Virus record (IMG/VR): IMGVR_UViG_3300023049_000005
Coordinates: 124,001 to 188,000 of that record
Direction: 5' to 3' (one strand)
Length of the DNA: 64,000 nucleotides
In this document: positions 1 to 64,000 of the stretch, piece by piece
Position numbering within the stretch: the first letter of the stretch is position 1
How the letters are laid out: each line of letters begins with the position of its first letter
Notes under the pieces: model-generated
The model's database searches: none
Told to the model about the DNA's origin: nothing
What the model saw: only the letters and a program-made list of their open reading frames with translations
Program-made: the position numbers and the translations under genes

Positions 1-371
1 TTATTTATTATTTGATCTCTTTTTATAATCTTCTCTATATCTATTGTAGTATAGAATCCATATCGAGCATTCGATTTATATTTTTGGTAAAAGTCAATAC
101 TCCACAGTTCACCTAATTCTGAATAAGAATTAAATATACTATATCTATTTATACCACTTAAGGCTGTTTTATCTGACCCTGTGGTTATCTTATAAACACC
201 ACCTTTAGTTTCTCTTTCTCCAAAATCACCATAATAATACACACCATTATCAACTTCAATAGTAAATTCTAATTTATAATCTCGTGCTAAAGCACTTTTC
301 GTTATATACTTATCTATATTATTGAAAATGGTAATAATATCCTCTGTTAGTGGTTTTCGTTTAATCTTCAT
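1..371 (-). CDS. Hypothetical protein, 3'-truncated by window edge; carries the R[DE]xxIxxIL-type C-terminal motif
   Basis: Not in ORF track. ATG at 371-369 (MKIKRKPLTEDII...) is in frame with ...EKIIKRDQIIN at the window edge; start overlaps the end of the upstream gene. Confidence 0.75.
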   Translation of the reverse strand, partial: MKIKRKPLTEDIITIFNNIDKYITKSALARDYKLEFTIEVDNGVYYYGDFGERETKGGVYKITTGSDKTALSGINRYSIFNSYSELGELWSIDFYQKYKSNARYGFYTTIDIEKIIKRDQIIN

Positions 372-759
372 CTAAAATATTATTAATACTTAATTCTCTA
401 TTCCTTTGTTTGATCCAACTACCATCACGTGTTACAAAGTAGTGATTGTCTTTATCCTTACCTTTTTCGAAAAAACTTATTATATGTATATCTTCCCATT
501 CTAATTGATGGAAAATATTATAATGTTTTATATCAGATATATGAGATTGAGAAAATCCAATTCTATCTATATAATGTAAAGTGATATCGTCTACCTGATT
601 AGTTTGGAAATTCAGAGAAAAACAATCATTAAATCCTTTCATATATCTGAAATTAGAAACATTCCAAAGATTACCTTCTGTGTATATACACATATAATTA
701 ATCCTATCTGATATAGTGTTCAATATATCTTCGTTTATATTTTCTGTTCTAATGTTCAT
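361..759 (-). CDS. Hypothetical protein with C-terminal RELSINNILD motif
   Basis: 132-aa ORF in a tightly overlapping minus-strand run. Confidence 0.75.
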   Translation of the reverse strand: MNIRTENINEDILNTISDRINYMCIYTEGNLWNVSNFRYMKGFNDCFSLNFQTNQVDDITLHYIDRIGFSQSHISDIKHYNIFHQLEWEDIHIISFFEKGKDKDNHYFVTRDGSWIKQRNRELSINNILDED

Positions 760-1174
760 CTAAGATATTATTTATGATATTATCTCTATTTAAAATAGTA
801 AATATGTTAGTCTGCGTATAAAATTTTATTTTAGGTCTTGTTTTATATTTTTGATACAGCATTATAACTGTATAAGTCTCATCATTAAGTGCGTGACGTA
901 CTGACAACGTATATCTATTTAAACCCTTAATTGTTTTGGGGTTTATGTTAATGCTTTCGGGTATAGTAGTTACCATAAAAAGGTCACCTTTATTTTCTGA
1001 TAACTTACCATAATCACCATATACATAATCTTTGGTATCCTTTGTATAACCAATATTAATTTTATCTTTAAGTTTAAAGTCACATATACTATAATTGAGG
1101 TAATGATCTCTTACTTTATTATAAAGGTCAATATTTGTAATAATATCTAAGAAGTCTGTTGTTATCTTTTTCAT
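749..1174 (-). CDS. Hypothetical protein with C-terminal RDNIINNILD motif
   Basis: 141-aa ORF overlapping its neighbours. Confidence 0.75.
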   Translation of the reverse strand: MKKITTDFLDIITNIDLYNKVRDHYLNYSICDFKLKDKINIGYTKDTKDYVYGDYGKLSENKGDLFMVTTIPESININPKTIKGLNRYTLSVRHALNDETYTVIMLYQKYKTRPKIKFYTQTNIFTILNRDNIINNILDEH

Positions 1175-1491
1175 GATAGTAAAGAATTTAAAATGAGATC
1201 TCTTTTGATTATTTTTTCTATATCGATATTAAAATCCATATCCCCCATGAGTTTATCGTTAATATCATAAAATTCAATGTGTTTTTGGTCTAATATAATA
1301 CTAATAATGTTATGTATCTTTGTCTCATGGTAAGGGTGTTCATTCATTTTGATTGTTATTTGACAGAACATCCCTTTTTTTGACCAACTAAGCCTAGCAG
1401 AATTTTTTGTGTTTACATTATACCAAAAATATTGAAAATTAGAATCAATCATTTTTATTATAGGTATAGTCAGCTTAATCTTTTCTTTCAT
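1171..1491 (-). CDS. Hypothetical protein with C-terminal RDLILNSLL motif
   Basis: 106-aa ORF, ATGA overlap with next gene. Confidence 0.75.
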   Translation of the reverse strand: MKEKIKLTIPIIKMIDSNFQYFWYNVNTKNSARLSWSKKGMFCQITIKMNEHPYHETKIHNIISIILDQKHIEFYDINDKLMGDMDFNIDIEKIIKRDLILNSLLS

Positions 1492-1645
1492 CTAAATGTT
1501 GTTTCATCCATTTATTATATTCGTCAAAGTTAAAGATTTTTTTCTCATTATCAAACCCGCACTTATGACATAAATAAGGATGATCATCATCGGACTTTAT
1601 TTCCCATGACCAACTACATTTACTACATATTACTTTACTTTCCAT
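1475..1645 (-). CDS. Small zinc-ribbon protein (56 aa)
   Basis: Not in ORF track; hand translation MESKVICSKCSWSWEIKSDDDHPYLCHKCGFDN... has two CxxC pairs. Confidence 0.7.
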   Translation of the reverse strand: MESKVICSKCSWSWEIKSDDDHPYLCHKCGFDNEKKIFNFDEYNKWMKQHLDERKD

Positions 1646-1690
1646 GTAGTATATAGTAAAAAAACACTTTTATAAAATAATATATATTTT

Positions 1691-1972
1691 ATGAGAAAAT
1701 TAACCAATGAAAAATCTATATCTAAGGTGGATAGTGTACACAAAGGTTTATATAAATATGATAAAACTAATTATGATATGTGTATAGAATATGATGGTAT
1801 CCAACATTATAAACCTGTAGATTTTTTTGGAGGAATAAAAACACTTAAGGATATTAAAAAAAGAGACAATATAAAAACAAAATATTGTCAAGAAAACAAT
1901 ATAAAATTAATAAGAATCCCTTATAATAAAGAGGTTATAGAGTTAATGGAAAGTATTAATTTTAATATATAG
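1691..1972 (+). pseudogene. Internally deleted Vsr/DUF559-like (PD-(D/E)XK) homing endonuclease remnant
   Basis: N-terminal 'VHKGLYKYDKTNY' repeat unit joined directly to 'CIEYDGIQHY..FFGG...RDNIK..YC..NNIKLIRIPY'; the usual intervening region with the catalytic Asp is missing. Confidence 0.6.
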
Positions 1973-2002
1973 AGTATAGAAAATAAAAAAAAATTAAGAT
2001 AT

Positions 2003-2635
2003 ATGTCACCTTTACCACACTTCTCACAAGTAAACTCACACGGGTCAACACACCCAAATACCGAGCAGATATTCGAACCTGTTTATCCATCGTTATTTGA
2101 AGTAACATTTGTACTACCTACAATCGTGCAAGATCAGGGTAGAGACCCACTTCTTCTTTTAGAAAACGCAACAAGCGTTGAAGGAATCGAAGTACACAAA
2201 GCATTAGGAACACAGGAACAACGTTTCAAGTACAGTACTAGAATGTTCTTAACAATGCCTGAAAATACATCAATCGATGGACTTAATATTAAGTTCAACG
2301 TAAATGTCGGAAACGCAGGTGATGTATTTAACTATAACGCATTAAGAGCATGGTATGATTTAGCTTGGAACTCACAAAACGGTACACTCGCTTATAAGAG
2401 AGACATCGTTGGTACAATTGTAATCAACCATCACGACAGAAAAGGTTTCGTAATTAGAAGAATTACTTTACATAACTGTCAAATCAAAAACATCGGAGGA
2501 TATTTAGATTCTGTTGATTGGAGTGATACTACTTCAATACTTACTGACGTAAATGCAGAATTTGTAGTAGACTATTGGACAGATGAAAGAGTAGATCTTG
2601 ATACATCTGATATTGGTAATGTATATGGCACATAA
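2003..2635 (+). CDS. Tail tube protein (T4 gp19-like)
   Basis: 210 aa; EPVYPSLFEVTF and 'LRAWYDL...YKRDIVGTIVINHHDRKG...RRITLHNC' pattern typical of gp19-like tube proteins; late-type promoter upstream, terminator downstream. Confidence 0.75.
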   Translation: MSPLPHFSQVNSHGSTHPNTEQIFEPVYPSLFEVTFVLPTIVQDQGRDPLLLLENATSVEGIEVHKALGTQEQRFKYSTRMFLTMPENTSIDGLNIKFNVNVGNAGDVFNYNALRAWYDLAWNSQNGTLAYKRDIVGTIVINHHDRKGFVIRRITLHNCQIKNIGGYLDSVDWSDTTSILTDVNAEFVVDYWTDERVDLDTSDIGNVYGT

Positions 2636-2670
2636 ATAGCTTATTCATATTCCTATTTTTTTTTTTTTTG

Positions 2671-2701
2671 AAAAGGAGCGAAATATTTTCGCTCCTTTTT
2701 T
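2671..2701 (+). terminator. Intrinsic terminator
   Basis: aaaaggagcgaaa-tat-tttcgctcctttt stem followed by T-run. Confidence 0.8.
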
Positions 2702-2785
2702 ATTTTTATAAAACATTTCACCCCCTTTTAATATAATAGGAAGTATAGCTAAAAAACTATATAGATTAAAATATAAAATACAAGT

Positions 2786-3697
2786 ATGGCAACACAGAGT
2801 TCATCAGAAGATTATTTAAAGGAATTTCTTGATCAGAAAGATCATGCAGATAATAAACCTAAAGTAGAAGAAAGTAATAAAGAAGAAATAAAAGACCTAG
2901 GATCAGTAAAAGATTTAGATTTTATTGGGATAGATATTAGTGAGTTACCATGTAGAGATTTTTATCCTGCAGGGACTACGGTTAAGGTAAGACCCGCTAA
3001 AGTATCTGAGATACAAGCTTATAGTATGGTTGATGATACTAATATGTATGATGTATACGAAAAAGTAAATCACTTAGTATCATCTTGTGTATTTTTAATA
3101 TCACCAACAGGAGATAAAATGCCATATACTCATTTGAAGGACGGAGATAGATGGTATTTACTATTTGTTATAAGAGAACTTACTTTCCAAAAGGGGAAAG
3201 ATCTATATATTGAGGTAGATAATGTTCAGATTCCTATTCAGAGAAAAAACTTTGAATTTTATAAAATGGACGACAAGTTAAAAAAATATTACAGAAAAGA
3301 AGAAGGTAAATTTATATTTACTACACAAATGGGTGAGGTCGAAATGTCTCCCCCAACCTTAGGTGTCCAAAAATCATTTACTGATTATATGGTAGACCAA
3401 ACTAAAAAAAGAAAAGTATTAAACCAAAGTTTCTTAAAAATAATACCTTTCACATTACCGAATAGATTAAGTATTACTCAAGAAGGTATCGAAAAGAAAT
3501 TGAAGGAATTTGGTGAAATGGATATAGAAATGTTCCAATTCTTAAACGGTGCTGCAGAAAAGATGACGTTTGGTATCAAAGGGGTAAAAATGATAGATAA
3601 TCAGAGTGGTCAGGAGGTCCGCTCTGATGAGATATTTCCCAAAGGGTTTAGTGGGCTATTCGTTCAACATGATGCCTTTGATACTTTCCTTACATAA
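2786..3697 (+). CDS. Baseplate hub / tail assembly protein (T4 gp26-like)
   Basis: 'ELPCRDFYP...VKVRP', 'LKDGDRWYLLFVIRELT' motifs; located between tube and tape-measure genes. Confidence 0.65.
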   Translation: MATQSSSEDYLKEFLDQKDHADNKPKVEESNKEEIKDLGSVKDLDFIGIDISELPCRDFYPAGTTVKVRPAKVSEIQAYSMVDDTNMYDVYEKVNHLVSSCVFLISPTGDKMPYTHLKDGDRWYLLFVIRELTFQKGKDLYIEVDNVQIPIQRKNFEFYKMDDKLKKYYRKEEGKFIFTTQMGEVEMSPPTLGVQKSFTDYMVDQTKKRKVLNQSFLKIIPFTLPNRLSITQEGIEKKLKEFGEMDIEMFQFLNGAAEKMTFGIKGVKMIDNQSGQEVRSDEIFPKGFSGLFVQHDAFDTFLT

Positions 3698-4031
3698 AAA
3701 AGAAGTCGCTGAGGGTACTAAATTAAAAGCAGAATGCAATTTCTTAAAAGAATACTTCTCCTTATTTATGATAGATGATGAAGCACTTAATCGAAATATG
3801 TGGTTATTGTCTATTAGATCTAAAGGTGGCTTGTCTATTGGTGAAATAGAAAGAATGGCTTTTTGGAGATATGAAAGGTATGTCGATATTGCTAACAAAC
3901 TAGCTGAGGAAGAGAAAGACGAAAGGAAAAAACAAGAAGAAAAACAGAAAAACCAAAGTCAAAATAAGTCTGCTAACCCTAGTAGTTATCTTAATAAGAT
4001 AAGTGGTATGGCTAACAAATTCAAATCCTAA
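3606..4031 (+). CDS. Baseplate hub assembly catalyst (gp51-like) / tail chaperone C-part; true start uncertain (ATG 3768 or frameshift fusion)
   Basis: 'LSIGEIERMAFWRYERYV...EEE' resembles gp51/GT-type chaperones; overlaps upstream gene in the +1 frame. Confidence 0.55.
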   Translation: MVRRSALMRYFPKGLVGYSFNMMPLILSLHKKEVAEGTKLKAECNFLKEYFSLFMIDDEALNRNMWLLSIRSKGGLSIGEIERMAFWRYERYVDIANKLAEEEKDERKKQEEKQKNQSQNKSANPSSYLNKISGMANKFKS

Positions 4032-4049
4032 TTTAATATATAGTGTACG

Positions 4050-4493
4050 ATGGAAATAACTACACTAATAAACGATTTTTATGACTTTATAGTATATGGT
4101 ATAAGTGAATACTTATTCGTGTTCAATTTACACTATATTTTAGCATATATAACCATTTTAGTGGGTATTAAGTACACAAATAACTTTAAATGGTATGAAA
4201 AACTACTTAATAAAGTAAAGTTATCTGCTGCACCATTTACGGGATTTTTACTTATATTAGCATATACTTTCATAGGTACGGGTGGGATAAGTGTTGAAAC
4301 AGTTGTTTCACTGTTACAATCTTTTATTATAACACTATCTTTACAAGATGTATTCATCGTTCTATTTGGAGTCCTACTTAATAAACTAACATTTGGTATG
4401 ATTAAACTTGATCATAATAAAAGGTCTATTATCTATGTTAAGACTAATAAAAATAATGATGATGTTGAATTAGATAAGAAACAAGAAGATTAA
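4050..4493 (+). CDS. Membrane protein (possible holin)
   Basis: 3-4 hydrophobic segments, charged C-terminus. Confidence 0.5.
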   Translation: MEITTLINDFYDFIVYGISEYLFVFNLHYILAYITILVGIKYTNNFKWYEKLLNKVKLSAAPFTGFLLILAYTFIGTGGISVETVVSLLQSFIITLSLQDVFIVLFGVLLNKLTFGMIKLDHNKRSIIYVKTNKNNDDVELDKKQED

Positions 4494-5221
4494 TACTTTA
4501 AATAATTTCTAATAAACTTTATAACACTAGAATTAATCCCTCTGAATGTCATTGGTTTTTCAGACTTTTGTTTAGCTTTAATATCATATTGTCTAAGTAG
4601 ATCAGCTACTTCATCTTCGTGTAAATATATATCTTCAACAGGATCATATATAGCATGAGGCATATCAATACCAAGACCCTTTTGTTTAAATGGTAAATTA
4701 GGATCAGTTTTATCTCCCTTTTCACCGAAATGTCCTCTTACTCCTTTAGATGGGTTTCCATAATTTACTCCCCAATTACCAACGTGCGCACCTTGTCCAT
4801 AACCAGGGGCATTTACGTCACCACTATCAGGTGTTTGGTGATTAGATTCTTTAATTGATTCATAAAAATCTAAATCTACTTTAGTAGCTAATTCATAATC
4901 ATAATAAAACATATCACTTAGGCTTTTAGATAAACCTTCTTTTAAAATATTCTTATCTCCTTGTAGTAAGAACACCTCAACTTCTACATTATCTTCATCA
5001 ATTTCATTGACTTTTATTTTAAATAAATGCTTATTTAGATCTTCGTCTATGAAAGAAAAATCACCTCTGAATCCTACATACTCTTTTTCGAATAATGATT
5101 CAACAGCAGTTTCTCTGTTCATTGTTGTTAATTCACCTTCACTGTCACTCACTTTGAATATCAGTTTGAAGTCAGCTTTGTTACCACTGTTAAAGTTTTC
5201 GTATAGTTTTAAATATTTCAT
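4490..5221 (-). CDS. Hypothetical, probably virion internal protein
   Basis: N-terminal MKYLKLYENF motif; late-type promoter upstream. Confidence 0.6.
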   Translation of the reverse strand: MKYLKLYENFNSGNKADFKLIFKVSDSEGELTTMNRETAVESLFEKEYVGFRGDFSFIDEDLNKHLFKIKVNEIDEDNVEVEVFLLQGDKNILKEGLSKSLSDMFYYDYELATKVDLDFYESIKESNHQTPDSGDVNAPGYGQGAHVGNWGVNYGNPSKGVRGHFGEKGDKTDPNLPFKQKGLGIDMPHAIYDPVEDIYLHEDEVADLLRQYDIKAKQKSEKPMTFRGINSSVIKFIRNYLKY

Positions 5222-5268
5222 ATAGTATATATTAAAGTTCGTATCTGATTATTTTTAATATATAGTTT

Positions 5269-7371
5269 ATGGAAAAAAAGACGATCAAAGCCTTATCTAA
5301 CTTCGGTGATGCCATTGATACACTTGTAGAGGAACTAAAGAAACAGAACCAACAGAAAGCTACTACAGGTAGTTTTATGTCTAATCTTTTTGGTAAAGAT
5401 TCTCTTTCTAAAAGAGTTAAAAGTATACAAGACGGTATTAATAAGATCAAAGAAGATACACAGAAAATCATCAAGAACCAAGAGGATTTTATGAATATCC
5501 GAAAACAAGAAAATAAAGGAAAAGAGGGTGGTGTATTTGAAAAGTCAGGAGAGAGTAGTAATATTGATAAAATAAAACAAGGGGTGGGTTCTATTATACT
5601 CATCGCAGGGGCTGTATTAGCACTTGGGGCAGCTTTTAATATAATTGACCCTAGTAAGTTCGATATACCGTTGATCGTCGCTATAAGTTTCTCTATGACC
5701 TTAATGGGGATGGCGTTAGCTAAGATAATGGAAGCAGGTGTTCCAAATCCCGCAGAAGCTTTAAGTATTGGGTTAGCATTGATTGCTATGAGTGGTGCAG
5801 TTGTAGTAACAGGAGCATTAATGGCACTTATTCCTAAAATAGAACCATATCAATTTATGACATTCTTAGGTATAGCAGCTACGTTTACTTTGATGTTCGC
5901 ATTAGGATTTAGTAAGGCTATTGAGGCTTCGGGTAAGATGAAAGCGAAATCTATCATTATGTTACCATTAGCATTAATAGGTATATCAGCAGCGATTATG
6001 GCATCAAGTCATATTTTACAATATGCCCAAGAAATTGATGGATCTAAATTATGGAATTTAGTACAACAGGGATTAGCTTTAGCTGCCATAGCATTATTTA
6101 TATCCATACCACTATTCATATTAGGTAAGGTAGGATTAGGAAATGTATTAATGGGATCATTAGCTCTTGTTTTAGTAGCAGGGGCGTTAACATTATCATC
6201 GATGATGTTAGCACATGGTAATTGGGAAAATCCAATTCCACTTAATTGGGCATTATCATTTAGTGTTACTATGTTATTATTAGCAATACCTGTTGCTATA
6301 TTGGGGGCGATTGGTTTACAGTTTGTAGTCCCAGGGGCTATAGGACTAGTAATTGTAGCAGCAGCACTTGTAGCAGCATCTTGGTTATTATCCTTTATTA
6401 AACCTGATTTCTTTTATACTATATCAGATGCTATAGCTTATTTTGTGAATGTAGTAGGTGGAGCAGTAATTAAATTCGCTAAAAATTTCTTACCTATATT
6501 AGTTAGTATAGCAGGAGCATTTATGACTAAAATATTACCACCATTGGCTAAGTTCATAAATGCCATTATACCAACGTTAGGTAACTTCTTAGAAACAATC
6601 ATAAATTCATTCTTCCCTTACTTTGAACAAATAATGGATTATATGAAGTTTGCTGTGGGACAAATTGATAATATAATATTAGCTATTGGTACAGTATTAG
6701 AGAAAATTGGTGGTGTTTTAGGTAAAGTAGGTGATGTGTTTAGAGCAGTAGGCGATTCAATAGCAACTGTATTAGATTCAGTTGGTGGTATAATTGATAA
6801 GATAGCTAAGGGTATAATGGGAGTATTTAAAACTGTTACAGAATCAATTTTAAGTCTTAGTCAAGTAGATGGTGGTAATTTATTACAAGTAGGCGCAGGT
6901 TTACTAGCAATTGGTGGGGGTCTTGCAGCTATGACAGCAGGATCAATAATAAAAGGAATAGGTGATTTCTTTACGGGTGATGGATTAACGGATCAATTGA
7001 AAAACTTATCAGAATTCCATAAAGAAATTTTTATGACAGGTAAAGGTATCGAAATGTTAGCAACAGGATTAGAATCTATTAATGATGTTGATATAGATAG
7101 TGATAGAATAGAAGGTATTGTACAAGTATTAGATAAAGTAACAGGTATGAGAGCATCAGCAGACGCAGAAATAGTTACTAGACAGATCATAGAAACAGGA
7201 AACTTAATACAAGAACTAAAAGGATTAACTGAACCTGATGATAATAGTGAGATGTTAAACGAATTAAAGAAAATGAACCAAAGACTAGAAGCATTGATTA
7301 GTACTAACTCAGGTATAGGTGCTATGTTAGGTAATATGGGTACTGATGAAGAACCTAAATTAGAATATTAA
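5269..7371 (+). CDS. Tape-measure-like protein
   Basis: 700 aa, Ala/Gly/Ile-rich hydrophobic and amphipathic helical repeats; downstream of tube/hub genes. Confidence 0.65.
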   Translation: MEKKTIKALSNFGDAIDTLVEELKKQNQQKATTGSFMSNLFGKDSLSKRVKSIQDGINKIKEDTQKIIKNQEDFMNIRKQENKGKEGGVFEKSGESSNIDKIKQGVGSIILIAGAVLALGAAFNIIDPSKFDIPLIVAISFSMTLMGMALAKIMEAGVPNPAEALSIGLALIAMSGAVVVTGALMALIPKIEPYQFMTFLGIAATFTLMFALGFSKAIEASGKMKAKSIIMLPLALIGISAAIMASSHILQYAQEIDGSKLWNLVQQGLALAAIALFISIPLFILGKVGLGNVLMGSLALVLVAGALTLSSMMLAHGNWENPIPLNWALSFSVTMLLLAIPVAILGAIGLQFVVPGAIGLVIVAAALVAASWLLSFIKPDFFYTISDAIAYFVNVVGGAVIKFAKNFLPILVSIAGAFMTKILPPLAKFINAIIPTLGNFLETIINSFFPYFEQIMDYMKFAVGQIDNIILAIGTVLEKIGGVLGKVGDVFRAVGDSIATVLDSVGGIIDKIAKGIMGVFKTVTESILSLSQVDGGNLLQVGAGLLAIGGGLAAMTAGSIIKGIGDFFTGDGLTDQLKNLSEFHKEIFMTGKGIEMLATGLESINDVDIDSDRIEGIVQVLDKVTGMRASADAEIVTRQIIETGNLIQELKGLTEPDDNSEMLNELKKMNQRLEALISTNSGIGAMLGNMGTDEEPKLEY

Positions 7372-7407
7372 CGAGGGAAGAAGTTTTCAATTATATATAT
7401 TCTTGTT

Positions 7408-7818
7408 ATGAAAGACTTATCATTTTTTAAAAAACTAAAATTATTATTTGACTATTTAAGGATAGTGAAACAAAAGAAGATTGCGATTCTTGATAAAAAG
7501 AATACTGTTCAATTAAGATTAGACAAAGCAAAAAGATTCTATACTGTATGTAATTGCGACAAAGATGTGGAGAAATACGGTAAAAATTTAGCAGAGAAAT
7601 ATATTAAAGAGCATATAAACATGTGCGAAAAGATATTTATCAACAGTAACTTAATTGAATTCGTGGGTGTGTGGGATATTACTCAGATAGATGAAACTAA
7701 TTATTTAATAGTATTTGGGTTTAAGGGTTTTAGAACAGAAAGGCTTTTCAGGAATACAATCATCTTTTCTTCGTTATTATTAGGATCGGGTATTTACTTT
7801 TTTTTAAATTTTTTGTAA
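7408..7818 (+). CDS. Hypothetical protein with C-terminal transmembrane helix
   Basis: 136-aa ORF. Confidence 0.7.
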   Translation: MKDLSFFKKLKLLFDYLRIVKQKKIAILDKKNTVQLRLDKAKRFYTVCNCDKDVEKYGKNLAEKYIKEHINMCEKIFINSNLIEFVGVWDITQIDETNYLIVFGFKGFRTERLFRNTIIFSSLLLGSGIYFFLNFL

Positions 7819-7862
7819 ACTTTTTTCATTATTTGTAATAAGACTTAAAAAAACAAATTATT

Positions 7863-8282
7863 ATGAATAGCGAAAGATATACAGAATTGTCAGAAGACAT
7901 CATTGAAAATTTTCAAGAAATCTATAACACAAAAAGTTTCCCAATCAAAATTGGATTCACTTACTTAAATGATGATAAGTTAAAAAAGGTAGTAGATATT
8001 AAAAAACTATCTGAGATGTATCAGGTTCTTTTAAATAAAGAAATGGTAGTAATTTTCAACGAAACATTATTTGATAAATTAGATAAAGAATCTATTACAA
8101 TATTAATTGAACAAGAGCTTGATAAAGTAGAAATCAATATGAATAACGGTAAAATCAAAATGAATAAGCCTAATATTCAAACATTTTCTTCTTTATTAAA
8201 CAAGTATGGTAGAGAGAAAATCGTAAGAGCTAACGATTTAGATAACTTATCTGCTGCACAAGAAGCAGATATGGTAGCTTAA
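7863..8282 (+). CDS. Hypothetical protein (possibly degenerate phage metallopeptidase-like fold)
   Basis: 'FDKLD..SITILIEQELD' resembles the putative phage metallopeptidase family but lacks HExxH. Confidence 0.45.
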   Translation: MNSERYTELSEDIIENFQEIYNTKSFPIKIGFTYLNDDKLKKVVDIKKLSEMYQVLLNKEMVVIFNETLFDKLDKESITILIEQELDKVEINMNNGKIKMNKPNIQTFSSLLNKYGREKIVRANDLDNLSAAQEADMVA

Positions 8283-8333
8283 TAGTAAACAAATATTATA
8301 TTTTTAATATAAATAAAAAAGTAAAATTACATT

Positions 8334-9068
8334 ATGGAAAATACCCAACAAGAACAATTAAAAAACATAGTTATAGCGGAAAAGCCCGATATGAACTTCA
8401 AAGCATACAATGAAACTTTGATTCGTGTTTTATCACAAGAAGACGAAACTTATTTAGATTCTAAGTATGATGAAATCATGGACTTTATGAGAAATAAACA
8501 TTCTAAAACTTACAGCGATGGTGAAAAAGAAGCTGTATATAAACAACTTCAAATTCTATGGAATGAGGTTAGTGGCAAAAATGGCGGTAGATTAAATTCA
8601 ATTAGTTTTGATCTTATCCTACACCAAGAAGAATATAAGTTTGTCAATGAGATGCTTAATAGCAAATTGGAATATGATGTTGACACAATCTTTTATGCTA
8701 TTGAATTAAAAGACATGTTAGATAACATGAAAGAAAATGGTAATTATGATAGTGCTGATCAAGCTATTGGATTCAAGATGAATGCAGTTGATCTTCAGTA
8801 TTTATACCACCTTCTTTCTAAGCAAACTTTCAAAGGTTTAACTAAAAGAACATATACTTTCGCAGAAGTAATCAAAAGAATTGCATTATCAAGTAATATC
8901 TTTGGTTATTATAAAAATAAGTACGAAGACTTAGCTAAAGCTATTCAGTTTTGGGTAAACACCTTAGAAAAGGATGTTAATATCAACAAAAATGATAAGA
9001 TGTATCATCTTATTTGGGGGGAAGCAGATGTTGAACCTAGTGTTGCAGAAACAACCGAGTCTAAGTAA
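8334..9068 (+). CDS. Hypothetical protein
   Basis: 244-aa ORF with typical codon usage. Confidence 0.75.
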   Translation: MENTQQEQLKNIVIAEKPDMNFKAYNETLIRVLSQEDETYLDSKYDEIMDFMRNKHSKTYSDGEKEAVYKQLQILWNEVSGKNGGRLNSISFDLILHQEEYKFVNEMLNSKLEYDVDTIFYAIELKDMLDNMKENGNYDSADQAIGFKMNAVDLQYLYHLLSKQTFKGLTKRTYTFAEVIKRIALSSNIFGYYKNKYEDLAKAIQFWVNTLEKDVNINKNDKMYHLIWGEADVEPSVAETTESK

Positions 9069-9084
9069 TTTTATTTATTTGGTT

Positions 9085-9125
9085 AAGAAGGGGAATGAGA
9101 TTTATATCTTGTTCCCCTTTTTTTT
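9085..9125. terminator. Terminator between convergent genes
   Basis: aaggggaatgaga...tcttgttcccctttttttt hairpin. Confidence 0.75.
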
Positions 9126-9126
9126 G

Positions 9127-12100
9127 TTATACAGTAGGCACTGTTTCTAATATAGCACTATCGTCTGCATCAAATCTTATCTCATAAGACCTTTTCACAG
9201 TTCTGTTCTGACCATATCCATTTTCGGCTCTTATCTCTACTACTACATAAGGATCTATACTACTATCTAAAGTAAAGTTATATGGTAAGAACATATTTTC
9301 ACCACTTCTATATTCTTTAAAACTCTGTACCATTTCTAGATCTATTTCTGCCCATTTTGTAACATCATCCCACAATATAAAATCAGTGTTTTCTAATAAT
9401 ATATTTTCCTGAGGCGAAATTTCTCTCTCTTTAACTTTATAAAGATCTTTAGTCTTATTATAATCTTTTCTTAGGTTTAATATCATTGTCCTAGCTTCGA
9501 TACTATTTGCGGGTTTAGTTCCTTCATATTGTGTTTCGGGTAAATTGAGTAGGTCAATAGATATATCAGTCAATAATGATTCATCTCTATCTAATAAATC
9601 ACACCATCTATTTGGGTAATTGGATCTAATTATATCTAATACGTCAAAATTATTTGCTATCATATCTTCTTCTATTCGTAAGTAGTTAGGAGTGTCGGGT
9701 TCGTTACCTAATAAATCAAGTAGATCGTTATATAAATTATCATCTACACCATTTCTACTATCAGGTGTTCCGACTAAACATGATCCACTAGCACCCACCC
9801 AAGGTAAGTAATTAACCGTTGTAGTTCTTAATGAATATTTATAAAACCTTCTTTTATATTTTACTACATTACTGTCTTCGTATAAAGTATTAACATCCCA
9901 TGTATCCACTTCTTGGAATTCTAAAGGAGTATTATTGAAGTTTAATACTACATTACCTTCATCTTCTAATACGTTCTCATATATTTTACCAAAATAATCC
10001 ACCTTATCTCCTGTGTTGTATGAATTAAATGCTTCCCATTTATCATATGTCTTATAGGTTTTCACACCTAATGTAAAATAATCAGGAGAATCATTTGAAG
10101 CTGTTAGAAAATCAATTATTGTAGTATATACTGTACTACCATTTTGTATAGGCATCACATAAGATTCTTCTATATTAAAGTCTATCTCTGACATAGTATC
10201 ATTGGTTTCGAAAACTTTAATAGATGATGATGTATCAAAATTTTGATCTATAGATAAGAAACTCAATTCCCCTGTTATATCTTTAATTTCATGTGTTAGT
10301 GGAATAATATTCTTCTCTAACCAATATTTAAGACCTTCTAATTTGATGATAGCTTCTTCTATACTATATGTGATCAACTTATTTCCTTCGAAATCAGTGA
10401 TTCTATATGTAAGGTTAAATAGTTTAGTTTCTTCATAGTTCGGGTTAGGGAATTGATAAAATTTATAATTATCTGTCCAACCGTCTATGTCATTATTGAA
10501 TATATCCTCAACCTCAACTTTAAATAGTTTCAAGAACTCTGCGCTATCTACATTTATGTTTTGGAAATATTCATATAATATAAGGTCATTATAACCAAAG
10601 TAATTTATAGCATTTATGATACTTCTATATGCACCTAAGTAGTTATAGATATCATTTTTTACTGTAAGTAATTCCTTACGTTTCTCATTCATAAATGTCC
10701 AATCAATACCACCCTCATTTATATCATAGTCTTTGAAAATATAAATATCCTCAGGGTTTATAATCTTACCTATATTAGTTAATTCATTTTTAAATCTTTC
10801 ATCTTCTATTTCTGTTTGTGCGTAAATATCAAACTCAGCTACTTTCTTTTTGATTACTTCTAAAGTTAAATCTAAATATGTAGTAGTTCCTTCTGATGGG
10901 TATTCTACTGCAGTTGTTTCATTAGTAAATGTATTATCATCTAAATATTCAACAATAAGTTCTCTTTCAAATAATTGGATTATTTTCACATTAATATTAT
11001 CATTTGATGACACATACCCAACATCGTTTGTAGTATCAAGAACTCTTATGTTTAAGAATTGGTTTTCATTAAAATTAGTACTTGTTCCTGTTAAATTATC
11101 TAAGTCAACTATTTGATTAAAAGTATCTGTTGAGTTGGATGATAATGTTATTATACCTCTATTATTTTCGCTATCATGTGTAAATGTAAATTCTTGATCA
11201 GGTAGTGTTACTGAGAATTCTGAGTTAGTAAATGAATCATACGAAGGAAAAGTAAATTTAATATCTTCATCTTCATATATGTTTAGAATATTATTAATAA
11301 CCCCCTCTGTTTTGGAATTGAACCCGATAAAAGTTTGTATAGACACAGGAGTAAATGATATATTTTCCTCACTATCATTATAATCTAATGTATATGTAAG
11401 ATTATTAAATATTGTTTGTTGTGCATATCCCTCATCTACTAAATTTAAATCTCTATTTGGTTTCCTTTTTATAATAGGATTAGGTAATGGTTTAGTTCCT
11501 GTGTATGAATAACTACCTGTTGATTCAAGGAAATCACCTGTTACGTCATACATAAATAATTCTTTAAGTATTTCATCTTCTGTGTTCTCCCATCTATATT
11601 CCCAAGTAGCCTGTGGTGCGCCATCAGTCATGTAATTCTTCCTTGGTCTTCTAATAAACTCTCTTGTCTTTAACTTAATGTAATCATCTAAGGAAGTATC
11701 ATTGTCTTCTGATAATGATCCATATGTTTCTGATCCGTTAGTATCAAACGGTGTTGAAGCAGAAGCTTGTGATGATAAGTTAAATATATTAGAAAATGCC
11801 TTTAGTTCATAAATAAAATCAACATCAATTGATAATATTTGATTATTATTTAAGTTAATACCATATATATCATTAGTACTCTTATTTATATTTATTTTAT
11901 CAACATTGAAATCAACATTTAAAGTAAAGAATACTTGATTAACATAGGTTGAAAATACTTTTATTTCTTGATTCTGTGTTGCAATATAAATATGAGAATC
12001 ATTAGGACTAGTAAATATAAATCCATGATCTGTGATATCAAGATTATCAGCAATGATATCTATTTCACTTATAGAAACTAATTTCCCTTCTTCGTTATTA

Positions 12101-15100
12101 ATCCAAAAATACTTATTGAAATTATCTAATGTTATAGAATAATAATTATTAGTCGATATACCAAAGCTAGTGAATGTAGAATCACTGTTTATCTTATTTA
12201 ATTCCCCATCGTTGGCTACGTACATTGATCCATTATATGGGTTGTAGTGTAACTCACCCGATTCTCTTTCTAGTCCCAAATAACTAGGCGTAGATCCTGT
12301 AGAACCAACTCCTATGTTACTAGCAGTTATTCCATCTATTAAGAAATCACCAAATACTACTTTAGTATCAGTATTAACTTTATAAAGGATTTTATCGCTT
12401 GTTATACCAATATCTAAGTTTTGTCTACCGAAGATATACATTGCTTCTTCATCTCTGTTATAAGTCATCTTATTCCAATTATAATTTGCTTGGAAATCAA
12501 ATGATATGAAACTAAAATCAACAGGGTCAATGATCATTATTCTATCACTATCTGTAAATGATATATATGTTTCACCTGTTATATAATCAACTTCCATATC
12601 CCAACCAATTCCTAAGTTAGAAACAGTTGATTTTATCTGATTTAAATAAGGATCTATAACATATACAAAGTTATCACTGAGTACATATAAAAGGTTATTA
12701 AATGGGTTCATAGACTGCATAATAGGGGCTTCTATACTACTAATAGTATCCTCTACCCTAAAAGTAGAACTAATTAAATTAACTTGATCGGTCAATGCTA
12801 TATTCTTAAACGTAGAGTTTAAGTAGTCGATATCAACTAAATTAGAATTTAAAGTAAGGTACTTAATATCATCAGGATTAAAAGAAGCTGTTAAACTAAT
12901 TGCGCTTTCATCATAATAAAAAGCATTCTCTCTTTCTATAGTAATGACTTGGTTTCCATCAGCAGCTTGGTAGAAATTCTTAGCAACCTTTGTTACAGAC
13001 GCAGTAGAGAAACTACCACTATCAATGTATAGAATAGTATCACCTATTTCAAAGTCTTCTCCAAACGCTAAATTAAAAAATGCGTTTTGTGTACTATTAT
13101 TACTAGTTCCCCAAAAAGCTCCTTGGTAAGAAAATACCATTCTATCAGGATCTAATTGAATTATATTATATTCTTGATTAACTAATGTCCAATCTGTATT
13201 GTTTATACTCACGATCTGTCCTGTTGAGAAACATTCGTCCTCGAAAGAAATATTATTATTATTCTGTACAACCTTATTAGAACTTATAATAAGACCTTCA
13301 TATCCCTTAGAATAATTTATTATTTCAAATACTTGTTCTCCTTCATAGAAGAATCTACCTACGTTAATATTAATATCGATAACAAAGTTTGTTTTCTTAT
13401 TGATTATTAAATTATTGAATTCCCTGTCTACGTATATTCCATTATCATTTAATACTTCTGTATGTTGTATAATCCAATTTCCTAAAGTAGTTTCTACATC
13501 AGTATCAAACCCTGTGATATAATTTATATTATTGATATTAATACTTAGTTGTGTATTATCTCCACCAAGTTGATAGAAGATAATATATTTATCTAATATA
13601 GAATAGTCAGTATTAGCACCTACATCGATCCTATTAATATTCATTAATACATTAGGATATGCTGTTCTAAAATAAAGAGAATTATGTAATACATTAACAT
13701 TATTATTACCGAAGTATTCAGAGTCTACATATATTCCTCTTTTATCTAATTCTAATTTCCATTTTTCTACAAATGCTTTTAATGTAATATCAATTGATTC
13801 TTCCGTATCTTCCGATCCATTACCTCTTGTTATAATAGTGCTTTCTATCACATATACTTGATTATTGATTCTTATCGATATTCCGAAATCATCTATATCA
13901 TTGAATACTATTCTTTCTTCGTTTCTCTCAGCGTAGTCATCTCTATCTTCGTTGTTTAATGTTTCTTCAATTTCTATTATTCTTTCAATTGTTCTCTCTT
14001 TACTAGAAACCTCAGTAGTATAATTAACATTAACTATATCCGTAGCGGTTAATCCAAAGTTAGCGTTTATCTCTTGCCAATATAATCCCGAATCATTTGT
14101 TAATTCATTAAATTTAGTAGCAGTCGATGCCGCATCATCTGAGAAGAAAACATAACCTGTTGGTGAAGTTAATGTTTCTGTAGTAATTACATTAGTTCCA
14201 TTTACAGTAACTGATACATTTGTTTCAGGGTGTGGATCATATGAAAATGTATATCCTGTTGGTGAGAAATTAGTCCCATCTGTTATACTTCCACTAAAGC
14301 TATCTACTTTATCTACGAAGAATTTAACATCTACATAGTTAGTTGGGTATAGACTCCTTAATCTAACAAACTCTCCAAGTGGATCTATATCAGAGTATAA
14401 TCCTAATTGGTTTATACTATCACTATGTATAGTAAATGCGTTATTAATATTCGATATTGCGTTAATATTATTATCATATGTATAAGACAAATCAACTGAA
14501 TTAGTTTCTAAATATAGTGTACCATTAATAGTTTCATCGTTTATACTTTCAACTATTGGTAAATATTTAGTTTCTTCCCAAAAATCATTATCCTCAGGTG
14601 TTATGCTACTAGTAGCTGATTGTGTATAAGAAGTAACACAAGAATATATTTGGTTATTGAAAAGTACTTTACTTGCGTCAGATGGTGTTAAACCACCATT
14701 GAAGTAATACTGATTTATTCTATTGAATGTCGATATCTGTGTGCTATCTACTGTTATAGTACCTACATTATTATTTGAATTAGGTATAGTTAATTTAGAA
14801 TTAGGTTTAATTAAAGTGTTGACACTCGAAGATAACCCGATATAACTACCCGTTGCCACAATGTTTATATTACCATTATATAGAAGTATATTATTTGTTT
14901 TATTAGTGACTCTGATTTTAAGGTTATTATCAAAATCATCCATCATTAATTTAAAGTCTGTATAATAATTATCGCCTAATGTTTTAGAATTGATAGTAAC
15001 GATAGTATCGTCATTATTTTCTAAGTTAACTAAGTTTAATTTCTGACCACTGTATATTAAGTTGTAAAAATTTGGTTCACTCCAATTCGGGAAATTATTA

Positions 15101-15726
15101 GAATAATCACTATCTATATAATCATATATTTTAATAGCATTAACGCCATTAGCTGTAACATTCGTATACTGATTCGGATCATTAATAACACCACCACTTT
15201 GATTTATGAACTCTCTGTTATTAGTCCCTGTTATAATCATCACAGCGTTGGTTTTAGTACTAATTACTGTATATGTTTCTTTACTATTGATACCAAATAT
15301 ATCTCTACTGAATTTAATTTCCTCGCCTTTTCTAAAAATGGTATTAATTGCTTGACCGTATATCCACTTTGAAAAGAAGTCTTTCCTATCATTAACTGCC
15401 TCTACTTTAGTAACACCTATACTACTAGTGTTGCCTATTATTGACATACCATTAGTATTGAAAAGTTGGAACTTTTCTGTGGATAATTCATCAGTCTTAG
15501 TATCAGAATTATATTGCTGATAGTCAAATCCTCTTATTCTTTCGAATGTACTTATTTCTAGATTCTTGAATGTGTCTGAACTATTTTCTTCAAAGTATAA
15601 TTTACCTTTGTAATAACCTAGTTCTTCGTCGAATAATATGTTAATAGGATTGCCTTTTTTGTTGTAAAAGACATAATCTCTATTGAACCAATTTTGATCA
15701 CATGTATTAATTTTAATAGTAGACAA
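9127..15726 (-). CDS. Large virion structural protein, probably baseplate wedge (contains a beta-propeller-like region)
   Basis: 2199 aa, N/D/T/S-rich; 'YLGAYRSIINAINYFGY' wedge-like segment; YVTN-like repeats; CBM5/12-like 'W...Y..GDKVDY' motifs. Confidence 0.55.
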   Translation of the reverse strand: MSTIKINTCDQNWFNRDYVFYNKKGNPINILFDEELGYYKGKLYFEENSSDTFKNLEISTFERIRGFDYQQYNSDTKTDELSTEKFQLFNTNGMSIIGNTSSIGVTKVEAVNDRKDFFSKWIYGQAINTIFRKGEEIKFSRDIFGINSKETYTVISTKTNAVMIITGTNNREFINQSGGVINDPNQYTNVTANGVNAIKIYDYIDSDYSNNFPNWSEPNFYNLIYSGQKLNLVNLENNDDTIVTINSKTLGDNYYTDFKLMMDDFDNNLKIRVTNKTNNILLYNGNINIVATGSYIGLSSSVNTLIKPNSKLTIPNSNNNVGTITVDSTQISTFNRINQYYFNGGLTPSDASKVLFNNQIYSCVTSYTQSATSSITPEDNDFWEETKYLPIVESINDETINGTLYLETNSVDLSYTYDNNINAISNINNAFTIHSDSINQLGLYSDIDPLGEFVRLRSLYPTNYVDVKFFVDKVDSFSGSITDGTNFSPTGYTFSYDPHPETNVSVTVNGTNVITTETLTSPTGYVFFSDDAASTATKFNELTNDSGLYWQEINANFGLTATDIVNVNYTTEVSSKERTIERIIEIEETLNNEDRDDYAERNEERIVFNDIDDFGISIRINNQVYVIESTIITRGNGSEDTEESIDITLKAFVEKWKLELDKRGIYVDSEYFGNNNVNVLHNSLYFRTAYPNVLMNINRIDVGANTDYSILDKYIIFYQLGGDNTQLSININNINYITGFDTDVETTLGNWIIQHTEVLNDNGIYVDREFNNLIINKKTNFVIDININVGRFFYEGEQVFEIINYSKGYEGLIISSNKVVQNNNNISFEDECFSTGQIVSINNTDWTLVNQEYNIIQLDPDRMVFSYQGAFWGTSNNSTQNAFFNLAFGEDFEIGDTILYIDSGSFSTASVTKVAKNFYQAADGNQVITIERENAFYYDESAISLTASFNPDDIKYLTLNSNLVDIDYLNSTFKNIALTDQVNLISSTFRVEDTISSIEAPIMQSMNPFNNLLYVLSDNFVYVIDPYLNQIKSTVSNLGIGWDMEVDYITGETYISFTDSDRIMIIDPVDFSFISFDFQANYNWNKMTYNRDEEAMYIFGRQNLDIGITSDKILYKVNTDTKVVFGDFLIDGITASNIGVGSTGSTPSYLGLERESGELHYNPYNGSMYVANDGELNKINSDSTFTSFGISTNNYYSITLDNFNKYFWINNEEGKLVSISEIDIIADNLDITDHGFIFTSPNDSHIYIATQNQEIKVFSTYVNQVFFTLNVDFNVDKININKSTNDIYGINLNNNQILSIDVDFIYELKAFSNIFNLSSQASASTPFDTNGSETYGSLSEDNDTSLDDYIKLKTREFIRRPRKNYMTDGAPQATWEYRWENTEDEILKELFMYDVTGDFLESTGSYSYTGTKPLPNPIIKRKPNRDLNLVDEGYAQQTIFNNLTYTLDYNDSEENISFTPVSIQTFIGFNSKTEGVINNILNIYEDEDIKFTFPSYDSFTNSEFSVTLPDQEFTFTHDSENNRGIITLSSNSTDTFNQIVDLDNLTGTSTNFNENQFLNIRVLDTTNDVGYVSSNDNINVKIIQLFERELIVEYLDDNTFTNETTAVEYPSEGTTTYLDLTLEVIKKKVAEFDIYAQTEIEDERFKNELTNIGKIINPEDIYIFKDYDINEGGIDWTFMNEKRKELLTVKNDIYNYLGAYRSIINAINYFGYNDLILYEYFQNINVDSAEFLKLFKVEVEDIFNNDIDGWTDNYKFYQFPNPNYEETKLFNLTYRITDFEGNKLITYSIEEAIIKLEGLKYWLEKNIIPLTHEIKDITGELSFLSIDQNFDTSSSIKVFETNDTMSEIDFNIEESYVMPIQNGSTVYTTIIDFLTASNDSPDYFTLGVKTYKTYDKWEAFNSYNTGDKVDYFGKIYENVLEDEGNVVLNFNNTPLEFQEVDTWDVNTLYEDSNVVKYKRRFYKYSLRTTTVNYLPWVGASGSCLVGTPDSRNGVDDNLYNDLLDLLGNEPDTPNYLRIEEDMIANNFDVLDIIRSNYPNRWCDLLDRDESLLTDISIDLLNLPETQYEGTKPANSIEARTMILNLRKDYNKTKDLYKVKEREISPQENILLENTDFILWDDVTKWAEIDLEMVQSFKEYRSGENMFLPYNFTLDSSIDPYVVVEIRAENGYGQNRTVKRSYEIRFDADDSAILETVPTV

Positions 15727-15831
15727 CTTCTATAAGATAATTTTATCTATATATAAAATATGTCTATATCGTTAAGTAAACAAAATGACTATTTTAATAT
15801 ATAATATTCACAGAAATAATAACATTCAAAT

Positions 15832-16206
15832 ATGAGAAAAAAAGCAGAAAGTCTATTTAAAAATGAGATGACACAACATATAATTGATAAAATAGAAGAA
15901 AAAAAATACTTTTCAGGTAAAGAAAAGATAGCAGGTGAAAAGTTTTTTCTTGGTTGTTTACTACTTGAAGAGAAGGATAACATAGAGATAGTTATTGATA
16001 TATGTGAAAGAGATATAGAAGATAGGACATATGAACTTTATAGTATAAAAGTAAATGGATTAAGTAAAGTGGGATACTTTACTTTAAGTAATAAGAATTC
16101 ACATATTAACAAAAACATAAAGGATATACTAAAAAAGTTAAAAGCTGAAGAGCGATTAGAACAAATTAAAAATGAAATAGAAGAAGAAATAAAAAATGAT
16201 AAATAG
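15832..16206 (+). CDS. Hypothetical protein
   Basis: 124-aa ORF. Confidence 0.7.
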   Translation: MRKKAESLFKNEMTQHIIDKIEEKKYFSGKEKIAGEKFFLGCLLLEEKDNIEIVIDICERDIEDRTYELYSIKVNGLSKVGYFTLSNKNSHINKNIKDILKKLKAEERLEQIKNEIEEEIKNDK

Positions 16207-16211
16207 ATATT

Positions 16212-16586
16212 ATGACTATGCAAATACAAGGAGATAGTTATAGACCTGATATTACCAAAAGGTTAAATAGAGTTGATAATAGATATAAAGACGAAAAGAT
16301 ATATACTCAGCTTGGTATAAAATATGAAAATATTGGAACAGAAGATATAACAATCGATCCCAATAAAAAAAAGATTATTATTCATAACTTAATTACAATA
16401 TCTTCTTTTTTGAGATATTTACATGTGGTTTGGTATGCAGATGATAAATTATGTAGACATCGATTCCCCTTCAGGAACAATTTAACTAAAGTGGAGAAAA
16501 AGCACAATTGGTCAGTCAGTGGTTTAAAGAATATAATAACAGTCGAGAAAACTAACGAAATGTTAAAGGAAAATAAAAAAGGATAG
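16212..16586 (+). CDS. Hypothetical protein
   Basis: 124-aa ORF. Confidence 0.7.
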   Translation: MTMQIQGDSYRPDITKRLNRVDNRYKDEKIYTQLGIKYENIGTEDITIDPNKKKIIIHNLITISSFLRYLHVVWYADDKLCRHRFPFRNNLTKVEKKHNWSVSGLKNIITVEKTNEMLKENKKG

Positions 16587-16604
16587 GAAACTATCCTTTT
16601 TTTG
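16575..16604 (+). terminator. Intrinsic terminator
   Basis: aaaaaaggatag-gaaa-ctatccttttttt. Confidence 0.8.
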
Positions 16605-16663
16605 TTTTTGGTAAAAAAAGAGAATATAATATTTATATATACTGTATAAAATGATAACCATAT

Positions 16664-17242
16664 ATGATAAATTTATATAATAACCATAATAACAAGAAAC
16701 TTAAGTTTAAAGTTGATATCACAGGCGTTGATGCATCTGAGGTTAAACCTAGATTGATCATCGAAACTGAGGATAAGAATTACATGGTAAAAGGGAAGAT
16801 TGAAAACAAGGAATGTAATTTTGTTATACCCATGTTAGAAGGCTTAATCCAAGGTGAAAAAGGTAAAGTGTATTACGAGGTAATCGTATCTAATGAGCAA
16901 TACAGTAAACTTTGGGAAGAAGATTTTGAAACTATTTCTAAAACTGAAATCAAAGTAGTTGAAAGTAATTACGAAGAACAAGAAGAAGCAGTGGTAGCTC
17001 CAAAAATAAGCGTGGTTAGTCTATCATCTGTTGAGGAAGAAGAACTAGTTAATGAGTCGATTGAAGAAGAAAAAGTTGAAGAAAAAACACAAGAGAAAGA
17101 AGAAATAAAAATAGATAAAGAAGTAATTATTGAAGAAGATAAAGAAGAAGAAATATCTGAAAATACTGAACGTGTAGAAGATATGGAAGGTAACTTTTTA
17201 AACTTCAATGATTTCTTATCAAAAAATACAAAAGGAGAATAA
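16664..17242 (+). CDS. Hypothetical protein with acidic tail
   Basis: 192 aa, Glu-rich C-half ending FLNFNDFL. Confidence 0.75.
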   Translation: MINLYNNHNNKKLKFKVDITGVDASEVKPRLIIETEDKNYMVKGKIENKECNFVIPMLEGLIQGEKGKVYYEVIVSNEQYSKLWEEDFETISKTEIKVVESNYEEQEEAVVAPKISVVSLSSVEEEELVNESIEEEKVEEKTQEKEEIKIDKEVIIEEDKEEEISENTERVEDMEGNFLNFNDFLSKNTKGE

Positions 17243-17243
17243 T

Positions 17244-17420
17244 ATGGAAGAAGAAAACATTATTGTAGACTCTATAAATGAGGCAAAATCTGCAGTTAGA
17301 TTGATACAGGAAAAACTATATGAAGATCCTATTGATACTAAAGCTTTATTCCGAATTACGTTGAATCTAAATGAGTATTTAGATTCATTGGGAAATAAAA
17401 TCCACCAAGGAAAAAAATAA
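17244..17420 (+). CDS. Hypothetical protein
   Basis: Likely start MEEENI at 17244 within ORF 17208..17420. Confidence 0.6.
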   Translation: MEEENIIVDSINEAKSAVRLIQEKLYEDPIDTKALFRITLNLNEYLDSLGNKIHQGKK

Positions 17421-17440
17421 AAAAAAAGATAAATTAAGTT

Positions 17441-19153
17441 ATGACTAAAATTGTAGACCCAGATGATTTATTACAATCAACACAAGGCTCAGATGGAACA
17501 CCCGATGGAAATGTGTTCTTTGATGTAGCAACAAAACAAATAGAATTAATCAATATTGATGTATTATCTACTGTAGATTACGGTACAGGAGCGACTGCTA
17601 ATAGATTAAGTTCTGATGGTATAGCACTTCAAGCACTATATTCATTCGCTAAGGAAGAATGGAAAAATGACAACGAATTAATTAAATATGCTTTCCCTTT
17701 CGTTGCGATTACCTCGGAGCAGTTTGAGATGATAAATGATTGGGATTTTATATCTAATACAGGTATAACACAATCAAGAGATGAAACAAAAAACCTTATC
17801 CGTGATGCGGGTTGGACATTAAGAGATAATAATGGTTCTTCACAAGAAGAATATATGAATATTACTTCTCTTGGTACGTTTAACAACAGTGCGGTTGATC
17901 AAGCCTACTATCTACAAGAAGACGGTGCGACACCATCTAACGTAGTATTACCAGGTGAGGTTAACCAAGCAATTAAAATATTTGGTGCATCAGGATTCGG
18001 AGATATTAACTTTAGAACTTTCTTTAAGATTTATCTTAGAGAACAAGGAAAGATATATGGTTTCTATGATCTTATATTAGAACAGAACCTTGCAACACTT
18101 ACTTCACGTAAGTTTACATTGCCTCTTACTAACGCAACAGATATTAAGATTGAAGCTGCAGATGGAGAGATTTCAATTGGTGGTACAGTAGCAGATCAAG
18201 CACCATATTCAGGTATGTCAATTGAATACTTCGCAGTTCCACAAGATAGAGGTGGTTTAGTTGGTGGTACATATTCATTTAATGTCATTATTGATGGAAA
18301 TAATGCATCAGCAGAACAAATTTATGAGTTCGTACAATGGTCATTACGTCAATCGTTTGATATAGATGCAGGAACAGGCTCAGTTAGGGGAGATACAGCA
18401 GAGGAATTACTAGAATTTATTGGTGATACATTAAGAACTAAATCTACAACGGATGGTGGTGTTTTCATTGATAACTTTAACAGTGCGGATACTAACAGAA
18501 TTAACTTTACTGATAATACAGGATTAGTTAGGACATTCCCATTCGTTGCAGCAGGTAACATTCAGTTTAACGATAACCTTGTAAGTGATGGTGATTCTAG
18601 ATATTGGGTATTCTTTACTAATACAGGTACATTAGTAGCATCTGATATCGATATTGCGCAAACAACAGCTAATGAGGGTATTATAACTACACAAGGTGCG
18701 GTTGATTTTGCTACATTTAGTGTGTTGGATTATATTAACATAAGTGGTTTTACTACTGAGAATAACAATGGTATTTTCCAAGTAACTGCAGCTTCTTCAA
18801 CAACAGCATCTGTTACGAAAACAGATGAAGAACCTATTGTAACAGAAGCAGCAGGAGATATTATCACAATTGGTCTGAACCCGTTTGGTTCACCCGATGC
18901 GATTATAATACAAGATGCTACAGGCGATCCTATTAACGGAACTGTATCAGGATCATCACTTGTATCTTTCGATTTTGATTACGATGGTAACATTCAGGGT
19001 GGTAGAATACCTGCTACAAACGCAGCCTTTACAGGGGTTGCTATTGGTCTGAATACAGGACAATATGTGGTTACATCAGGTACGATCACAAGAGCGACTA
19101 CGAACGTAATTAACTTCGTGGCTGCACTTGAAAGAAACTACCTTAATCCATAA
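17441..19153 (+). CDS. Virion structural protein
   Basis: 570 aa, T/G/D/N-rich beta-type composition; shares an LYSxxKEEW-type motif with 19689..22085. Confidence 0.6.
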   Translation: MTKIVDPDDLLQSTQGSDGTPDGNVFFDVATKQIELINIDVLSTVDYGTGATANRLSSDGIALQALYSFAKEEWKNDNELIKYAFPFVAITSEQFEMINDWDFISNTGITQSRDETKNLIRDAGWTLRDNNGSSQEEYMNITSLGTFNNSAVDQAYYLQEDGATPSNVVLPGEVNQAIKIFGASGFGDINFRTFFKIYLREQGKIYGFYDLILEQNLATLTSRKFTLPLTNATDIKIEAADGEISIGGTVADQAPYSGMSIEYFAVPQDRGGLVGGTYSFNVIIDGNNASAEQIYEFVQWSLRQSFDIDAGTGSVRGDTAEELLEFIGDTLRTKSTTDGGVFIDNFNSADTNRINFTDNTGLVRTFPFVAAGNIQFNDNLVSDGDSRYWVFFTNTGTLVASDIDIAQTTANEGIITTQGAVDFATFSVLDYINISGFTTENNNGIFQVTAASSTTASVTKTDEEPIVTEAAGDIITIGLNPFGSPDAIIIQDATGDPINGTVSGSSLVSFDFDYDGNIQGGRIPATNAAFTGVAIGLNTGQYVVTSGTITRATTNVINFVAALERNYLNP

Positions 19154-19169
19154 TAAATATTTAAATTAT

Positions 19170-19207
19170 AAAAAAAAGGAAAGATTTATTAGTCTTTCCT
19201 TTTTTTG
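19170..19207. terminator. Bidirectional terminator
   Basis: aaaaaaaggaaaga...tctttccttttttt between convergent genes. Confidence 0.75.
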
Positions 19208-19689
19208 TTTAAGTCTTTTATGTTTATTTTAAACCCCTCATCTTTTATGTGTGATGCGGTAATATTGGCTCTCTTATAATATTCTTCTTCGTTTTCAAGT
19301 AATTCTATTTCAATTTTAGGTATATTACCTTCTTCTATTATGTTATATGATATTAATTCAGCAGTTATCTTAGGAACGATATGTTCTACTGATATCTTAT
19401 ATTTCTTTATGAGATCCTTTTTCCGAATCTTTACTTTAATGACTTCTATTTCTTCGTCATTCTCTTCAAGATCTTTTCTAAACTTTTTCCAATAGTCTTT
19501 ATCATAATAACCACCAACTTTACCTCTTTTGACTCTTATCTGACCATCGGGCTGTCTAATTATTATATCAAATTCTACTGCATCACTAAGTATGCCTTTA
19601 GTTATAAGACCAATTGATCCACCAAGAACCCCCTTGGTCATTATAGAGTTTATTAAGTGATTACTTTGTGTTCCGCTTTGTGTTGCCAT
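19189..19689 (-). CDS. Hypothetical protein
   Basis: 166-aa ORF coupled to upstream gene. Confidence 0.7.
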   Translation of the reverse strand: MATQSGTQSNHLINSIMTKGVLGGSIGLITKGILSDAVEFDIIIRQPDGQIRVKRGKVGGYYDKDYWKKFRKDLEENDEEIEVIKVKIRKKDLIKKYKISVEHIVPKITAELISYNIIEEGNIPKIEIELLENEEEYYKRANITASHIKDEGFKINIKDLNKKRKD

Positions 19690-22085
19690 TATACGTCAAT
19701 TACTAAATAGTCTATTAATTTTCCTTCACTATCGTAGTTCGCTTCAACATTATATTCATATAACGGACTTACGTTGTTAGTAGCATCTGTACTATTTGCG
19801 AATGTTCTAATAGTAGCTGTTTCTAATAAACCATTTATATCATACACTTGATTAGTAATTCTGAAATTCTTTTGTACTAGACCTGCAATTTCTTCCAATA
19901 AGATATTTTGACCATCTATCTTATTATCTATAATAGATATAGTATTGCCTATATTAGTTACGTCATTTAATATTTCATTTGTATTTCCTTCTATAAGTGA
20001 TAAAGTAGTTCCGAAACTATTTATACTTTGTGATAAACCACTAGTGCTATCTTCGATCTCAGATATACTTTGTGATAATCCGTCTACTTTATTATCTATA
20101 ATAGACACAGTAGTTCCAATATTAAATACACTCTGTGATATACCCACAGTAGTAGTATTAATAATAGATACAGTATTTCCTATATTAAATACACTCTGTG
20201 ATATATTATCGGTTGTTACACCTATTCTATTAAGCTCTGTTTCAATCCTAACGAAGTCATTATTATCGATAAGTCCATCTGTTACTACAATGGTATTAGA
20301 ATTTGGTAATCTTTCATCTACGAATGTACCAACCCCTCTTATGTATATAATTCCTTCTAGACATGTTTCATCTACTACTATTCTACCTGATATAAATTCT
20401 AAGGTAGCCACATCACCTGCGTTATTGAAATCTTTAATACGAATATCCCCACTATATGCTCTTAATCCTAAACTAACAACAGAAGCACTTGTCCCTTGGA
20501 ACTTTAATATAGGAGCTTCTATACCAGGCTTGGCTGCTCTACAGTCAGTTAAGATGGGTGTAGCATCTGTACCTATTGATATATCACCTTCGAAAAAACA
20601 ACCGTTCATTAATCCGTAGAAATTATCAATATTCCCTGTAATTGATTTAACTACATAAATAGGTTCTAAGTCACTAGAATTAGAAAAAGTACCTGATAAG
20701 TTAACGTCTTGGAATGTCGTGTTTACACAACTAACATTATCTATTGTTACATCAATAGGATAGTTTTTAGCAAAGACCTTAATAGCAGAAAGATTTTGGT
20801 CGATAACTATTGGCGTTCTTATTTCTAATTGTGTTAAACTATAAGTATCTAATATTTTGAGCGCATCGTCCAAGTTGTTAACAGGTTGTGCAGGAGTTCC
20901 AATAGGATACCTAGACCCACTAACTCCTACTACTGAATCGTATATAACAGCTTCATTATATGCTAATTTTTGTGAAGTGTCTTCTATATCGTAATAGAAC
21001 CCCGATGTATCAACTATTATATTATCTCTAATTTCTTCCGTTACGTGGTTATCGAATGTACCTATACCACGTATAACTATTTCACCTCCTGTGATACCAC
21101 TAAGTAGATTAACCTTGCCTGGGTTCATATCAAATTCTGCTCTACTTCCTGTTCCGAAGCTTCCCGATAATCCAATTTCTCCTGCATAGTGTCTAACATT
21201 GATATTAGATGTATAAAAAGCAGATCCTGTTCCTGTGCTATATGTACCCCCTGGTATCTCTATTATATGATCAGGACTATTGAGGTTAGTTGCTACTGTT
21301 TCAGAAATTAGTAAAATTTTTGGTTGATGATTAGGACTTAATGTTAATGTCCCACCTAACATAGTAGATTGGTATATAACACCATTAAATCCATATAGAT
21401 CAGAAACACCACATCTTTCAAGATATACGTTAGTTGATTGGGGTATAGACATAGTTCCTAATATATTAAAATCGAAGAATCTACATTCTGAAACAGTAAG
21501 ACCTGTGAATACTAAACCAGGAGCAAACTCACTACCATAAAAGTTAAAGTTTTCAACAGGTTGATCAATTACTATATCACCTCTTACACTAAAATTAGAT
21601 ATTCCATAAAAATCTGCAATAGTAATAGCATCTTGTAAGTTATTAACAGGTTGGGCAATAGTACCCGCAGGATATAACGTACTCGATACACCTATTCTAG
21701 TATTTATATTTACCGTTCCTGAATAATCTAATGATTCATCAAGACTAGTATCAATAGTTGCAGCATCAGAGTTACGAATAGACACCGCAGAATTAGTAAT
21801 CTCAACAATAGGCTCGTTTTCTGTATATAGGTTTGTTCCTATCTCTACAGACACATCTTCTGCTATTAATTTCCACCCATTAATTAAGAAATAATAACTA
21901 GGTGCAAATTGTCCTTGGATAGTAGGGTCACCCCCAAACGTCCTAAAAGCCGCAGGATACTTAGCATTATCCGATAATCTCACCCACTCTTTCCAATCAC
22001 TATACAAATCTACCTGTACGTTAAGTTGTTCAATCCCAGGAAGGACTACTATCTCTTTATTTACTCCATTGAAAGCTACTTTCAT
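19689..22085 (-). CDS. Virion structural/fibre protein with internal domain duplication
   Basis: 798 aa; duplicated YPxGTxAQPVNNLxDA module; heptad-like 'SQSVFNIGxTVSII' repeats. Confidence 0.6.
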   Translation of the reverse strand: MKVAFNGVNKEIVVLPGIEQLNVQVDLYSDWKEWVRLSDNAKYPAAFRTFGGDPTIQGQFAPSYYFLINGWKLIAEDVSVEIGTNLYTENEPIVEITNSAVSIRNSDAATIDTSLDESLDYSGTVNINTRIGVSSTLYPAGTIAQPVNNLQDAITIADFYGISNFSVRGDIVIDQPVENFNFYGSEFAPGLVFTGLTVSECRFFDFNILGTMSIPQSTNVYLERCGVSDLYGFNGVIYQSTMLGGTLTLSPNHQPKILLISETVATNLNSPDHIIEIPGGTYSTGTGSAFYTSNINVRHYAGEIGLSGSFGTGSRAEFDMNPGKVNLLSGITGGEIVIRGIGTFDNHVTEEIRDNIIVDTSGFYYDIEDTSQKLAYNEAVIYDSVVGVSGSRYPIGTPAQPVNNLDDALKILDTYSLTQLEIRTPIVIDQNLSAIKVFAKNYPIDVTIDNVSCVNTTFQDVNLSGTFSNSSDLEPIYVVKSITGNIDNFYGLMNGCFFEGDISIGTDATPILTDCRAAKPGIEAPILKFQGTSASVVSLGLRAYSGDIRIKDFNNAGDVATLEFISGRIVVDETCLEGIIYIRGVGTFVDERLPNSNTIVVTDGLIDNNDFVRIETELNRIGVTTDNISQSVFNIGNTVSIINTTTVGISQSVFNIGTTVSIIDNKVDGLSQSISEIEDSTSGLSQSINSFGTTLSLIEGNTNEILNDVTNIGNTISIIDNKIDGQNILLEEIAGLVQKNFRITNQVYDINGLLETATIRTFANSTDATNNVSPLYEYNVEANYDSEGKLIDYLVIDV

Positions 22086-22172
22086 TTAATTTAGTGGTAA
22101 TATTTCTTTATATATATAATAAATATGATATCTCGAAACTAAACTTTTGTTTATTAATTAGATAGAAGAAAA

Positions 22173-22388
22173 ATGGACTTAGAAGAATTACAACAAATCA
22201 TTAAACAAGAACAGAGAGAAGAGAATATAAATGCTCTTTTCGAAAACAGAGATGCGGAAGAAATTGCATATATGACAGACCTCTCTAATGGGAATAAATT
22301 AAGAATAGATAAAGATGGGATGTCAATAGAAGTAAGACCTATTGTAGAAAGCATAAATGTAACTATAAGTATCACATCTTCTTTTTGA
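22173..22388 (+). CDS. Hypothetical protein (N-terminal REENINALF motif)
   Basis: 71-aa ORF. Confidence 0.6.
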   Translation: MDLEELQQIIKQEQREENINALFENRDAEEIAYMTDLSNGNKLRIDKDGMSIEVRPIVESINVTISITSSF

Positions 22389-22486
22389 TATTTTTTAAAT
22401 ATTTTTAAAACATTTGAATTAAAATATACTATATAAGTAATTGATAACCAATTAATATTAATAGAGAGAAAAAAATAATAATAACA

Positions 22487-23725
22487 ATGGCAAAAAAGAA
22501 AAAAGAATTTACTTTTTCAGAAATCGGTGGAATGATCGATGACCTAGCTAAAAAGACACCAATTTTAGTTGCGGATGATGAAAAAGAAGTAGATAAAGTA
22601 AGTACGGGTATTTATATACTGAATGCGTGTTTATCAGGTAGTTTATTTGGTGGGATAAAGGGAGATGCTATCACAGTGTTTGCAGGACCTGAGGCTTCGG
22701 GAAAATCCTTCTTAGCACTTAATGCTTGTAGAGAAGCACAGAAAAAAGGATATGGTATTATCTATATCGATACTGAGAACTCTATCGACAGAAGTGATTT
22801 ACCACAATACGGAATAGACAACAGCATAGGTGCTTTTAAATTGATTAAAACTAATAAAGTGGAAGATATTAATATGTTTGTTACTCAGCTTTTAGATAAT
22901 ATGAAAGAGAGAAAGTTAAAGGGTGATGAACCACCAAAGATGCTTTTTGTATTAGATAGTTTAGCTCAACTTGCTTCTAATAAAGAAAAAGAAGACTTAA
23001 TTAGTGGTAAATTAAAACAAGATATGACTAAAGCGAAAGCTATTGGTTCATTCTTTAGATCAATCACTATTGATTTAGGATACTTAGATATTCCAATGAT
23101 CGTAAATAACCAAACTTATCAAACAATGGATATGTTTCCACAAGAGATAATGAAGGGTGGTAGATCTTTATATTACTCTGCTTCTAATATTACTTTTTTA
23201 AGTAAAGCTAAACTGAAGACAGGTAAAGAAGATGAACATGAAATGCAGAGTGGTATTATTGTTACTGCTAAAGCTGTGAAAAACAGACAAGTTAAACCTA
23301 AGAAAGTTAAATTCGAGATCTCATTCTCACAAGGATGTAACCCATACGTTGGTTTAGATATGTTCTGTATACCAAGATTCTTTGATAGAATCGGTATAGC
23401 CAAAGGAAAATGGGAAGAGTATGATAAGCCTGTTGAAGTAGTTGATGAAAAAACAGGTGAAGTAACTCTAAAAGAAGGTGAGTTAAAAGAAGGTGGTAAT
23501 AAATGGTATGTAAGACACTTAGGTAAAAGTGTTTGGTCAAAAGATTTATTCACTGCTGATATATTCACACAAGAAGTATTAGAGGCTATGGAACCAGTTG
23601 CACAAGCTTATTTCAAGTATAAATCAATAGATGAGATCACAGAGGAGCATAAGCAATTCGAAGATATAGATGATTTCGAAGACGTTGATGAAGATAATTT
23701 ATCAGCAGAAGATCTTTTTGATTAA
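22487..23725 (+). CDS. uvsX: RecA-like recombinase (UvsX)
   Basis: Walker A GPEASGKS, IYIDTE, Walker B FVLDS, 'MKGG..LYYSAS'. Confidence 0.92.
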   Translation: MAKKKKEFTFSEIGGMIDDLAKKTPILVADDEKEVDKVSTGIYILNACLSGSLFGGIKGDAITVFAGPEASGKSFLALNACREAQKKGYGIIYIDTENSIDRSDLPQYGIDNSIGAFKLIKTNKVEDINMFVTQLLDNMKERKLKGDEPPKMLFVLDSLAQLASNKEKEDLISGKLKQDMTKAKAIGSFFRSITIDLGYLDIPMIVNNQTYQTMDMFPQEIMKGGRSLYYSASNITFLSKAKLKTGKEDEHEMQSGIIVTAKAVKNRQVKPKKVKFEISFSQGCNPYVGLDMFCIPRFFDRIGIAKGKWEEYDKPVEVVDEKTGEVTLKEGELKEGGNKWYVRHLGKSVWSKDLFTADIFTQEVLEAMEPVAQAYFKYKSIDEITEEHKQFEDIDDFEDVDEDNLSAEDLFD

Positions 23726-23734
23726 TTTTGTAAA

Positions 23735-24154
23735 ATGGAAACAAAAACATTTTTACAAGAGTTTATTGATAAGATAGATAATGATCCACATTTCTTTGAT
23801 GATTTTATAGAAAGTCAGAAAGAAGCAGAAAAGTATTCGATTCACCAAAGAGAAAGGTTAGGTAGATTTATATCTAATTTATCAAAAAGTGAACTCGAAT
23901 CCTTTTTGTTTAATACCTATATTCCTTGGGAACAGAAAACAATAAACCAATTATATAGAGAAGGTATAGAAGGAAATTCTACTATATTTAATGCCATCAA
24001 TGAGTACATAGCATATTATGGTGAAGAAATTGATTTAGATGAAGACTTCTTTTCTAGTGGTTATAGAATGGGTGATTATGTATTAATTACCTATTGTGGA
24101 CAAGGATGTTTTCATAGATTAAGTTATAAAGGCGAAAAGATTTTAACAACTTAA
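23735..24154 (+). CDS. Hypothetical protein
   Basis: 139-aa ORF. Confidence 0.7.
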   Translation: METKTFLQEFIDKIDNDPHFFDDFIESQKEAEKYSIHQRERLGRFISNLSKSELESFLFNTYIPWEQKTINQLYREGIEGNSTIFNAINEYIAYYGEEIDLDEDFFSSGYRMGDYVLITYCGQGCFHRLSYKGEKILTT

Positions 24155-24165
24155 TTATTTTTTAG

Positions 24166-24173
24166 TACATTTG
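24166..24173 (+). promoter_or_regulatory. Bacteroidota-type -7 promoter box (TAnnTTTG)
   Basis: TACATTTG in intergenic gap; same box at 37956, 39586, 39901, 53867 (+) and 60093, 60849, 61556 (-). Confidence 0.6.
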
Positions 24174-24232
24174 TTTATTATTAAATTAATATGAAATTAG
24201 AAACAGAAAGTGGTAATTTAATTTGAATAAAT

Positions 24233-24595
24233 ATGGATTCTGATATAGAACAAGTAGTAAATTCAATTGATAGTGATAGATCATTGTTATCGGGTAATGA
24301 TTATAAGTATATTAGTTATAAAGATAAAGAGTATTTATATAAAGTAACTGATGAATGCACATTATTATATGGTGAAACAATTATTTGTGATCCTAATACC
24401 CCAATATATACAACCAAAAAAAGATTATTTGGTTTGGGTAAGAGTAGTAAGACAATAGAGTATAAAACACTTTTTGTCATAGATAAGAATATAGAAAATC
24501 CCGAATACTCTAAATCAGATATCAAAAAACTCTTTAAAAGAGCTTATGATACATATCAAAGAGAATTAGAAATAAGAAAAGGAGAATTATTATGA
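24233..24595 (+). CDS. Hypothetical protein
   Basis: 120-aa ORF. Confidence 0.7.
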   Translation: MDSDIEQVVNSIDSDRSLLSGNDYKYISYKDKEYLYKVTDECTLLYGETIICDPNTPIYTTKKRLFGLGKSSKTIEYKTLFVIDKNIENPEYSKSDIKKLFKRAYDTYQRELEIRKGELL

Positions 24596-25017
24596 AAGAA
24601 GCAATAAAAAAAGAAATGATTTCTGCTATGAAATCTAAGAATAAAGAAAGATTAAGTGTGATAAGACTTATCAACGGTAAGATTACTGACGCATTGAAGG
24701 AAGACGAAAATACTAACCTAGTATCTGTATTGGATAGTATGGTTAAGGAAAGAAATAAGTCTATCGAATCATATTTAGAGGGTGGTGCAGAAGAACTTGC
24801 TAAACAAGAAGAATATGAGATTACAGTAATCAATGAGTTCTTACCTCAAAGAATGGATATTCTAGAAATAGAAAAGGAAGCCGAAGAAGTTATTAAACAA
24901 ACAGGTGCTAGTTCTATGAGAGATATGGGTAAAGTAATGGGTATCCTAAAAGGTAAATTAGGGGATACTGCTACACCAAGTGATATTGCTACTGCGGTTA
25001 AATCAAAATTGTCTTAA
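24592..25017 (+). CDS. yqeY: GatB/YqeY domain protein
   Basis: 'AMKSKNKERLSVIR...KERNKSIESY...ELAKQE..EI.VI..FLPQ...GASSMRDMGKVMG'. Confidence 0.9.
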   Translation: MKEAIKKEMISAMKSKNKERLSVIRLINGKITDALKEDENTNLVSVLDSMVKERNKSIESYLEGGAEELAKQEEYEITVINEFLPQRMDILEIEKEAEEVIKQTGASSMRDMGKVMGILKGKLGDTATPSDIATAVKSKLS

Positions 25018-25256
25018 TGGATAACTTTGATTATAATGATAAAGGGTTTATAGACTACATAAATGAAGATAAACTCGTATTTTTATCTCGTATTATTAAA
25101 TTGGATTTAACTAGTTTTGTAGATATTTGTGTAGCAGATACTCATGATAATAAACAATTCGCTATTAATATTAGGTATATAAACAATTTGAAAGAAAAAT
25201 ATAAAGCAACTAAAAGAGATGGTTTAATAAACCATGTTCTAGATGATACTATATGA
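25017..25256 (+). CDS. Hypothetical protein with C-terminal RDGLINHVLD motif
   Basis: 79-aa ORF. Confidence 0.7.
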   Translation: MDNFDYNDKGFIDYINEDKLVFLSRIIKLDLTSFVDICVADTHDNKQFAINIRYINNLKEKYKATKRDGLINHVLDDTI

Positions 25257-25479
25257 AGATTTAGAAAAATATTATAATAAACCTAATGATTGGATTCCTG
25301 CTAAACAAGCTTTTTTTGGTCGCCATAAAAGGATACCTAGAAAGTTAAAAAAGAAAGGTAGAAGGTGTCAAGAGAAACACCCGTATTTAGAAATAAATCA
25401 ATGTTTATAGTATCTCTTACAGAAACAAGATCCTAATTATGCTAGGTATTTAATAAAATTAGTAATTAAATCAGATTAA
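25243..25479 (+). pseudogene. Small phage protein (RIPRKLKK motif) interrupted by an in-frame TAG
   Basis: ATG 25243; TAG at 25408-25410 in 'INQCL*YLLQKQDPNYARYLIK'; frame continues to TAA 25479. Confidence 0.55.
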
Positions 25480-25541
25480 AATGATACGTAATAATAAATT
25501 AATAGCATTAGAAAATAACATATTAAAAGAAGTTAGATAAG

Positions 25542-25730
25542 ATGGCAAAAGTTATACGAATTGACGAAACTAAAGCAAATCAAAGAACACATTCAGATTG
25601 CGGTGCTGTAATAGAATATTTCCCAAATGAAGTGGAAAGTATAGTAGAGAATGAACCATATGGCGGTGGAACAGATACATATCATTATCTGACTTGTCCC
25701 AATTGTGGTAAAAAAATGAGGTGGTGTTAA
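25542..25730 (+). CDS. Small zinc-ribbon protein
   Basis: HxxC...CPNC. Confidence 0.7.
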   Translation: MAKVIRIDETKANQRTHSDCGAVIEYFPNEVESIVENEPYGGGTDTYHYLTCPNCGKKMRWC

Positions 25731-25768
25731 TATTGTATATAACCCCTTTATTTTAATAACAAAATAAA

Positions 25769-25990
25769 ATGGAAAAAAAGACCACAGAAGAATTCTTTTT
25801 AGATAAAGAAGAATTGAAGAAAATTATAGTGAAAGATATGATCAAGAAAGGTCATATCAGCGAAGATATTGATATTAAAGATATTATCATATCAGAGGTT
25901 ACTAAAACAGAATCAGAACCTGCTGCAGATCTACGTGAAGCTATGTATTATGATGCGTTTAAAGGTATTAGAATTAGAGTAGAATATTAA
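25769..25990 (+). CDS. Hypothetical protein
   Basis: 73-aa ORF. Confidence 0.65.
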   Translation: MEKKTTEEFFLDKEELKKIIVKDMIKKGHISEDIDIKDIIISEVTKTESEPAADLREAMYYDAFKGIRIRVEY

Positions 25991-25991
25991 T

Positions 25992-26306
25992 ATGAATAAG
26001 AAAGATTCAAAAATAATAGCTGAAACAATAACTAATGAGGAATTATTGGATATGTTTAATAACGCTAAAGAAAATATAACTGATTGGACTAAGGTTAGTA
26101 GTGTTAATAAAGGAATGACCAAAGGAGTAAGTTGGAATATCCTAGCTAAAGACTTTGATATGAATCATAAATATCACATTTTAGCTAAAACAAACATGGT
26201 ACGTGAGTTCGGAGAATTTCTTCCTGATCAACTAAAGCCACAGAAGATCAATAAACAATCTTCTAATAACCCACTTGTTCACCAAGAACCTAAATTCAAT
26301 GGATAG
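25992..26306 (+). CDS. Hypothetical protein
   Basis: 104-aa ORF. Confidence 0.7.
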   Translation: MNKKDSKIIAETITNEELLDMFNNAKENITDWTKVSSVNKGMTKGVSWNILAKDFDMNHKYHILAKTNMVREFGEFLPDQLKPQKINKQSSNNPLVHQEPKFNG

Positions 26307-26595
26307 TTATATAGTGGTAAAAGAATATTTAGGTATAAAAGAAGGTACTGTTATATCTCCCGATAATGATAAATATATTATCGAAGTAGAAGGTAATAAC
26401 TTAGAAATATGTAAAACAAACCTAGATAGTTTGGATAATTTTGAGAAACAAGATCCGTTATCTATCGAAGAAATCACAGAGGAATCTGATACTAAGAAAA
26501 GATATAGAGTACAAATAGATATCAATTGCACAGAAACTAAGAGGAAAGAAATAGAATCTTTTCTTAGAGAAAATCTAAATGATATTTTAAATTAA
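26299..26595 (+). CDS. Hypothetical protein
   Basis: Likely start MDSYIVV at 26299 within ORF 26275..26595. Confidence 0.65.
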   Translation: MDSYIVVKEYLGIKEGTVISPDNDKYIIEVEGNNLEICKTNLDSLDNFEKQDPLSIEEITEESDTKKRYRVQIDINCTETKRKEIESFLRENLNDILN

Positions 26596-26648
26596 TCAAC
26601 AAAAATAACTTTATTTATATAATATATAAATAAAAGATAGTTATATAA

Positions 26649-27242
26649 ATGGATAAAAAATTTGAGAAGTTATTTAATAAGTATTTCAGCCTAGATAATT
26701 TTGATGGTGATGAGGAACTTATGGAAAACTTTAAAGAGTTATTCCTTAGTATGATGAACGTAAGTGAAAGTAAAATAGAAGATGTCAAGGATATTGATAT
26801 GTTTAACATAGGAGAAGATATGAAAAATATAATGAAAGGTAACGAAGAGTTCAAAACATTAAACGGGGAACAAACACAAACTATCATCAATAAGTTTAAT
26901 ATGAAAATTAAATCGATAGAGACTAACAGAGAACCGAATATGCAAATATCGATGATTAAAGTAAGTGAAGAATGGACGACTGAAAACTCTAATTATATTA
27001 TACAACAATCATATTACTTAAATTTAAATTCTTTCAACGAAAGGAAATATGACGTGAAGCTTCTGACGATTGATGAATTAATAGAAGCTAATTTATTTAA
27101 TTCCAAAGAACATGAGCCTTTTATGGCTGAGTTACTTGACGTAGATAAAGAGATCTTTTATAATAAATTAATCGATATATCTTTAGAATATGAGAACTAT
27201 GAGGACGCAGCATTTTATAGAGATCTCATAGACAGTAAATAG
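26649..27242 (+). CDS. Hypothetical protein with C-terminal UVR (UvrB/C) motif
   Basis: 'SLEYENYEDAAFYRDLI'. Confidence 0.65.
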   Translation: MDKKFEKLFNKYFSLDNFDGDEELMENFKELFLSMMNVSESKIEDVKDIDMFNIGEDMKNIMKGNEEFKTLNGEQTQTIINKFNMKIKSIETNREPNMQISMIKVSEEWTTENSNYIIQQSYYLNLNSFNERKYDVKLLTIDELIEANLFNSKEHEPFMAELLDVDKEIFYNKLIDISLEYENYEDAAFYRDLIDSK

Positions 27243-27928
27243 AGATATATTAATAGAGAATCATTTACATCTTCATGTGGCTTAGGCACATTCTTACCTA
27301 TTTCTATACCTTTTAAATAATCTACATAACGTTTAATATTGGTGGGTACATTACCCCAATCATCTTTTTCAATAATAGCATTTAACATTTCTACTTTAGT
27401 GAATTTACCACCCGCTAAACCTTCACTATTTCTATGCTCTAATACTATTCTCTTTTTCTTTTTCCCTATTTCTTTCTCAATAGGAGGATAAACCATTTTA
27501 CAAGTTTCTAATTTCAATGTACTTGGACTAATGATCATTATATCAGTTGTTATTCTTAATAATTCATTTCTTAAAAGCGTACCAAATTGTACTAGGTCAA
27601 TTAAATTGCCCGCACTAGATCCATAGCTATATCCCTCAATTCCTACAATAGTATCACTATTTAAGTCGATTGTTTTTAATATAGAATCGATAACTTTAGT
27701 TACTACCTTTTTATATTCGATCAATTTAAATACTTGTTCTTCTTGGTAATTATCATAATTTACTTTTCTATGGAACTCAAAACTAACATAAGGTTCTATA
27801 TCTAAGAACCATTTACTTAAATTACCTTTCTTTGTGATTGCACTATCTTCGTAACTATAGTTAAATAGCTGTCCATTTACACAAAGACCCGTTGATGTTA
27901 TACTTGGGTCTATACCGATTATATTCAT
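27215..27928 (-). CDS. RuvC-like Holliday junction resolvase
   Basis: IIGIDPS..STG, IEGYSYGS, C-terminal DVNDS. Confidence 0.8.
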   Translation of the reverse strand: MNIIGIDPSITSTGLCVNGQLFNYSYEDSAITKKGNLSKWFLDIEPYVSFEFHRKVNYDNYQEEQVFKLIEYKKVVTKVIDSILKTIDLNSDTIVGIEGYSYGSSAGNLIDLVQFGTLLRNELLRITTDIMIISPSTLKLETCKMVYPPIEKEIGKKKKRIVLEHRNSEGLAGGKFTKVEMLNAIIEKDDWGNVPTNIKRYVDYLKGIEIGKNVPKPHEDVNDSLLIYLYLLSMRSL

Positions 27929-27996
27929 TAATCATATTATTTTTTGTAGATTATATATAAAAGTGGAAGGGAGCTATCCTTTTTAATACATAGGTC

Positions 27997-28344
27997 ATGA
28001 AAAAATCTATTTATTTAATATCTTATTTCCTTGATGATGAGGAAAAAGCATATAAGATAGGATATACTAAAAGAGAAGTGGGAACAAGAGTAAAGGAACT
28101 AAAAACAGCAAACCCTAATGATCTTATTATAGAAAAGGTATATGAAACAGATCAATATACATCTAATATCGAGAGAATGTTACATAAAGAGTTCAAACAC
28201 AAGAAGATAGATGGTGAATGGTTTTTATTAGATGATGAAGATGTGAGTAAATTTGAATCACTTTGTGATAAGTTTTACCAAACATTTGATATGTTACAAA
28301 ACCAAAATACATATATAATCGATAATAATATCACATATAAATAA
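27997..28344 (+). CDS. GIY-YIG T5orf172/MUG113-family protein
   Basis: 'IYLI...YKIGYT...RVKELKTANP...IERMLH..F...GEWF'. Confidence 0.85.
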   Translation: MKKSIYLISYFLDDEEKAYKIGYTKREVGTRVKELKTANPNDLIIEKVYETDQYTSNIERMLHKEFKHKKIDGEWFLLDDEDVSKFESLCDKFYQTFDMLQNQNTYIIDNNITYK

Positions 28345-28389
28345 ACTTTTTGGTTGTTATTGAATAACATATGTAAAAGAATTTTATAT

Positions 28390-28896
28390 ATGAAAATATC
28401 GATAAAACCCAGTGATATCATAAAAAGAGCTTTGTGGTACAAATATGAAAATTATATCTTAGATGGGAAGTCTAAAGAAGAAATACGTAAAATCATCAAC
28501 GAAGACGAAGAATTCGAAATCAGAGAAGAAGACGCTCTTATTATTAATTTTATTACCTGTATAGAAACAGACAACCTAAGACATAAATTAAACGATCATA
28601 TTAAACACTTATTTGATATCAGATCTACTGAAATAGCTACAGATAAGAAAAGTAACCAAATAGTTATTACAAAGAATCTTATTGAGAATGAATTGGAGAA
28701 ATTCTTAAAGAATTTTCCTGATGAATGGGAATCAGAGCTTAATTATAAGCAAGGGATAAAAGACCTTAAAAAATACATAGCTGTATTAAAAGAAAGGTTA
28801 CAGAAGCTACAAATACATAATAGTGACTTCCAAGGAAAGACTATTGAGTATGTACAAGTTAACCATGTTAAAAAAATGTTAGAATTTAACCATTAA
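28390..28896 (+). CDS. Hypothetical protein
   Basis: Likely start MKISIKP at 28390. Confidence 0.7.
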   Translation: MKISIKPSDIIKRALWYKYENYILDGKSKEEIRKIINEDEEFEIREEDALIINFITCIETDNLRHKLNDHIKHLFDIRSTEIATDKKSNQIVITKNLIENELEKFLKNFPDEWESELNYKQGIKDLKKYIAVLKERLQKLQIHNSDFQGKTIEYVQVNHVKKMLEFNH

Positions 28897-28897
28897 T

Positions 28898-29938
28898 ATG
28901 AAAGATTATTACAATATATTAGGTGTCAGTAAAGACGTATCTGATGCAGAATTAAAGAAAGTATATAGAAAGTTATCTAAGAAGTATCACCCTGATATTT
29001 CAAAAGAAGCTAATGCTGAAGATAAATTCAAAGAAGTATCTGAGGCATATGAAGTACTTTCTGATTCTCAGAAAAGACAAAAATATGATAGAGGTGGATC
29101 TAATGATCCATTCGGAGGCTTTGGTGGCTTCGGTGGAGATCCATTCGGAGATATGTTTGGTGACTTCTTCGGTAACAAGAGAGCATCTAGAACAAGGGAT
29201 AATACTAATTTAGATATTGTTTTGGATGTGGATCTTACTTTAGATGAAGTAGAACTAGGTGGCACTAAGAAGATTAGATACAAAAGAACTATGAATTGCC
29301 AAACTTGTAAGGGAGAAGGTGGTGATGGTTCTTCTACTTGTAGCTCTTGTAATGGAAGAGGAAGAAGGGTAGAAAGGGTTCAAACACCCATGGGGATATT
29401 ACAGACAGAAACCATATGTCCTAATTGTGGCGGTTCGGGTCAAACTATTGCTAATACCTGTAATAGCTGTCATGGAAAAAGCAGAGAAGAAAAATTCGAA
29501 GAAACGGTTGTTAACTTTGGTAAAGGTGTTTCAGAATCCATGAAGTATAAATATAACGGTAAAGGACATCAGAGAAAAGGAAGAAAGGGAGATTTGTATA
29601 TTCGTTTTGTTATCAGGAATCATCCTATATTTAAAAGAAACGACACAACTCTCATACAAGAAGTAACTGTTCCTTTTAATGTCCTAATGTTAGGTGGTGA
29701 AATTACTGTATCAGGGTTAAATGGGAAAAGTTATAAGTTGAATGTTCCTAAACTTTCTAGAACGGGAGCATCGTTAAGACTTAAAGATAAAGGATTACCT
29801 TATTCGGAAGGACAATTAAGAGGCGATATGATCGTAGTATTGAATATAGATTTACCTAAAGAGCTAACAGAAGAAGAAATTGGTATAATCGAGCAACTGA
29901 ACGAAAAGGATAATTTTATATATAATATTAAAAAGTAA
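28898..29938 (+). CDS. dnaJ: Chaperone DnaJ (full length)
   Basis: J-domain HPD, G/F region, four CxxCxGxG-type repeats, C-terminal domain. Confidence 0.95.
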   Translation: MKDYYNILGVSKDVSDAELKKVYRKLSKKYHPDISKEANAEDKFKEVSEAYEVLSDSQKRQKYDRGGSNDPFGGFGGFGGDPFGDMFGDFFGNKRASRTRDNTNLDIVLDVDLTLDEVELGGTKKIRYKRTMNCQTCKGEGGDGSSTCSSCNGRGRRVERVQTPMGILQTETICPNCGGSGQTIANTCNSCHGKSREEKFEETVVNFGKGVSESMKYKYNGKGHQRKGRKGDLYIRFVIRNHPIFKRNDTTLIQEVTVPFNVLMLGGEITVSGLNGKSYKLNVPKLSRTGASLRLKDKGLPYSEGQLRGDMIVVLNIDLPKELTEEEIGIIEQLNEKDNFIYNIKK

Positions 29939-29944
29939 ACAATT

Positions 29945-30148
29945 ATGTTAAATATAAAAGTAGATGATAAGGGCAGTAAGAACGCTATAGAGAAAGCCTT
30001 AAAGCAATATAAGAATAAGGTAAGAGATACTAAAATGATGGATAAACTTAGAGAAAAGAAAGAATACAAAAAGAAATCTGTTAAAAGAAGAGAAGAAATC
30101 AATAAAGCAGTATACGTAGAGAAAAAATTTAAATCTAATGATCAGTAA
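29945..30148 (+). CDS. rpsU: 30S ribosomal protein bS21
   Basis: 'IEKALKQYKNKV......LREKKEYKKKSVKRR' S21 signature. Confidence 0.85.
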   Translation: MLNIKVDDKGSKNAIEKALKQYKNKVRDTKMMDKLREKKEYKKKSVKRREEINKAVYVEKKFKSNDQ

Positions 30149-31403
30149 CGAAATTTTAATTAGTTTAATTTTTGCGTTTATAATATTCGTAATTTTTTTA
30201 ATAATGTCATTCACTAAAAGGGAAGACTATTATTTGGATGATTATACAGAAGATGATCATCCTGATAACGTGCGTTTTATTGAAAAAAATATTGAGGAAA
30301 AAGAAAAGCTTAGGTATGAAACAGAGATAGGAAGTCTTAAAGAAGACTTAGATAAGTTTCAAGCTAAGGAAATCGAGTTTGATCATAAACTTGACGTTTT
30401 ATATAATAAAAACAAAGAACTCAGTGATCAGATATCACAAATGAACAGCGAGAGAGATCAATTAGAAAAGAGAAAATCTGATTTAGAATCTGATATCAAC
30501 AAAGAAAAGGGATTGATCAATAAATTAAATGAAGATTTTGGTGAAATTTCTAAACAAAATAAAAATCTTAAAGAACTAAAGACCAAATTAGTTGAGAATG
30601 TTAAAGATCTCGAAGAGAAAAATAATGAATACATTTCTTCCCTTAATGAGAAAGAGGTAGAGTTATCTAATATAGGGAAAGAATTATCCGATGAAAAAAT
30701 CAAATTGAATGATAATGTATCAGAGTTATCTGAGGTTAATTCAAAACTAGGAGAATATAAAGAAGAACTAGATAAAGTAACCGAAGAAAAAGAAGAACTA
30801 TCTATTGAATTAGAAAACCATCTTTTAGTAGAAGAGGGATTGAATAAAGATATAACTAATGTAAAGAATAAATTAAAAGAGCTTGATAATATTAAAGAAG
30901 AAAATAAGAACTTATTAAAATCTAAAGAAAAATTATCTACATTAACTAAGGATTTTGATAAAGAAGTTAAATTAAGATATAAAACTGAGAAAGAATTAGA
31001 AACAGCAATAGATGATAGGAATCACTTTTCTAAACTAATTGATAAAAAAGAAAACGTCATAAGAAAGCTTAACGATAAGATTGCAGAGTTATCAGAAAAA
31101 GAAACATATGTGTTTGAGGGCATAGATGATTTGGGTGTATTCAAAGATGTATATTCTCTTGAACCTTCAGGTAATATGCCAAAAGAATTAATTAAGAAGA
31201 TACAAGATATAAATGAACAATTAGATTCTGATCAATTTGCTTATTATGTAATCAATACTATGAACAATGTAGTAAATGTTAATATCAAAAACATTACCGA
31301 GATTGAAAAATACGTAGAATTACTTAACCAAGAATCTACAAGAGGTAAATATAAAGTGTTTCTAATATTAAGAAATAAAGTTTACCAAAGTACTATACAC
31401 TAA
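30138..31403 (+). CDS. Membrane-anchored long coiled-coil protein
   Basis: N-terminal TM helix then about 270 aa of E/K/L heptads. Confidence 0.7.
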   Translation: MISNEILISLIFAFIIFVIFLIMSFTKREDYYLDDYTEDDHPDNVRFIEKNIEEKEKLRYETEIGSLKEDLDKFQAKEIEFDHKLDVLYNKNKELSDQISQMNSERDQLEKRKSDLESDINKEKGLINKLNEDFGEISKQNKNLKELKTKLVENVKDLEEKNNEYISSLNEKEVELSNIGKELSDEKIKLNDNVSELSEVNSKLGEYKEELDKVTEEKEELSIELENHLLVEEGLNKDITNVKNKLKELDNIKEENKNLLKSKEKLSTLTKDFDKEVKLRYKTEKELETAIDDRNHFSKLIDKKENVIRKLNDKIAELSEKETYVFEGIDDLGVFKDVYSLEPSGNMPKELIKKIQDINEQLDSDQFAYYVINTMNNVVNVNIKNITEIEKYVELLNQESTRGKYKVFLILRNKVYQSTIH

Positions 31404-31714
31404 TGATAAAGGTAATTTATAATATGGAATTTTATGATACGATAGAAGTCGTATATGAATTTGATACTTTTGAAGATTGCTCTAAGTTTTTCAAAGAAAA
31501 ATATAATACTGATATATTAGATATAGCCAAAAGTGTTGTAGTAGTACAATCACATATAGATGGTTTAAAGGATCATAATGAGTTAACAAATTGTATGTTA
31601 ACAATCATAAATTTAGAAAGGTACTTAGATCCAAATTTTGTAAAGTTTGGTAGCTATCCATCGGATGTTAATTACTTACTAAGAGAATATAAGATAAATT
31701 CTATCCTAGATTAA
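31403..31714 (+). CDS. Hypothetical protein with C-terminal REYKINSILD motif
   Basis: 103-aa ORF. Confidence 0.7.
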   Translation: MIKVIYNMEFYDTIEVVYEFDTFEDCSKFFKEKYNTDILDIAKSVVVVQSHIDGLKDHNELTNCMLTIINLERYLDPNFVKFGSYPSDVNYLLREYKINSILD

Positions 31715-32244
31715 GGTTTCAGAATATGGTCTGTTATTTCTAATAAGTCTGTTACAGGTACATATGATATTGAATCTTTGTTTCCTGATCTTTTATATAA
31801 TTCATATGGCTGACTTACATAACTCCTGTTTATTTTCCCTTTTGTTTTTTCTTCCATTAAAACTACTAGTTTTTTTCTATCCACAAATATCCATCCCTTA
31901 TGTGTTTCGAAAACAATATAATTGGCTTTGCCATATATCCATCCCTTTTTTCCTGTAATTCCTATAAATTCGATCCAATGGATATCGGGGTTTACATCAT
32001 TATCAGATTTCTTTAGCTTTTTGATCCCCTTAACATCTATTCTATAAGCATTTGCTCCACTAGAAAGTGGTTTTAGATCAAATTTGTTCTCTATGTCTAT
32101 AAACGCATAATCCCAATGTTCATATTTATCTTGATAGTCATCGGATTTTAGGGTCTTACAACCATTCTTTTTTAATAACATAGCAAGTTCTGTTTCTTTT
32201 CTCTTGCCTTCATCGAAGTCTTCTTTATATATTGCTGTAATCAT
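31711..32244 (-). CDS. PD-(D/E)XK nuclease-like protein
   Basis: 'G...E', 'HWD', 'IDVKG' spacing. Confidence 0.6.
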   Translation of the reverse strand: MITAIYKEDFDEGKRKETELAMLLKKNGCKTLKSDDYQDKYEHWDYAFIDIENKFDLKPLSSGANAYRIDVKGIKKLKKSDNDVNPDIHWIEFIGITGKKGWIYGKANYIVFETHKGWIFVDRKKLVVLMEEKTKGKINRSYVSQPYELYKRSGNKDSISYVPVTDLLEITDHILKP

Positions 32245-32280
32245 ACTAATTATATAATATTTTATGATTAAGTTTGTAAT

Positions 32281-32652
32281 ATGATATTTGTTTTTAAATC
32301 AGACACAAAAATGGTTAACCACCCAAGACAGGTAGAAGATAGAGAAGTCGAACTTCTAATCCATTTTGAAACAGGTGCGGAATATCTTTCATATATGAAA
32401 GAAAATTTTAATATAGCGGAAGACTTTACAGTACCCGATATAGGTATATGTGGTATGCAGATACAAGATGCTGAGAATGGGATATTAAAGGATAAAAATG
32501 GTGATTATCCCGAAGACGCTATAGTAGTAAACACTGAATTTGAGATAAGAAGGGAAGATCCTATATATGATAGTTTCTATAAACCATTCGTAGATTATAT
32601 TACTATATACAACAGAGATAAATCAATAGACAATTTATTAGACAATGACTAA
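32281..32652 (+). CDS. Hypothetical protein with C-terminal RDKSIDNLLD motif
   Basis: 123-aa ORF. Confidence 0.7.
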   Translation: MIFVFKSDTKMVNHPRQVEDREVELLIHFETGAEYLSYMKENFNIAEDFTVPDIGICGMQIQDAENGILKDKNGDYPEDAIVVNTEFEIRREDPIYDSFYKPFVDYITIYNRDKSIDNLLDND

Positions 32653-33346
32653 CAAAATAGAATTCCAAGTGTTTGGATCTAGTTCATCACAGGATCTAGA
32701 TTGTATGTGTTTCGTTGAACGCATCCCTTCTATTAAAGAGTCACATGAACTGTGTGAAAGATATGCTGAATATATCCAAGAAGTAACACAAACAGATAAA
32801 GAAATCAACACTAATATCTGTGTGGTGAAGGATAGAAGGGTAGTAGATACGTTTAAGGGAACTGCTGATGAAGTAAATAACTCCTTATATTTAACTAGAG
32901 ATCTTCATAGACAATATAATAGAAGTCCTATTGAGCGTTTAGTTGAAAGAGATGTAGAGCTTAAGATATTAAGAACAGCAAGAGTTCTTTTGTCTTTTTG
33001 GTCAAGATCAAAACATCGCCCTCTTGTTAAGAAAGCATTGAAGGGCGATATTTATGAAAAGATAGAAGCTATATCATCTATTGATATTACTGAGATAGAT
33101 TTCAATAAAAATATTAATCAGAAGGACTATCTTAAAACATTAGCTTTTCAACTAGGTCAAACAATCGGTCTAATAGAAGGAAAGGCATTCTATACTAAAG
33201 AAGGAATGTTGTCTCGCTTTTATGATCTTGAAAAATATTTAATGAGGGAAGAAGTAAATAGTTTATCTATTTTAGAGAATTATAAAAAAGAATTTATATC
33301 ATTGATAAAGGATAGAGATTTTAAAATCACAAGAGAACCAACATAA
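32645..33346 (+). CDS. Pol-beta superfamily nucleotidyltransferase-like protein
   Basis: N-terminal hGS..DxD motif 'VFGSSSSQDLD'. Confidence 0.5.
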   Translation: MTNKIEFQVFGSSSSQDLDCMCFVERIPSIKESHELCERYAEYIQEVTQTDKEINTNICVVKDRRVVDTFKGTADEVNNSLYLTRDLHRQYNRSPIERLVERDVELKILRTARVLLSFWSRSKHRPLVKKALKGDIYEKIEAISSIDITEIDFNKNINQKDYLKTLAFQLGQTIGLIEGKAFYTKEGMLSRFYDLEKYLMREEVNSLSILENYKKEFISLIKDRDFKITREPT

Positions 33347-33356
33347 TATATAAGCA

Positions 33357-33770
33357 ATGAAGCATATTAGATCAAGTAAGGTCAAGAAATTATTCAAGAC
33401 TGTAAAAAAGTATATTGAAGTATCTGATAATGCAGATAATCCAATATCTGAATATAGTAACGACAACGAGGATGTTCGAAACACTTTAATTAATCACATT
33501 ACTCAGGCAGAATTAGAAGACAGATATTTAGATAAATATAAAGAGGCAGAAGAAGACCTGTTAATTATCGATGAATTTTTGGATCTTGTTGATTTAGATA
33601 AATTAGAATCAGACAAGGAACAAGAAGTACTTCGAGTATATAATACATTAAGAGAAAAAAAGAATAGTATCCGAAATAAGAAACTACTAGCTAACATTGT
33701 TTTGGACATGAAATATACGTTCAGAGGTATATATCAATACAACAATGATCTAAAATCTTTGAAATTATAG
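33357..33770 (+). CDS. Hypothetical protein
   Basis: 137-aa ORF. Confidence 0.7.
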   Translation: MKHIRSSKVKKLFKTVKKYIEVSDNADNPISEYSNDNEDVRNTLINHITQAELEDRYLDKYKEAEEDLLIIDEFLDLVDLDKLESDKEQEVLRVYNTLREKKNSIRNKKLLANIVLDMKYTFRGIYQYNNDLKSLKL

Positions 33771-33823
33771 TAAACATTTTTCTTTTATAGACTATAAGGA
33801 ATAGAATTTTTTATATATAACCC

Positions 33824-33880
33824 ATGAAAACCTTAAACATAAGTACATTATTAAATAATTTATTATTACTTTTACGGTGA
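33824..33880 (+). CDS. Leu(UUA)-rich attenuator leader peptide MKTLNISTLLNNLLLLLR
   Basis: 18 codons, 8 Leu of which 7 are TTA; immediately followed by an antiterminator/terminator and tRNA-Leu(TAA). Confidence 0.8.
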   Translation: MKTLNISTLLNNLLLLLR

Positions 33881-33881
33881 T

Positions 33882-33946
33882 AAGAATTAGGATATGCACT
33901 TATGTGAAAACTAAACCTAATTCTTTAAAACGATTAGGTTTTTTTT
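33882..33946 (+). promoter_or_regulatory. Transcription attenuator (antiterminator/terminator) of tRNA-Leu(UAA)
   Basis: aagaattagg 33882-33891 is the perfect complement of cctaattctt 33916-33925, which overlaps the terminator 5' arm aaacctaatt 33913-33922 (3' arm gattaggttt 33932-33941, T8 run). Confidence 0.8.
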
Positions 33947-33958
33947 GTGTCTAAAAAT

Positions 33959-34043
33959 GGCTGAGTGGTGGAATTGGTAGACACGTTGGACTTAAAATCC
34001 AATGGGCATTGCGCCCGTGCGGGTTCGACTCCCGCCTCAGCTA
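33959..34043 (+). tRNA. tRNA-Leu (TAA)
   Basis: GGCTGAG/CTCAGCT acceptor, TTGGA-CT TAA AA-TCCAA, long variable arm, GGTTCGA T-loop; no encoded CCA. Confidence 0.95.
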
Positions 34044-34048
34044 CAAAT

Positions 34049-34080
34049 AAAAAAACTAAGACTACCCTTAGTTTTTTTTT
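34049..34080 (+). terminator. Putative terminator after tRNA-Leu
   Basis: aaaaaactaag-actacc-cttagtttttttt (AT-rich, weak stem). Confidence 0.6.
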
Positions 34081-34095
34081 AATAATATTAAAAAA

Positions 34096-34800
34096 ATGAA
34101 ACTAGTTAATAAAAATTACGAATTTGAAGATTTTTTAGCTATCGGTTATGATACAGTAGCTAACTGTAACCACGAGTGTGAGGAGTATGGTATATGTAGA
34201 TGTACTATTAAAAATAATGTTTGTTTTGATAAGTTTAATGATCTAGAATTAAAGGATCACATATTAGATTTATTATGTAAAGATCTTTCTAAAGAAGAGA
34301 AGAGAAATGTTTTTATTGATGATTTACTATGTAATGGAGTTAGTCAGATAAGAGAGTATTTTATCGATAGAGTATTGAAGATAAACAATTGTTATGATCC
34401 TGAAAATTGGGAGATAGAAGTTAGTGGGGGCTATTATGGAGAAGAAATTCATGGTGTTTATTTAAGTATATTAGATAGAGTAAATAGTGATTTAGGACAA
34501 TATACAGGAGATATTAATAAAGATATACCTTTCTTATTGGAGAGAGAGTATGGTGGGCTAAATCATAGGTTAGTAGGAAAAAAATGGAAGGAAGGTATTG
34601 TTAAAATGGATGATATAATTTTTCCACAAACCCAACATTATAATAAAGTAGATGGTAATCTTTATTATTATAAAGATGAATATTACCCATTCCCAAGAGG
34701 TGTGGTTTTGCAAGATGAAAAAAAATATAAAGTGATCGATGGGTATCACAGATTAAAAAATACAAACCAATCCAATGTAATTGTGTATATTTGTTATTAA
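34096..34800 (+). CDS. Protein with C-terminal ParB/Srx-like motif
   Basis: 'YKVIDGYHRL'; N-terminal Cys cluster. Confidence 0.55.
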   Translation: MKLVNKNYEFEDFLAIGYDTVANCNHECEEYGICRCTIKNNVCFDKFNDLELKDHILDLLCKDLSKEEKRNVFIDDLLCNGVSQIREYFIDRVLKINNCYDPENWEIEVSGGYYGEEIHGVYLSILDRVNSDLGQYTGDINKDIPFLLEREYGGLNHRLVGKKWKEGIVKMDDIIFPQTQHYNKVDGNLYYYKDEYYPFPRGVVLQDEKKYKVIDGYHRLKNTNQSNVIVYICY

Positions 34801-34801
34801 T

Positions 34802-34990
34802 ATGAAATTTGAATTAGATAAACATCAGTTAAAAGAAATTGATCAATGGAAACAAAAGATCAAAGAGAAACACGGTAAATATGGTCATTTCGATTATATT
34901 TTTACACCCTTTGGTGCAGGAACAGGTGTTAAAATTTATAGCCACTTAGAGAAAGAATATCTAGATGTAAGTGATACACAAGATTGGTAA
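34802..34990 (+). CDS. Hypothetical small protein
   Basis: MKFELD...YIFTPFGAG...LDVSDTQDW. Confidence 0.65.
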   Translation: MKFELDKHQLKEIDQWKQKIKEKHGKYGHFDYIFTPFGAGTGVKIYSHLEKEYLDVSDTQDW

Positions 34991-34991
34991 T

Positions 34992-36275
34992 ATGTATAAA
35001 GGCGAAGATAAATATATTTTGGTAATGTTGCCCTATCCTAGTGGTAGTGGATTACATGTTGGTCATTCCTATTGTTATGCTTTAATGGATAGTTACTGCA
35101 GATGGAAAAGGTATATGGGGGAATCTGTGTTCCAACCATTTGGTTATGATAGTTTTGGGTTGCCTGCTGAATTATATGCTGACAAAGTAGGTAGAGATCC
35201 AAAAGAAGTCACACAAGAAAACATAGAGAACTTTAGGAAACAGATGGATCATATGAATACCATGTTTGAGGAAAAATTGATCACATCCGATCCTTCTTAT
35301 CAAAAATGGAGTCAGTTCATATTCGATGTCATGAAAAAAAGTGGATTGGCTTATAAAAAATTTGGGGAAACTAGTTATTGTCCAAGTTGTAAAACTACAT
35401 TGGCGAATGCTCAAATAATAGATGATTATTGTGAACGTTGTTCCTCTAAAATAGAACAGACTGAATCAGAACAATGGTACTTTAAAATCACTGATTATAT
35501 CGATAGATTGGAAAAGAACTTAGATGAAATTGATTACCCATCTAAGACCATTAAGCAACAAAGACATTGGTTGCAGAATATGAGAGAGAATAATATCGAT
35601 TGGTGTGTTTCTAGACAAAGGAAATGGGGCTGTCCTATTCCGATTGAGGGGGAAGAAGATACCTTGGATACATTTGTTGATAGTAGTTTCTACTTCATTA
35701 GATATTGTGATCCTGATAATACAGAAGAAATTTGTAGTAAAGAAAACTTTAAACAAGTTGATTTATGTATAGGTGGTAACGAACATGCTTGCGCACATTT
35801 GGTATATGCTAGATTCATGATGATGGTATTATATGATAATGGTTATGTACCTGTTGAAGAACCCTTTAAGAAAGTTGTCCATAATGGGATGATTACTAAG
35901 GATGGTTATAAGATGTCTAAATCTAAAGGTAATGTTGTTGATCCAAATGATTATGACCCAAATGAATTGAGAATGTACTTGATGTTTATCGGTCCTTACA
36001 CACAGGGTGGTGATTGGGAAGATAGCAAGATCAAAGGCATCAGAAGGTTTATTGGTAGATGGGATAGATGGATGGAAACTGCCGAAGAAAACGGAGAAGG
36101 ATTAAATGATATTAATGAATTGGAAGAAACTATTGATGATTATATGAATAGTTGGAAATTCAATAAAGTTATTTCCTCATTGATGGAATACTATAATAAG
36201 AACAAGAACAATACTATTAGTACTGATAGTAAAGAGAAGTTGAATAAGATATATAATTGTTTTAAAACAAAGTAA
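34992..36275 (+). CDS. leuS: Minimal leucyl-tRNA synthetase (no CP1 editing domain)
   Basis: MLPYPSGSGLHVGH (HIGH), GYDSFGLPAE, Zn knuckle, QWYFKITDY, DWCVSRQRKWGCPIP, DTLDTFVDSS, GGNEHA..HL.YARF, KMSKS; about 427 aa from ATG 34992. Confidence 0.9.
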   Translation: MYKGEDKYILVMLPYPSGSGLHVGHSYCYALMDSYCRWKRYMGESVFQPFGYDSFGLPAELYADKVGRDPKEVTQENIENFRKQMDHMNTMFEEKLITSDPSYQKWSQFIFDVMKKSGLAYKKFGETSYCPSCKTTLANAQIIDDYCERCSSKIEQTESEQWYFKITDYIDRLEKNLDEIDYPSKTIKQQRHWLQNMRENNIDWCVSRQRKWGCPIPIEGEEDTLDTFVDSSFYFIRYCDPDNTEEICSKENFKQVDLCIGGNEHACAHLVYARFMMMVLYDNGYVPVEEPFKKVVHNGMITKDGYKMSKSKGNVVDPNDYDPNELRMYLMFIGPYTQGGDWEDSKIKGIRRFIGRWDRWMETAEENGEGLNDINELEETIDDYMNSWKFNKVISSLMEYYNKNKNNTISTDSKEKLNKIYNCFKTK

Positions 36276-36276
36276 T

Positions 36277-37206
36277 ATGAAAGAATATATTTTCGAAAAA
36301 GGGAAAAGGGTATATAAGTTAACCGATGAGGGTATCTTATATAATAAACTTAAAGTTAATCCGATAAAGAGAATAAATCGCTTCAAGAAAGTAAAGATAC
36401 CGAAGGTGAATCCTCATCAAATTGTTATCGGTGGTGGATCTTATAACAGGAAAGTGTTTTATTATGAATTATACCACGACACCAAATTAAAAGAAGGTGA
36501 AACAGTTAGATTCAAAAACAAAATAGGAGATTACTCTAAGTCTAACCTTTTACTTAAAATGATATCAGAAAATGATCCTCCTTATTTTAGAAATATAGAT
36601 AAAAAAATATACCACTATAACTACAAGAATATTTTAATAGGAATATATGACAGTCAATATAAAGCTAGTCTTGGAACAGGTATAAACCAATCTTGTATTT
36701 CACAACGTCTACGAGGTAAAATAAATACATCTAGGTTTGTGGATTATTCATATATGGTATATGATGGCGACGAATTATTAGACAGATATAGTGATTATAA
36801 CCAATCGGGCATAAACACTGTTGTCCAAATGGACTTAGATGGTAACGTGTTGAATAAATTTGGCAATGCAAAGGATGCCGCAGACATTTTCGAGTTAGGA
36901 ACGTGTGCAGAATCACATATTGTGAAATGTTGTAGGAAAAAGAGAGAAAAGGCTTATGGGTATAGGTGGTCATATTCTTGCGATTACAGAAAGAGAATGA
37001 AGAAAATGGTAGTTAAGTATAACAAAGATGGAGATCCTATTGCTATTTATAAGAATAGACAAGATGCTGTCAAGAATATGCCTATACTCAAATCATATTT
37101 ATCTTTAGTAATAAACGGTAAAATCAACCCTAAAAAATTTAGCATCAAAGAAGTTAGTTATGATGCGGGATTAAGTATAAGAAACAAATTGGTTGAGGAA
37201 GTTTAA
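36277..37206 (+). CDS. NUMOD1/IENR1-repeat protein, degenerate HNH homing-endonuclease-like
   Basis: Three 'V.QY..DG..I..F.S..DA' type repeats; HNH-like region lacks the His/Asn residues. Confidence 0.6.
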   Translation: MKEYIFEKGKRVYKLTDEGILYNKLKVNPIKRINRFKKVKIPKVNPHQIVIGGGSYNRKVFYYELYHDTKLKEGETVRFKNKIGDYSKSNLLLKMISENDPPYFRNIDKKIYHYNYKNILIGIYDSQYKASLGTGINQSCISQRLRGKINTSRFVDYSYMVYDGDELLDRYSDYNQSGINTVVQMDLDGNVLNKFGNAKDAADIFELGTCAESHIVKCCRKKREKAYGYRWSYSCDYRKRMKKMVVKYNKDGDPIAIYKNRQDAVKNMPILKSYLSLVINGKINPKKFSIKEVSYDAGLSIRNKLVEEV

Positions 37207-37216
37207 TATATACTCT

Positions 37217-37696
37217 ATGAAGTATATTAAAGAACAGAACGAATTTGTTTTAGAAAATAAGATAACCGACTTTTTTAAGAAGTTTAATATTAGTAAGATC
37301 AAAGAAGATTTGAAAGAAAAATTAGACATAGAAGAAAGCGATTCTAAGAAAGAGATCTTCATTAAATTAACAAAGAACTTACATGATAAGTCATTTGAAT
37401 TTATAGCAAATCATCTTTCTACGATAGTTGGTGGTGCTTTGGGAGCATTGTTAGGCGATTTGATTTCTTATATCTTAACTATATTTGCAGATATAAATAC
37501 TGTTGAACAATTGTTATTAATGTTAGCAGGTATGATATTTATGTTATATCGATCTAAAACAGGTATTGATAAATATGGATTAGGTCTTAGGTCTTTTACT
37601 AAGGATGAACCAATTAAGAGTCCTGACTACGATGAACTTTCGGACAAAGATGAAATAAGCGGAGTTCATTTCATTTCTAAATTTGGGAAAGAATAA
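37217..37696 (+). CDS. Hypothetical protein with hydrophobic segments, possible internal virion protein
   Basis: Start MKYIKEQNEFVLE just after a TAATATATA late-type box. Confidence 0.65.
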   Translation: MKYIKEQNEFVLENKITDFFKKFNISKIKEDLKEKLDIEESDSKKEIFIKLTKNLHDKSFEFIANHLSTIVGGALGALLGDLISYILTIFADINTVEQLLLMLAGMIFMLYRSKTGIDKYGLGLRSFTKDEPIKSPDYDELSDKDEISGVHFISKFGKE

Positions 37697-37729
37697 ATAA
37701 ACTTTAATTCCTTTCCACATATAATAATT

Positions 37730-37939
37730 ATGAAAATAAAAGGTTATACGTATAGTAAAGATGATGGGTCTTTCTATATCAGAGGACATGAAGATACAAT
37801 GGAGGTTCTGATCAGAAACGACAAGGGCGAAACAAGTAAGCTAGAAATACCCTCTAATGACTTTAATAACATTGTACGAGAAGTCAATTCTCAGATCATA
37901 GAAAAAGAAAGAGAAAATAAAATCAAAAAAAACTTGTAG
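37730..37939 (+). CDS. Hypothetical protein
   Basis: 69 aa, ends ERENKIKKNL. Confidence 0.65.
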   Translation: MKIKGYTYSKDDGSFYIRGHEDTMEVLIRNDKGETSKLEIPSNDFNNIVREVNSQIIEKERENKIKKNL

Positions 37940-37963
37940 ATTAAATAAACTTTATTATATTTG
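37934..37963 (+). promoter_or_regulatory. Bacteroidota sigma70-type promoter for the tRNA cluster leader
   Basis: TTG (37934-36), 19-nt spacer, TATATTTG (37956-63). Confidence 0.65.
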
Positions 37964-38010
37964 CAAACTATAAGACAAAAAGGAACATAAAAACTTTTAT
38001 ATATACTGAA

Positions 38011-38112
38011 ATGAAAAACTTAAATTTAAATATTAATCTGAATAATCTTAACACGTGTGTCATGAACATTACCGTGAATAGGAATGTTGGGTCAAAATTT
38101 AAAGTAAAGTAA
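38011..38112 (+). CDS. Multivalent attenuator leader peptide MKNLNLNINLNNLNTCVMNITVNRNVGSKFKVK
   Basis: 33 codons, 10 Asn; residues 3-23 are exclusively N/L/I/T/C/V/M. Confidence 0.8.
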   Translation: MKNLNLNINLNNLNTCVMNITVNRNVGSKFKVK

Positions 38113-38168
38113 AGTAATTTTACACTAAGAAATTTTTAAAACCCAACTTCAAAAGAGTTGGGTTTTTT
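38086..38168 (+). promoter_or_regulatory. Transcription attenuator of the tRNA cluster
   Basis: gttgggt 38086-92 (+aaaattt 38094-100) pairs with acccaac 38141-47 (+aaatttt 38130-36), competing with terminator aaaacccaactt 38138-49 / gagttgggtttt 38155-66 plus T-run. Confidence 0.8.
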
Positions 38169-38180
38169 GTTTTTATATAT

Positions 38181-38252
38181 GGACTGTTAGCTCAGAGACA
38201 GAGCAGATGGCTGTTAACCATCAGGTCGGGATCTCGGAATTCCCACAGTCCT
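38181..38252 (+). tRNA. tRNA-Asn (GTT), atypical T-arm
   Basis: GGACTGT/ACAGTCC acceptor; GATGG-CT GTT AA-CCATC; T-loop CTCGGAA; U discriminator. Confidence 0.75.
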
Positions 38253-38260
38253 CAAAATAT

Positions 38261-38334
38261 TCCTCAGTAGCTCAGTTGGTTAGAGCGTCTGACTGTTAAT
38301 CAGAATGTCGTTGGTTCGAATCCAACCTGAGGAG
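38261..38334 (+). tRNA. tRNA-Asn (GTT), canonical
   Basis: TCCTCAG/CTGAGGA, TCTGA-CT GTT AA-TCAGA, G73. Confidence 0.95.
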
Positions 38335-38344
38335 CTAGATATTT

Positions 38345-38426
38345 GCCTTCGTGGTGGAATTGATAGACACGCTAGATTTAGAATCTAGTTCCGTGAGGAG
38401 TGCAGGTTCAAGTCCTGTCGGGGGTA
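38345..38426 (+). tRNA. tRNA-Leu (TAG)
   Basis: CTAGA-TT TAG AA-TCTAG, variable arm. Confidence 0.92.
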
Positions 38427-38433
38427 CAAATAT

Positions 38434-38520
38434 TCTTGGGTTGCCGTAGTGGTCGAACGGTCCTGACTGTTAATCAGGTGAGTTAATACTCCATCGTAGG
38501 TTCAAATCCTACCCCAAGAG
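38434..38520 (+). tRNA. tRNA-Asn (GTT) with long variable arm
   Basis: TCTTGGG/CCCAAGA, CCTGA-CT GTT AA-TCAGG, 17-nt variable region. Confidence 0.85.
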
Positions 38521-38523
38521 CAT

Positions 38524-38607
38524 AGAGAAGTGGTGAAATGGGTAAACACAGGAGGATCAAAACCTCTCGCCTTTAGGGGCTTGCGAGTTCGAGTCTCGCC
38601 TTCTCTA
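38524..38607 (+). tRNA. tRNA-Leu (CAA)
   Basis: AGAGAAG/CTTCTCT, GGAGG-AT CAA AA-CCTCT. Confidence 0.88.
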
Positions 38608-38612
38608 CATAT

Positions 38613-38693
38613 TGGTAGGTACTCAGCCCATCCTGATAAGATGGAGAACTGTAATTGGTGTTGAAAATGTGGGTTCAAATCCCACTCTACCAA
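38613..38693 (+). tRNA. D-arm-less tRNA-Ile (GAT)-like RNA
   Basis: TGGTAGG/TCTACCA acceptor, 8-nt D-replacement loop, CCATC-CT GAT AA-GATGG, 24-nt variable region, GTGGG-TTCAAAT-CCCAC. Confidence 0.65.
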
Positions 38694-38698
38694 CATAT

Positions 38699-38773
38699 AG
38701 TCTAGTAGCTCAGTTGGTTTAGAGCGCAACGCTGATACCGTTGAGGTCGTAGGTTCAAGTCCTACCTAGACTA
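38699..38773 (+). tRNA. tRNA-Ile (GAT)
   Basis: AGTCTAG/CTAGACT, CAACG-CT GAT AC-CGTTG. Confidence 0.92.
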
Positions 38774-38783
38774 CAGATAAAAT

Positions 38784-38868
38784 GCTAATGTCGCATAGTT
38801 GGTCGATTGCACTCCCCTTGTAAGGGAGAACTGAAAAGACATCGGGGGTTCGAATCCCTCCATTAGCT
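38784..38868 (+). tRNA. tRNA-Thr (TGT) with extended variable region
   Basis: GCTAATG/CATTAGC, CTCCC-CT TGT AA-GGGAG. Confidence 0.85.
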
Positions 38869-38876
38869 CAAAATAT

Positions 38877-38950
38877 AGCCTATTAGCTCAGGGGTTCAGA
38901 GCGTCTGTTTTACACGCAGAAAGTCGGTGGTTCGAATCCACCATAGGCTA
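38877..38950 (+). tRNA. tRNA-Val (TAC)
   Basis: AGCCTAT/ATAGGCT, TCTGT-TT TAC AC-GCAGA. Confidence 0.92.
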
Positions 38951-39057
38951 CTAATGGGGTAGGCACTTAAACGAGTACCTAAAAATAAAGCACCTATGGT
39001 GTGTTCGTTTAAGTTTGATAGGAATGTGGTGTTTGTCGTTCCTTGATAAGAAACTAT

Positions 39058-39131
39058 GCCGATGTAGCTCAGTTGGTCAGAGCAGTTGATTTGTAATCAA
39101 CGGGTCGGGGGTTCGAATCCCTCCATCGGCT
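39058..39131 (+). tRNA. tRNA-Thr (TGT), canonical
   Basis: GCCGATG/CATCGGC, GTTGA-TT TGT AA-TCAAC. Confidence 0.95.
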
Positions 39132-39139
39132 CAAATTAT

Positions 39140-39223
39140 ATCCCTATGGTGTAATTGGTGACATCCTTGTTTTACATGCAAGAGACGTGAAGTATAATCT
39201 TGGTTCGAGTCCAAGTAGGGATA
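39140..39223 (+). tRNA. tRNA-Val (TAC) with extended variable region
   Basis: ATCCCTA/TAGGGAT, CTTGT-TT TAC AT-GCAAG, 16-nt variable region. Confidence 0.82.
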
Positions 39224-39230
39224 CAAATAA

Positions 39231-39370
39231 GTGTGTGGTCTATATACCTTAATATGATCTAGATAGTATTAAGAAGAATTGGTTAGACAAAAACTGTGAA
39301 AAGTTATGTATATAGTCTAGGATAGATATATGAATTTAACAGGGCGTGAGTTCGATTCTCACCACATGCT
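39231..39370 (+). ncRNA. tRNA-like RNA (acceptor stem + T-arm, large non-tRNA core)
   Basis: GTGTGTG/CACATGC acceptor with G3:U70, GTGAG-TTCGATT-CTCAC T-arm, internal stems ctatatac/gtatatag and cttaatat/gtattaag. Confidence 0.55.
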
Positions 39371-39377
39371 CAAATAT

Positions 39378-39451
39378 TGCGAGGTAGCTTAGTGGTCTAA
39401 AGCACTTGAGTCATAACCAAGAGATCGAGGGTTCGAATCCCTCTCTCGCAA
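39378..39451 (+). tRNA. tRNA-Met (CAT)
   Basis: TGCGAGG/TCTCGCA, CAT anticodon, A.C mismatch closing the anticodon stem. Confidence 0.82.
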
Positions 39452-39464
39452 CTATATAGTATAT

Positions 39465-39550
39465 GTCGGTGTGACCTGAGTGGCGAAGGGTGTGGACTGC
39501 AAATCCATAGAACGAAAGTTCCATCGTAGGTTCGAGTCCTACCACCGACT
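39465..39550 (+). tRNA. tRNA-Cys (GCA) with long variable arm
   Basis: GTCGGTG/CACCGAC, GTGGA-CT GCA AA-TCCAT, gaac-gaaa-gttc variable stem, U73. Confidence 0.88.
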
Positions 39551-39620
39551 CTAAGTAGTATTATAGTACATTAAGTTATTTTTACTATATTTGTAAAAAT
39601 AAACCAACAAAACTTTCATT

Positions 39621-39893
39621 ATGTTATTTAATCCAAGTCTATTATATCCAACTATATTGTTGAGCCTAGTTTTTTTATCAATAGTTAAAATATTAGATAA
39701 AAAAGCCAATAAAGAAACTTTAACGGTCATATTATCTATGGTTAGTGGTTCTGTGTTTATGATGATTCTTACTATAAGTGTAGCTAGGTTCATTTTATTA
39801 AATGATATGTGGATAGTCCTAGTATATGGTATCGGAACAGGTATCAGTAAATATTTATATATCTATTTATGTAAAAAGTATAATATTAAATAA
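39621..39893 (+). CDS. Small membrane protein
   Basis: 90 aa, three hydrophobic segments. Confidence 0.65.
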   Translation: MLFNPSLLYPTILLSLVFLSIVKILDKKANKETLTVILSMVSGSVFMMILTISVARFILLNDMWIVLVYGIGTGISKYLYIYLCKKYNIK

Positions 39894-39929
39894 GTTTTAG
39901 TATATTTGTATTGATAAACAAATTAAAAC

Positions 39930-40003
39930 GGGCCCTTAGCTCAGTTGGTTAGAGCAACTGACTCATAATCAGTAGGTCGATGGTTCGAGTCCATCAGGGC
40001 CCA
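39930..40003 (+). tRNA. tRNA (CAT), likely Ile2 (lysidine) type
   Basis: GGGCCCT/AGGGCCC, ACTGA-CT CAT AA-TCAGT; own TATATTTG box at 39901. Confidence 0.9.
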
Positions 40004-40024
40004 CTTAACTAAAAACAAACAACT

Positions 40025-40453
40025 ATGAAAACTATTACAAAGATTTTTTTTATTATTATCTTTTTATTCTCACTTACTTCTAGTGTTTACTCACAAAGAG
40101 TAAAGAATGGAACTAAAATGGAAGCCTTATTAGAAATGGTCAAGACTGACTTAGATGTTAATAGTGAACAATGGGTACAATGTGATTGGCAAGAATCCTA
40201 TGCTACTATTGTACACAAAAGAGATAGTAATATGTTTATTGTATATGATAATGGGTTTATCAATACATACGATATAACAAAGACATATGATAAGAGAAAA
40301 GATGAAGATGGTGATATAACTAGAGAGTGGGACTGTGTTTCGGAAAATGGCGAAAGGGCTACTATAAAGCTAGTTATTTTAAAGTCTTTTAATAGAGAGA
40401 AACAACTTTATATAGAGCTACCTAACAAAAAAATTGCTTATCATTTAAAATAA
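40025..40453 (+). CDS. Secreted/periplasmic hypothetical protein
   Basis: Signal peptide ending VYS-Q (Gln at +1 is common in Bacteroidota). Confidence 0.65.
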   Translation: MKTITKIFFIIIFLFSLTSSVYSQRVKNGTKMEALLEMVKTDLDVNSEQWVQCDWQESYATIVHKRDSNMFIVYDNGFINTYDITKTYDKRKDEDGDITREWDCVSENGERATIKLVILKSFNREKQLYIELPNKKIAYHLK

Positions 40454-40459
40454 TTTATA

Positions 40460-40726
40460 TTGAAAACATTTGTAGAAAAATTTATTACAGAAGAAAGTAG
40501 AACTGAACTTGATTTGGATTATCCAAATTATGAAGGTGATGTTCACAATGAGGTAATGATACCTCACAGCAAATTGGATTGGGCAGAAGCACCATCGATG
40601 GATATTGATGAAGCAATAAAAATTATTTCTAATATGAAAGAGAAAGGTGCTAACCGAGTTTATTTTTCTGCACATAGTGACCATCATGGATATTATTTCT
40701 ATGGTACACAATTAAAAGAGATTTAA
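40460..40726 (+). CDS. Hypothetical protein
   Basis: 88-aa ORF, TTG start. Confidence 0.6.
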   Translation: MKTFVEKFITEESRTELDLDYPNYEGDVHNEVMIPHSKLDWAEAPSMDIDEAIKIISNMKEKGANRVYFSAHSDHHGYYFYGTQLKEI

Positions 40727-41004
40727 GATATTCAACAAGATGATCTATCGCAAATATTTATATATTTGAGGAAGCTCAAGACATCATTGCTTAAGGTAGG
40801 AGAGAGTTTAATAATAAAGGAGAAGTCATAAAATAGGAAAGATACCAAAGACTTCGTTGGTAGATGCCTTTATCTCTCGTTTGTACTACCGAGGATGCAA
40901 CTCAAACAGATCTAGTGGGTGAGCAACACTAAAATGATCGGGTATGAGGCTTAGATAAATGATAGAATAGAACAGAATCTTGGCTACAATCAGTTGAATT
41001 TATC
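40727..41004 (+). ncRNA. rnpB: Compact RNase P RNA (bacterial A-type catalytic core, no P18/P19)
   Basis: P1 attcaac/gttgaat; P2 tctatcg/tgataga; P3; GAGGAAG; P4 agc(t)caaga 40773-81 / tcttggct 40978-85 with bulged U; P5 catc/gatg(caa); P6 pseudoknot ttgctta/tgagcaa; P7; P15-17 with GGU; tagataaatg and acagaa conserved regions. Confidence 0.85.
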
Positions 41005-41058
41005 ACTTAGATTAGCAATATTTTTATATATACAATATAAAAATATTGTGATATCTAA

Positions 41059-44000
41059 ATGACTCAAAGTGGGATGATAAAGGGGAAACAGATTAATATT
41101 GAAAGTATTAATTTAATACCAAACGAAAGCCCTTTAGCTTTAACTTCTTTTACCGTATCTACGGCATCTACGACATTTAGTGGAAAACAGATTATCAATT
41201 TAGAGTATTTAAACGATCAATTAGATTTAAAGATTGATATTACTCAAATAAACGATAATGCTACTTCTTCTACTTCTTCGTTATGGAGTGCTGATAAGAT
41301 ATATACTGAGATAACAGGATTAAGTCAATCAATCGATTCTGTTAGTATAAGTATATCAAATATACTGAATGATTTTATCACGGGATCTACTACAGGGTGG
41401 AGTTCTGAGAAAATTGATGAAGAATTAATTACATTAGAGAATAGTGTTAATATTAAAATTGATTCAGTAAGCATAAGTGTTGCTAATTTACTAAATGATT
41501 CAATCACAGGATCAACAACGGGTTGGTCTTCTGAGAAGATTAATAATGAGCTTGATTTAAAACTCGATGACAGCCAATTAAATGATGCAGCAGCCACGTC
41601 ATCTACTACATCATTGTGGAGTGTGAATAAGATATATACTGAATTACAAGCCATCGAAGCTAATGATTTACAAATAAATGACAATGCTACAAGTTCTACA
41701 ACTTCATTATGGAGTGCTAATAAGATATACACAGAGATACAAGGACTAAGTTCATCTGTTGATGCTAGAATTGATATAATAAATATCAGTGTATCTAATA
41801 TTGAAGGTGATATCATAGGTCTAAGTAATTCAATTGATAGTTTAAGTGTAAGTGTAGCCGATAACACAGCTAACATCGATTCTGTTAGTATAAGTGTTGC
41901 TAATATCTTAAACGATGGTATCACAGGATCTACAACAGGGTGGAGTTCTGAGAAAATAAACAACGAGTTAGATCTTAAATTAGATGATAGTCAGCTAAAT
42001 GATAGTATAATAGGTACTCTTTCTTTATGGAGTAGTGATAAGATAAGCAGTGAAATACAAGGGTTAAGTTCTTCTGTAAATACTAGAATAGACACCGTAA
42101 GCGCAAGTGTGATCGGTTTAAGTCAATCGGTTGATTCTCTAAGTCAAAGTGTAGCTACTAATACTACAAACATCGATTCAGTTAGTATCAGTGTAGCCAA
42201 CCTACTTAATGATAGTATCACAGGTTCAATAACAGGATGGAGTTCTGAGAAAATTGATGAAGAATTAATTACATTAGAGAATAATATTAATAGTCAATTA
42301 GATCTTAAATTAGATGACAGTCAGTTAAATGATACTATAGTGGGTACTGATTCTTTATGGAGTAGTGATAAGATAGATAGTGAGATACAAGGATTAAGTT
42401 CCTCTGTTAACACTAGAATAGATACCGTAAGTGCTAGTGTCATTGGATTAAGTCAATCAGTTGATTCGATAAGTATCAGTGTTACTAACAATACTAGTAC
42501 TATTACGGGATTAAGTCAATCTATTGATGTGATAAATGTTACTATTTCTAATATAGAAGGTGATATTACAGGATTAAGTCAGTCAATTGACTCAGTAAGT
42601 ATTAGTGTAGCTAACCTTCTTAATGACTCAATAACAGGTTCTACAACAGGTTGGAGTTCTGAGAAAATTGATGAAGAATTAATTACATTAGAGAATAATA
42701 TCAATAGTCAATTAGATCTTAAATTAGATGTTAGTCAATTAAATGATGCGGCTGCAACAAGCTCAACTACTTCATTGTGGAGTGTGAATAAGATTTATAC
42801 TGAATTACAAGCTATTGAAGCTAATGATCTACAAATAAATGATGCTGTTACTGCAACAGATAGTGTTTGGAGTTCTAATAAGATAGACAACGAACTAGAT
42901 CTTAAAGTAGACAAAACACAAATAGACGATGGTGGTACAGGTACTACATCGTTGTGGAGTGTGGATAGACTGTTGACTGAATTCGAATTAAAACTAGATG
43001 TTAGTCAATTAAATGATAGTATTATATCAGCAACGGGTCTATGGAGTAGTGATAAGATAAGCAGTGAAATACAAGGATTAAGTTCTTCTGTAAATACTAG
43101 AATAGACACCGTAAGTGCAAGTGTGATCGGTTTAAGTCAATCAGTAGATTCATTAAGTCAAAGTGTTGCTACTAATACTACAAACATCGATTCAGTTAGT
43201 ATCAGTGTAGCTAATATACTTAATGATAGTGTTACAGGTTCAACAACAGGATGGTCATCAAATAAGATAGATAGTGAGTTAGATTTTAAATTAGACGACA
43301 CACAATTAAACGATGTTGTTATAGGAACAAACTCATTATGGAGTTCTGATAAAATTAACAGTGAGGTACAAGGTTTGAGTTCTTCTGTGTATGCTGAAAT
43401 AGATTCTGTAAGTATAAGTGTCGCCAATCTATTAAACGATAGTATCACAGGATCAACAACAGGTTGGACATCACAAAAAATTGATAGCGAATTAGATCTT
43501 AAGCTAGATGTTAGTCAATTAAATGATGCGGCTGCAACAAGTTCTACTACCTCTCTTTGGAGTGTGAATAAAATTTACAACGAATTACAAGCTATTGATG
43601 CAGACCATCTACAAATAAATGACAATGCTACAAGCTCTACAACTTCTGTTTGGAGTGGTAATAAAGTTTATACTGAAATACAAGGATTAAGTTCTTCTGT
43701 ATATGCCGAAATAGATTCTGTTAGTATTAGTGTGTCTAATCTTCTTAATGATAACATTACGGGATCAACAACGGGTTGGTCTTCTGAGAAAATTGATGAA
43801 GAATTAATTACATTAGAGAATAATATTAATATTAAAATTGATTCAGTAAGCATAAGTGTTGCTAATTTACTAAATGACAGTATTACGGGATCAACAACAG
43901 GTTGGTCTTCTGAGAAGATTAATAGTGAACTTGATTTAAAACTAGATGATAGTCAATTAAATGATGTTGCTGCAACAAGCTCTACTACATCACTATGGAG

Positions 44001-47000
44001 CGTTAATAAAATTTATACTGAATTACAAGCTATTGATGCTGATCATCTACAAATAAACGATAATGTAACAAGCTCTACTACATCAGTATGGAGTGGTAAT
44101 AAAGTTTACACAGAGATACAAGGATTAAGTTCTTCTGTTAACACTAGAATTGATACAGTGAGCGCAAGTGTTATAGGATTAAGCCAATCAGTAGATTCAT
44201 TAAGTGTGAGTGTTTTTAATAACACCACTACTATAACAGGATTAAGTCAGTCAATTGATTCAGTAAGTATTAGTGTAGCTAATTTATTGAACGATTCAAT
44301 TACAGGATCTACTACAGGATGGTCTTCACAAAAGATAAACGATGAACTTGATCTTAAACTAGATGATAGTCAGTTAAATGATAGTGCTGCTACTAGTTCT
44401 ACTACTTCTTTGTGGAGCGTGAACAAGATCTATAATGAATTAGAATTAAAGCTTGATGATAGCCAAATCAATGACGCTGCTACTAGTTCTACTACCTCAT
44501 TATGGAGTAGTGATAAACTATATACTGAATTCGAAAACAAACTTGATACAAGTTTAACTAATAGTTACATTTTCTTAGGGTCACCACAAAATGTAGCAAC
44601 TCCTACCGAAACTGAAAAAATTTATATAAGCAGTGTTAGTGATGTACCATTAACAGAAGAATACTTATTCTTAAATGGGAACACAGTTACATTAGCTCAG
44701 AAAATAGAAAGTAATTTCCAAATTGCCGAAAGAACACAACAAGGTTGGATGGTTAGTAAAAGAAATGTCAATGAAGAAGTTATATTTGATATAGACGTAT
44801 CTTCTGCTTCTCTATTTAATACTGCATCAAACGAACTAGATATAAGTAATTACACAGGGGTTGATTCCTTAAATATCATAGATAGTACAACATCATCTCC
44901 TATATCAATAACTATATCTTCAATATCAGGTCTAGAAAGTGGTTATAATATAAACTTACGTTTAGAAGGACAGGGATCTATAACATTTGAAAACACATCT
45001 GCAACAGCAGCTAGTGTGGGGGATTTAATTTTATTTAATGATGAGAATAGAACGATAGTGGGTGGAACATATTCACAGGGTATAAATATTAAGAATAAAA
45101 ATGGTGTCAATTTAGAAATAGACCCACAATTTGATATTATAATAGACCAAGTAAATAGTAATATCAACGATAGTACAACATCGTCTACTACATCAGTATG
45201 GAGTGCTAACAAGATTTACACAGAATTACGAGCTATTGATGCTGATCATCTACAAATAAACGATAATGCAACAAGCTCTACTACATCAGTATGGAGTGGT
45301 AATAAAGTTTACACAGAGATACAAGGATTAAGTCAATCGATAGACAGTGTGAGTATTAGTGTAGCTAATATCTTAAATGATAGCATTACAGGATCTACTA
45401 CGGGATGGAGTTCACAAAAGATAAATAATGAACTCGACCTAAAACTAGACGACACTCAGTTAAATGATAGTATAATAGGTACTGATTCTTTATGGAGCAG
45501 TGATAAAATAAATAGTGAAGTGCAAGGTTTGAGTTCTTCTGTGAATTCTAGAATAGATACTGTAAGTGCTAGTGTAATAGATAACACAAACACTATAATA
45601 GGTCTAAGTAGCTCTGTTGATTCTTTAAGCCTGAGTGTATTTAATAACACAACCGATATTACAGGATTAAGCAATTCAATAGACATTATTAATGTTACTA
45701 TCTCAAATATAGAAGGTGATATTATAGGACTGAGCAATTCTATCGATAGTGTTAGTATTAGTGTGTCTAACTTATTAAATGATAGTATAACTGGTTCAAC
45801 AACAGGTTGGACTTCACAAAAGATTAACAATGAGTTAGATCTTAAATTGGATGATAGTCAATTAAACGATGCTGCTGCTACAAGTAGTACTACATCATTA
45901 TGGAGTGTGAATAAGATATATACTGAATTACAAGCCATTGATGCTAACGATCTTCAAATAAATGATAATATAACAGCTACGGATAGTGTTTGGAGTTCTA
46001 ATAAGATAGATAGCGAAATACAAGGATTAAGCTCATCTGTAAATACTAGAATAGACACAGTGAGCGCAAGTGTGATTGGTTTATCCCAATCAGTAGATTC
46101 ATTAAGTGTGAGTGTATTTAATAACACTACTGATATTACAGGATTAAGTCAATCTATTGATTCTGTTAGTATAAGTGTTGCTAATATCTTAAACGATGGT
46201 ATCACAGGATCTACAACAGGGTGGAGTTCTAATAAGATAGACAGTGAACTTGATCTTAAACTAGATGTTAGTCAATTAAATGATAGTATAATAGGTACTC
46301 TTTCTTTATGGAGTTCAGATAAGACTAACACAGAGATACAGGGGTTAAGTTCTTCTGTAAATACTAGAATAGACACCGTAAGCGCAAGTGTGATCGGTTT
46401 AAGCCAATCAGTAGATTCATTAAGTCAAAGTGTTGCTACTAATACTACAAACATCGATTCAGTAAGCATAAGTGTAGCTAATATCTTAAATGATAGCATC
46501 ACAGGTTCTACTACGGGATGGAGTTCTGAAAAGATAGATAACGAACTTGATCTTAAACTTGATGATAGTCAATTAAATGATGCTGCTGCGACGAGCAGTA
46601 CAACTTCGCTATGGAGTGTGAATAAGATTTATACCGAGCTACAAACTATTGATGCTGATCATTTACAAATAAATGATAACGCAACAAGCTCTACTACATC
46701 AGTATGGAGTGGCAACAAAGTTTATACAGAGATACAGGGATTAAGCTCATCGGTATACGCTGAGATTGATTCAGTAAGCATAAGTGTATCTAATCTTCTT
46801 AATGATAGTATTATAGGTTCAACAACAGGATGGACTTCACAGAAGATAAGTGATGAACTTGATCTTAAACTAGACGACACTCAAATCAATGACACGGCTA
46901 CTAGTTCAACTACTTCTTTATGGAGTAGTGATAAATTATATACAGAATTCCAAGGTAAATTGGGTACAGGATTAACCGAGAGTTATATATTCTTAGGTTC

Positions 47001-50000
47001 TGTGGGAAATATAGCTACTGAAACACCAACTGAAAAAATATATCCGATAAACGACAACGATGTTCTATTGACCGAAAGCTATTTGGCTCAATTTAGAAGT
47101 GATTTAAGTATCGGTCAAAAAGTAGAAACGGTTAATCAAATAGCCGAGAAGACTCCAAATGGTTGGTCAATTATAAAGAAAAACATTAACGAAGACTTAA
47201 TATATGATATTGATATATCTAATTCTAGTAATTATACTATTTCTTCAAATGAATTAAATATAAGTGATTACTTAGGTGTAGACACTTTAAATATTATAGA
47301 TGGTTCAACATCATCACCATTTTCTATAACAGTATCAACTATTGCAGGACTTTATGCTGATTTCAAAATTAGGTTTACTGTGGACACGGGTGGGGAAGTT
47401 ACTTTTGAACACACTGACTTGGCTACTGCGTCTTTTGATGATATAGTATTATCAAGTGGGGTAAATAAAACTATCACAGGAAGTACTTATAGTGATTATT
47501 TATCTATACAAAAAATAGATATAATAAATAAAGAAACGGATTTATCTTCTGATAGTATAACAAGTAATATAACAAATAATATTAGTAATAGTATCAATGA
47601 TGGTACTACTAGTTCTACTACATCACTTTGGAGTGCTAATAAGATATATACTGAATTACAAGCTATTGATGCTGATCATTTACAAATAATCGACAGTGTT
47701 ACTAGCTCTACTACTTCTGTTTGGAGTGGTAACAAAGTCTACACAGAGATACAAGGATTGAGTTCATCTATATTTGCTGAAATAGATTCAGTAAGTATTA
47801 GTGTGTCTAATCTTCTTAACGATAGTATTACGGGTTCTACAACAGGGTGGACATCACAAAAGATAAGCAATGAACTTGACCTTAAACTAGATGATACTCA
47901 AATCAATGACACAGCTACTAGTTCTACTACATCATTATGGAGTAGTAATAAATTATATACAGAATTTGAAAATAAATTAGATACAGGATTAACAGAAAGT
48001 TATATTTTCCTTGGTAATACAGCCAATGAATCAAGCAGAGTTCCAACATCTAAATTATACATAGATAACGTTAGTACAGATATACTAACAGAGACTTATG
48101 TGTCCAATAATTATTCCACTGCTTCAATAGGACAAAAGGTTGAGGCTAGTGACCAAATAGCAGAAAAGACACAAACCGATTGGATGATATCTAAGAAGAA
48201 TCACAACCAAGACATAGTTAAAGATCTAGATATATCTTCTGCTTCTTTATTTGCTACTTCTTCTAATCAAATGAACATTACACAATTCATTGGTGTGGAC
48301 ACTATAAACATAATTGATAGTAGCACTTCTTCTTTTTCTGCTACAATATCTACTATATTTGGATTGTTTGATAGATCTAGTGTTAAATTTAAAGTCACAA
48401 CAGGCGGTAGCGTAACATTTGAACATACAGACATAGCCTCTGCTTCTTTTTATGATATTAGCTTACTTAGTGGAGGAAATGTTACAATAATTGGAAGCAC
48501 ATATAGTGAGTTTTTAAGGTTACAAAAAATTAATAATATTAACATCGAAGAAGATAATGTGTCTTTAGGTGTCGGATCAGTAACTATAAATGATAGTTCT
48601 ACTAGTTCTACAACAGAAACATGGAGTGCCGATAAGATATACACAGAGATAACAGGTATATCTGCCTCTTTAAGCTCGGAGATAAACGATTCGATAACAG
48701 CAACAGATAGTACGTGGAGTAGTGATAAGATACAGACAGAAATAGATGATTCTAGTTTATATACATCAAACGGTACAATATCTTCTCCTAGGACAATATA
48801 TGGTAACGAAACACAATTAATATTAGATGGTGGTCAATTTGAGATTTGGGAAGGAATCGATACAACCGAGTATGGTGTTATTTTAAGAGAAAGTGGTGGT
48901 GGTATTAGAGGACAATTTGTATATGATGCGCTATCTAATACAACTAAACTCGAATTATTAAACGGAACAAGTAGTTTCTTCTTAGCTAATGGTGGAACTG
49001 TTAGTGTTAAAGGTGCATTCACTATTGATGATGACGATAATTCACATTATTTACAATTCTCAGCAGGATCGTTAACACAAAGTTTAACTTATGTTTTCCC
49101 TTCAGATTATGGAACGGATGGTCAAGCACTTATAACAGATGGTTCGGGAACATTAGATTGGATTACGGTTGCTACTAATTCACTTAGTATAAATGATAGT
49201 TCTACTAACTCTACTACTGAGGTATGGAGCGCAGATAAGACATATACAGAGATACAAGGTTTGAGTTCTTCTGTGTTTGGTGAAATTGATTCTGTTAGTA
49301 TTAGTGTATCTAATCTCCTTAATGATAGTATTACAGGTTCAACAACAGGTTGGACATCTCAAAAAATTAATAACGAACTAGATCTTAAACTAGATGATAC
49401 TCAGTTAAATGATGCGGCTGCTACTAGTTCTACTACATCTTTATGGAGTGTGAATAAGATTTATACAGAATTAGAATTAAAACTTGATGATAGTCAATTA
49501 AATGATGCTGTTACTGCAACAGATAGTGTTTGGAGTTCTAATAAGATAGACAACGAACTAGATCTTAAAGTAGACAAAACACAAATAGACGATGGTGGTA
49601 CAGGTACTACATCGTTGTGGAGTGTGGATAGACTGTTGACTGAATTCGAATTAAAACTAGATGTTAGTCAATTAAATGATAGTATTATATCAGCAACGGG
49701 TCTATGGAGTAGTGATAAGATAGATAACGAACTAGATCTTAAACTAGATGATACTCAGTTAAATGATGCGGCTGCTACTAGTTCTACTACTTCATTGTGG
49801 AGTGTGAATAAGATTTATACAGAACTAGATTTAAAACTAGACGATAGTCAGTTAAATGATACAATAACAACGACTAATTCATTATGGTCTTCAGACAAAA
49901 TAGATACCGAGTTAGACCTTAAGTTAGACGATACTCAGATTAATGATTCTGCTACAAATGTAAATATTTTATGGTCTTCTGATAAAATAGATACCGAGTT

Positions 50001-52905
50001 AGATTTAAAACTTGACGACACACAATTAGATGATGGAGTTACTGGTACAGATTCTTTCTGGTCATCAGTTAAGATTACTACTGAGTTAGATACTAAACTT
50101 GATGATAATCAGTTAAATGATAGTGCTACAAATTCAACAACTTCATTATGGAGTGCTGATAAAATTTATACAGAACTAGATTTAAAACTTGATGATAGTC
50201 AGTTAAATGATGGTGCAACCAGTTCTACAACATCAATGTGGAGTGCTAATAAGATACAGTTTGAACTAGACAGTTTGAGTTTTAGTAGTGTAGTTATAAA
50301 TGATTCAGTTACAGCAACAGATTCTGTATGGTCTTCTGATAAAATAGATACAGAACTAGATACTAAACTTGATGATACTCAGATTAATGATTCTGCTACA
50401 AATGTAAATATTTTATGGTCTTCTGATAAAATAGATACCGAGTTAGACCTTAAACTTGATGATACTCAATTAAATGACGGTGTTACAGGGACAGACTCTT
50501 TCTGGTCTTCTGTTAAGATTACTTCTGAATTAGACTCTAAACTAGATGATAGTCAATTAAATGATAGTGCTACAAATTCTTTAACATCAATGTGGAGTGC
50601 TGATAAAATTTATACTGAATTACAAGCTATTGAAGCTAATGATCTACAAATAATCGACAGTGTTACTAGCTCTACTACATCAGTATGGAGTGGTAATAAA
50701 GTTTATACAGAATTAGAATTAAAACTAGATGATAGTCAACTAAATGATAGTATAACTACATCTACTAACTTATGGAGTGCAGATAAAATACAAACAGAGA
50801 TAAACGATTCTAGTTTTTATTTAAATAATGGTACATTATCTACTAATAGAACAATTGATGCTAATGAATCGACATTAACATTGGAGAGAGGTCAATTTGA
50901 AATAACATCAGGAGCTGATACTGTAGATTATGGTTTAATAGTTAGACGAGATGTAGGATTGACAGCGTATGCTAAATTAGTCTTTGATGAGTTAAATGAC
51001 ACTGCTATATTAGATGTAGCAAGTCCAACTGGTAGTTTTTTCTCAGCGAGTAATGGTATAGTAAGCGTAAATGGAGAGTTTAGGATTTTAGACGATGATC
51101 AATCTAATTATTTAAGGTTCTCAGCAGGATCACTAACACAGAGTTTAATATATGCTTTCCCACCTAATTATGGTACAAATGGAGAAGTATTAATAACAAA
51201 TGGTTTAGGTGATCTATCATGGACTGCTTCTAGTGGGGGTGGTATATCATCATTAACTGAAAATACTATATTAATAGGTAATACTGTTAATGAACCACAA
51301 GAAAGAGTTGTAGAAAAAATTTATGTCGATAACTTATCTACTGAATTCTTATCTACCGAATACTTATATACGAATCACTATACTACTTCTATTTCACAAA
51401 AAATAGAATCTAAATATCAGGTTGCAGAAAGAACACAACAAGATTGGATGATTTCTAAAAAGAACCATAATCAAGATATAATATTTGATATAGATATATC
51501 CAATACTAATATTTACTCAACTAGTAGCCAAGCATTAGATATAGAAAATTATTTGGGTGCTGACGTATTAAATATAATTGATAGTTCTACGACTTCTTCT
51601 ATCGGTGTTACAATATCATCTATTATAGGTGTGTTAAATGATTATAGATTTGCTTTAAGATTAGACGGAGAAGGCACAATAAACTTTGATGATGTAGCAG
51701 CAGCGTCTGCTTCGGTTAACAGTATAGTACTAATAGGAACACAGAGCCAAATATTGACAGGTGGAACATACTCAGCAGATATAAAATTCAGAAGAGTTAA
51801 TGGAGTTAACGTACAAATTGATCCACAAGTGAGTGTTGTATCAGTAGGTACTAGTGGTGGTGGAGGTTCTAATATTAATGATGCTGTTACTGCAACAGAA
51901 TCTACATGGTCTTCTACTAAAATATCCTCTGAGATTACTAGTGGTAATACAAATATATACACTGCTGACGGGACATTAACATCAGATAGAACGATATCAG
52001 GGGGAGCTAATGCTATAATTTTAGCTAATGGTGATTTTAATATACAACCATCGGGTGTAACTAATATTGGGTTTGGAATAAAAAACGTATCTGCTAATAC
52101 TTTAGCTGAGTTCATATTTGATTCGTCAAATGGTGGAGCAAAATTAGATTTGAAAAATTCATCACTAGATAGTTACTTCTCAGCAGATAATGGTGTAGTT
52201 AGTGTTGCGGCAGCAGCAGAATTTAGAATATTTGATGATAATAATTCACATTATTTAAGACTATCGGCAGGATCATTAACAGCAAATAGAACTTACGTTT
52301 TTCCATCAGATTATGGGACAGCAGGGGGAATAATGACATCAGATGGTGCAGGTAATTTATCTTGGTCAGTTGTTGGTGCAGGAATCGATTCATCAGGAGG
52401 TACTGTGTCACTTGAATCAGATCAAAGAGGAAACATATTCCAAATAGGAAGGGATACTAATGACTATATCTTGGTTAATACCACTGTTATCGATTTCAGA
52501 TTAGATGGTAACTTAGATATGAGGTTAGAAAATGATGGTGATCTTCATGTTGATGGTGATGTATTTGCTTTCTCTACTACAACATCTGATGAAAGCCTTA
52601 AAGATAATATCGAAACAATCGAAAGTGCATCAGAAAAAATATCAAAACTTCGTGGTGTAGAATTTATTTGGAATGGTACATCAAGAAAAGGACAGAAGGA
52701 TATTGGTCTTATAGCACAGGAAGTTGAAAAAGTTATACCTGAAGTAGTTTATGATAAAACTTTAACTACAGGAGAATACGCAGATAATCCTAAAGATGTT
52801 AAGACAGTAGATTATGCAAAACTTGTTGCTCTGCTTATTGAATCTAATAAAGAACTACAAAACAGAGTTTCTGATTTAGAAGAAGAAATAAAAAAGAAAA
52901 AATAA
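41059..52905 (+). CDS. Giant repeat-rich tail fibre with C-terminal peptidase S74 (intramolecular chaperone) domain
   Basis: 3948 aa; dozens of (I/L)ND....T..(L/G)WS..KI..E repeats; C-term SDESLKDNI...KLRGVEF.W...GLIAQEVEKVIPEVV...VDYAKLVALLIE. Confidence 0.8.
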   Translation: MTQSGMIKGKQINIESINLIPNESPLALTSFTVSTASTTFSGKQIINLEYLNDQLDLKIDITQINDNATSSTSSLWSADKIYTEITGLSQSIDSVSISISNILNDFITGSTTGWSSEKIDEELITLENSVNIKIDSVSISVANLLNDSITGSTTGWSSEKINNELDLKLDDSQLNDAAATSSTTSLWSVNKIYTELQAIEANDLQINDNATSSTTSLWSANKIYTEIQGLSSSVDARIDIINISVSNIEGDIIGLSNSIDSLSVSVADNTANIDSVSISVANILNDGITGSTTGWSSEKINNELDLKLDDSQLNDSIIGTLSLWSSDKISSEIQGLSSSVNTRIDTVSASVIGLSQSVDSLSQSVATNTTNIDSVSISVANLLNDSITGSITGWSSEKIDEELITLENNINSQLDLKLDDSQLNDTIVGTDSLWSSDKIDSEIQGLSSSVNTRIDTVSASVIGLSQSVDSISISVTNNTSTITGLSQSIDVINVTISNIEGDITGLSQSIDSVSISVANLLNDSITGSTTGWSSEKIDEELITLENNINSQLDLKLDVSQLNDAAATSSTTSLWSVNKIYTELQAIEANDLQINDAVTATDSVWSSNKIDNELDLKVDKTQIDDGGTGTTSLWSVDRLLTEFELKLDVSQLNDSIISATGLWSSDKISSEIQGLSSSVNTRIDTVSASVIGLSQSVDSLSQSVATNTTNIDSVSISVANILNDSVTGSTTGWSSNKIDSELDFKLDDTQLNDVVIGTNSLWSSDKINSEVQGLSSSVYAEIDSVSISVANLLNDSITGSTTGWTSQKIDSELDLKLDVSQLNDAAATSSTTSLWSVNKIYNELQAIDADHLQINDNATSSTTSVWSGNKVYTEIQGLSSSVYAEIDSVSISVSNLLNDNITGSTTGWSSEKIDEELITLENNINIKIDSVSISVANLLNDSITGSTTGWSSEKINSELDLKLDDSQLNDVAATSSTTSLWSVNKIYTELQAIDADHLQINDNVTSSTTSVWSGNKVYTEIQGLSSSVNTRIDTVSASVIGLSQSVDSLSVSVFNNTTTITGLSQSIDSVSISVANLLNDSITGSTTGWSSQKINDELDLKLDDSQLNDSAATSSTTSLWSVNKIYNELELKLDDSQINDAATSSTTSLWSSDKLYTEFENKLDTSLTNSYIFLGSPQNVATPTETEKIYISSVSDVPLTEEYLFLNGNTVTLAQKIESNFQIAERTQQGWMVSKRNVNEEVIFDIDVSSASLFNTASNELDISNYTGVDSLNIIDSTTSSPISITISSISGLESGYNINLRLEGQGSITFENTSATAASVGDLILFNDENRTIVGGTYSQGINIKNKNGVNLEIDPQFDIIIDQVNSNINDSTTSSTTSVWSANKIYTELRAIDADHLQINDNATSSTTSVWSGNKVYTEIQGLSQSIDSVSISVANILNDSITGSTTGWSSQKINNELDLKLDDTQLNDSIIGTDSLWSSDKINSEVQGLSSSVNSRIDTVSASVIDNTNTIIGLSSSVDSLSLSVFNNTTDITGLSNSIDIINVTISNIEGDIIGLSNSIDSVSISVSNLLNDSITGSTTGWTSQKINNELDLKLDDSQLNDAAATSSTTSLWSVNKIYTELQAIDANDLQINDNITATDSVWSSNKIDSEIQGLSSSVNTRIDTVSASVIGLSQSVDSLSVSVFNNTTDITGLSQSIDSVSISVANILNDGITGSTTGWSSNKIDSELDLKLDVSQLNDSIIGTLSLWSSDKTNTEIQGLSSSVNTRIDTVSASVIGLSQSVDSLSQSVATNTTNIDSVSISVANILNDSITGSTTGWSSEKIDNELDLKLDDSQLNDAAATSSTTSLWSVNKIYTELQTIDADHLQINDNATSSTTSVWSGNKVYTEIQGLSSSVYAEIDSVSISVSNLLNDSIIGSTTGWTSQKISDELDLKLDDTQINDTATSSTTSLWSSDKLYTEFQGKLGTGLTESYIFLGSVGNIATETPTEKIYPINDNDVLLTESYLAQFRSDLSIGQKVETVNQIAEKTPNGWSIIKKNINEDLIYDIDISNSSNYTISSNELNISDYLGVDTLNIIDGSTSSPFSITVSTIAGLYADFKIRFTVDTGGEVTFEHTDLATASFDDIVLSSGVNKTITGSTYSDYLSIQKIDIINKETDLSSDSITSNITNNISNSINDGTTSSTTSLWSANKIYTELQAIDADHLQIIDSVTSSTTSVWSGNKVYTEIQGLSSSIFAEIDSVSISVSNLLNDSITGSTTGWTSQKISNELDLKLDDTQINDTATSSTTSLWSSNKLYTEFENKLDTGLTESYIFLGNTANESSRVPTSKLYIDNVSTDILTETYVSNNYSTASIGQKVEASDQIAEKTQTDWMISKKNHNQDIVKDLDISSASLFATSSNQMNITQFIGVDTINIIDSSTSSFSATISTIFGLFDRSSVKFKVTTGGSVTFEHTDIASASFYDISLLSGGNVTIIGSTYSEFLRLQKINNINIEEDNVSLGVGSVTINDSSTSSTTETWSADKIYTEITGISASLSSEINDSITATDSTWSSDKIQTEIDDSSLYTSNGTISSPRTIYGNETQLILDGGQFEIWEGIDTTEYGVILRESGGGIRGQFVYDALSNTTKLELLNGTSSFFLANGGTVSVKGAFTIDDDDNSHYLQFSAGSLTQSLTYVFPSDYGTDGQALITDGSGTLDWITVATNSLSINDSSTNSTTEVWSADKTYTEIQGLSSSVFGEIDSVSISVSNLLNDSITGSTTGWTSQKINNELDLKLDDTQLNDAAATSSTTSLWSVNKIYTELELKLDDSQLNDAVTATDSVWSSNKIDNELDLKVDKTQIDDGGTGTTSLWSVDRLLTEFELKLDVSQLNDSIISATGLWSSDKIDNELDLKLDDTQLNDAAATSSTTSLWSVNKIYTELDLKLDDSQLNDTITTTNSLWSSDKIDTELDLKLDDTQINDSATNVNILWSSDKIDTELDLKLDDTQLDDGVTGTDSFWSSVKITTELDTKLDDNQLNDSATNSTTSLWSADKIYTELDLKLDDSQLNDGATSSTTSMWSANKIQFELDSLSFSSVVINDSVTATDSVWSSDKIDTELDTKLDDTQINDSATNVNILWSSDKIDTELDLKLDDTQLNDGVTGTDSFWSSVKITSELDSKLDDSQLNDSATNSLTSMWSADKIYTELQAIEANDLQIIDSVTSSTTSVWSGNKVYTELELKLDDSQLNDSITTSTNLWSADKIQTEINDSSFYLNNGTLSTNRTIDANESTLTLERGQFEITSGADTVDYGLIVRRDVGLTAYAKLVFDELNDTAILDVASPTGSFFSASNGIVSVNGEFRILDDDQSNYLRFSAGSLTQSLIYAFPPNYGTNGEVLITNGLGDLSWTASSGGGISSLTENTILIGNTVNEPQERVVEKIYVDNLSTEFLSTEYLYTNHYTTSISQKIESKYQVAERTQQDWMISKKNHNQDIIFDIDISNTNIYSTSSQALDIENYLGADVLNIIDSSTTSSIGVTISSIIGVLNDYRFALRLDGEGTINFDDVAAASASVNSIVLIGTQSQILTGGTYSADIKFRRVNGVNVQIDPQVSVVSVGTSGGGGSNINDAVTATESTWSSTKISSEITSGNTNIYTADGTLTSDRTISGGANAIILANGDFNIQPSGVTNIGFGIKNVSANTLAEFIFDSSNGGAKLDLKNSSLDSYFSADNGVVSVAAAAEFRIFDDNNSHYLRLSAGSLTANRTYVFPSDYGTAGGIMTSDGAGNLSWSVVGAGIDSSGGTVSLESDQRGNIFQIGRDTNDYILVNTTVIDFRLDGNLDMRLENDGDLHVDGDVFAFSTTTSDESLKDNIETIESASEKISKLRGVEFIWNGTSRKGQKDIGLIAQEVEKVIPEVVYDKTLTTGEYADNPKDVKTVDYAKLVALLIESNKELQNRVSDLEEEIKKKK

Positions 52906-53831
52906 TGCCACTACAAGCATCGGGACAAATAAGTTTAGGTAACATAGCAGACGAACTTGGTAGCGCAAAATCAAATCTGAGTTTAGGTGATTCTATAACT
53001 ACTGCCGAACTTAATGGAACTAACCCTGATCAAATGTCAGACTTTTATAGTTATGCAAACTCAAAACAATACAACGCACAGACAGCCGCAGCTCATGGTA
53101 TTTTCTATGAATGTGGTACAACAGATAATTATGCTCTACCTACGCCCGCATCGGACTTCTCATGTTCTGTTTGGTGTAAACCAAGACTATCAACAAAGGC
53201 AAATTTTTATCAATGCGATTTTAGACCCAATAGCGGATCTGATGCAACTAGTAGATTTATACTTGTATATGTGGCTAGTACTAATGCATTGTATGCAAGA
53301 TACCAATCAACTGGTGGTAACTTTGAAGCTAGGTGTGCGTTACATGACGCTACGACTAATGCAGAGCTAACAGGTGTTGAAGTTTCTGCTACAGGATGGT
53401 GTACTAGTCAAGTTGGTAACGTTAATAGTGATGGGTTTGCGCACTTAGCTTGTACGTATGATGGTAGCCAAACCCTCGCTGCTGCTGCTTTTAAAATATA
53501 TTGGAATGGGGCTGAATTAGACATAACAGCCTCTACAAATGCATCTAGGAGTCCTTTCGCCCCAGGATTGGGATATGGTGCTTCTGGTAATTCAGCAGAT
53601 GATAACTTAGGAACATCAGGAGACCATGATATGTTTAGCGCATTTACTTCTGTACTCACGGGAGAAAACATCACAAAATTGTATAATAATGGTATACCTG
53701 TGAGTGATGCACAACATGGTATAGGGAATATTCTTTTGGAATCTAGAATAGAGACTACGGTTACTGTGGATACTTCGCTAAACGGAGATTGGTCGATAGC
53801 ATCTAATGGTGGTACAATTACAGCATATTAA
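52905..53831 (+). CDS. LamG/ConA-like fibre-associated protein
   Basis: N-term MPLQASGQISL; 'FSCSVWCK', 'HLACTYDG', 'KIYWNG', 'LT.ENI.KLYN'. Confidence 0.7.
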   Translation: MPLQASGQISLGNIADELGSAKSNLSLGDSITTAELNGTNPDQMSDFYSYANSKQYNAQTAAAHGIFYECGTTDNYALPTPASDFSCSVWCKPRLSTKANFYQCDFRPNSGSDATSRFILVYVASTNALYARYQSTGGNFEARCALHDATTNAELTGVEVSATGWCTSQVGNVNSDGFAHLACTYDGSQTLAAAAFKIYWNGAELDITASTNASRSPFAPGLGYGASGNSADDNLGTSGDHDMFSAFTSVLTGENITKLYNNGIPVSDAQHGIGNILLESRIETTVTVDTSLNGDWSIASNGGTITAY

Positions 53832-53896
53832 AAAATAAAAAACTTGCGTAATTAGATATTTATTCCTATATTTGCTTCAAATGTAGACAAACAGAC

Positions 53897-54457
53897 ATGG
53901 AAACTAAAGAATTAATATTTGAAAATCTTATCAACGTTGCCTCTGAGTTTAACTTAGATGATATTCTTAGTGATGATTCCTTTTTAGGTGATAATATTGC
54001 TATTGGGTTTTATTTTGGTGTTTCTTTATCGAGTAATTTAGGCACGGATGATCTTTCTAATGAATTACTAGAGAAATTTTATTTCATAAATAAGAACAAG
54101 GATTTTAAATCTAAAGAAATACTGAAGAAAGAGGTAAAGAATAGAATCTATAGCAACATCGATCCTATTCAAATTAAAAATTATATTCTTAATAAAATTA
54201 GTGAGAGAATTGAACGCTTTAGTAAGGATGAATATAAAGATTTTAAGCAAATTAATATCGTTTTGGGGCTTCTAAAAGAAGCAAAAATTCTTTTTGAAGA
54301 CGGACGGCATATAGAAGTCGAAAGATGTTTAGCTACCCTTTTATCATATATTGAATTATTAGAAGGTGGTGTGCCTATACACGCTACATATATGGAATCC
54401 GTTATCGGTCTTAATAGGTTGTTTTTTCCCCTAAGTTATTATAGAAATATTTGTTAA
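53897..54457 (+). CDS. Hypothetical protein (host-type promoter upstream)
   Basis: 186 aa; TTG-N20-TATATTTG at 53844-53874. Confidence 0.65.
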   Translation: METKELIFENLINVASEFNLDDILSDDSFLGDNIAIGFYFGVSLSSNLGTDDLSNELLEKFYFINKNKDFKSKEILKKEVKNRIYSNIDPIQIKNYILNKISERIERFSKDEYKDFKQINIVLGLLKEAKILFEDGRHIEVERCLATLLSYIELLEGGVPIHATYMESVIGLNRLFFPLSYYRNIC

Positions 54458-54467
54458 AAACATCGGA

Positions 54468-54492
54468 GGTGCTATTGATTTAGCACCTTTTT
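54468..54492 (+). terminator. Intrinsic terminator
   Basis: aggtgcta-ttgatt-tagcacctttttt. Confidence 0.75.
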
Positions 54493-54532
54493 TATTTAAT
54501 ATATATGTTATAAATATGTATATTAAATAATT

Positions 54533-56764
54533 ATGAGATATATCTACAACAGAGATCAATTCAAAATAAATGAACAATTATTCGACTCAGACAATATGAA
54601 TGTCGAATTCGGTGATACCCTTTTAGGTGGTACTTTACATAGACTACTTGGAATAGGAAGATCTGCATTATCAAATGTTCAAATACAAAACTATGTTAAC
54701 AAACTAGACAGGGTGTTAGCATCTATGGTTGTTCAACCTACTTTAGATGAGGTAAACGATACTAGAGAAGAAGGTGAAGAAATAACAATCGAAGAATTAT
54801 CAGAAGAAGGTAAAAAAGCAGAAACCTCTAAGCTTTTATTAAAGGCTGCTGAGTTATCATTAGAAGATGATGAAGAAAGCAAAAGGAAGGCTGTTAAGTT
54901 ATTAGAAGCTGTTCCTGAGGAAGTAGTTAAAGAATTACCTGCTGCAGCATCAGAAGCTTTAGTTCAACTTAAAACAGATCTACAAGTAGCTAAAAAAGAA
55001 CAAGAAGAAGAACAAGAAGAAGATCAAGAGGAAACACAAGAAGAAGGATTAGTTAAATACCAAACATCTGATATTGTTTTATATAATGGTAGCCTTGTTG
55101 AAATAGTTGATATCGACAACGAAAACAATAAAATAAAAATAAAAGACAGAGAAGGTAATATATCCGAAGAAGATTTAACAAATGATTCTATAAATAATAA
55201 TAAAGAAGATATAGCTAAATATCTAGTTAATGTTATAAACGAAACTAAAGGGGAATTAGAAGCCTCTAATTTATACAAAGAAGCAGAGAAAAAGAATAAG
55301 GAAGAACTAGATAATTATATCACGAATATGGAACAGAGTGTAAAAAGCCTAAGAGATGGTAAAAACATAAATGAATCCATCACAAGAGTATTAGCGATAT
55401 CAAAAAAAATAAAGAGTAAGATAAGCAATTACACAGGAAAGGCTAATGAGTCTTATTTTATAGACATCGATTTAATTTTAGAAAAACAAGGAAAAGAAGA
55501 AAAGGTATTTACTGAAAAGGATTTCAAAAAACTCAAAAAAGAAATCGAAAAGGAATCTAAGACTTGGAAATTTACTATGTCTGACCTCGAAGAACTTAAT
55601 AAAAAGGTAGCTGAGACTAAAGGTATCGGTGAGATTACAGGTGAACAAGCTAAGGCTATAATGGATGTATTAACAAGTGCTAAAGATTCTTTATTACACA
55701 CTAAACCTCACGAGGAAATTAGAAAGAAACAACAAAGATATTTTGATAAACTACCTAGTGGTAGAGCGATCAACAGAAAGGGTTATTTAAAATGGGTTAA
55801 AGAAGTAAATAAGATATTATCTTATTATAAAGATTTCTTACCTAAAAAAGTAATAAAAATGATATCTGATAGTTTAGATAAAGATGCGATTTCTAATGAT
55901 TATGTTAAGATTAATAAAGACTTCTTAGACATAGATAAAAAGGGTAGTAGTTCTGATTCTAATAGTTCTAAAAAAGAAGAAAAGGTAAAGAAAAGTAGTG
56001 ATAAAGCATCGGGTTTTGTTGGAGTTAATAGAATAGTAGAACTAAAAAGTAGATTTACTTTAATGATGAATATTGATTCAGGTGGATCTAAAGAAACAAT
56101 AACTTTTGTGAATGTTGCTAAAAAGGGATCTGATTTATTCTTCAAATTTACTATTGGTGCTAACTTAAAATGGTTAGAAAACTATTATAAAGGAAAGAAC
56201 CTTAAAAACACAGTAGAACCTGCTAATGATATGCCATTCGATACAAACGGTGATATGCAAGATTTCAAATTTAGTACAAACGCTAAATATGGAGATGTGT
56301 TCTTTGCTAAAGCTAAGAACGTAGACACTATAAAGAAAGGGGGTAAATTAAATATTATATATTTCAATTTATCAGAACTCGTTAAAAACAACATGAGTGA
56401 AGTGGGCGATACAGTAGAATTTAATCTATCTGATATCGAAACTAAAGAAAGTTCTTGGTCAGTTAACACATTAGGTATATTAGTTGGTGATACGGACTTT
56501 GGTTATTCAGAGCCTACATCGGGATCTAACATTAAAGATATAGATGCTCAGATCACAAACAAAATAGCATCAGAGTTTGCTAAGGTTTTAAAGAAAGATA
56601 TTGCTGATTTAAAAGTAGGTGATAAAATTGTCTACCGACAAAAAACAGGCGATAAAGGAACAAACGAAGCAGAAATAGCTGAATTCATAACAGATACCCT
56701 TATTAGAGTTAAGACATCTAATAGTGATGATGTGAAGATAGACGCAGATCAAATAATTTTATAA
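54533..56764 (+). CDS. Large hypothetical protein, possibly internal virion protein
   Basis: 743 aa; several INE/ANES/ILE sites; late-type promoter. Confidence 0.6.
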   Translation: MRYIYNRDQFKINEQLFDSDNMNVEFGDTLLGGTLHRLLGIGRSALSNVQIQNYVNKLDRVLASMVVQPTLDEVNDTREEGEEITIEELSEEGKKAETSKLLLKAAELSLEDDEESKRKAVKLLEAVPEEVVKELPAAASEALVQLKTDLQVAKKEQEEEQEEDQEETQEEGLVKYQTSDIVLYNGSLVEIVDIDNENNKIKIKDREGNISEEDLTNDSINNNKEDIAKYLVNVINETKGELEASNLYKEAEKKNKEELDNYITNMEQSVKSLRDGKNINESITRVLAISKKIKSKISNYTGKANESYFIDIDLILEKQGKEEKVFTEKDFKKLKKEIEKESKTWKFTMSDLEELNKKVAETKGIGEITGEQAKAIMDVLTSAKDSLLHTKPHEEIRKKQQRYFDKLPSGRAINRKGYLKWVKEVNKILSYYKDFLPKKVIKMISDSLDKDAISNDYVKINKDFLDIDKKGSSSDSNSSKKEEKVKKSSDKASGFVGVNRIVELKSRFTLMMNIDSGGSKETITFVNVAKKGSDLFFKFTIGANLKWLENYYKGKNLKNTVEPANDMPFDTNGDMQDFKFSTNAKYGDVFFAKAKNVDTIKKGGKLNIIYFNLSELVKNNMSEVGDTVEFNLSDIETKESSWSVNTLGILVGDTDFGYSEPTSGSNIKDIDAQITNKIASEFAKVLKKDIADLKVGDKIVYRQKTGDKGTNEAEIAEFITDTLIRVKTSNSDDVKIDADQIIL

Positions 56765-56765
56765 A

Positions 56766-57605
56766 ATGAATTCTTGTCATATATTTAACATAGATAACAC
56801 GTTGATCGATTTCGATAGACAAGTTTGGGTTATAGAAAAAAGTAATCCTAATAAGTGTATTATGAAAATTGATAAGTCAGAGTTTGACCTTATTAAGAAT
56901 GGGGTATACAAAAACTTTGGTATTTCAATAAATTTTGGTAGTAAGAAGTACTTTGTAGATGATACGTTCATACAAAAACTAAATGATAGTGTTAAAAAAG
57001 AAGTTGAAATAAATGAATTAACATTCAGTTTCAGAGAATATATTGAACCCGAATCTATTGATGGTTTGGATATAAGATATGATTTAGCACCTATTAAACA
57101 CCTTAAATCGAGCAATGATGATATCTATTTCATCACTTCTAAAACAACCGAAGAAAACTATAAGAATATCCATAATAAACTTATCGAAAAACTAAAAGAT
57201 AATGGTATTATCATAAAACAAACATACTATCTTAATAGCTCATATTTTGCCCAAAGTAGCGACGAAAACCTTAAAAAGATATCACATGTAATTATATCTA
57301 ATTTACTTGGTAGAAACATAAGAAATAATGAATTAATGGATACTAATGATAGAGAATATAGCTCTGTTAACTATTATGATTCAAACTATGTTACGATTAA
57401 TAAATTGAAAGCACAGATTAAAGAATTCTTAGATGGGTTAACAACTAAGGATGTTAAGAAAAAACTTTTTTTGAATAAAGTTACTTCCAATGAATTAAAT
57501 ATTATCGAAAAAGAAGAAGTTGAATTAAATGATAAATATATTAGAACATTTGAATCATTTAGTCGTCATCACGATTCTTTAAAAAGTCGTCGATTTTCGA
57601 ATTAA
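56766..57605 (+). CDS. Hypothetical protein (degenerate HAD-like N-terminus)
   Basis: 'HIFNIDNTLID' resembles the HAD DxD motif with N replacing D. Confidence 0.5.
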   Translation: MNSCHIFNIDNTLIDFDRQVWVIEKSNPNKCIMKIDKSEFDLIKNGVYKNFGISINFGSKKYFVDDTFIQKLNDSVKKEVEINELTFSFREYIEPESIDGLDIRYDLAPIKHLKSSNDDIYFITSKTTEENYKNIHNKLIEKLKDNGIIIKQTYYLNSSYFAQSSDENLKKISHVIISNLLGRNIRNNELMDTNDREYSSVNYYDSNYVTINKLKAQIKEFLDGLTTKDVKKKLFLNKVTSNELNIIEKEEVELNDKYIRTFESFSRHHDSLKSRRFSN

Positions 57606-58173
57606 TATCACTTCCATTTAATATTATACCATCACTACCATTATTAGGGCTAACATTATAATCGCCACTGTTTACAGTTTCGTTTAATCCAAGATCTTTT
57701 CTCATATCTTTATACATCTTTTCTATCTCAGTTCTTGCTTTACGACCATCTTTGATATTTTCTCTAACCTCACCAATATGCTTAGATGTGATCTCGTACA
57801 TTCTTGGACTTATATCACCTGAATCAATTTGCTTCATTTGTTGTAATAGAAGCTTCTCACTGAGTTTTTGTATTACTTTCATCTGTGAATAGTATTCAGC
57901 GTCTTCACTCATCCTAGCTTGGATATACTCGTGTTCAGCTACATCAGAATCACCTAAATATAGGTCTACTAAACCCTTTAATAGCTCTTTACCTGTTTCT
58001 TTAGCCTTATTAATATCTTTATCGTAGTCGTATAGTTCTACTTCACCGAAACCTGGCATGTCTTCGTCAGAGTCTACCATATATTTACTCATATCAGCTT
58101 GGTTTGAGTATTGGTTCTTTATTTGTTCTATTTCGTCGTCTAGATCCTTCTTTTTATCTTGATTCTTGCTCAT
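57559..58173 (-). CDS. Putative terminase small subunit (T4 gp16-like)
   Basis: 'SPRMYEI' helix motif followed by coiled coil, like the gp16 xPRxxEV motif. Confidence 0.5.
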   Translation of the reverse strand: MSKNQDKKKDLDDEIEQIKNQYSNQADMSKYMVDSDEDMPGFGEVELYDYDKDINKAKETGKELLKGLVDLYLGDSDVAEHEYIQARMSEDAEYYSQMKVIQKLSEKLLLQQMKQIDSGDISPRMYEITSKHIGEVRENIKDGRKARTEIEKMYKDMRKDLGLNETVNSGDYNVSPNNGSDGIILNGSDINSKIDDFLKNRDDD

Positions 58174-58251
58174 AAGGATGTTTATATTTTAACTTATATA
58201 TAAATAAATAGTTCTTTCATTTTAATATATAAATAAAATACAAATAGTACT

Positions 58252-58509
58252 ATGGATGTTCAGAAATTTAATGATTTTAAAAAAGAAGGTGGTAAGAGCA
58301 ATTATATGTTCTTCAACCATTTGAGAGTGATGAAAAACAATATTGAAGAACTAATGGGAATGGATCAAGATAAAATTGATGCTATATTAGATGAACACGA
58401 TTGGGCTTCTGACCACATATCTGTCGCATCAGAGAACTTAGACCAAGTATATCACTTCCTATTATCAGGGAAGATTAAAGATCAAGAAGAAGGCTCAGAA
58501 GAAGTGTAA
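58252..58509 (+). CDS. Hypothetical protein
   Basis: 85 aa, 'HDWASDHIS'. Confidence 0.7.
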   Translation: MDVQKFNDFKKEGGKSNYMFFNHLRVMKNNIEELMGMDQDKIDAILDEHDWASDHISVASENLDQVYHFLLSGKIKDQEEGSEEV

Positions 58510-58898
58510 TCTACATCAGCTTCTTTTAACCACATATCTAAATTATTAGCTAAATTATCAATAGTTGTTTCTACATATAGATTATAAAATTCTGTGCTTA
58601 GATCTTCATCAAAACAAGAAGGACATTTGTAGTCATAATCCGCAGCATAGGATTGACTCACCATTAGATTAAAGTCCTTATCATAAACATATACCACAGT
58701 AGTATCGAAAGAAATACCGTAGGAAACATCATTCCTACGGTATAATCGATCAGTGTCATTATAATCAGGTCTATGTACGTCTGCGTTTTCAACGTACCCA
58801 CAACCTAACTTATCGAATTTAGAGAAGATATTGGCTTCTATCCAATTGATCTTTTCCATATAATTAAACACATCTTCTCTTTTATTAACTATATTCAT
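58482..58898 (-). CDS. Hypothetical protein
   Basis: 138-aa ORF. Confidence 0.6.
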   Translation of the reverse strand: MNIVNKREDVFNYMEKINWIEANIFSKFDKLGCGYVENADVHRPDYNDTDRLYRRNDVSYGISFDTTVVYVYDKDFNLMVSQSYAADYDYKCPSCFDEDLSTEFYNLYVETTIDNLANNLDMWLKEADVDYTSSEPSS

Positions 58899-60087
58899 AC
58901 TTCTCGTAATTATATCCTCTCTTATCTAACCACTTTCTAGCGATTTCTAAATAATTTGTTTGTTTAGAAATCACATCTATAGCAGAATCAAAAGGATCTC
59001 TGTTATAGTTATACTTCGCCATAACAGCAGGGAAATACATGTTCTTATGATACTTTAATGCAAAAGACTTAACATCCCCCATTTCTAGAATATTATATAA
59101 ACTGTTGGTGTTATTAACGATTTCATTTAACTCAGTTCTTACTATATTTAAGATAGTGTTTATTCTATCAATAGTAATAGTTTCGTCCTTAGGTATCTCT
59201 CCTAACAAATCATCGATAGTACCATCAAGAATATACTTAATGATCATATTCTCACGTCTGATTTCATCTGTTAATAAACCATGACGAGATCTATACCATT
59301 CGTTCTTTATTTTGTAGAAGAAGTCATGTCCATTATCATCAATAGCATGGATAACATATCCCTCTTTGTTTTCGTCTGTTTCATTGATTTCTAACAAACG
59401 ATCCAAAGATTCGATATCTTCGAAATTGGCATACTCGATATTATTTTCATTTAGGATATCTAAATAATCATGTATATCTAAATACTTACCTGTCTTATTA
59501 TCCCTTAATTTCAATAAGATAAGTTTCTCTTCTTTATAGTTCAAAACTATCCTATTCCTTGGGGAAACATATTCAAATACTGCTACAATATTATTGTCTA
59601 AACAATAGTCAACAAAGTTTCTTACGCCTTCGTTTTTTTCATATAGTTTAGTAGTACCAATAGCCTGTGGGGAATCAAATCCCATCTTGGATTTCCCAAT
59701 TACTTTACCATTAGGTAGTCTAATAAAAGATGCTACAGAACCATCCTCTTTATTGTTGATGTATTTTATTTTGAGATGCTTTACATTTTCATATAAAGAT
59801 TCAGTAGTTTGGTTCAAGTTAAAGAATTTCTCTAACAATAAAAATCTATTATATAAAGTACCATCTTTATTGAAAACAAAACACAACCCTCTTAACTCTC
59901 TAGCATCATGACCTTCTATTCCCAAAGGGTTAAGAAAGTCCATATACTGAGCTAAACGATAATTGAATAAAGAAACGTTATAACCTTCGATCACATATTT
60001 ATTTTCATAAAATGTATTCTTTTCAAAGCTATTACATATCTTCACACATTCATCGTAAGATGGTAAATATGTTCTGTGAGTTTTCAT
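58885..60087 (-). CDS. RNA ligase 1 (T4 Rnl1/RnlA family)
   Basis: 'RELRGLCF', 'EKFFNLN', motif I KEDGS, FEYVSP.NRIV, EGYV, YKIKNEWY. Confidence 0.9.
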   Translation of the reverse strand: MKTHRTYLPSYDECVKICNSFEKNTFYENKYVIEGYNVSLFNYRLAQYMDFLNPLGIEGHDARELRGLCFVFNKDGTLYNRFLLLEKFFNLNQTTESLYENVKHLKIKYINNKEDGSVASFIRLPNGKVIGKSKMGFDSPQAIGTTKLYEKNEGVRNFVDYCLDNNIVAVFEYVSPRNRIVLNYKEEKLILLKLRDNKTGKYLDIHDYLDILNENNIEYANFEDIESLDRLLEINETDENKEGYVIHAIDDNGHDFFYKIKNEWYRSRHGLLTDEIRRENMIIKYILDGTIDDLLGEIPKDETITIDRINTILNIVRTELNEIVNNTNSLYNILEMGDVKSFALKYHKNMYFPAVMAKYNYNRDPFDSAIDVISKQTNYLEIARKWLDKRGYNYEKYEYS

Positions 60088-60108
60088 AGATACAAAGGTA
60101 AGAATTAT

Positions 60109-60840
60109 TTACCATTTTCCTAATTCTTTTTCAACGTTATTATCATATAATATCTCACCTGTTTTTACCCAATGATTCCAATTATCTCGTAAACCATCAT
60201 GTTTATAGTGTAGAACAGAACCATTATTTCTTTCGATATAAGACATTATAGATTCTGCATAAATACTAAAATGATTATATGTGTTATCTCCACAACCACA
60301 TGCAGTAGAAGAACCATTATTAAATTCCCATGTAAGTGGTATCAGATCACATTTTGGACAAGGTAGCCAAATATGGGGGGTTTTAACAGCTTTATACGAA
60401 TCGATACAATTATAATTCTTTCTTAGTGATTTGATTTTTTCTTGTTTCTTTGCTTCTTTATTCTTCTTTTTGATATTCCTAAAGTATTCTATTAATCTTG
60501 GATCAGTAATACCACCTTTCCCGTTATTAAAATCCACTTCACCTTCCATCATTTTGATGAAAGCCTTAGGGGATAAGTGATGTAACTTATATGTACTTAT
60601 TGAAGACATATTTTCTATTTCATTCTTTATTTGATAAGAAACATTTTGTCTGAAATAAGCATACTTTAAATCAGTAGTAGTTAAAAGGGTTTTTCTATCC
60701 ATTAAGAATCTATTCTCTTCCTTTTCTTCGCCTAATATGTCATCAATAACATTGTTTCTTTCCTTGACTTTATCAGTTATTTCGACGTAATAATAGTCTC
60801 TATCACCTAATAATTTATATTCAGATAAATTTATTTTCAT
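60109..60840 (-). CDS. Hypothetical protein with C-terminal Cys-rich domain
   Basis: WLPCPKC...ACGC; N-part has RNNVIDDIL motif. Confidence 0.65.
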   Translation of the reverse strand: MKINLSEYKLLGDRDYYYVEITDKVKERNNVIDDILGEEKEENRFLMDRKTLLTTTDLKYAYFRQNVSYQIKNEIENMSSISTYKLHHLSPKAFIKMMEGEVDFNNGKGGITDPRLIEYFRNIKKKNKEAKKQEKIKSLRKNYNCIDSYKAVKTPHIWLPCPKCDLIPLTWEFNNGSSTACGCGDNTYNHFSIYAESIMSYIERNNGSVLHYKHDGLRDNWNHWVKTGEILYDNNVEKELGKW

Positions 60841-60876
60841 AGTAACAACAAAAGTAAGAAAAATTATATATACTAT

Positions 60877-61374
60877 ATGGCAAATGAGAAAAAATTAGTA
60901 TGGTCTACTGAGAATGTTAAGGAAGCTGAACAAAAATTAGACGAAGGTATAATACTTAAAGGTTATGAAATACCGTTTTTTGATAAAATCCCAGGTCTGA
61001 AGAAGTCGAATCTAGCATTTAAAGTAACAGAAGAAGAACTTAATGAATACATGAAATGTAAAGTAGATATCAGATACTTTATAGCTAATTACTGTTATAT
61101 TAAGTCAGAGGATGGTGATTATCATTTAATGAAGCTAAGAGATTATCAACATGATGTAATTGACTTATATGATAAGAATCCATTGAGTATACTTATGGCA
61201 TCGAGACAAATTGGTAAGTGTGTTGATCCATTAACAGAAGTTAAAATCATCGATAAGACTGATAACAATTATATTATGCCTTTTTTTAGATTATTATATA
61301 AATCTAAAGTATCTAAAACAATATATGATCACATAAAATATGTGTTATATTCATTATTATATAAACTATCTTAG
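60877..61374 (+). CDS. Terminase large subunit N-fragment fused to a split-intein N-part
   Basis: gp17-like 'EYMKC...YFI.NYCYI...LRDYQ...SRQIGK' then intein block A 'CVDPLTEVKI' from 61219; stop after 51 aa. Confidence 0.8.
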   Translation: MANEKKLVWSTENVKEAEQKLDEGIILKGYEIPFFDKIPGLKKSNLAFKVTEEELNEYMKCKVDIRYFIANYCYIKSEDGDYHLMKLRDYQHDVIDLYDKNPLSILMASRQIGKCVDPLTEVKIIDKTDNNYIMPFFRLLYKSKVSKTIYDHIKYVLYSLLYKLS

Positions 61375-61551
61375 TTTTTCGTTCTCAAAACCACCCTTAG
61401 TATATCCACTTACACCAATAACCCTATATTTATTGGGATATAGTTCGTCCAAACGTTCAATAGCCTTAGTTATATTTTCCGCTTCTACAAAGAACTGAGA
61501 GTTTTGGTCTTTCTTATTGTTCGGCATAAGAGCTAATATCAATTTTTCCAT
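61366..61551 (-). CDS. Hypothetical small protein
   Basis: 61 aa; TATATTTG box immediately upstream. Confidence 0.6.
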   Translation of the reverse strand: MEKLILALMPNNKKDQNSQFFVEAENITKAIERLDELYPNKYRVIGVSGYTKGGFENEKLR

Positions 61552-61588
61552 GATACAAATATAATTATTTAACGTGAGAAATACTTAC

Positions 61589-61669
61589 TTATATTAATAT
61601 TTTAGGAAAAATAGGTATTATCGTGGAAAAATAGGTAATTATATTAACATTTGGTGAAAAGTAGGTAAT
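61589..61669. repeat. Short direct repeats in divergent intergenic region
   Basis: GGAAAAATAGGTA at 61605 and 61625, GAAAAGTAGGTA at 61656; TTATATTAA(T/C)ATTT twice. Confidence 0.6.
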
Positions 61670-61708
61670 ATGTATTAAACAATTTCATTACTTTCTAATA
61701 TATTGTAC

Positions 61709-63397
61709 ATGATAATAAAAGAACTTTCAATCAGAAACTTTAAATCGTTTGGTAATAACCAACAATCTATATCCTTAAAAGACGAAGGAAACCTAATCCT
61801 TTTATCGGGAGTTAATGGCTCAGGTAAATCTAGTTTAATGGATAGCTTCGATTATGTATTTTATAATACAGTTAAGGGTAAGAAAGCAAAGAAAGTAAAA
61901 CTATCTTCTTTACCTAATAGAATAAATGGCAATCTGGAAAACACAGTTGAATTCCTATCTGATGATGGGACAGAGGTTAAAATAGTTAGAGGATATAAGC
62001 CTAATAAACTAGAGCTATACGAAAATGGAGTATTGAACCAAAGAGCAGGTAAGAGTAAATTAGAGGCTTTAATAGAGAACTATATCGGTATCGACTATGA
62101 AACATTTAAATCATTCATATCGATGTCTATAAATGATTTCAAGAACTTCATTGCACTTTCTAGTGAGGATAAAAGATTATTATTAGATAAGTTATTTAAC
62201 TTAGAGGTGATTAACGTACTTAATAAAATATTAAATAAACTAATATCAGATAATAAGAAAGATCTAGAAGTTACTGATAGAGAAATTAATATCATTGAAG
62301 AAAATATAGATAATATTAAAGGTAGTATTGATAAAGTTAAAAGCTCTAAAGAAGAAGATCTGTCTAATAAAATAGGATTACTTACTGAGAAAATGGAGTC
62401 ACTTAAAGATCCATTCGTGGAAGTAAAAGAAAAACTAAAGAAGATCGAAGAAAAGAAAAGAACTATTAAAGAACAAGTAGATGGCGAAAGAACTACTTTA
62501 ATAGAAACTAAAAGTGAGATCAAACAAATAGATAGACAGTTAGAACTTTTTGATAACGATCAATGTCCTACTTGTCAAACCGATTTATCAGGAGATTTCC
62601 ACCAAGGACTAAAGAAAACTTATTTAGAGAAGAAAGAAAAATTTGAGGAAATAACCAAAGAAGTTACATCTAAGGGAAAGAAGTTGAATGAGCAGGTTAA
62701 GAAGTTAGATGAATTAGCACAGAAAGGTAATACGAAATACAATGAAATGAATTCTGATCTTAAAAGCCTTAGTAGAGATAAACAAGAACTTTTAAGGAAG
62801 CAAGGAGAAGAAAAAGATAATGATTTAGAAGAATTCTATGAATCAGTTAAAAAATTAGAAGCTAAAAGAGAAGACAGAAAAGATAAGAAAAGTGAATATG
62901 AAGATAAGACTACTTATCATAAGTATCTAAAATCAGTATTTTCTGATAACGGTGTGAAGAAATCTATTATCAATAATATAGTAGAGCCTATTAATCATTA
63001 TATTCAAGATAATATCCAAAAGATGCACTTACCTTTTGAAGTAAACCTAGACGATAGCTTTACTGCAGAGATAACTTCCTTTGGTGAAGAAATCGATACT
63101 GAAACTCTTTCTACGGGTGAAACTAGAAAGATTAATATCGCTATTATGGTAGCTTATCTAAGGTTGATCAGAACGAAAAGACAGATTAATATCTTATTCT
63201 TAGATGAAGTGTTTTCTTCAATTGATGTAGAAAGTATCGATAGTGTGATTGCATTGTTAAGAGATCTAGCTAATGAAAGTAAGATTAATATATTCTTAGT
63301 ACACCACTCTACATTAGATTCTAATAAATTTGACAAAGTGATTAAGGTAGAAAAGAATGTCTTTACTACTTTAGAAGAAGTTGATATATCTTCTTAG
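61709..63397 (+). CDS. Recombination endonuclease subunit (T4 gp46 / SbcC-Rad50 ATPase)
   Basis: Walker A GVNGSGKS, zinc hook CPTC, signature LSTGE, Walker B LFLDE. Confidence 0.92.
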   Translation: MIIKELSIRNFKSFGNNQQSISLKDEGNLILLSGVNGSGKSSLMDSFDYVFYNTVKGKKAKKVKLSSLPNRINGNLENTVEFLSDDGTEVKIVRGYKPNKLELYENGVLNQRAGKSKLEALIENYIGIDYETFKSFISMSINDFKNFIALSSEDKRLLLDKLFNLEVINVLNKILNKLISDNKKDLEVTDREINIIEENIDNIKGSIDKVKSSKEEDLSNKIGLLTEKMESLKDPFVEVKEKLKKIEEKKRTIKEQVDGERTTLIETKSEIKQIDRQLELFDNDQCPTCQTDLSGDFHQGLKKTYLEKKEKFEEITKEVTSKGKKLNEQVKKLDELAQKGNTKYNEMNSDLKSLSRDKQELLRKQGEEKDNDLEEFYESVKKLEAKREDRKDKKSEYEDKTTYHKYLKSVFSDNGVKKSIINNIVEPINHYIQDNIQKMHLPFEVNLDDSFTAEITSFGEEIDTETLSTGETRKINIAIMVAYLRLIRTKRQINILFLDEVFSSIDVESIDSVIALLRDLANESKINIFLVHHSTLDSNKFDKVIKVEKNVFTTLEEVDISS

Positions 63398-63431
63398 TTT
63401 GAGGGAAACAGATTATTATAATAAATAATCT

Positions 63432-63710
63432 ATGAATCTCTACCGAATCAAAAGAAAAAGCGATAATAAGTATTATAGGAACAGATCTAGGTTTACTAAA
63501 TACGGAACTTACTTTAGATTAGAACAATTACAGAAAAATCTACATTGGGTTCTAAAGAATTATGATAAAGCAGATTTAGAAATAAAAATTTATCATATAA
63601 AAGATGGTGGTGGATTAGAGTTATCTGATCAGACTGATAAAGATGATGTATTAAAGATGATTAATAGAGATAACTTTATAGAAGAAATATTAAGAAATGA
63701 TGAAACTTGA
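63432..63710 (+). CDS. Hypothetical protein with C-terminal RDNFIEEIL motif
   Basis: 92-aa ORF. Confidence 0.7.
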   Translation: MNLYRIKRKSDNKYYRNRSRFTKYGTYFRLEQLQKNLHWVLKNYDKADLEIKIYHIKDGGGLELSDQTDKDDVLKMINRDNFIEEILRNDET

Positions 63711-64000
63711 AGTAGATTATTATAAAACACTAGGTTTAAGTTTTGACTTCACACCTAAAGACCTCAAAAAGAGTTATAGAGATTTATCTAAGTTATACCA
63801 TCCTGATAAGAATTCGGGAGAAGAGGCTTCAGGTAAGTTCAAAATAATAAACGAAGGATATAAGATGTTCTCTAATGAAGAATTAAGAGAACAATATGAT
63901 AATGAAAGTAAGTTCGGAAGAAGTTATGATCCTACATTAGAACTATTGAATTTCGAATTTTCTAATTCAAATGTAGCATCCACTAACGTAGTAGATAAGA
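63697..64000 (+). CDS. J-domain (DnaJ-family) protein, truncated by window edge
   Basis: MMKLEVDYYKTLGL...KKSYRDLSKLYHPDKN. Confidence 0.85.
   Translation, partial: MMKLEVDYYKTLGLSFDFTPKDLKKSYRDLSKLYHPDKNSGEEASGKFKIINEGYKMFSNEELREQYDNESKFGRSYDPTLELLNFEFSNSNVASTNVVDK

Follow-up and report, generated by a model that had tools for sequence, protein, structure and literature searches.

The analysed window was a stretch of 64,000 nucleotides (positions 124,001 to 188,000) of the IMG/VR virus record IMGVR_UViG_3300023049_000005, from a phage genome of 270,756 bp with a GC content of 30%. On the + strand, the window contained a Bacteroidota-type promoter (37933–37963), a short leader ORF (38011–38112), a strong intrinsic terminator (38138–38177), and an array of 13 tRNAs beginning at 38181. 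The promoter was of the Bacteroidota sigma-A type and was composed of a CTTG element (–33-like, 37933–37936), a 19-nt spacer, and the –7 box TATATTTG (37956–37963). The 15-mer ACTTTATTATATTTG of this promoter occurred only twice in the genome, both on the + strand, here and before the leader of a tRNA-His unit, whereas its 14-mer had one further copy on the minus strand. The 5′ untranslated leader (37970–38010) contained the motifs ACTATAAG and CTTTTATATATA, which were shared with the His and Leu units of the same genome and with the G006 homologue (G006 is one of the other phage sequences compared below).

The leader ORF was composed of 33 codons with an ATG start and lay 47 nt after the –7 box, and the same arrangement of a short ORF in the 5′ leader held in 20 other units. 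Its sensor codons were located at roughly 38017–38085 (N x9–10, L x4, I x2, T x2, V x2–3, C, and M). Residues 3–23 used only N, L, I, T, C, V, and M, and 24 of 32 residues fell in the isotype set of the array, while codons 24–33 (R N V G S K F K V K) fell partly outside this set. The terminator was formed by a 12-bp stem with a 5-nt loop (38138–38166) followed by a T-tract extending to 38177. Its hairpin energy was –14.1 kcal/mol, and it was the stronger of the two + strand terminator-like sites found in 33000–41500. An antiterminator strand inside the ORF, TGTTGGGTC (38085–38093), repeated the 3′ arm of the terminator and paired with its 5′ arm at –11.3 kcal/mol (P = 0.005 against dinucleotide shuffles). 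In transcripts cut before the 3′ arm, the minimum-energy fold also included the AAAATTT extension (to 38100) that the earlier note had proposed.

The array encoded Asn x3, Leu x2, Ile x2, Thr x2, Val x2, Met, and Cys, as the earlier note had stated. Eleven of the genes were found by ARAGORN. The first gene, tRNA-Asn(GTT) (38181–38252), had an unusual T-arm (GGTCGGGATCTCGGAATTCC) and was found only by Rfam (RF00005, 46.8 bits), with the anticodon read from the sequence. It was followed by tRNA-Asn(GTT), Leu(TAG), Asn(GTT, 88 nt, long variable arm), and Leu(CAA) (38261–38608). A tRNA-like Ile(GAT) with a reduced D-arm and a long variable region (about 38612–38694) was read by eye only, from a 7-bp acceptor stem, an anticodon loop CTGATAA, and a canonical T-arm, and neither ARAGORN nor Rfam called it. 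The region 38699–39224 contained tRNA-Ile(GAT), Thr(TGT, long), Val(TAC), an unassigned stretch (38952–39057), Thr(TGT), and Val(TAC, long). A second stretch, 39225–39377, also remained unassigned, and the array ended with tRNA-Met(CAT) and tRNA-Cys(GCA, long) (39378–39551). The observation made in the earlier note, a leader whose residues 3–23 use the same seven amino acids as the downstream array, was thus confirmed. However, its statement that the codons match the isotypes exactly was slightly overstated at the codon level. The two TTA Leu codons of the leader cannot be read by the Leu tRNAs of the array (TAG and CAA), but can be read by a tRNA-Leu(TAA) at 33959, which has its own TTA-rich leader.

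Taken alone, the composition of this leader was only modestly unusual. The binomial P against coding composition was 4e-5, but 1.6–2.2% of random 15–40-codon ORFs in this AT-rich genome matched the seven-isotype set as well. This value would be compatible with the view that the short ORFs are ordinary small genes or chance ORFs, the hairpins are ordinary terminators or insulators of upstream units, and the tRNAs are transcribed from their own promoters. A T-tract followed by G and a TATAT element, located between the terminator and the first tRNA, could also be taken in its favour, as could phage T5, which has many small ORFs among its tRNAs with no such relationship. A promoter downstream of the terminator had been named in the earlier note as a possible objection. 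Only 6–20 nt separated the terminator from the first tRNA, or from a tRNA-like element, in the units examined, and no TAnnTTTG box was located there, whereas such boxes preceded 9 of 14 leaders. This view was considered highly unlikely, because the correspondence was replicated in 21 units and the in-ORF antiterminators were significant and co-varied with their terminators, as described below.

Within the same genome, four of the five tRNA transcription units were composed of a short ORF, a terminator, and then tRNAs, and the His, Lys/Phe, and Leu(TAA) units each had a cognate leader, a terminator, and an in-ORF antiterminator. The leader of the His unit had 3 His in 17 residues and was followed by 2 tRNA-His. 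The leader of the Lys/Phe unit had 10 Lys or Phe in 24 residues and was followed by 4 Lys and 2 Phe tRNAs. The Leu unit, the second such unit in the window, had an 18-codon leader (33824–33880, + strand) in which 7 of 8 Leu codons were TTA (P = 2e-5 at the codon level). It was followed by the antiterminator GAATTAGGA (33884–33892), the terminator (33913–33941 plus a T-tract, to 33949), and its only gene, tRNA-Leu(TAA) (33959–34044), which reads TTA. The binomial P values of the four units ranged from 4e-5 to 2e-3. Not every tRNA cluster had a leader, since none was found for the tRNA-Met at 39930 of the window or for the Asp/Gln/Pro cluster of G006.

Whether leader composition co-varies with the isotypes of the adjacent array at other loci was the comparative test proposed in the earlier note, and its outcome was strongly positive. 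Seventeen more units were found in nine other phages, including cultured Cellulophaga and Tenacibaculum phages. Cellulophaga phage phi4:1, with identical leaders in phi17:2, had three units, in one of which the motif QRLHLQELEQP preceded Pro, Glu, Gln, His, Leu, Leu, and Arg tRNAs. In phi10:1, WSYSCFSYSF preceded Tyr, Trp, Phe, Ser, and Cys tRNAs. Calle_1 and phi38:1 had three units each, and Tenacibaculum phage Gundel_1 had one. Two IMG/VR contigs, designated L024 and L009, had one unit each. The 32-codon leader of L024 covered all 12 ARAGORN-called isotypes of its array, and also Met, which was read by eye in a 13th tRNA called by Rfam only. Three further sequences, G006, G007, and G008, added seven more units, including YYY before 2 tRNA-Tyr and SSSRSS before Arg, Arg, and Ser tRNAs. 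The Fisher-combined P was 1e-28 for 14 units and 2e-12 for the 7 later units, although many of the units are homologous across phages and these values overstate independence. In a 14 x 14 cross-comparison, every leader scored best against its own array, or against its own set plus one or two isotypes.

The correspondence extended to codons. Of 51 Leu, Arg, and Ser codons, 36 to 41 were decodable by a tRNA of the same unit, and in phi4:1, unit A paired CGT with Arg(ACG) while unit B paired AGA with Arg(TCT). The leaders also had predictive value for annotation. A gene annotated as 'tRNA-OTHER' in phi4:1 was Asn(GTT), as its Asn-rich leader implied. One small 'hypothetical protein' within these arrays (Phi4113_075) was a leader ORF, and another (Phi4113_076) was in fact a tRNA-Ser. 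Hidden tRNAs were likewise predicted from leaders in Calle_1 (Ala) and Gundel_1 (Tyr). The Calle_1 element aligned with tRNA-Ala and had an invariant TTTGCAA loop, but neither element was assigned cleanly by ARAGORN, and both are only suggestive. No rule linking codon order in the leader to tRNA order in the array held across units.

The alternative pairing was also conserved in position. The best complement to the 5′ arm of the terminator was significant in 10 of 14 units (Fisher P = 1e-11). In 9 of 14 units it ended within 17 nt of the stop codon, on either side, whereas in five units the best-scoring duplex lay further upstream (20–38 nt). The antiterminator was not significant in phi4:1 unit B or in the Arg/Ser unit of G007. 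A diverged homologue of the unit at 38011 (L045) retained the ORF and gained Arg codons together with Arg tRNAs. Its terminator stem was different, with a matching change in the in-ORF antiterminator (P = 0.001). The pairing co-varied in the G006 homologue.

Folding with and without ribosome masks had been suggested beforehand as a check. At equilibrium, the terminator won whatever the position of the ribosome, and these folds did not discriminate between states. They were replaced by folds of transcripts cut before the 3′ arm of the terminator. In such transcripts, the 5′ arm was paired when a ribosome sat on sensor codons and freed when the ribosome was near the end of the ORF, in 5 of 6 units, while L009 showed no change. 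In the seven-isotype unit, the pairing probability was 0.7 with the ribosome on sensor codons and 0.08–0.19 on codons 22–31, and the pairing was lost while codons 22–32 were being read. A ribosome parked exactly on the stop codon would not cover the GTTGGGT core, which lies 18–24 nt upstream. An anti-antiterminator (1:2) hairpin, which, like a pause hairpin, would give termination in the absence of translation, formed in the His unit, where the 5′-arm pairing was 0.12 without a ribosome. It was not evident in the seven-isotype unit (0.69), and the two observations together do not decide whether this element belongs to the system.

These results were best explained by ribosome-mediated (leader-peptide) transcription attenuation of tRNA genes, and this reading was considered likely. 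In this model, transcription would start at the Bacteroidota-type promoter, and the 33-codon leader would be translated as it is transcribed. If every codon is decoded promptly, the ribosome would move into the last ten codons and cover the GTTGGGT segment, the terminator hairpin would form, and transcription would stop 4–14 nt before the first tRNA. If the ribosome stalls on an Asn, Leu, Ile, Thr, Cys, Val, or Met codon because the matching charged tRNA is scarce, GTTGGGT would stay free and pair with the 5′ arm before the 3′ arm is transcribed, and the polymerase would read through into the array encoding those same tRNAs. The outcome would be an OR-gated negative feedback loop, in which a block of tRNAs is made when any one of them is limiting and synthesis stops once they are supplied. 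The analysis itself established the anatomy, the leader-to-array correspondence across 21 units, and the conserved position and co-variation of the alternative pairing, whereas translation of the leader, the kinetic competition between the two structures, and the nature of the shortage (codon-usage mismatch with the host, host anticodon nucleases, or host tRNA decay) are inferences. The interpretation given in the earlier note, that stalling for lack of a charged tRNA induces the replacement tRNAs, was supported by the comparative evidence. The dependence of read-through on leader translation and on cognate charged tRNA was not measured, as no RNA run held the locus, and which physiological signal is sensed (tRNA shortage, anticodon nucleases, or starvation) was not shown. 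The model relies on kinetic trapping, as do the classical attenuators, and polyvalent leaders with only one to three codons per isotype should give weaker stalls than the runs in hisL or pheL. Leader-peptide attenuation has been reported as likely in flavobacteria (PMC9723704).

Two other readings keep the same architecture. In the first, the signal would be amino-acid starvation or a general slowdown of translation, and the arrays would be switched on as part of a generic stress or timing programme. Attenuators report charged tRNA and cannot separate a lack of tRNA from a lack of amino acid, and in several units the antiterminator formed by default without a ribosome (0.69 in the seven-isotype unit and 0.68 in the Lys/Phe unit), so that any translation failure would induce them. 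However, starvation sensing would not need leaders partitioned by sub-array, whereas phi4:1, Calle_1, and this genome each had three or four separate leaders matched to their own tRNAs. The match extended to codon boxes such as CGT versus AGA and TCN versus AGY, and making more tRNA does not relieve an amino-acid shortage. This reading was considered unlikely. In the second, efficient translation would promote read-through, for example by melting the terminator or blocking Rho, in a positive feed-forward loop. Such a loop would also predict matching codons, and no expression data discriminate between the two directions. The stop codon, however, lay 18–49 nt (most often 25 nt) upstream of the terminator stem, too far for a terminating ribosome to melt it, and what the ribosome covers at the end of the ORF is the antiterminator strand, so completed translation favours termination. 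This reading was considered very unlikely.

The distribution of the feature was limited. Most of 25 diverse arrays retrieved through an odd T-arm motif had no leader-plus-terminator units, and the feature is therefore not universal among phage tRNA arrays. A blastn search of the locus against 50,697 phage records gave only tRNA-level similarity, and a neighbouring 167-aa protein had no relatives in IMG/VR. The Zn-ribbon protein located between the His and Lys/Phe units had two relatives at 55–60% identity, one of them in an 86%-complete 185-kb record. Neither contained any tRNA, so they gave no co-variation, but they showed that the tRNA units are insertions. Four lake-water DNA runs held the locus almost unchanged, with long pieces differing by 0–2 letters, so that population variation was uninformative. 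A broader and more tentative possibility, held at somewhat less than even likelihood, is that phages of Bacteroidota carry a modular, isotype-resolved sensor of tRNA demand. In this view, each leader lists the tRNAs of its own sub-array, and loss of any single host tRNA, through anticodon-nuclease defences, host tRNA decay during infection, or codon-usage mismatch, would trigger synthesis of the replacement block, which would be shut off once decoding recovers. The units would be mobile cassettes. Close relatives of this phage lack both the tRNAs and the leaders. The leaders could also be read as labels predicting the identity of cryptic or degenerate tRNA genes.

How phages regulate their tRNA genes is largely unknown, and the arrays are usually treated as constitutive cargo. 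A translation-coupled feedback switch would show that phages meter tRNA supply codon by codon, and would link phage tRNAs mechanistically to host tRNA-targeting defences and to codon-usage mismatch. It would extend leader-peptide attenuation to RNA genes as a new class of output and to a degree of multivalency not seen before, with up to 13 isotypes in about 25 codons. The proposed circuit is present in cultured, genetically approachable systems (Cellulophaga baltica with phi4:1, phi10:1, or phi38:1, and Tenacibaculum with Gundel_1), in which it can be tested directly, and the leaders offer compact codon-specific sensors for synthetic biology. Literature searches found no description of leader peptides upstream of tRNA genes.

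Phage tRNA arrays have been viewed as codon-usage compensation or as a counter-defence against anticodon nucleases (T5 and PARIS, T4 and PrrC), and the idea that tRNA-targeting defences make phage tRNAs useful is current in the field (PMC12409363). The output here was likewise a block of phage tRNAs that replaces or supplements host tRNAs, but no sensing or feedback element was found described for such arrays, and the tRNA region of T5 showed no leader-plus-terminator units. T-box riboswitches are also transcription attenuators that read the state of one specific tRNA and control genes needed to supply charged tRNA. They bind uncharged tRNA directly through a specifier loop and a T-box sequence without translation, whereas the sensing element proposed for these units is a translated ORF. 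Covariance-model searches (cmscan) at E<=1 over 33000–41200 and at E<=0.01 over four other loci returned no leader family (His, Thr, Leu, Trp, or Phe), T-box, or Flavo-1 hit. The pheST leader (pheM) and the His leader upstream of hisS in bacilli (the latter described in PMC2965389) apply leader-peptide attenuation to a gene of the translation apparatus, so that the supply of charged tRNA feeds back on the machinery that produces it. Those systems are monovalent and regulate aminoacyl-tRNA synthetases, whereas here the tRNA genes themselves would be the output. In the ilvGMEDA leader (ilvL) and the thr leader, multivalent attenuators of enterobacterial amino-acid biosynthesis operons, a short ORF enriched in several regulatory amino acids is followed by an intrinsic terminator, an antiterminator strand is masked by a ribosome that finishes the ORF, and a stall on any of the regulatory codons gives read-through. 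The present units had no sequence or structure homology to them and differed in that the genes proposed to be regulated were tRNAs instead of biosynthetic enzymes, that up to 13 isotypes were listed in a single leader, often with one to three codons each, and that they were carried by phages of Bacteroidota with TAnnTTTG promoters and no Shine-Dalgarno sequence.

The virus record of which the window is part was 270,756 bp in length with 29.8% GC and was found in lake-water metagenomes. The promoter was of the Bacteroidota type and was composed of CTTG, a 19-nt spacer, and TATATTTG at 37956-37963. It was followed by a 47-nt A-rich 5' leader, a 33-codon ORF (38011-38112), a 25-nt spacer, and a 12-bp intrinsic terminator (38138-38166) with a T-tract, and the first tRNA started at 38181. 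The tRNA array extended to 39551. ARAGORN identified 11 tRNAs, and Rfam added Asn(GTT) at 38181-38252. A further Ile(GAT) gene with a long variable arm was read by eye at about 38612-38694, although it was called by neither tool. The isotypes were Asn x3, Leu x2, Ile x2, Thr x2, Val x2, Met, and Cys, and residues 3-23 of the ORF used only these seven amino acids. Thus, the arrangement described in the earlier note, a leader ORF using the amino acids of the downstream array, was confirmed. The segment TGTTGGGTC (38085-38093), located inside the ORF, repeated the 3' arm of the terminator and could pair with its 5' arm at -11.3 kcal/mol (P=0.005 against dinucleotide shuffles).

The first tRNA after the terminator in two units (38181-38252, and C1:72732-72803 in genome coordinates) carried an unusual T-arm, GGTCGGGATCTCGGAATTCC, which implies a 9-nt loop or a palindromic GGAATTCC. 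In addition, isotypes that are normally class I (Asn, Ile, Thr, Val, Cys, and Lys) occurred as pairs of one ordinary tRNA of about 75 nt and one of 85-89 nt with a long variable arm (38434-38521, 38612-38694, 38784-38869, 39140-39224, and 39465-39551, and C1:73357-73445 of the genome). The reason for this is not known, and decoys or nuclease-resistant variants are possibilities; an 89-nt Asn tRNA was also present in Cellulophaga phage phi4:1. Two stretches inside the array were unassigned. The stretch at 39225-39377 had a 10-bp acceptor-like stem and a canonical T-arm around an insert of about 70 nt, plus a weak match to the tmRNA 3' end, whereas that at 38952-39057 contained a 16-codon Val-rich ORF just upstream of the Thr and Val tRNAs, with no clear terminator. 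About 730 nt downstream of the last tRNA (tRNA-Met, 39930-40004), an intergenic stretch (40734-40995, + strand) matched the full length of the RNase P RNA model RF00373 with 38.6 bits (gathering cut-off 84) at E=1e-9, and the CR-I-like GAGGAAGCUC and CR-V-like ACAGAA...GGCUA motifs were aligned. This stretch may be a minimal phage-encoded RNase P RNA located next to its substrates. The tRNA region was followed by a 3,948-aa ORF (41059-52905, + strand) built of many near-identical repeats (for example ...GSTTGWSSEKI... and ...SLWSxxKIYTE...), which is probably a giant fibre or adhesin-like structural protein.

The composition of this leader alone was only moderately beyond chance, since Asn, Leu, and Ile are favoured by AT-rich DNA. 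Although the binomial P against coding composition was 4e-5, 1.6-2.2% of random 15-40-codon ORFs in this genome matched the seven-isotype set as well as the leader did. The case therefore rests on replication. The genome contained five tRNA transcription units with 22 Rfam tRNA hits in all, and four of the five shared the same anatomy. In the His unit, the same 15-mer (ACTTTATTATATTTG) as in the window drove an 18-codon ORF with three His codons, which ended in AAAGTAGAGGG, a repeat of the 3' arm of the following terminator, and two tRNA-His(GTG) came next. In the Lys/Phe unit, a small Zn-ribbon gene was followed by a 25-codon ORF with ten Lys or Phe codons, a terminator, four tRNA-Lys, and two tRNA-Phe. 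In the Leu unit (33824-33880 of the window), an 18-codon ORF with seven TTA codons was followed by a terminator and the single tRNA-Leu(TAA). The fourth was the seven-isotype unit. Each leader was enriched for its own isotypes (P from 4e-5 to 2e-3), and the in-ORF antiterminators had P values of 0.002, 0.005, 0.058, and 0.005. The fifth unit, tRNA-Met at 39930, had a promoter but no leader.

The earlier note had proposed, as a test of its reading, that leader composition should co-vary with the adjacent isotypes in related phages, and the same layout was found in other phages. The unusual T-arm, as an exact 20-mer, occurred in the tRNA arrays of 25 otherwise diverse IMG/VR contigs (loci L001-L025), and a mechanical scan of these for a terminator followed by a tRNA flagged two as unrelated examples. 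The contig L024 had a 32-codon leader containing every one of the 12 ARAGORN-called isotypes of its array, including Trp, Cys, His, and Tyr. Its Leu and Arg codons (CTA and CGT) matched the Leu(TAG) and Arg(ACG) tRNAs, and its Met codons matched a 13th tRNA, found by Rfam only, whose CAT anticodon was read by eye. The contig L009 had a nine-isotype leader.

Among cultured Bacteroidota phages, Cellulophaga phage phi4:1 (and phi17:2) divided its 25 tRNAs among three units, with leaders matching {P,E,Q,H,L,R}, {A,K,I,G,M,D,T,V,R}, and {Y,S,N,W,F}. In phi4:1 (KT962245.1; L026), one annotated 'hypothetical protein' (Phi4113_076, 4643-4744) overlapped what ARAGORN calls tRNA-Ser(TGA), and another (Phi4113_075, 2515-2634) was the leader ORF of unit B, annotated from an upstream TTG inside the promoter. 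Phage phi10:1 had WSYSCFSYSF before Tyr Trp Phe Ser Cys, Calle_1 and phi38:1 had three units each, and Tenacibaculum phage Gundel_1 had one. In unit iii of Calle_1 (L029, 4211-4231), leader codons 4-10 read R L L H Q E P, the exact reverse of the tRNA order Pro Glu Gln His Leu Leu Arg, if the fifth gene, an 83-84-nt tRNA called Gln(TTG) by ARAGORN and left undetermined in GenBank, is Leu as in phi4:1. This may be coincidence, as other units showed no consistent order rule. A second motif search added seven units in three contigs, including YYY before two tRNA-Tyr, SSSRSS before Arg Arg Ser, an Ala/Gly leader in a 26% GC genome, and a 13-isotype leader.

The Fisher-combined binomial P was 1e-28 for the first 14 units and 2e-12 for the seven later units. 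Many units are homologous between phages, so these values overstate independence, although at least nine distinct groupings of isotypes were represented. In a 14 x 14 matrix of leaders against isotype sets, every leader scored best on its own set, and in two cases the best set was its own plus one or two isotypes. A prediction from a leader was also borne out. The Asn-rich leader of phi4:1 unit C implied an Asn tRNA, and the gene annotated 'tRNA-OTHER' there was Asn(GTT) by ARAGORN. In contrast, the small ORFs among the tRNAs of T5, used as a control, showed no terminators and no match to the tRNAs, and most of the other, non-Bacteroidota-like arrays sampled also lacked the feature.

Sensing appeared to be tRNA-specific. 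Of the 51 Leu, Arg, and Ser codons in leaders, 36 (strict wobble) to 41 (four-way U34 wobble) could be read by a tRNA of the same unit. Unit A of phi4:1 paired CGT with Arg(ACG), while unit B paired AGA with Arg(TCT), and units carrying both Ser tRNAs used both TCN and AGY codons. The seven-isotype unit was imperfect in this respect, since its two TTA codons need the separately regulated tRNA-Leu(TAA).

In order to examine the alternative pairing, the best complement to the 5' arm of the terminator was determined in 14 units and was significant in 10 (Fisher P=1e-11). In 9 of the 14 it ended within 17 nt of the stop codon, on either side, whereas in the other five the best-scoring duplex was located 20-38 nt upstream of it. 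The distance from stop codon to terminator was 18-49 nt, most often 25. Folding with ribosome masking had been suggested in the earlier note as a check. At equilibrium the terminator always dominated, as it does in the classical attenuators. Therefore, transcripts cut just before the 3' arm of the terminator were folded with a 29-nt ribosome mask moved codon by codon along the ORF. In the His unit, the 5' arm was sequestered (0.78) while the ribosome was on the first two His codons, and was free (0.12) near the ORF end and also without any ribosome, because a 1:2 hairpin formed, which is the full trp/his logic. In the seven-isotype unit, pairing was about 0.7 up to codon 20 and 0.08-0.19 with the ribosome on codons 22-31. 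Five of the six units tested changed in the predicted direction.

The strongest support specific to this locus was a diverged homologue (L045, from the 95-kb contig G006 of 26% GC), with about 75% identity across the aligned leader. Loss of the ORF from homologous loci had been named as grounds for rejecting the attenuator reading, but L045 kept a 36-codon ORF rich in N, L, T, V, I, C, and M. It carried four Arg codons, and its array contained two tRNA-Arg. Its terminator stem had a different sequence, and the in-ORF segment (ACTGAGGGTTG) had changed to match it (P=0.001). An HNH homing-endonuclease-like ORF (L045 845-1530) was inserted between the second Asn tRNA and the rest of this array, and HNH genes also interrupted the arrays of T5 and Gundel_1. 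Close relatives of the phage lacked both the tRNAs and the leaders, and the units therefore behave as acquired cassettes.

These results support the interpretation in the earlier note that the leader is a ribosome-dependent attenuator of the tRNA array. The most economical function is negative feedback on tRNA supply, in which a stall at any codon served by the downstream tRNAs induces them and restored decoding re-establishes termination. The anatomy, the correspondence of leaders with their arrays, and the co-varying pairing were observed in the sequences, whereas this function is inferred from a kinetic model without expression data, sensor codons per isotype are few, and some units are imperfect. 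The shortage that matters in nature is likewise an inference, with codon-usage mismatch, host anticodon nucleases, and tRNA decay during infection as candidates. Leader-peptide attenuation is reported as likely in flavobacteria (PMC9723704), so the host machinery should be compatible.

Full-text literature searches, which did not extend to subscription journals, found no description of leader peptides or attenuators upstream of tRNA genes, in phages or elsewhere. When compared with known systems, the anatomy fulfilled most of the structural criteria of a ribosome-mediated attenuator, although a 1:2 hairpin giving termination without translation was present in the His unit and not evident in the seven-isotype unit, but it did not belong to any Rfam leader family or to the T-box family. 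The mechanism class is known, whereas the output, tRNA genes, is new and the degree of multivalency is unprecedented.

What the first reader, a model, noticed from the sequence alone, without database searches (positions are those of the whole stretch)
38181..39550. Canonical and structurally aberrant tRNAs paired for the same anticodon
Seen: Asn(GUU) occurs as a canonical copy, a long-variable-arm copy and a copy with odd T-loop and U73. Thr(UGU), Val(UAC) and Ile(GAU) each have one canonical and one enlarged or aberrant copy. Cys(GCA) has a class-II-like variable stem capped by GAAA. Known: long variable arms are normally restricted to Leu/Ser/Tyr/Sec. Inference: the variants could resist host tRNases, act as decoys, or have altered charging identity.
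Basis: partly seen in the sequence, partly recalled or inferred. Interest (0 to 1): 0.65.

Follow-up and report, generated by a model that had tools for sequence, protein, structure and literature searches.

The report
Phage tRNAs with swapped body plans
A 271-kb lake-water phage carries ordinary tRNAs next to same-anticodon copies built on unusual scaffolds; these odd copies are conserved in many uncultured phages, not found in the bacterial genomes searched, and look like working tRNAs that may escape tRNA-cutting host defences.

Summary
Window 38181-39551 holds 14 tRNA-like genes. Canonical Asn, Ile, Thr and Val tRNAs sit beside same-anticodon copies with a long variable arm, an odd T arm, or no D arm. 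Cys(GCA) exists only as a long-arm copy.

These are not decaying pseudogenes. Each aberrant type belongs to a family found in many other viral contigs, with compensatory changes in every stem, including the extra variable-arm helix. The families were not found in the bacterial genomes searched, apart from phage-like tRNA arrays in MAGs and one unexamined pattern hit. The canonical copies are up to 92% identical to Flavobacteriales tRNAs.

Across 1942 distinct phage tRNAs, the discriminator base of long-arm variants follows the anticodon in 153 of 163 cases. Body-plan swaps appear mainly where the cognate synthetase is known or expected to tolerate them: short Leu is common, short Ser and Tyr almost absent, and long Arg and Ala absent. 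I therefore read them as cognately charged isoacceptors, not as Ser/Leu-charged missense tRNAs.

Why the shape changed is inferred. The most likely reason is escape from tRNA-targeting nucleases. The set includes Lys(UUU), Thr(UGU) and Asn(GUU), the known PARIS targets, and the window also encodes a T4 Rnl1-like RNA ligase. No expression data exist.

The parts
38181..38253 (+). tRNA-Asn(GUU) of the 'odd T-arm' type. It has a 7-nt D loop (AGAGACA), T arm GGGAT-CTCGGAA-TTCCC with U53.U61, and U73.
   Evidence: Rfam 46.8 bits; missed by ARAGORN. A cloverleaf is the minimum-energy fold. An ortholog in huge phage LR756501 shows compensatory changes. The family has at least 119 viral loci and 89 distinct tRNAs.
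38261..38335 (+). Canonical tRNA-Asn(GUU), G73, host-like.
   Evidence: Rfam 75.6 bits. Up to 92% identical to tRNAs in Flavobacteriales genomes.
38345..38427 (+). tRNA-Leu(UAG), ordinary class II.
38434..38521 (+). Class-II-bodied tRNA-Asn(GUU). It has a 7-bp acceptor stem, one extra connector nucleotide, a Ser-like D arm (CCGT-AGTGGTCGA-ACGG), a variable arm GAGT-TAAT-ACTC followed by CATC, and G73.
   Evidence: ARAGORN. CM R1 scores 103.5 bits. The 31-member alignment A5 has 97.5% paired cells, and all 4 variable-stem pairs covary. A strain variant in lake metagenomes carries compensatory changes.
38524..38608 (+). tRNA-Leu(CAA), ordinary class II.
38612..38694 (+). D-armless Ile(GAU) tRNA-like RNA. 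It has an 8-bp acceptor stem, an anticodon arm extended by 3 bp, about 17 unpaired nt containing GG, a 5-bp T stem, and C73.
   Evidence: Rfam only 16.8 bits. The consensus fold of 4 orthologs has 10 pairs with changes on both sides, including the 8th acceptor pair and the CAG/CTG to CGA/TCG switch. There are 14 distinct members, all with GAU or UAU anticodons.
38699..38774 (+). Canonical tRNA-Ile(GAU).
   Evidence: Rfam 72 bits.
38784..38869 (+). Long tRNA-Thr(UGU). Its variable region is 14 nt, A/C-rich and mostly unpaired, its D loop is class-II-like (AGTTGGTCGA), its T arm is identical to the canonical copy, and it has U73.
   Evidence: 56.7 bits. 20 distinct long Thr in other phage arrays, all U73.
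38877..38951 (+). Canonical tRNA-Val(UAC).
   Evidence: Rfam 67.8 bits.
39058..39132 (+). Canonical tRNA-Thr(UGU), host-like.
   Evidence: Rfam 74.8 bits. Up to 92% identical to Flavobacteriales tRNA-Thr.
39140..39224 (+). Long tRNA-Val(UAC). It has a Leu-like D arm (TG-GTGT-AATTGGTG-ACAT), a 16-nt variable region AGACGTGAAGTATAAT that is conserved in sequence, and A73.
   Evidence: 50.8 bits. 17 tRNA hits of the variable-region pattern in viral contigs, all anticodon UAC and A73, with differing but complementary stems.
39465..39551 (+). Class-II-bodied tRNA-Cys(GCA). It shares the scaffold of the long Asn and Lys copies, has variable arm GAAC-GAAA-GTTC and U73, and is the only Cys tRNA of the genome.
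   Evidence: R1 scores 76.7 bits. 11 long Cys in other arrays, 10 with U73.
39378..39452 (+). tRNA with CAU anticodon (Met or Ile2 type), canonical length, part of the array.
33959..34044 (+). tRNA-Leu(UAA), class II, upstream of the LeuRS-like gene.
34971..36275 (+). Truncated leucyl-tRNA synthetase-like protein (434 aa). The HIGH (HVGH) and KMSKS motifs are present. The CP1 editing domain and the C-terminal tRNA-binding part are absent.
   Evidence: NCBIfam leuS_bact scores 363 bits, below the 548 cut-off. The best PDB match is 3ziu, a 637-residue LeuRS chain, which I recall as the CP1-lacking Mycoplasma mobile enzyme. Homologs of 422 and 508 aa lie next to tRNA arrays in two huge phages.
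36277..37206 (+). HNH-type homing-endonuclease-like ORF between the LeuRS-like gene and the tRNA array.
   Evidence: phrog_20162, E 3.7e-7. Context only.
58885..60087 (-). T4 Rnl1-like RNA ligase (400 aa). In T4 this enzyme reseals tRNA cut by an anticodon nuclease.
   Evidence: TIGR02308 E 2.4e-41; phrog_562 E 6.9e-57; PDB 2c5u/5tt6 E about 1e-30.

Best explanation
The array combines host-like canonical tRNAs with phage-specific isoacceptors that keep the same anticodon and the same synthetase identity marks but are rebuilt on other scaffolds. The scaffolds are: a Ser-like class II body (Asn and Cys here; Lys elsewhere in the genome), a Leu-like class II body with a fixed variable-region sequence (Val), an enlarged variable loop (Thr), a compact-elbow T arm (Asn U73; His elsewhere), and a D-armless 8/5 form (Ile). 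Shown: these are conserved, structured phage tRNA families. Inferred from sequence statistics: except perhaps the Ile-like RNA, host cognate synthetases charge them with the amino acid of their anticodon and they decode in translation. Inferred by analogy only: the changed shape beside the anticodon stem and elbow makes them poor substrates for host or rival-phage tRNA-targeting nucleases, so phage translation of its A/U-rich codons continues when canonical tRNAs are cut. The Rnl1-like ligase would be a second, repair-based answer to the same pressure.
For: Conservation and structure:
- The D-arm pattern of the long Asn/Lys scaffold gives 35 viral loci, every hit inside an 83-91 nt tRNA.
- Alignment A5 has 97.5% paired cells against 75% in shuffles. 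19 of 25 pairs change on both sides, and all 4 variable-stem pairs covary.
- The Val-long, odd-T-arm and Ile-like families also recur with covarying stems.

Phage restriction:
- Of 62 pattern hits in 185,579 species genomes, only 3 lie in tRNAs, and all 3 are in phage-like arrays.
- CM R1 scores 77-104 bits on the phage copies but at most 58.6 bits in 151 Flavobacteriales genomes.
- BLAST of the array against 61 Flavobacteriales genomes lists hits only to canonical Asn, Thr and Val and to Leu(UAG).

Cognate identity:
- In 1942 distinct phage tRNAs, the discriminator of long variants equals that of canonical tRNAs of the same isotype in 153 of 163 cases: Thr U 20/20, Cys U 10/11, Gly U 4/4, His C 2/2, Trp G 7/7, Lys A 17/17, Asn G 30/33.
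- Odd-T-arm His copies have G-1 and C73 in 12 of 12.
- Swaps follow known or expected synthetase tolerance: short Leu 64/161, short Ser 2/92, short Tyr 0/69, long Arg 0/147, long Ala 0/61.
- The long copy is often the only copy of that anticodon in its locus. It is the only Asn tRNA found in the tRNA region of cultured Cellulophaga phage phi4:1.
- No class IIb synthetase is encoded in the genome, so host enzymes must do the charging.

Defence context:
- PARIS AriB cuts Lys(UUU), Thr(UGU) and Asn(GUU) in the anticodon stem (PMC12409363).
- T5 tRNA-Tyr resists retron-Eco7 through a distinctive variable loop (quoted in PMC13096335).
- An Rnl1-like ligase is encoded in the window.
Against: - There is no expression, processing, charging or cleavage data; no RNA run holds this phage.
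- The host and its defence systems are unknown.
- The long Asn keeps the UAAUCA sequence that AriB recognises in E. coli, so any protection would have to come from shape, not sequence.
- Class IIb synthetases (Asn, Lys, Asp) approach tRNA from the variable-loop side (textbook knowledge), so a long arm might hinder them.
- The odd Asn has U73 instead of G73. The Ile-like RNA has C73 and no D arm, which fits poorly with cognate charging.
- The loci used for the statistics were fetched with patterns from the window's own variants, so the frequencies are biased for Asn, Lys and Val.
Confidence: 0.45

Rival explanations
1. Neutral by-product of tRNA gene birth. New isoacceptors arise in phage arrays by duplicating a class II tRNA (Ser, Tyr or Leu) and changing the anticodon and discriminator. 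The long arm is kept only because removing it would break the fold, so the shape brings no benefit.
For: - The Asn, Lys and Cys long copies share one scaffold, so anticodon shifts did occur.
- The scaffold's D arm is close to native Bacteroidota tRNA-Ser.
- The same variable arm appears on Asn and Thr copies of one phage, L027.
- A Val-long scaffold carries a CAU anticodon in L164.
- tRNA fragments lie next to the arrays.
Against: - The same swap recurs for at least 15 isotypes and also in the opposite direction (short Leu).
- The families persist across phages whose stems have diverged at nearly every position.
- Variants are kept beside, or instead of, host-like canonical copies that would do the same decoding job.
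Confidence: 0.25
2. Missense tRNAs. The class II bodies are charged by SerRS, LeuRS or TyrRS, or by the phage's editing-less mini-LeuRS. All of these ignore or tolerate the anticodon, so Ser or Leu would be inserted at Asn, Lys, Thr, Val and Cys codons.
For: - The D arm is Ser-like with G20b and C11:G24, and the Asn copy has G73.
- The long Val has a Leu-like D arm, an A15:U48-type pair and A73.
- A truncated LeuRS-like gene lies 2 kb upstream.
- Precedents: allo-tRNAs (PMC5389517) and, from my own knowledge, nematode nev-tRNAs.
Against: - The discriminator tracks the anticodon, not the body: U73 for Thr, Cys and Gly, C73 for His, A73 for Lys on the same Ser-like scaffold.
- G2:C71, which I recall as a main E. 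coli SerRS determinant, is not conserved: GC 9, AU 8, CG 8, UA 4.
- The variable stem is 4 bp with 4 unpaired 3' nucleotides, against 5 bp and 2 in the native Bacteroidota Ser example parsed.
- Long Arg and Ala variants are absent, which would not be expected if cognate synthetases were irrelevant.
Confidence: 0.1
3. Non-translating decoys or regulators. The aberrant copies bind and soak up a nuclease, toxin or modification enzyme, or act as processing or regulatory elements, without entering the ribosome.
For: - The Ile-like RNA lacks a D arm and has C73, yet keeps a perfect Ile anticodon loop in 14 distinct members.
- The odd Asn has U73.
- Authors of the PARIS and Septu studies raise decoy or inhibitor roles for phage tRNAs (PMC12409363, PMC13096335).
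Against: - For the long-arm and odd-T-arm families, the acceptor stem, discriminator, 7-nt anticodon loop and (in the long-arm family) the T loop are kept as in working tRNAs.
- They are often the sole phage copy of that anticodon in their locus.
Confidence: 0.15
4. Pseudo-tRNAs: decaying duplicates without function.
For: GenBank annotates the phi4:1 ortholog as 'tRNA-Pseudo'. Rfam scores are lower than for canonical copies.
Against: Conservation with compensatory substitutions in every helix across tens of phages and in lake-water strain variants.
Confidence: 0.03

Closest known systems
Nuclease-resistant phage tRNAs: T5 tRNA-Lys/Thr/Asn against PARIS AriB, and T5 tRNA-Tyr against retron-Eco7/Septu PtuAB (PMC12409363, PMC11464382, PMC11555353, PMC13096335, PMC10264068)
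   Same: Phage-encoded copies of the very isoacceptors that defence nucleases cut (Lys UUU, Thr UGU, Asn GUU). For T5 tRNA-Tyr, resistance is ascribed to a different variable loop. The copies sit in tRNA arrays next to a homing-endonuclease-like gene.
   Different: The known cases differ from host tRNAs by a few substitutions in the anticodon stem-loop or variable loop. Here whole architectural features are exchanged: class I to class II body, a new T arm, or loss of the D arm. No resistance has been measured.
allo-tRNAs and selC* tRNA-Cys (Mukai et al., PMC5389517)
   Same: Bacterial and phage tRNAs with long variable arms and non-Ser/Leu/Tyr anticodons. selC* tRNA-Cys shows that U73 plus GCA on a long-arm body can be a working tRNA-Cys.
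   Different: allo-tRNAs have 8/4 or 9/3 acceptor/T branches, a Sec-like D arm, and mostly G73 or U73 regardless of anticodon (Ser or Ala charging). The window's long-arm tRNAs are 7/5 and their discriminator follows the anticodon.
Nematode nev-tRNAs (Hamashima et al.; cited as ref. 8 in PMC5389517; details from my own knowledge)
   Same: Class II bodies carrying Gly or Ile anticodons.
   Different: nev-tRNAs keep Leu identity and are leucylated. The phage variants carry the discriminator of the anticodon's own amino acid.
Type I (short-arm) tRNA-Leu of Streptomyces coelicolor (PMC6614811)
   Same: Shows that a bacterial LeuRS can charge tRNA-Leu without a long arm. This matches the many short Leu tRNAs in the related phage arrays.
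   Different: It is a cellular case, a single isotype, and the opposite direction of swap. The window itself has only long Leu tRNAs.
D-armless mitochondrial tRNAs and 8/5 bacterial tRNA-Sec
   Same: The Ile-like RNA lacks a D arm and has a 13-bp acceptor/T branch.
   Different: It is phage-encoded, has an extended anticodon arm and a 17-nt single strand after it, and whether it is charged is unknown.
T4 Rnl1/Pnk tRNA repair against PrrC (established knowledge)
   Same: The window encodes an Rnl1 homolog.
   Different: No Pnk partner was searched for, and no link to the variant tRNAs is shown.

Membership tests
tRNA (Rfam RF00005) | Covariance-model score at or above the 29-bit gathering threshold | tested here: met
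   All variants score 46.8-56.7 bits. The exception is the Ile-like element at 16.8 bits, which fails.
tRNA (functional, translating) | 7-nt anticodon loop with U33 and a purine at 37, a 7-bp acceptor stem, and a T-loop TTCRA | tested here: met
   Met for long Asn, Thr, Val and Cys. The odd Asn has T loop CTCGGAA. The Ile-like RNA has an 8-bp acceptor stem and no D arm.
tRNA (functional, translating) | Expressed, processed, CCA-tailed and aminoacylated | not testable with these tools
   No RNA run holds the phage.
Bacterial class II tRNA (Leu/Ser/Tyr) | Variable region longer than 10 nt that forms a stem-loop, plus a D loop with 20a/20b insertions | tested here: met
   Long Asn, Cys and Lys: a 4-bp covarying helix and D loop AGTGGTCGA. 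Long Thr: enlarged loop but no stable stem.
Bacterial class II tRNA (Leu/Ser/Tyr) | Anticodon for Leu, Ser or Tyr | tested here: not met
   The anticodons are GUU, UGU, UAC and GCA, plus UUU elsewhere in the genome.
tRNA-Ser identity (SerRS substrate) | G73, a conserved G2:C71, and a long variable stem with few unpaired 3' nucleotides (E. coli and T. thermophilus rules, from my own knowledge) | tested here: not met
   The discriminator is G only with the Asn anticodon, A with Lys and U with Cys. Pair 2:71 is GC in 9 of 29. The stem is 4 bp with 4 unpaired nucleotides. Actual charging was not testable.
allo-tRNA | 8/4 or 9/3 acceptor/T-stem branch | tested here: not met
   The long-arm copies are 7/5, since position 8 cannot pair. 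The Ile-like RNA is 8/5.
Pseudo-tRNA | No purifying selection on structure and no orthologs | tested here: not met
   Covariation in all helices. Orthologs occur in tens of viral contigs.
Phage anti-defence tRNA | Same anticodon as a tRNA targeted by a defence nuclease | tested here: met
   Lys(UUU), Thr(UGU) and Asn(GUU) are the PARIS targets (PMC12409363).
Phage anti-defence tRNA | Resists cleavage and rescues infection under the defence system | not testable with these tools
   Needs biochemical and plaque assays.
Leucyl-tRNA synthetase (window 34971-36275) | Full-length equivalog score, a CP1 editing domain and a C-terminal tRNA-binding domain | tested here: not met
   363 bits against a 548 cut-off. 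The protein is 434 aa. Alignment to PDB 3ziu stops at residue 518 of 637. The catalytic HIGH and KMSKS motifs are present.

The most novel reading that the evidence does not exclude
Large phages systematically re-house anticodons in foreign tRNA architectures: class I anticodons in class II bodies, Leu in class I bodies, a T arm whose positions 54 and 58 covary as a Watson-Crick pair, and a D-armless 8/5 Ile form. The only limit is what each cognate synthetase tolerates. This would be a general 'shape camouflage' against tRNA-targeting immunity. It would also be a natural catalogue of tRNA body plans that bacterial translation accepts, and several of these architectures appear undescribed.
Probability: 0.35. 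Interest if true: 0.85.

Novelty: new variant of a known kind. Interest (0 to 1): 0.72.

Why it matters
- If these tRNAs work as inferred, bacterial AsnRS, LysRS, ThrRS, ValRS, CysRS and others accept class II bodies. This would rest on thousands of natural sequences and is relevant to tRNA identity rules and to engineering orthogonal tRNAs.
- It would widen the known phage answer to tRNA-cleaving immunity from point substitutions to wholesale changes of architecture. It would also predict defence nucleases that read tRNA shape.
- Annotation pipelines currently label such genes 'pseudo' or 'other', as in phi4:1, so phage tRNA repertoires are under-counted.
- Cellulophaga phage phi4:1 is cultured and carries the long-arm Asn as the only Asn tRNA found in its tRNA region, so the question is directly testable.

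Tried and rejected
- Close relatives of the phage were not found. Megablast of 24 kb gave only short tRNA hits, and the search for related loci with the LeuRS-like protein gave nothing.
- No RNA sequencing run holds the array. Laying contigs of four lake-water runs showed almost no diversity apart from one relative's long Asn.
- Spacers 38952-39057 and 39225-39377 are not significantly structured (z -0.57 and -1.70). The second ends in a T-arm and acceptor-like 3' half, and I treat it as a probable tRNA remnant.
- An 8/4 or 9/3 (allo-tRNA) reading of the long-arm copies was rejected by inspection.
- No class IIb synthetase and no Rnl2 were found in the genome. The Rnl2 control rang nowhere, so that result is uninformative.
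- The ORF next to the ligase has no PDB match.
- The Bacteroidetes-type -7 promoter word TATATTTG is only weakly enriched (16 against 10.7 expected), so I make no host claim from it. The sigma-70 promoter scan was not above chance.
- Literature searches found no description of class-II-bodied Asn or Lys phage tRNAs. That is absence in the searched library only.
Full report
**1. What is there**

The window is bases 124001-188000 of a single 270,756-bp viral contig with 29.8% G+C. It is an IMG/VR record that CheckV rates 89% complete. The same sequence occurs in several lake-water metagenomes.

ARAGORN and Rfam agree on a dense, same-strand tRNA array at 38181-39551, with outliers at 33959 and 39930. 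A strong terminator at 38138-38166 closes the upstream gene.

- Asn(GUU) occurs three times: canonical, long-arm, and odd T-loop with U73.
- Thr(UGU) and Val(UAC) each have a canonical copy and an 85-86-nt copy.
- Ile(GAU) has a canonical copy and a badly scoring Ile-like element.
- Cys(GCA) has a GAAA-capped variable stem and is the only Cys tRNA of the genome.

A second array outside the window (C1:73275-73762) repeats the theme, with an 89-nt Lys(UUU) among canonical Lys and Phe genes.

**2. The long Asn, Lys and Cys copies share one scaffold**

The shared scaffold has these features:
- A 7-bp acceptor stem.
- One more connector nucleotide than usual.
- A D arm CCGT-AGTGGYCGA-ACGG.
- A 4-bp variable stem with a tetraloop, followed by four unpaired nucleotides.
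- A standard T arm.

The D arm, including the 20a/20b insertion, is close to native Bacteroidota tRNA-Ser. The variable arm, however, is shorter and joined differently.

The D-arm pattern finds 35 loci in the viral collection. Every hit lies inside an 83-91-nt tRNA: 28 carry Asn(GUU) and 7 carry a Lys anticodon.

In a 31-sequence alignment, 97.5% of cells form standard pairs, against 75% in shuffles. Nineteen of 25 pairs change on both sides, and all four pairs of the extra helix covary. A strain variant in two lake-water runs carries compensatory changes in the anticodon and variable stems.

**3. The other aberrant types are families too**

- **Long Val.** Its 16-nt variable region recurs in 17 tRNA hits. 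All have anticodon UAC and A73. The acceptor, anticodon and T stems differ between members but stay complementary. Several members even have C33.
- **Odd Asn.** Members share a 7-nt D loop and a U53.U61 mismatch (fixed by the search pattern). Positions 54 and 58 covary as a Watson-Crick-type pair (T:A 60, A:T 16, C:G 10, G:C 1, G:G 2). Anticodons are mostly Asn, His, Met and Lys.
- **Ile-like RNA.** It has 14 distinct relatives, all with GAU or UAU anticodons. The consensus fold has an 8-bp acceptor stem, no D arm, and an anticodon arm extended by three covarying pairs.
- **Long Thr.** Twenty distinct long Thr tRNAs occur in the fetched arrays.
- **Gene order.** Arrays in contigs of 84 to 508 kb share part of the window's gene order.

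**4. The variants were not found outside phage-like arrays; the canonical copies look host-like**

- The scaffold pattern hits 62 places in 185,579 species genomes, roughly what chance predicts by my own estimate. Only three hits lie in tRNAs, and all three are long Lys genes in phage-like arrays on MAG contigs.
- A covariance model of the scaffold scores 103.5, 101.8 and 76.7 bits on the phage's long Asn, Lys and Cys. In 151 Flavobacteriales genomes the best score is 58.6 bits. In a smaller search of three Bacteroidota genomes, the top matches I inspected were native Ser, Tyr and Leu tRNAs.
- The odd-T-arm pattern occurs in 1 of 401 Bacteroidota genomes sampled, and I did not examine that one hit.
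- BLAST of the whole array against 61 Flavobacteriales genomes lists matches only to canonical Asn and Thr (up to 92% identity), Leu(UAG) and one Val. No listed match falls on a variant.

**5. What amino acid do they carry?**

I ran ARAGORN over 231 fetched viral loci (2.0 Mb, 1942 distinct tRNAs). Long versions (80 nt or more) exist for 15 class I isotypes.

Their discriminator equals the majority discriminator of canonical tRNAs of the same isotype in 153 of 163 cases. This includes the informative cases that are neither A nor G: Thr U 20/20, Cys U 10/11, Gly U 4/4 and His C 2/2. Odd-T-arm His copies have G-1 and C73 in 12 of 12.

The pattern of which swaps exist matches what is known about synthetases (established identity rules, from my own knowledge):
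- Bacterial LeuRS does not need the long arm (see also PMC6614811), and 64 of 161 Leu tRNAs are short.
- SerRS and bacterial TyrRS do need the long arm, and only 2 of 92 Ser and 0 of 69 Tyr tRNAs are short.
- ArgRS reads A20 in the D loop, and 0 of 147 Arg tRNAs are long.

The genome encodes no class IIb synthetase. The long variant is frequently the only copy of its anticodon in a locus: 131 cases without a canonical partner against 62 with one, although the loci are truncated. In cultured Cellulophaga phage phi4:1, the 89-nt Asn is the only Asn tRNA in the tRNA region, where GenBank calls it 'tRNA-Pseudo'.

Together these results argue that host cognate synthetases charge these tRNAs and that they decode. 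This is an inference; nothing was measured. It is weakest for the odd Asn with U73 and for the D-armless Ile-like RNA with C73.

**6. Why change the shape?**

This step rests on analogy.
- Defence nucleases cut tRNAs in or beside the anticodon stem. PARIS AriB cuts Lys(UUU), Thr(UGU) and Asn(GUU) between positions 40 and 41 (PMC12409363). A bacterial Schlafen cuts between positions 30 and 31 (PMC13056530).
- Septu and retron-Eco7 cut the variable arm of tRNA-Tyr. T5 tRNA-Tyr is reported to resist retron-Eco7 because of its distinctive variable loop (PMC13096335).
- An extra helix emerging at positions 44-48, or a rebuilt elbow, is a plausible steric block.
- The window also encodes a T4 Rnl1-like RNA ligase (58885-60087, minus strand). 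Rnl1 is the enzyme class that repairs anticodon-nuclease damage in T4.

Against this reading, the long Asn keeps the UAAUCA motif, the host is unknown, and no cleavage data exist. I give the full explanation 0.45. Its first part, that these are conserved working tRNAs with cognate identity, deserves considerably more, and the pseudogene reading is essentially excluded.

**7. Rivals**

- **Neutral remoulding by anticodon shift.** This certainly happened, as the shared scaffolds and shared variable-arm modules show. It does not by itself explain recurrence in at least 15 isotypes, the reverse swap in Leu, or long retention beside host-like copies.
- **Deliberate missense through SerRS, LeuRS or the phage's mini-LeuRS.** The discriminator statistics and the unconserved 2:71 pair contradict it. 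The long Val, with a Leu-like D arm and A73, remains the most ambiguous case.
- **Decoy or regulatory roles.** These remain open for the Ile-like RNA.

**8. Comparison with known systems, and novelty**

The nearest known systems are the T5-type nuclease-resistant tRNAs, allo-tRNAs and selC* tRNA-Cys, nematode nev-tRNAs, and the type I tRNA-Leu of Streptomyces. The window's tRNAs differ from each in a defining feature: the scale of the change, a 7/5 rather than 8/4 branch, and a discriminator that follows the anticodon rather than the body.

Six full-text searches found no description of class-II-bodied Asn or Lys tRNAs or of the 54:58-covarying T arm in phages. That is not proof of novelty. 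I rate the finding a new variant of a known kind (phage-encoded variant tRNAs), with interest 0.72.

Noticed in passing
window 34971-36275 (+); L002:11992-13260; L003:11986-13512: A 434-aa leucyl-tRNA-synthetase-like protein keeps HIGH and KMSKS but lacks the CP1 editing domain and the C-terminal tRNA-binding part. Homologs of 422 and 508 aa sit next to tRNA arrays in two huge phages (LR745206, LR756501). In LR756501 the gene follows five Leu tRNAs, two of them short-armed. Its function and tRNA partners are unknown.
   Followed up: partly
window 58885-60087 (-): A T4 Rnl1-like RNA ligase is encoded here. No polynucleotide kinase partner was searched for, and the neighbouring 243-aa ORF (60109-60840) has no PHROG or PDB match.
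   Followed up: partly
window 36277-37206 (+): An HNH-type homing-endonuclease-like ORF lies between the LeuRS-like gene and the tRNA array. This recalls SegB beside the T4 and T6 tRNA regions.
   Followed up: no
genome C1 about 72,650-72,730 (outside the window; same as L014:665-735): An unannotated tRNA-His(GUG) of the odd-T-arm type, with G-1 and C73, lies upstream of the Lys/Phe array. ARAGORN misses it.
   Followed up: partly
genome C1:73763-73800 (outside the window): A 3' fragment of a tRNA (T arm plus acceptor 3' strand) directly follows Lys(CUU). It is a remnant of array rearrangement.
   Followed up: no
window 39225-39377: A 153-nt spacer ends in a T-arm and acceptor-like 3' half (GGGCGTGAGTTCGATTCTCAC...), with a complementary 5' strand about 140 nt upstream. 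The fold is not significant (z -1.7). It may be a disrupted tRNA.
   Followed up: partly
L105-L165 (for example L117, L120, L153, L155, L142): Several members of the long Val(UAC) family have C33 instead of the universal U33 in the anticodon loop.
   Followed up: no
L003:11012-11164, L006, L012, L022, L027, L028, L031, L032, L037: Short (74-78 nt) tRNAs with Leu anticodons and A73 are common in phage arrays (64 of 161 Leu tRNAs). The window's own genome has none.
   Followed up: partly
window 41059-52905 (+): A single open reading frame of 3948 aa lies just downstream of the array. It was not analysed.
   Followed up: no
genome C1:105540-105913 (-), outside the window: ARAGORN calls a tmRNA here with an implausible tag peptide. 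It was not checked with Rfam and is probably a false call.
   Followed up: no
window 60877-61374 (+) and 61703-63397 (+): A 165-aa ORF matches only part of a terminase large subunit (phrog_5989). The next ORF is an SbcC-like nuclease subunit. The terminase gene may be split.
   Followed up: no

Follow-up and report, generated by a model that had tools for sequence, protein, structure and literature searches.

RNase P RNA is regarded as a universal cellular ribozyme. Bacterial type-A RNase P RNA (Rfam RF00010), exemplified by E. coli M1 RNA and by a P18-less form common in Bacteroidota, is about 320–400 nt long and combines a catalytic domain with a full specificity domain (P8–P14) in which CR-II and CR-III form the docking site for the tRNA elbow. 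Type T RNase P RNA of Thermoproteaceae (Pyrobaculum) is about 200 nt, keeps an archaeal-type catalytic domain, has lost most or all of the specificity domain and works with archaeal protein subunits, showing that such RNAs can be functional enzymes. Engineered mini and micro RNase P RNAs, laboratory constructs consisting of a bacterial catalytic domain alone, cleave pre-tRNA in vitro at high ionic strength and are helped by the protein subunit. Among viruses, camelpox virus, a eukaryotic virus, encodes a single RNA resembling bacterial and archaeal RNase P RNA, which was reported inactive in pre-tRNA processing in vitro, had little effect on host RNase P, and has no tRNA-array context (PMC3001073). 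Theta (minimal HDV-like) ribozymes are encoded next to phage tRNA genes and are proposed to free phage tRNA maturation from host nucleases, but they are cis-acting self-cleavers proposed for 3′-trailer removal, and 5′ maturation was assigned to cellular RNase P (bioRxiv 10.1101/2023.06.13.544163).

A compact homologue of bacterial type-A RNase P RNA was identified at 40729–41003 (+) of a 64,000-nt stretch (the window) of the 270,756-bp IMG/VR viral contig IMGVR_UViG_3300023049_000005. The window has a GC content of about 0.30, and the RNA has a GC content of 0.36. The sequence is present in lake-water DNA metagenomes; no RNA run was listed for it, and the DNA runs gave sequence variants only. 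The RNA lies in a 332-nt gap between an 88-aa ORF (40460–40726) and a 3948-aa ORF (41059–52905), all on the + strand. A same-strand array of 13 tRNA genes (38181–40004), detected with Rfam and ARAGORN, ends 724 nt upstream and is separated from the RNA by two small ORFs; a further tRNA-Leu lies at 33959–34044. No promoter or terminator was predicted nearby above background.

An earlier note, made from the sequence alone, had described a phage-encoded compact RNase P RNA at 40727–41004, and that observation is confirmed, with every catalytic-domain helix it listed present at the stated coordinates. P1 pairs 40730–36 (AUUCAAC) with 40993–99, plus an inner GAU/AUC at 40739–41 with 40988–90. P2 pairs 40744–49 with 40961–66, and P3 is a hairpin at 40751–68. 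CR-I (40768–81) comprises GAGGAA followed by the P4 5′ strand (40773–81), which pairs with 40978–85 and has a bulged U at 40776. P4 pairs 2 and 3 are changed relative to the usual bacterial sequence (GC with GC instead of AG with CU). P5 pairs 40782–85 with 40894–97. The P6 pseudoknot pairs 40787–91 with 40922–26 in the P17 loop; the 7-bp version proposed in the note, 40787–93 with 40920–26, also pairs. P7 (40795–99 with 40886–90) encloses the reduced specificity domain of 86 nt (40800–40885). J5/15 is GCAA (40897–40900), the counterpart of E. coli A248/A249 next to the cleavage site, as assigned by comparison with an E. coli-like RNase P RNA in L041, one of the IMG/VR loci retrieved below. 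The P15–P16–P17 arm (40901–40948) consists of P15 (40901–04 with 40945–48), P16 (40909–12 with 40936–39), and P17 (40913–17 with 40927–31), with the L15 GGU at 40941–43. CR-IV is AGAUAAAUGA (40953–62), overlapping the P2 3′ strand, and CR-V is ACAGAA (40972–77), followed by the P4 3′ strand; the spacing between these blocks equals that of the L041 RNA. The conserved GNAA...UC and ACAGAA context of P4 expected of RNase P RNAs from all domains (Rfam clan CL00002) is present. Only four nucleotides (GCUU, 40949–52) separate P15 from CR-IV, and P18 is absent. P18 is also absent in many accepted type-A RNAs, mostly from Bacteroidota, so its absence alone does not exclude type-A membership.

At the curated Rfam gathering thresholds, only tRNAs were reported in the window. 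A permissive scan of 551 nt gave a full-length match to RNaseP_arch (RF00373, model positions 1–288 of 288, 40734–40995) at 38.6 bits and E 1.4e-9, against a gathering score of 84. The archaeal model probably wins the clan competition because it, like this RNA, lacks P18 and the distal specificity-domain helices. Folding energy was uninformative: the minimum-free-energy z-score of the whole region is not significant (−0.36), as expected for a pseudoknotted, AU-rich RNA.

Relatives were sought by several routes. The window RNA had no blastn match among GenBank phages, nor did loci L004 and the full-size L015; only some family members matched phages DLP_6 and the huge phages described below. The giant downstream ORF matched only the window's own contig. 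One divergent relative of the upstream ORF (L002) lacks the RNA at the syntenic site, so the gene is dispensable in some related phages. IMG/VR was then scanned for the fixed-spacing CR-IV/CR-V motif, which returned 76 loci. In about 60 of these, a GGAA-NN-U-N5 motif 79–277 nt upstream is perfectly (8 of 8) complementary to the P4 3′ strand, with many different base-pair combinations. Extraction gave 53 distinct RNAs, of which eight are full-size bacterial-type RNAs and the rest, about 45, are compact (159–297 nt) and share the skeleton of the window RNA; a member of roughly 160 nt lies at L075:1544–1705. A covariance model (R1) built from 24 viral sequences, excluding the window, matched 40731–40997 at 169.9 bits (E 3.4e-46), full-length with one 67-nt insertion in the specificity-domain hairpin, and this was the only hit in the 64 kb. 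Across all viral loci, the compact class defined here (type-A catalytic domain, no canonical P18, CR-I to CR-IV distance under about 210 nt) scores 87–192 bits against R1, with the window RNA in the middle of this range, and full-size bacterial-type RNAs score 26–61 bits. The CR-I to CR-IV distance is 183 nt in the window RNA and 79–206 nt in the viral class.

Covariation was measured in a MAFFT alignment of 32 sequences and a model-based alignment of 46 sequences, and every helix is supported. Respective pairing is 99% and 98% for P2, 100% and 100% for P4, 99% and 99% for P5, 98% and 86% for P6, 99% and 99% for P7, 96% and 96% for P15, 89% and 92% for P16, and 84% and 80% for P17. The basal 4 bp of P3, which aligned poorly with MAFFT, are 94% paired in the 46 sequences. 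The inner P1 helix is 97% paired once a 1-nt register difference is allowed, and the outer helix is variable (68%). Compensatory double changes occur at most variable pairs, including 4 of 6 pairs in P2, 3 of 4 in P3, 6 of 8 in P4, 4 of 4 in P5, and 5 of 5 in P6; P2 and P6 are not part of the model's structure. Slid-partner controls mostly give 10–60% paired, and none of 500 column shuffles reached the observed values. GGAA, the bulged U, the J5/15 A at 40900, and the L15 GGU are invariant in 46 of 46 sequences, and A at 40899 in 43 of 46. None of these invariant nucleotides was imposed by the search pattern, but the invariance of CR-IV and CR-V was, and it carries no weight.

The closest relative, a 95%-identical soil-metagenome contig, matches 40729–41003 with 14 substitutions and has unrelated flanks, which delimits the gene. 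Two substitution pairs are perfect compensatory changes in P16 (40911 with 40937 and 40912 with 40936), and changes at 40779, 40803, and 40867 convert pairs to G-U. Other contigs match both ends of the RNA but replace the interior of the specificity domain with 18–88 unrelated nucleotides, and further relatives have about 30 nt or none, identifying this region as the hypervariable module. Rfam aligns 40824–40846 to CR-II and 40878–40885 to CR-III with moderate posterior probability, and these stretches are only weakly CR-II-like and CR-III-like; the full type-A specificity domain is not present. Of three specificity-domain stems proposed in the note, gagag/ctctc and ataaagg/cctttat are compatible with natural variants (changes to G-U pairs). 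The third, gaagtc/gacttc, is contradicted by substitutions in the closest relative (40825 G>T and 40853 T>C), whereas an alternative stem, UACCAA 40843–48 with UUGGUA 40857–62, is unchanged and preferred by the energy model. A non-functional relic, either a decaying host rnpB fragment captured by the phage or contaminating host sequence, would fit the sub-threshold Rfam score, the degenerate look of the AU-rich specificity domain, and the absence of the RNA from L002. This reading is strongly disfavoured and very unlikely, because structure-preserving evolution is seen at every helix across about 45 viral contigs and in the nearest relative, the compact form was absent from 103 sampled cellular RNase P RNAs, and the RNA, with GC content fitting the phage, lies on a 271-kb viral contig between phage genes. 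The relatives do not show random, non-compensatory decay.

In 45 compact-class loci, 335 of 340 tRNA genes lie on the strand of the RNA. In 16 loci a tRNA lies within 30 nt, in 8 loci tRNAs flank the RNA on both sides within 300 nt, and 17 loci show no tRNA in the flanks retrieved. Spacers in the window's tRNA array are 2–12 nt, short, AU-rich, and conserved. The tRNA genes have U at −1 in 12 of 13, encode C74 in 12 of 13, and encode no CCA. Other family loci encode full CCA, including 12 of 12 tRNA genes in DLP_6. U(−1) and a 3′ C74/C75 that pairs with the L15 GGU are preferred substrate features of bacterial RNase P. The window array also holds unusual tRNAs with long variable arms and Asn, Thr, Val, or Cys anticodons, and one with an atypical T-arm. 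The note's suggestion that the remodelled specificity domain might accept the odd neighbouring tRNAs is not supported, because reduction or loss of this domain is general in the family, including phages whose arrays ARAGORN calls as ordinary tRNAs. An active ribozyme acting mainly on other substrates, such as the class-II-like odd tRNAs, tRNA-like structures in phage mRNAs or polycistronic transcripts, or host RNAs, would fit a specificity broadened or shifted by domain loss and the position of the window RNA between ORFs and not between tRNAs. This is unlikely given the family-wide reduction, the fit of the invariant GGU to the encoded C74 or CCA ends, and the lack of any identified alternative substrate.

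The UvsX-like recombinase and T4-type RNA ligase 1 (Rnl1) of the window are closest to those of the 634–735 kb uncultured huge phages LR745206 and LR756501-4 (49–58% and 41–52% amino-acid identity) and more distantly related to those of T4-like phages. These huge phages belong to the “Mahaphage” clade and were predicted to infect Bacteroidetes (PMC7162821). LR756502, LR756501/3, and LR745206 carry unannotated copies of the compact RNA. The cultured Stenotrophomonas phage DLP_6 (KU682439.2) also carries an unannotated copy at about 105,774–106,022, 3 nt upstream of a tRNA-Arg gene, scoring 54.7 bits against RF00010 (E 8.5e-15). Family members match RF00010 full-length (positions 1–367 of 367) with E values of 1e-12 to 1e-25, but all compact members tested fall below gathering (32–87 bits against 84 or 100), reflecting the missing specificity domain and P18 and explaining why they are not annotated. 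Best clan hits are RNaseP_arch or RNaseP_bact_a and not the type-T model. With its P15–P17 arm, P6, and GGU, the architecture is bacterial type A; there is no sign of common descent with type T RNAs, and the resemblance is functional only. The stable RNAs rnaC and rnaD of the T4 tRNA cluster were considered as degenerate relatives and rejected (best 4.1 bits, E 0.69).

For comparison with cells, 185,579 species-representative genomes were scanned for the P18-less CR-IV/CR-V arrangement, yielding at least 120 loci, mostly from Bacteroidota. All 103 with a matching P4 have a CR-I to CR-IV distance of 222–359 nt, meaning a full specificity domain, and the compact form was therefore not seen in this partial sample of cellular RNAs. 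Similarity to cellular RNAs is confined to the CR-IV/CR-V stretch used as the search pattern, so no cellular donor can be named.

A tblastn search with E. coli RnpA, the only RnpA query used, found evident host DNA in some “phage” records but nothing in DLP_6, the huge phages, the retrieved loci, or the window, which covers 64 kb, about a quarter, of this phage genome. No RnpA, PRORP, or HARP-type Pfam domain was detected in the 30 window ORFs scanned, and PHROGs and Pfam searches of the neighbours returned mostly orphans and no RNase P protein. A protein subunit encoded with the RNA was thus not detected, and any protein partner would come from the host. The RNA could instead be a decoy or competitor that binds host RnpA to sequester or retarget it, shutting down host tRNA maturation or another RnpA-dependent process, and does not catalyse cleavage itself. 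This would fit the retained protein-contacting CR-IV and CR-V regions and the reduced specificity domain, which is needed for efficient tRNA recognition in cells, and a decoy role has been discussed for the camelpox RNA (PMC3001073). It is unlikely, because elements needed for catalysis and substrate binding but not for protein binding are invariant or covary (the bulged U, the J5/15 A, the L15 GGU, and the whole P15–P17/P6 module), and embedding in tRNA arrays fits a processing role better.

The analysis establishes that the window encodes a miniaturised, P18-less type-A RNase P RNA belonging to the phage, with the complete catalytic-domain fold and the nucleotides that in bacterial RNase P form the active site and hold the substrate, and that it is one member of a large phage RNA family under strong selection for this fold and usually embedded in tRNA arrays. 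Its transcription, catalytic activity, and protein partner are inferred. The RNA is likely transcribed rightward with the tRNA array and the upstream small ORFs, folds into an active ribozyme, and pairs its GGU with C74 (or CCA) of phage pre-tRNAs. It would cleave their short AU-rich leaders after U(−1), releasing tRNAs from the polycistronic transcript, and where the RNA sits between tRNAs, the same cleavages would release the RNA itself. It most likely borrows host RnpA, as no phage rnpA was detected in the sequences searched and CR-IV and CR-V are kept. Recognition probably rests on the acceptor stem, leader, and 3′ end, as in domain-less natural and engineered RNase P RNAs. The benefit would be tRNA 5′-processing capacity that does not depend on continued host rnpB expression during infection, which fits the phage's other translation and RNA-repair genes (tRNAs, an aaRS, and T4-type RNA ligase). 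Overall, this explanation is given a probability of about 0.75. The note's interpretation, a compact phage-encoded RNase P RNA that matures the phage's own polycistronic tRNAs, is supported, although tRNA maturation remains an inference. It fits the embedding of the family in same-strand tRNA arrays and the U(−1) and C74 features of the window's tRNA genes, and conservation of the nucleotides that build the active site and bind the substrate's 3′ end, together with the tRNA-array context, argues for an active 5′-leader endonuclease for phage pre-tRNAs.

Literature searches, limited to open-access papers and bioRxiv so that a report in a subscription journal cannot be excluded, found no description of a phage-encoded RNase P RNA. 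None is mentioned in a 2024 RNase P review, a 2026 evolution paper, the DLP6 genome paper, a survey of viral tRNA clusters, or the huge-phage paper, and the only viral example found was the inactive-looking camelpox RNA. More likely than not, tailed phages, from T4-like 170-kb genomes to the largest known 735-kb genomes, carry a large and previously unrecognised family of miniaturised RNase P ribozymes, overlooked because they fall below Rfam's thresholds. In this view they are co-transcribed within tRNA arrays and would give the phage its own tRNA 5′-maturation activity, alone or by taking over host RnpA. Members of about 160 nt with no specificity domain would be the smallest natural RNase P RNAs, and catalytic-domain-only constructs provide their mechanistic precedent. 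The family exposes an annotation blind spot and is directly testable because cultured DLP_6 carries a copy. It forms a natural series of shrinking RNase P RNAs, from full size down to about 160 nt, with rich covariation, useful for working out the minimal requirements for catalysis and substrate recognition without a specificity domain and for compact ribozyme engineering. A widespread phage family would add the 5′-processing ribozyme to the translation-related genes that large phages carry (tRNAs, tmRNA, aaRS, and ribosomal proteins) and would suggest that phages secure tRNA maturation during host shut-off.

Four tRNA genes of 85–88 nt in the window (38434-38521, 38784-38869, 39140-39224, and 39465-39551) have long (class-II-like) variable arms but carry Asn (GUU), Thr (UGU), Val (UAC), and Cys (GCA) anticodons. 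The Asn, Thr, and Val genes each have an ordinary 75-nt counterpart with the same anticodon elsewhere in the array (38261, 39058, and 38877). In bacteria, long variable arms are normally limited to Leu, Ser, and Tyr tRNAs, so the charging identity of these four genes is uncertain. A tRNA-like gene with a GUU anticodon (38181-38252) was detected by Rfam (46.8 bits) but not by ARAGORN, and has an atypical T-arm and T-loop. Nearly all spacers of the tRNA array (38253-39464) follow one template, with C74, then an A/U-rich run, ending in AU immediately before the next tRNA (U at −1 in 12 of 13). None of the genes encodes CCA.

A 434-aa fragment of a class-I aminoacyl-tRNA synthetase (Met/Ile/Leu/Val type) is followed directly by a 309-aa ORF with a weak, sub-threshold match to NUMOD1 (homing-endonuclease-like) and by an overlapping 167-aa ORF (34971-37696, all three). 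This arrangement looks like a synthetase gene interrupted by a mobile endonuclease. A perfect 14-bp A/T-only inverted repeat (41016-41048; 41016-29 with 41035-48, 5-nt loop) lies between the compact RNase P RNA and the start of a 3948-aa ORF. The repeat is unique in the window and is not a canonical terminator. It could mark the 3′ end of the RNA or a processing or regulatory site. Two giant ORFs, of 3948 aa (41059-52905) and 2199 aa (9127-15726, reverse strand), have no significant Pfam or PHROG match in the parts tested. The first is followed by a ConA-like/Laminin_G_3 protein (52905-53831), which suggests a fiber or adhesin module.

Among the viral loci retrieved for comparison (designated by L numbers), those that carry the compact RNA also carry tmRNA genes (L035:1261-1644 and L067:5069-5412) and suppressor-type tRNAs (anticodon UUA in L008:1065-1139 and CUA in L067:9933-10005). 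The suppressor-type tRNAs hint at stop-codon recoding in those phages. In locus L028 (1299-1413), a sub-threshold Rfam match to the Y RNA-like YrlA (37.7 bits against 69, E 9e-5) lies directly beside a tRNA gene on a viral contig. Two family members, L032:200-396 and L045:11290-11476, score 105–110 bits with R1, the covariance model built from viral members, but failed the simple P4 test that assumes a bulged U (5 of 8 pairs). Their P4 may have a different register or bulge. The cultured Stenotrophomonas phage DLP_6 (L080:2302-2550; KU682439.2, about 105,774-106,022) has an unannotated compact RNase P RNA in its 30-tRNA region, with two extra hairpins where P18 would be.

The smallest family members (L037:7653-7811, L070:9783-9944, and L075:1544-1705) are 159–162 nt in length and have lost the specificity domain entirely. 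P5 is closed by a loop whose six nucleotides (GUUGAG) form P6 with CUCAAC in the P17 loop. These RNAs sit directly upstream of tRNA-Gln, and L075 still matches RF00010 full-length (67 bits, E 3e-18). They would be smaller than any natural RNase P RNA known to us. At the other extreme, some viral contigs carry full-size bacterial-type RNase P RNAs (L020:4461-4781, L005:3891-4253, L015:7344-7704, L054, L057, L072, and L025). Some of these may be host DNA on prophage contigs (the RNA of a further locus, L041, is E. coli-like). Several of the full-size RNAs are embedded in tRNA arrays, and L020 lies between tRNA-Cys and tRNA-Gly. Phages therefore show a range of RNase P RNAs from full-size to minimal forms.

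Follow-up and report, generated by a model that had tools for sequence, protein, structure and literature searches.

The analysis was conducted on a stretch of 64,000 nucleotides, referred to here as the window, which covers bases 124,001-188,000 of an IMG/VR virus record (IMGVR_UViG_3300023049_000005). The record is linear, 270,756 bp (270.8 kb) long and 29.8% G+C, and it is estimated to be 89% complete. One open reading frame (ORF) of the window, called the N-half here, begins as a phage large terminase (TerL) and ends as the N-terminal fragment of an intein (IntN), as seen in Table 1. Residues 37-114 of the N-half aligned with residues 89-166 of T4 gp17 (E=1.7e-11), and the alignment ended at SRQLGK of gp17. 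A terminase large subunit family of PHROGs, phrog_5989, matched residues 38-115 (E=1.2e-18). A Pfam search of the N-half found nothing, and it was recognized only by PHROGs and by gp17 sequences from the PDB. The codon of Cys115, TGT at 61219-61221, directly follows SRQIGK, and the 51 residues from Cys115 to the stop make up IntN. These results agree with a preliminary description of this DNA, which had placed a gp17-like N-terminus split at Walker A, the first intein residue at 61219, and a short IntN running to the stop. It had also named a small antisense ORF and gp46 as the next genes, and both were found.

Table 1. Coordinates of the N-half, its parts and neighbors in the window, and of the C-half in the genome.
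Feature	Position	Strand	Remarks
Promoter-like TATATATA box	60865-60872	+	Ends 4 nt before the N-half ATG
N-half ORF	60877-61374	+	165 aa
TerL N-extein	60877-61218	+	114 aa; C-terminal end is the Walker A residues SRQIGK
IntN core	61219-61311	+	aa 115-145: Cys1, block A strand, first helix
IntN tail helix	61312-61371	+	About aa 146-165; not in AceL-TerL or Cat
N-half stop codon TAG	61372-61374	+	Site where relatives carry a homing-endonuclease-like gene
61-aa antisense ORF	61366-61551	-	Conserved; bounds the N-half; neighbor, outside the intein
SbcC/gp46-like gene	61703-63397		Downstream of the N-half and of the 61-aa antisense ORF
C-half ORF	Genome 115,281-117,518 (L002:10281-12518)		745 aa; outside the window

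The 61-aa antisense ORF, for which Pfam and PHROGs gave no family match, overlaps at its end with the N-half stop codon. Homologues of this ORF adjoin the N-half in one related phage sequence, L005, and in another, L009, a 53-aa minus-strand ORF lies in a stretch that is DNA-homologous to the same region. Upstream of the N-half, on the minus strand, are a 243-aa ORF and a gene for a T4 Rnl1-like RNA ligase. The sequence GAAAARTAGGTA is present in three direct copies within 62 bp (window 61606-61667), upstream of the gp46/SbcC-like gene, and no further copies were found anywhere in the 270-kb genome. L009 has two copies at the corresponding place (11802-11863), and the repeats may be a candidate regulatory binding site.

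No gene for the C-terminal intein fragment (IntC) and the rest of TerL was present in the window, as the preliminary description had stated. It had proposed that the rest of the genome be searched for an ORF with intein blocks B, F and G, an HN end, a Thr or Ser, and the remainder of TerL. One such ORF was found, the C-half, in which SHN is followed by Thr. It is located 69 kb upstream of the N-half in the same genome, so the halves are unlinked, as had been claimed. The C-half is the sole Terminase_6N match in the record and consists of a 146-aa IntC followed by 599 extein residues in all, the first being Thr+1; these make up the rest of the TerL ATPase and the nuclease. The C-extein aligns to gp17 from residue 168 on, Walker B included, and therefore its residue 1 corresponds to T167. 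When each extein was aligned to gp17 on its own, rather than as an assembled spliced TerL, the two abutted without overlap or gap at K166|T167 of T4 gp17, inside Walker A. Residues 10-120 of an uninterrupted relative map to the N-half, and its residues 177-766 map to the C-half.

The C-half is directly followed by a UVR-domain ORF and a tail sheath gene of 1269 aa, in keeping with the T4 order of gene 17 and then gene 18. The C-half has kept the T4 position, and the N-half, which is distant from the packaging genes, is the piece that moved. The tail sheath gene (L002:13007-16816; genome 118,007-121,816) is about twice the length of the 631-aa sheath genes seen in Ackermannviridae, and its matches to sheath families were confined to the C-terminal 380 aa.

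Both halves belong to large sets of similar proteins. A word-based protein search found at least 60 N-half homologues (proteins or clusters) of 104-207 aa, most of them similar along almost all of the N-half, and a protein search found at least 138 proteins that start with a homologous IntC and continue with TerL. The subfamily medians are 54 aa for IntN and 147 aa for IntC. Two GenBank hits that reached query residues 126-127, from Vibrio VAP7 and Klebsiella Bestiario, were considered as split cases and rejected; they are ordinary uninterrupted TerLs without an intein.

One possible explanation is that the phage is defective or incompletely assembled and the N-half a decaying remnant, with the functional terminase elsewhere or missing. 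The location of the N-half apart from the packaging genes and a linear record estimated at 89% completeness would be compatible with this. However, the C-half lacks the Walker A Gly-Lys and has no working ATPase alone, and no TerL-like sequence besides the two halves was found in the record (an estimated 89% of the genome), including the intact TerL that the preliminary description had named as a possibility. The N-half ORF is also intact, its equal-length homologues occur in at least 60 clusters, and its Cys1 is invariant. A dead remnant is highly unlikely because the C-half has no P-loop Gly-Lys and because the length and motifs of the N-half are conserved.

Next, the intein motifs were compared across the subfamily. 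Cys115 occupies position 1 of a class 1 intein, and Cys1 was invariant in 22/22 aligned N-halves. IntN holds only block A, the first helix and the tail helix; blocks B, F and G are carried by IntC. The block B His, residue 83 of IntC, was invariant across 97 sequences, and three positions before it there is an invariant Ala where Thr is usual (TxxH). Block G has an SHN end, with the penultimate His and terminal Asn, and then Thr+1. The sequence YTNGILSHN followed by T/S was near-universal in the 119 C-half relatives, where the +1 residue was Thr in 111, Ser in 8 and Cys in none. For the HINT fold, IntC matched sequences of the solved inteins CatC, gp41-1 and VidaL; the best match was 6dsl_B, "Consensus engineered intein CatC" (E=3.2e-5, IntC residues 27-145). 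IntN alone had no match among PDB sequences. The Pfam model Intein_splicing (PF14890) gave no match in the whole genome at E<=0.1, and this blank says little about other inteins in the genome because the model misses the TerL intein too. Two relatives have non-canonical intein C-termini, SSQ with a terminal Gln in L019 (L019:4661-6469, LR756500.1) and SLN in P0163. Judging from these residues, both may splice differently or not at all.

Taken together, we give a probability of roughly 85% to the reading that the large terminase of this phage is made from two unlinked genes whose products are joined by split-intein trans-splicing. Two separately transcribed genes would be co-expressed, one for the N-half (114 extein residues and the 51-aa IntN) and one for the C-half (the 146-aa IntC and 599 extein residues). 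The N-half would supply the Walker A Gly-Lys, and the C-half, which starts with the Walker A Thr, would contribute Walker B and the nuclease. When the fragments associate, the HINT fold, nearly whole in IntC, would be completed by the IntN strand, and the IntN tail helix would pair antiparallel with a head helix of IntC. Class 1 splicing with Cys1, the block B His, the penultimate His, the terminal Asn and Thr+1 would then give a 713-aa TerL with an intact P-loop.

Another possible explanation is that the halves associate through the intein fragments without splicing, giving a non-covalent two-chain TerL in which the intein is a dimerization module. The altered C-terminal motifs of L019 and P0163 hint that splicing is not kept everywhere, the block B Ala in place of the usual Thr points the same way, and the predicted interface described below is large, with about 135 contacts. 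However, Cys1, the block B His, the His-Asn terminus and Thr+1 are all canonical in this genome, and the same residues recur in the relatives, with Cys1 in every one of the 22 N-halves and SHN then T/S in nearly all 119 C-half relatives. Judging by Walker A of T4 gp17, ATP binding would probably be blocked if about 197 aa of intein stayed unspliced in the P-loop. Non-covalent complementation is disfavored because every catalytic residue is kept, and we consider it unlikely.

Both halves have a promoter-like box upstream. The TATATATA box was found within 45 nt upstream of 32/277 ORFs compared to 1.7 expected. The C-half has one too (L002:10269-10276), ending 4-5 nt before its ATG, the same spacing as at the N-half. 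Equal spacing before both halves was also seen in L009/L014, G001, L005 and L010, which makes five phages with this one. This suggests, at the level of sequence, that the halves have separate promoters belonging to one class. An ATATATA-type box, of which the boxes before the two halves are examples, was strongly enriched upstream of ORFs genome-wide, with AATATATA in 73/277 upstream regions compared to 3.1 expected. Its distance from the ATG is usually about 12 or about 30 nt, and mRNAs of the 12-nt class would be nearly leaderless. TATATTTG and ATATTTGT were enriched upstream of ORFs as well, and we take them to be similar to the TAnnTTTG -7 box of Bacteroidota. The nearest TerL relatives in culture have Tenacibaculum, Flavobacterium, Chryseobacterium and Sphingomonas as hosts, which makes a Bacteroidota host plausible.

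The halves are arranged in several ways among the relatives. L019, an unannotated 462-kb uncultured phage in GenBank, has the N-half, a 366-aa ORF and the C-half back to back. A single 510-aa minus-strand ORF that matches phrog_3339 "homing endonuclease" lies between the halves in L012, and L005 has a shortened 190-aa version and a 119-aa ORF there. In L010 the halves are convergent, with the C-half 3.9 kb off on the other strand. They are unlinked in L011, where the C-half is absent within 10 kb, and 22 kb apart on opposite strands in G001, where each is 57% identical to its counterpart here. The closest relative, from sample SRR24314822, has the layout of this genome on two contigs; its N-half (L009) is between RNA-ligase-like and gp46-like genes with the C-half absent within 10 kb, and its C-half (L014) is beside the sheath gene on the separate contig.

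Since the contig comes from a metagenome and some relatives have adjacent halves, the separation could be thought an assembly artifact, a chimeric or mis-joined contig whose halves are truly adjacent; the preliminary description had itself raised an assembly error. The layout of the independent SRR24314822 assembly speaks against this, with the N-half in the same place and the C-half by the sheath gene on another contig, as do the distance and opposite strands of the halves in G001 and the collinearity of the DNA flanking the N-half with L009 at 83-91% identity. An artifact is extremely unlikely because independent assemblies show the unlinked layout too.

In L009, L010, L011 and L019, a 322-366-aa ORF directly follows the N-half. 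It belongs to phrog_22677 in L009-L011, and the L019 ORF was assigned by sequence similarity. The matches of this ORF were weak, with Ros/MucR zinc-finger at the N-terminus and MTES_1575/DUF559 at the C-terminus, all below Pfam cut-offs. They are suggestive of a Vsr-like free-standing endonuclease as in Dassa et al. No endonuclease-like ORF was found at the N-half of this genome, either in the ORF listing or in the DNA comparison with L009. Two DUF7487/phrog_3339 "homing endonuclease" paralogues of about 540-574 aa are present elsewhere in the genome (L002:16923-18647, which is genome 121,923-123,647, and genome 101,831-103,453). They are 43% identical by way of L005, and one of them is situated a short way downstream of the tail sheath gene. 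The inter-half ORF in L012 is from this family too.

Changes between the uninterrupted and split states appear to be frequent. On a tree of C-exteins, which left out the N-halves, at least five changes of state are required to account for the seven uninterrupted rows; one of the rows, P0192, has a very long branch. P0193, which is uninterrupted, has split P0180 as its sister, and uninterrupted P0169 clusters with two split relatives, P0168 and P0176. In both groups, the loop of the uninterrupted protein aligns with the place where one gene ends and the next begins. Therefore, the split state seems to flip easily. In the history that we propose, the starting point would be an uninterrupted intein that had a helical hairpin following block A. 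Its break would have come in the loop of this hairpin, where the free-standing homing-endonuclease-like gene is found in relatives. This lineage would then have ended up without the endonuclease-like gene, and a rearrangement would have moved the N-half 69 kb away.

The two fragments differ in how closely they resemble those of the SRR24314822 relative. The N-extein is 96.5% identical, the C-extein 94.7% and IntC 84.9%, compared to 47.1% for IntN. DNA identity with L009 is 91% up to 61221, the end of the Cys1 codon, undetectable over 61222-61366, and 83% from 61367. The IntN core here resembles that of G001, which likewise has no endonuclease-like gene, and the IntN of the SRR24314822 relative resembles those of endonuclease-carrying alleles. 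These patterns would be explained if recombination transfers IntN along with the endonuclease-like gene, one crossover falling in the conserved Walker A codons. If so, IntC would tolerate different IntN cores, provided that the tail helix is kept. The values of 47% for IntN versus 85% for IntC and 95-96% for the exteins also question whether the present IntN and IntC are optimally matched.

Both fragments carry a segment at the split site that lengthens them. Compared to CatC, IntC is longer by about 31 residues at its N-terminus, and the C-terminus of IntN is extended by about 20. Both additions are conserved. Across N-halves, Y158 of the IntN tail is invariant and K154 almost invariant, and the IntC head (residues 1-23) is identical to that of the closest relative save one Arg-to-Lys change. 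Six uninterrupted relatives (P0160, P0162, P0165, P0169, P0179 and P0193) have both segments joined via a short loop; P0192 is uninterrupted and is without both.

The uninterrupted form was modeled with AlphaFold2 using P0162 and a 97-row alignment, which gave a mean pLDDT of 85. A joint alignment of N-halves and full-length proteins (A2) had been discarded because MAFFT misplaced the N-halves, and an alignment without N-halves (A3) was used. The model places the intein at C119-N323, with helices at 134-141 and 147-164, a short turn, a helix at 177-195 and a beta-rich core; the block pLDDT was 85-95 across the helices. The IntN tail helix corresponds to helix 147-164. The first strand (116-130) was poorly modeled, and its low confidence arises because A3 leaves six or seven sequences there. 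Foldseek matched the model to T4 gp17 and to mini-inteins (6rix, 6bs8, 1am2). The contig of P0162 also has a neighboring NrdD gene with an intein and a LAGLIDADG domain (L013:8542-11955, precomputed Pfam hits), and therefore that phage hosts at least two inteins.

The pair in this genome was also predicted as a complex. The ipSAE was 0.85, 0.86 and 0.85 in three runs compared to 0.02 for the best of 3 controls, although this score may partly reflect likeness to known structures because split-intein complexes have been solved. In calibration, the ipSAE mark was reached by 51/78 solved complexes and 2/108 mismatched pairs. The runs had at least 90% of contacts in common, and the partner pLDDT was 85. 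As a measure of model confidence, the score supports binding of IntN and IntC to each other. The predicted interface has two parts. In one, N-half residues 111-127 lie against IntC 39-47, 77-84, 123-128 and 137-147, so that the strand inserts in the core. In the other, IntN 143-165 is predicted to run antiparallel on IntC 2-20, and the pairs with the lowest error include 13:157, 9:161, 16:154 and 20:150.

These extra helices may define a subfamily with a built-in two-helix zipper formed by the IntN tail and the IntC head. The zipper would be a covalent hairpin after block A in the uninterrupted relatives, and the homing-endonuclease-like gene would land in its loop. We hold this view tentatively, with the odds slightly against it. 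If this view is correct, the fragments owe much of their affinity for each other to the zipper, which would explain the five or more uninterrupted/split interchanges on the extein tree, the drift of the halves to unlinked loci, and the service of one IntC to IntN cores that differ widely (47% identity, next to exteins with 95%). A naturally occurring atypical split intein with an affinity clamp and N-fragments that can be exchanged would be a novelty.

The pair was compared to known systems. Cat is a consensus of the atypically split inteins AceL-TerL and GOS-TerL (PMC11766414), and all three trans-splice (PMC11766414, PMC13014065); the GOS and AceL fragments are reported to cross-react (PMC11766414). 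IntN and IntC are 25 and 104 aa in AceL-TerL, 37 and 115-122 aa in GOS-TerL, and 30 and 104 aa in Cat-TerL (PMC11766414, PMC13014065), compared to 51 and 146 aa here. As in these inteins, the host protein is a phage large terminase, and the split follows block A and the first helix, close to the N-terminus, with blocks B, F and G on IntC. Cys1 is the first nucleophile in AceL and Cat too, and IntC is similar in sequence to CatC (E=3.2e-5). Since IntC matches the consensus of the AceL-TerL/GOS-TerL family, the TerL kind of split intein is already known. Unlike these inteins, each fragment here has one extra helix, and residues 1 to about 31 of IntC have no CatC counterpart. The published ones have Cys+1 (PMC11766414), whereas Thr is found here and Thr/Ser in the subfamily. 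The preliminary description was right to call IntN short compared to canonical split inteins, but at 51 aa it exceeds every published natural atypical one, which range from 15 to 37 aa (PMC13014065).

Split genes of this kind have been known since 2009 (Dassa et al., PMC2677866), and one terminase locus with a 122-aa IntC and an unusual break point was listed there. The order of N-half, homing-endonuclease-like ORF and C-half in L019, L012 and L005 (with the shortened ORF) is like that of the fractured genes of Dassa et al., and the intervening ORFs of the relatives recall Vsr-like endonucleases through weak Vsr/DUF559/MTES_1575-type matches. This genome is unlike them in having no endonuclease-like gene there and a distance of 69 kb between the halves. 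The insertion point between the invariant Walker A Lys and the nucleophilic Thr is shared with the mycobacteriophage TerL P-loop inteins (Kelley et al. 2016) and is the classic P-loop intein site (PMC5050341). The mycobacteriophage inteins are uninterrupted and in a terminase_1-type TerL (PMC5050341), whereas the one here is split and in a terminase_6 (T4 gp17-type) TerL.

The two halves thus form a real naturally split intein of the atypical type. The novelty claimed in the preliminary description holds for the pair and the variant and does not extend to the principle, which is old. The fresh elements are the conserved helix pair, an IntN length beyond the published range, the Thr+1 chemistry, and a comparative series from uninterrupted to unlinked. 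As far as we have seen, the helix extensions are unreported for published TerL inteins, though there may be an earlier mention. The split intein of cyanobacterial DnaE is a precedent of another sort, in which an essential enzyme encoded by two unlinked genes is rebuilt by protein trans-splicing. The TerL pair is similar in the essential enzyme and the unlinked genes. DnaE differs in its canonical split site (long IntN, short IntC), its cellular host and its extein.

Atypically split inteins are tools for protein labeling and semisynthesis, and few natural ones have been characterized. The pair described here belongs to a large uncharacterized subfamily with Cys1/Thr+1 chemistry, and its extra conserved helices may act as a natural affinity clamp. 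If they do, low concentrations could suffice for splicing, and weaker split inteins could be fitted with the helices. In terms of phage biology, the arrangements, which run from uninterrupted through broken with an endonuclease-like gene and inverted to unlinked, illustrate how a selfish element can permanently break an essential gene, whose pieces are then released from linkage by trans-splicing. The case is also a warning for annotation, as a 165-aa "hypothetical protein" and a TerL without the P-loop lysine are two halves of one enzyme.

The window has other features of note. There are two giant ORFs, one of 3948 aa at 41059-52905 (+) and one of 2199 aa at 9127-15726 (-); the latter had no match in PHROGs at E<=1e-5. 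A cluster of 13 tRNA genes (Leu x3, Asn x2, Thr x2, Val x2, Met x2, Ile, Cys) is present at 33959-40004, several of them duplicated, with lengths that alternate between about 75 and about 85 nt.
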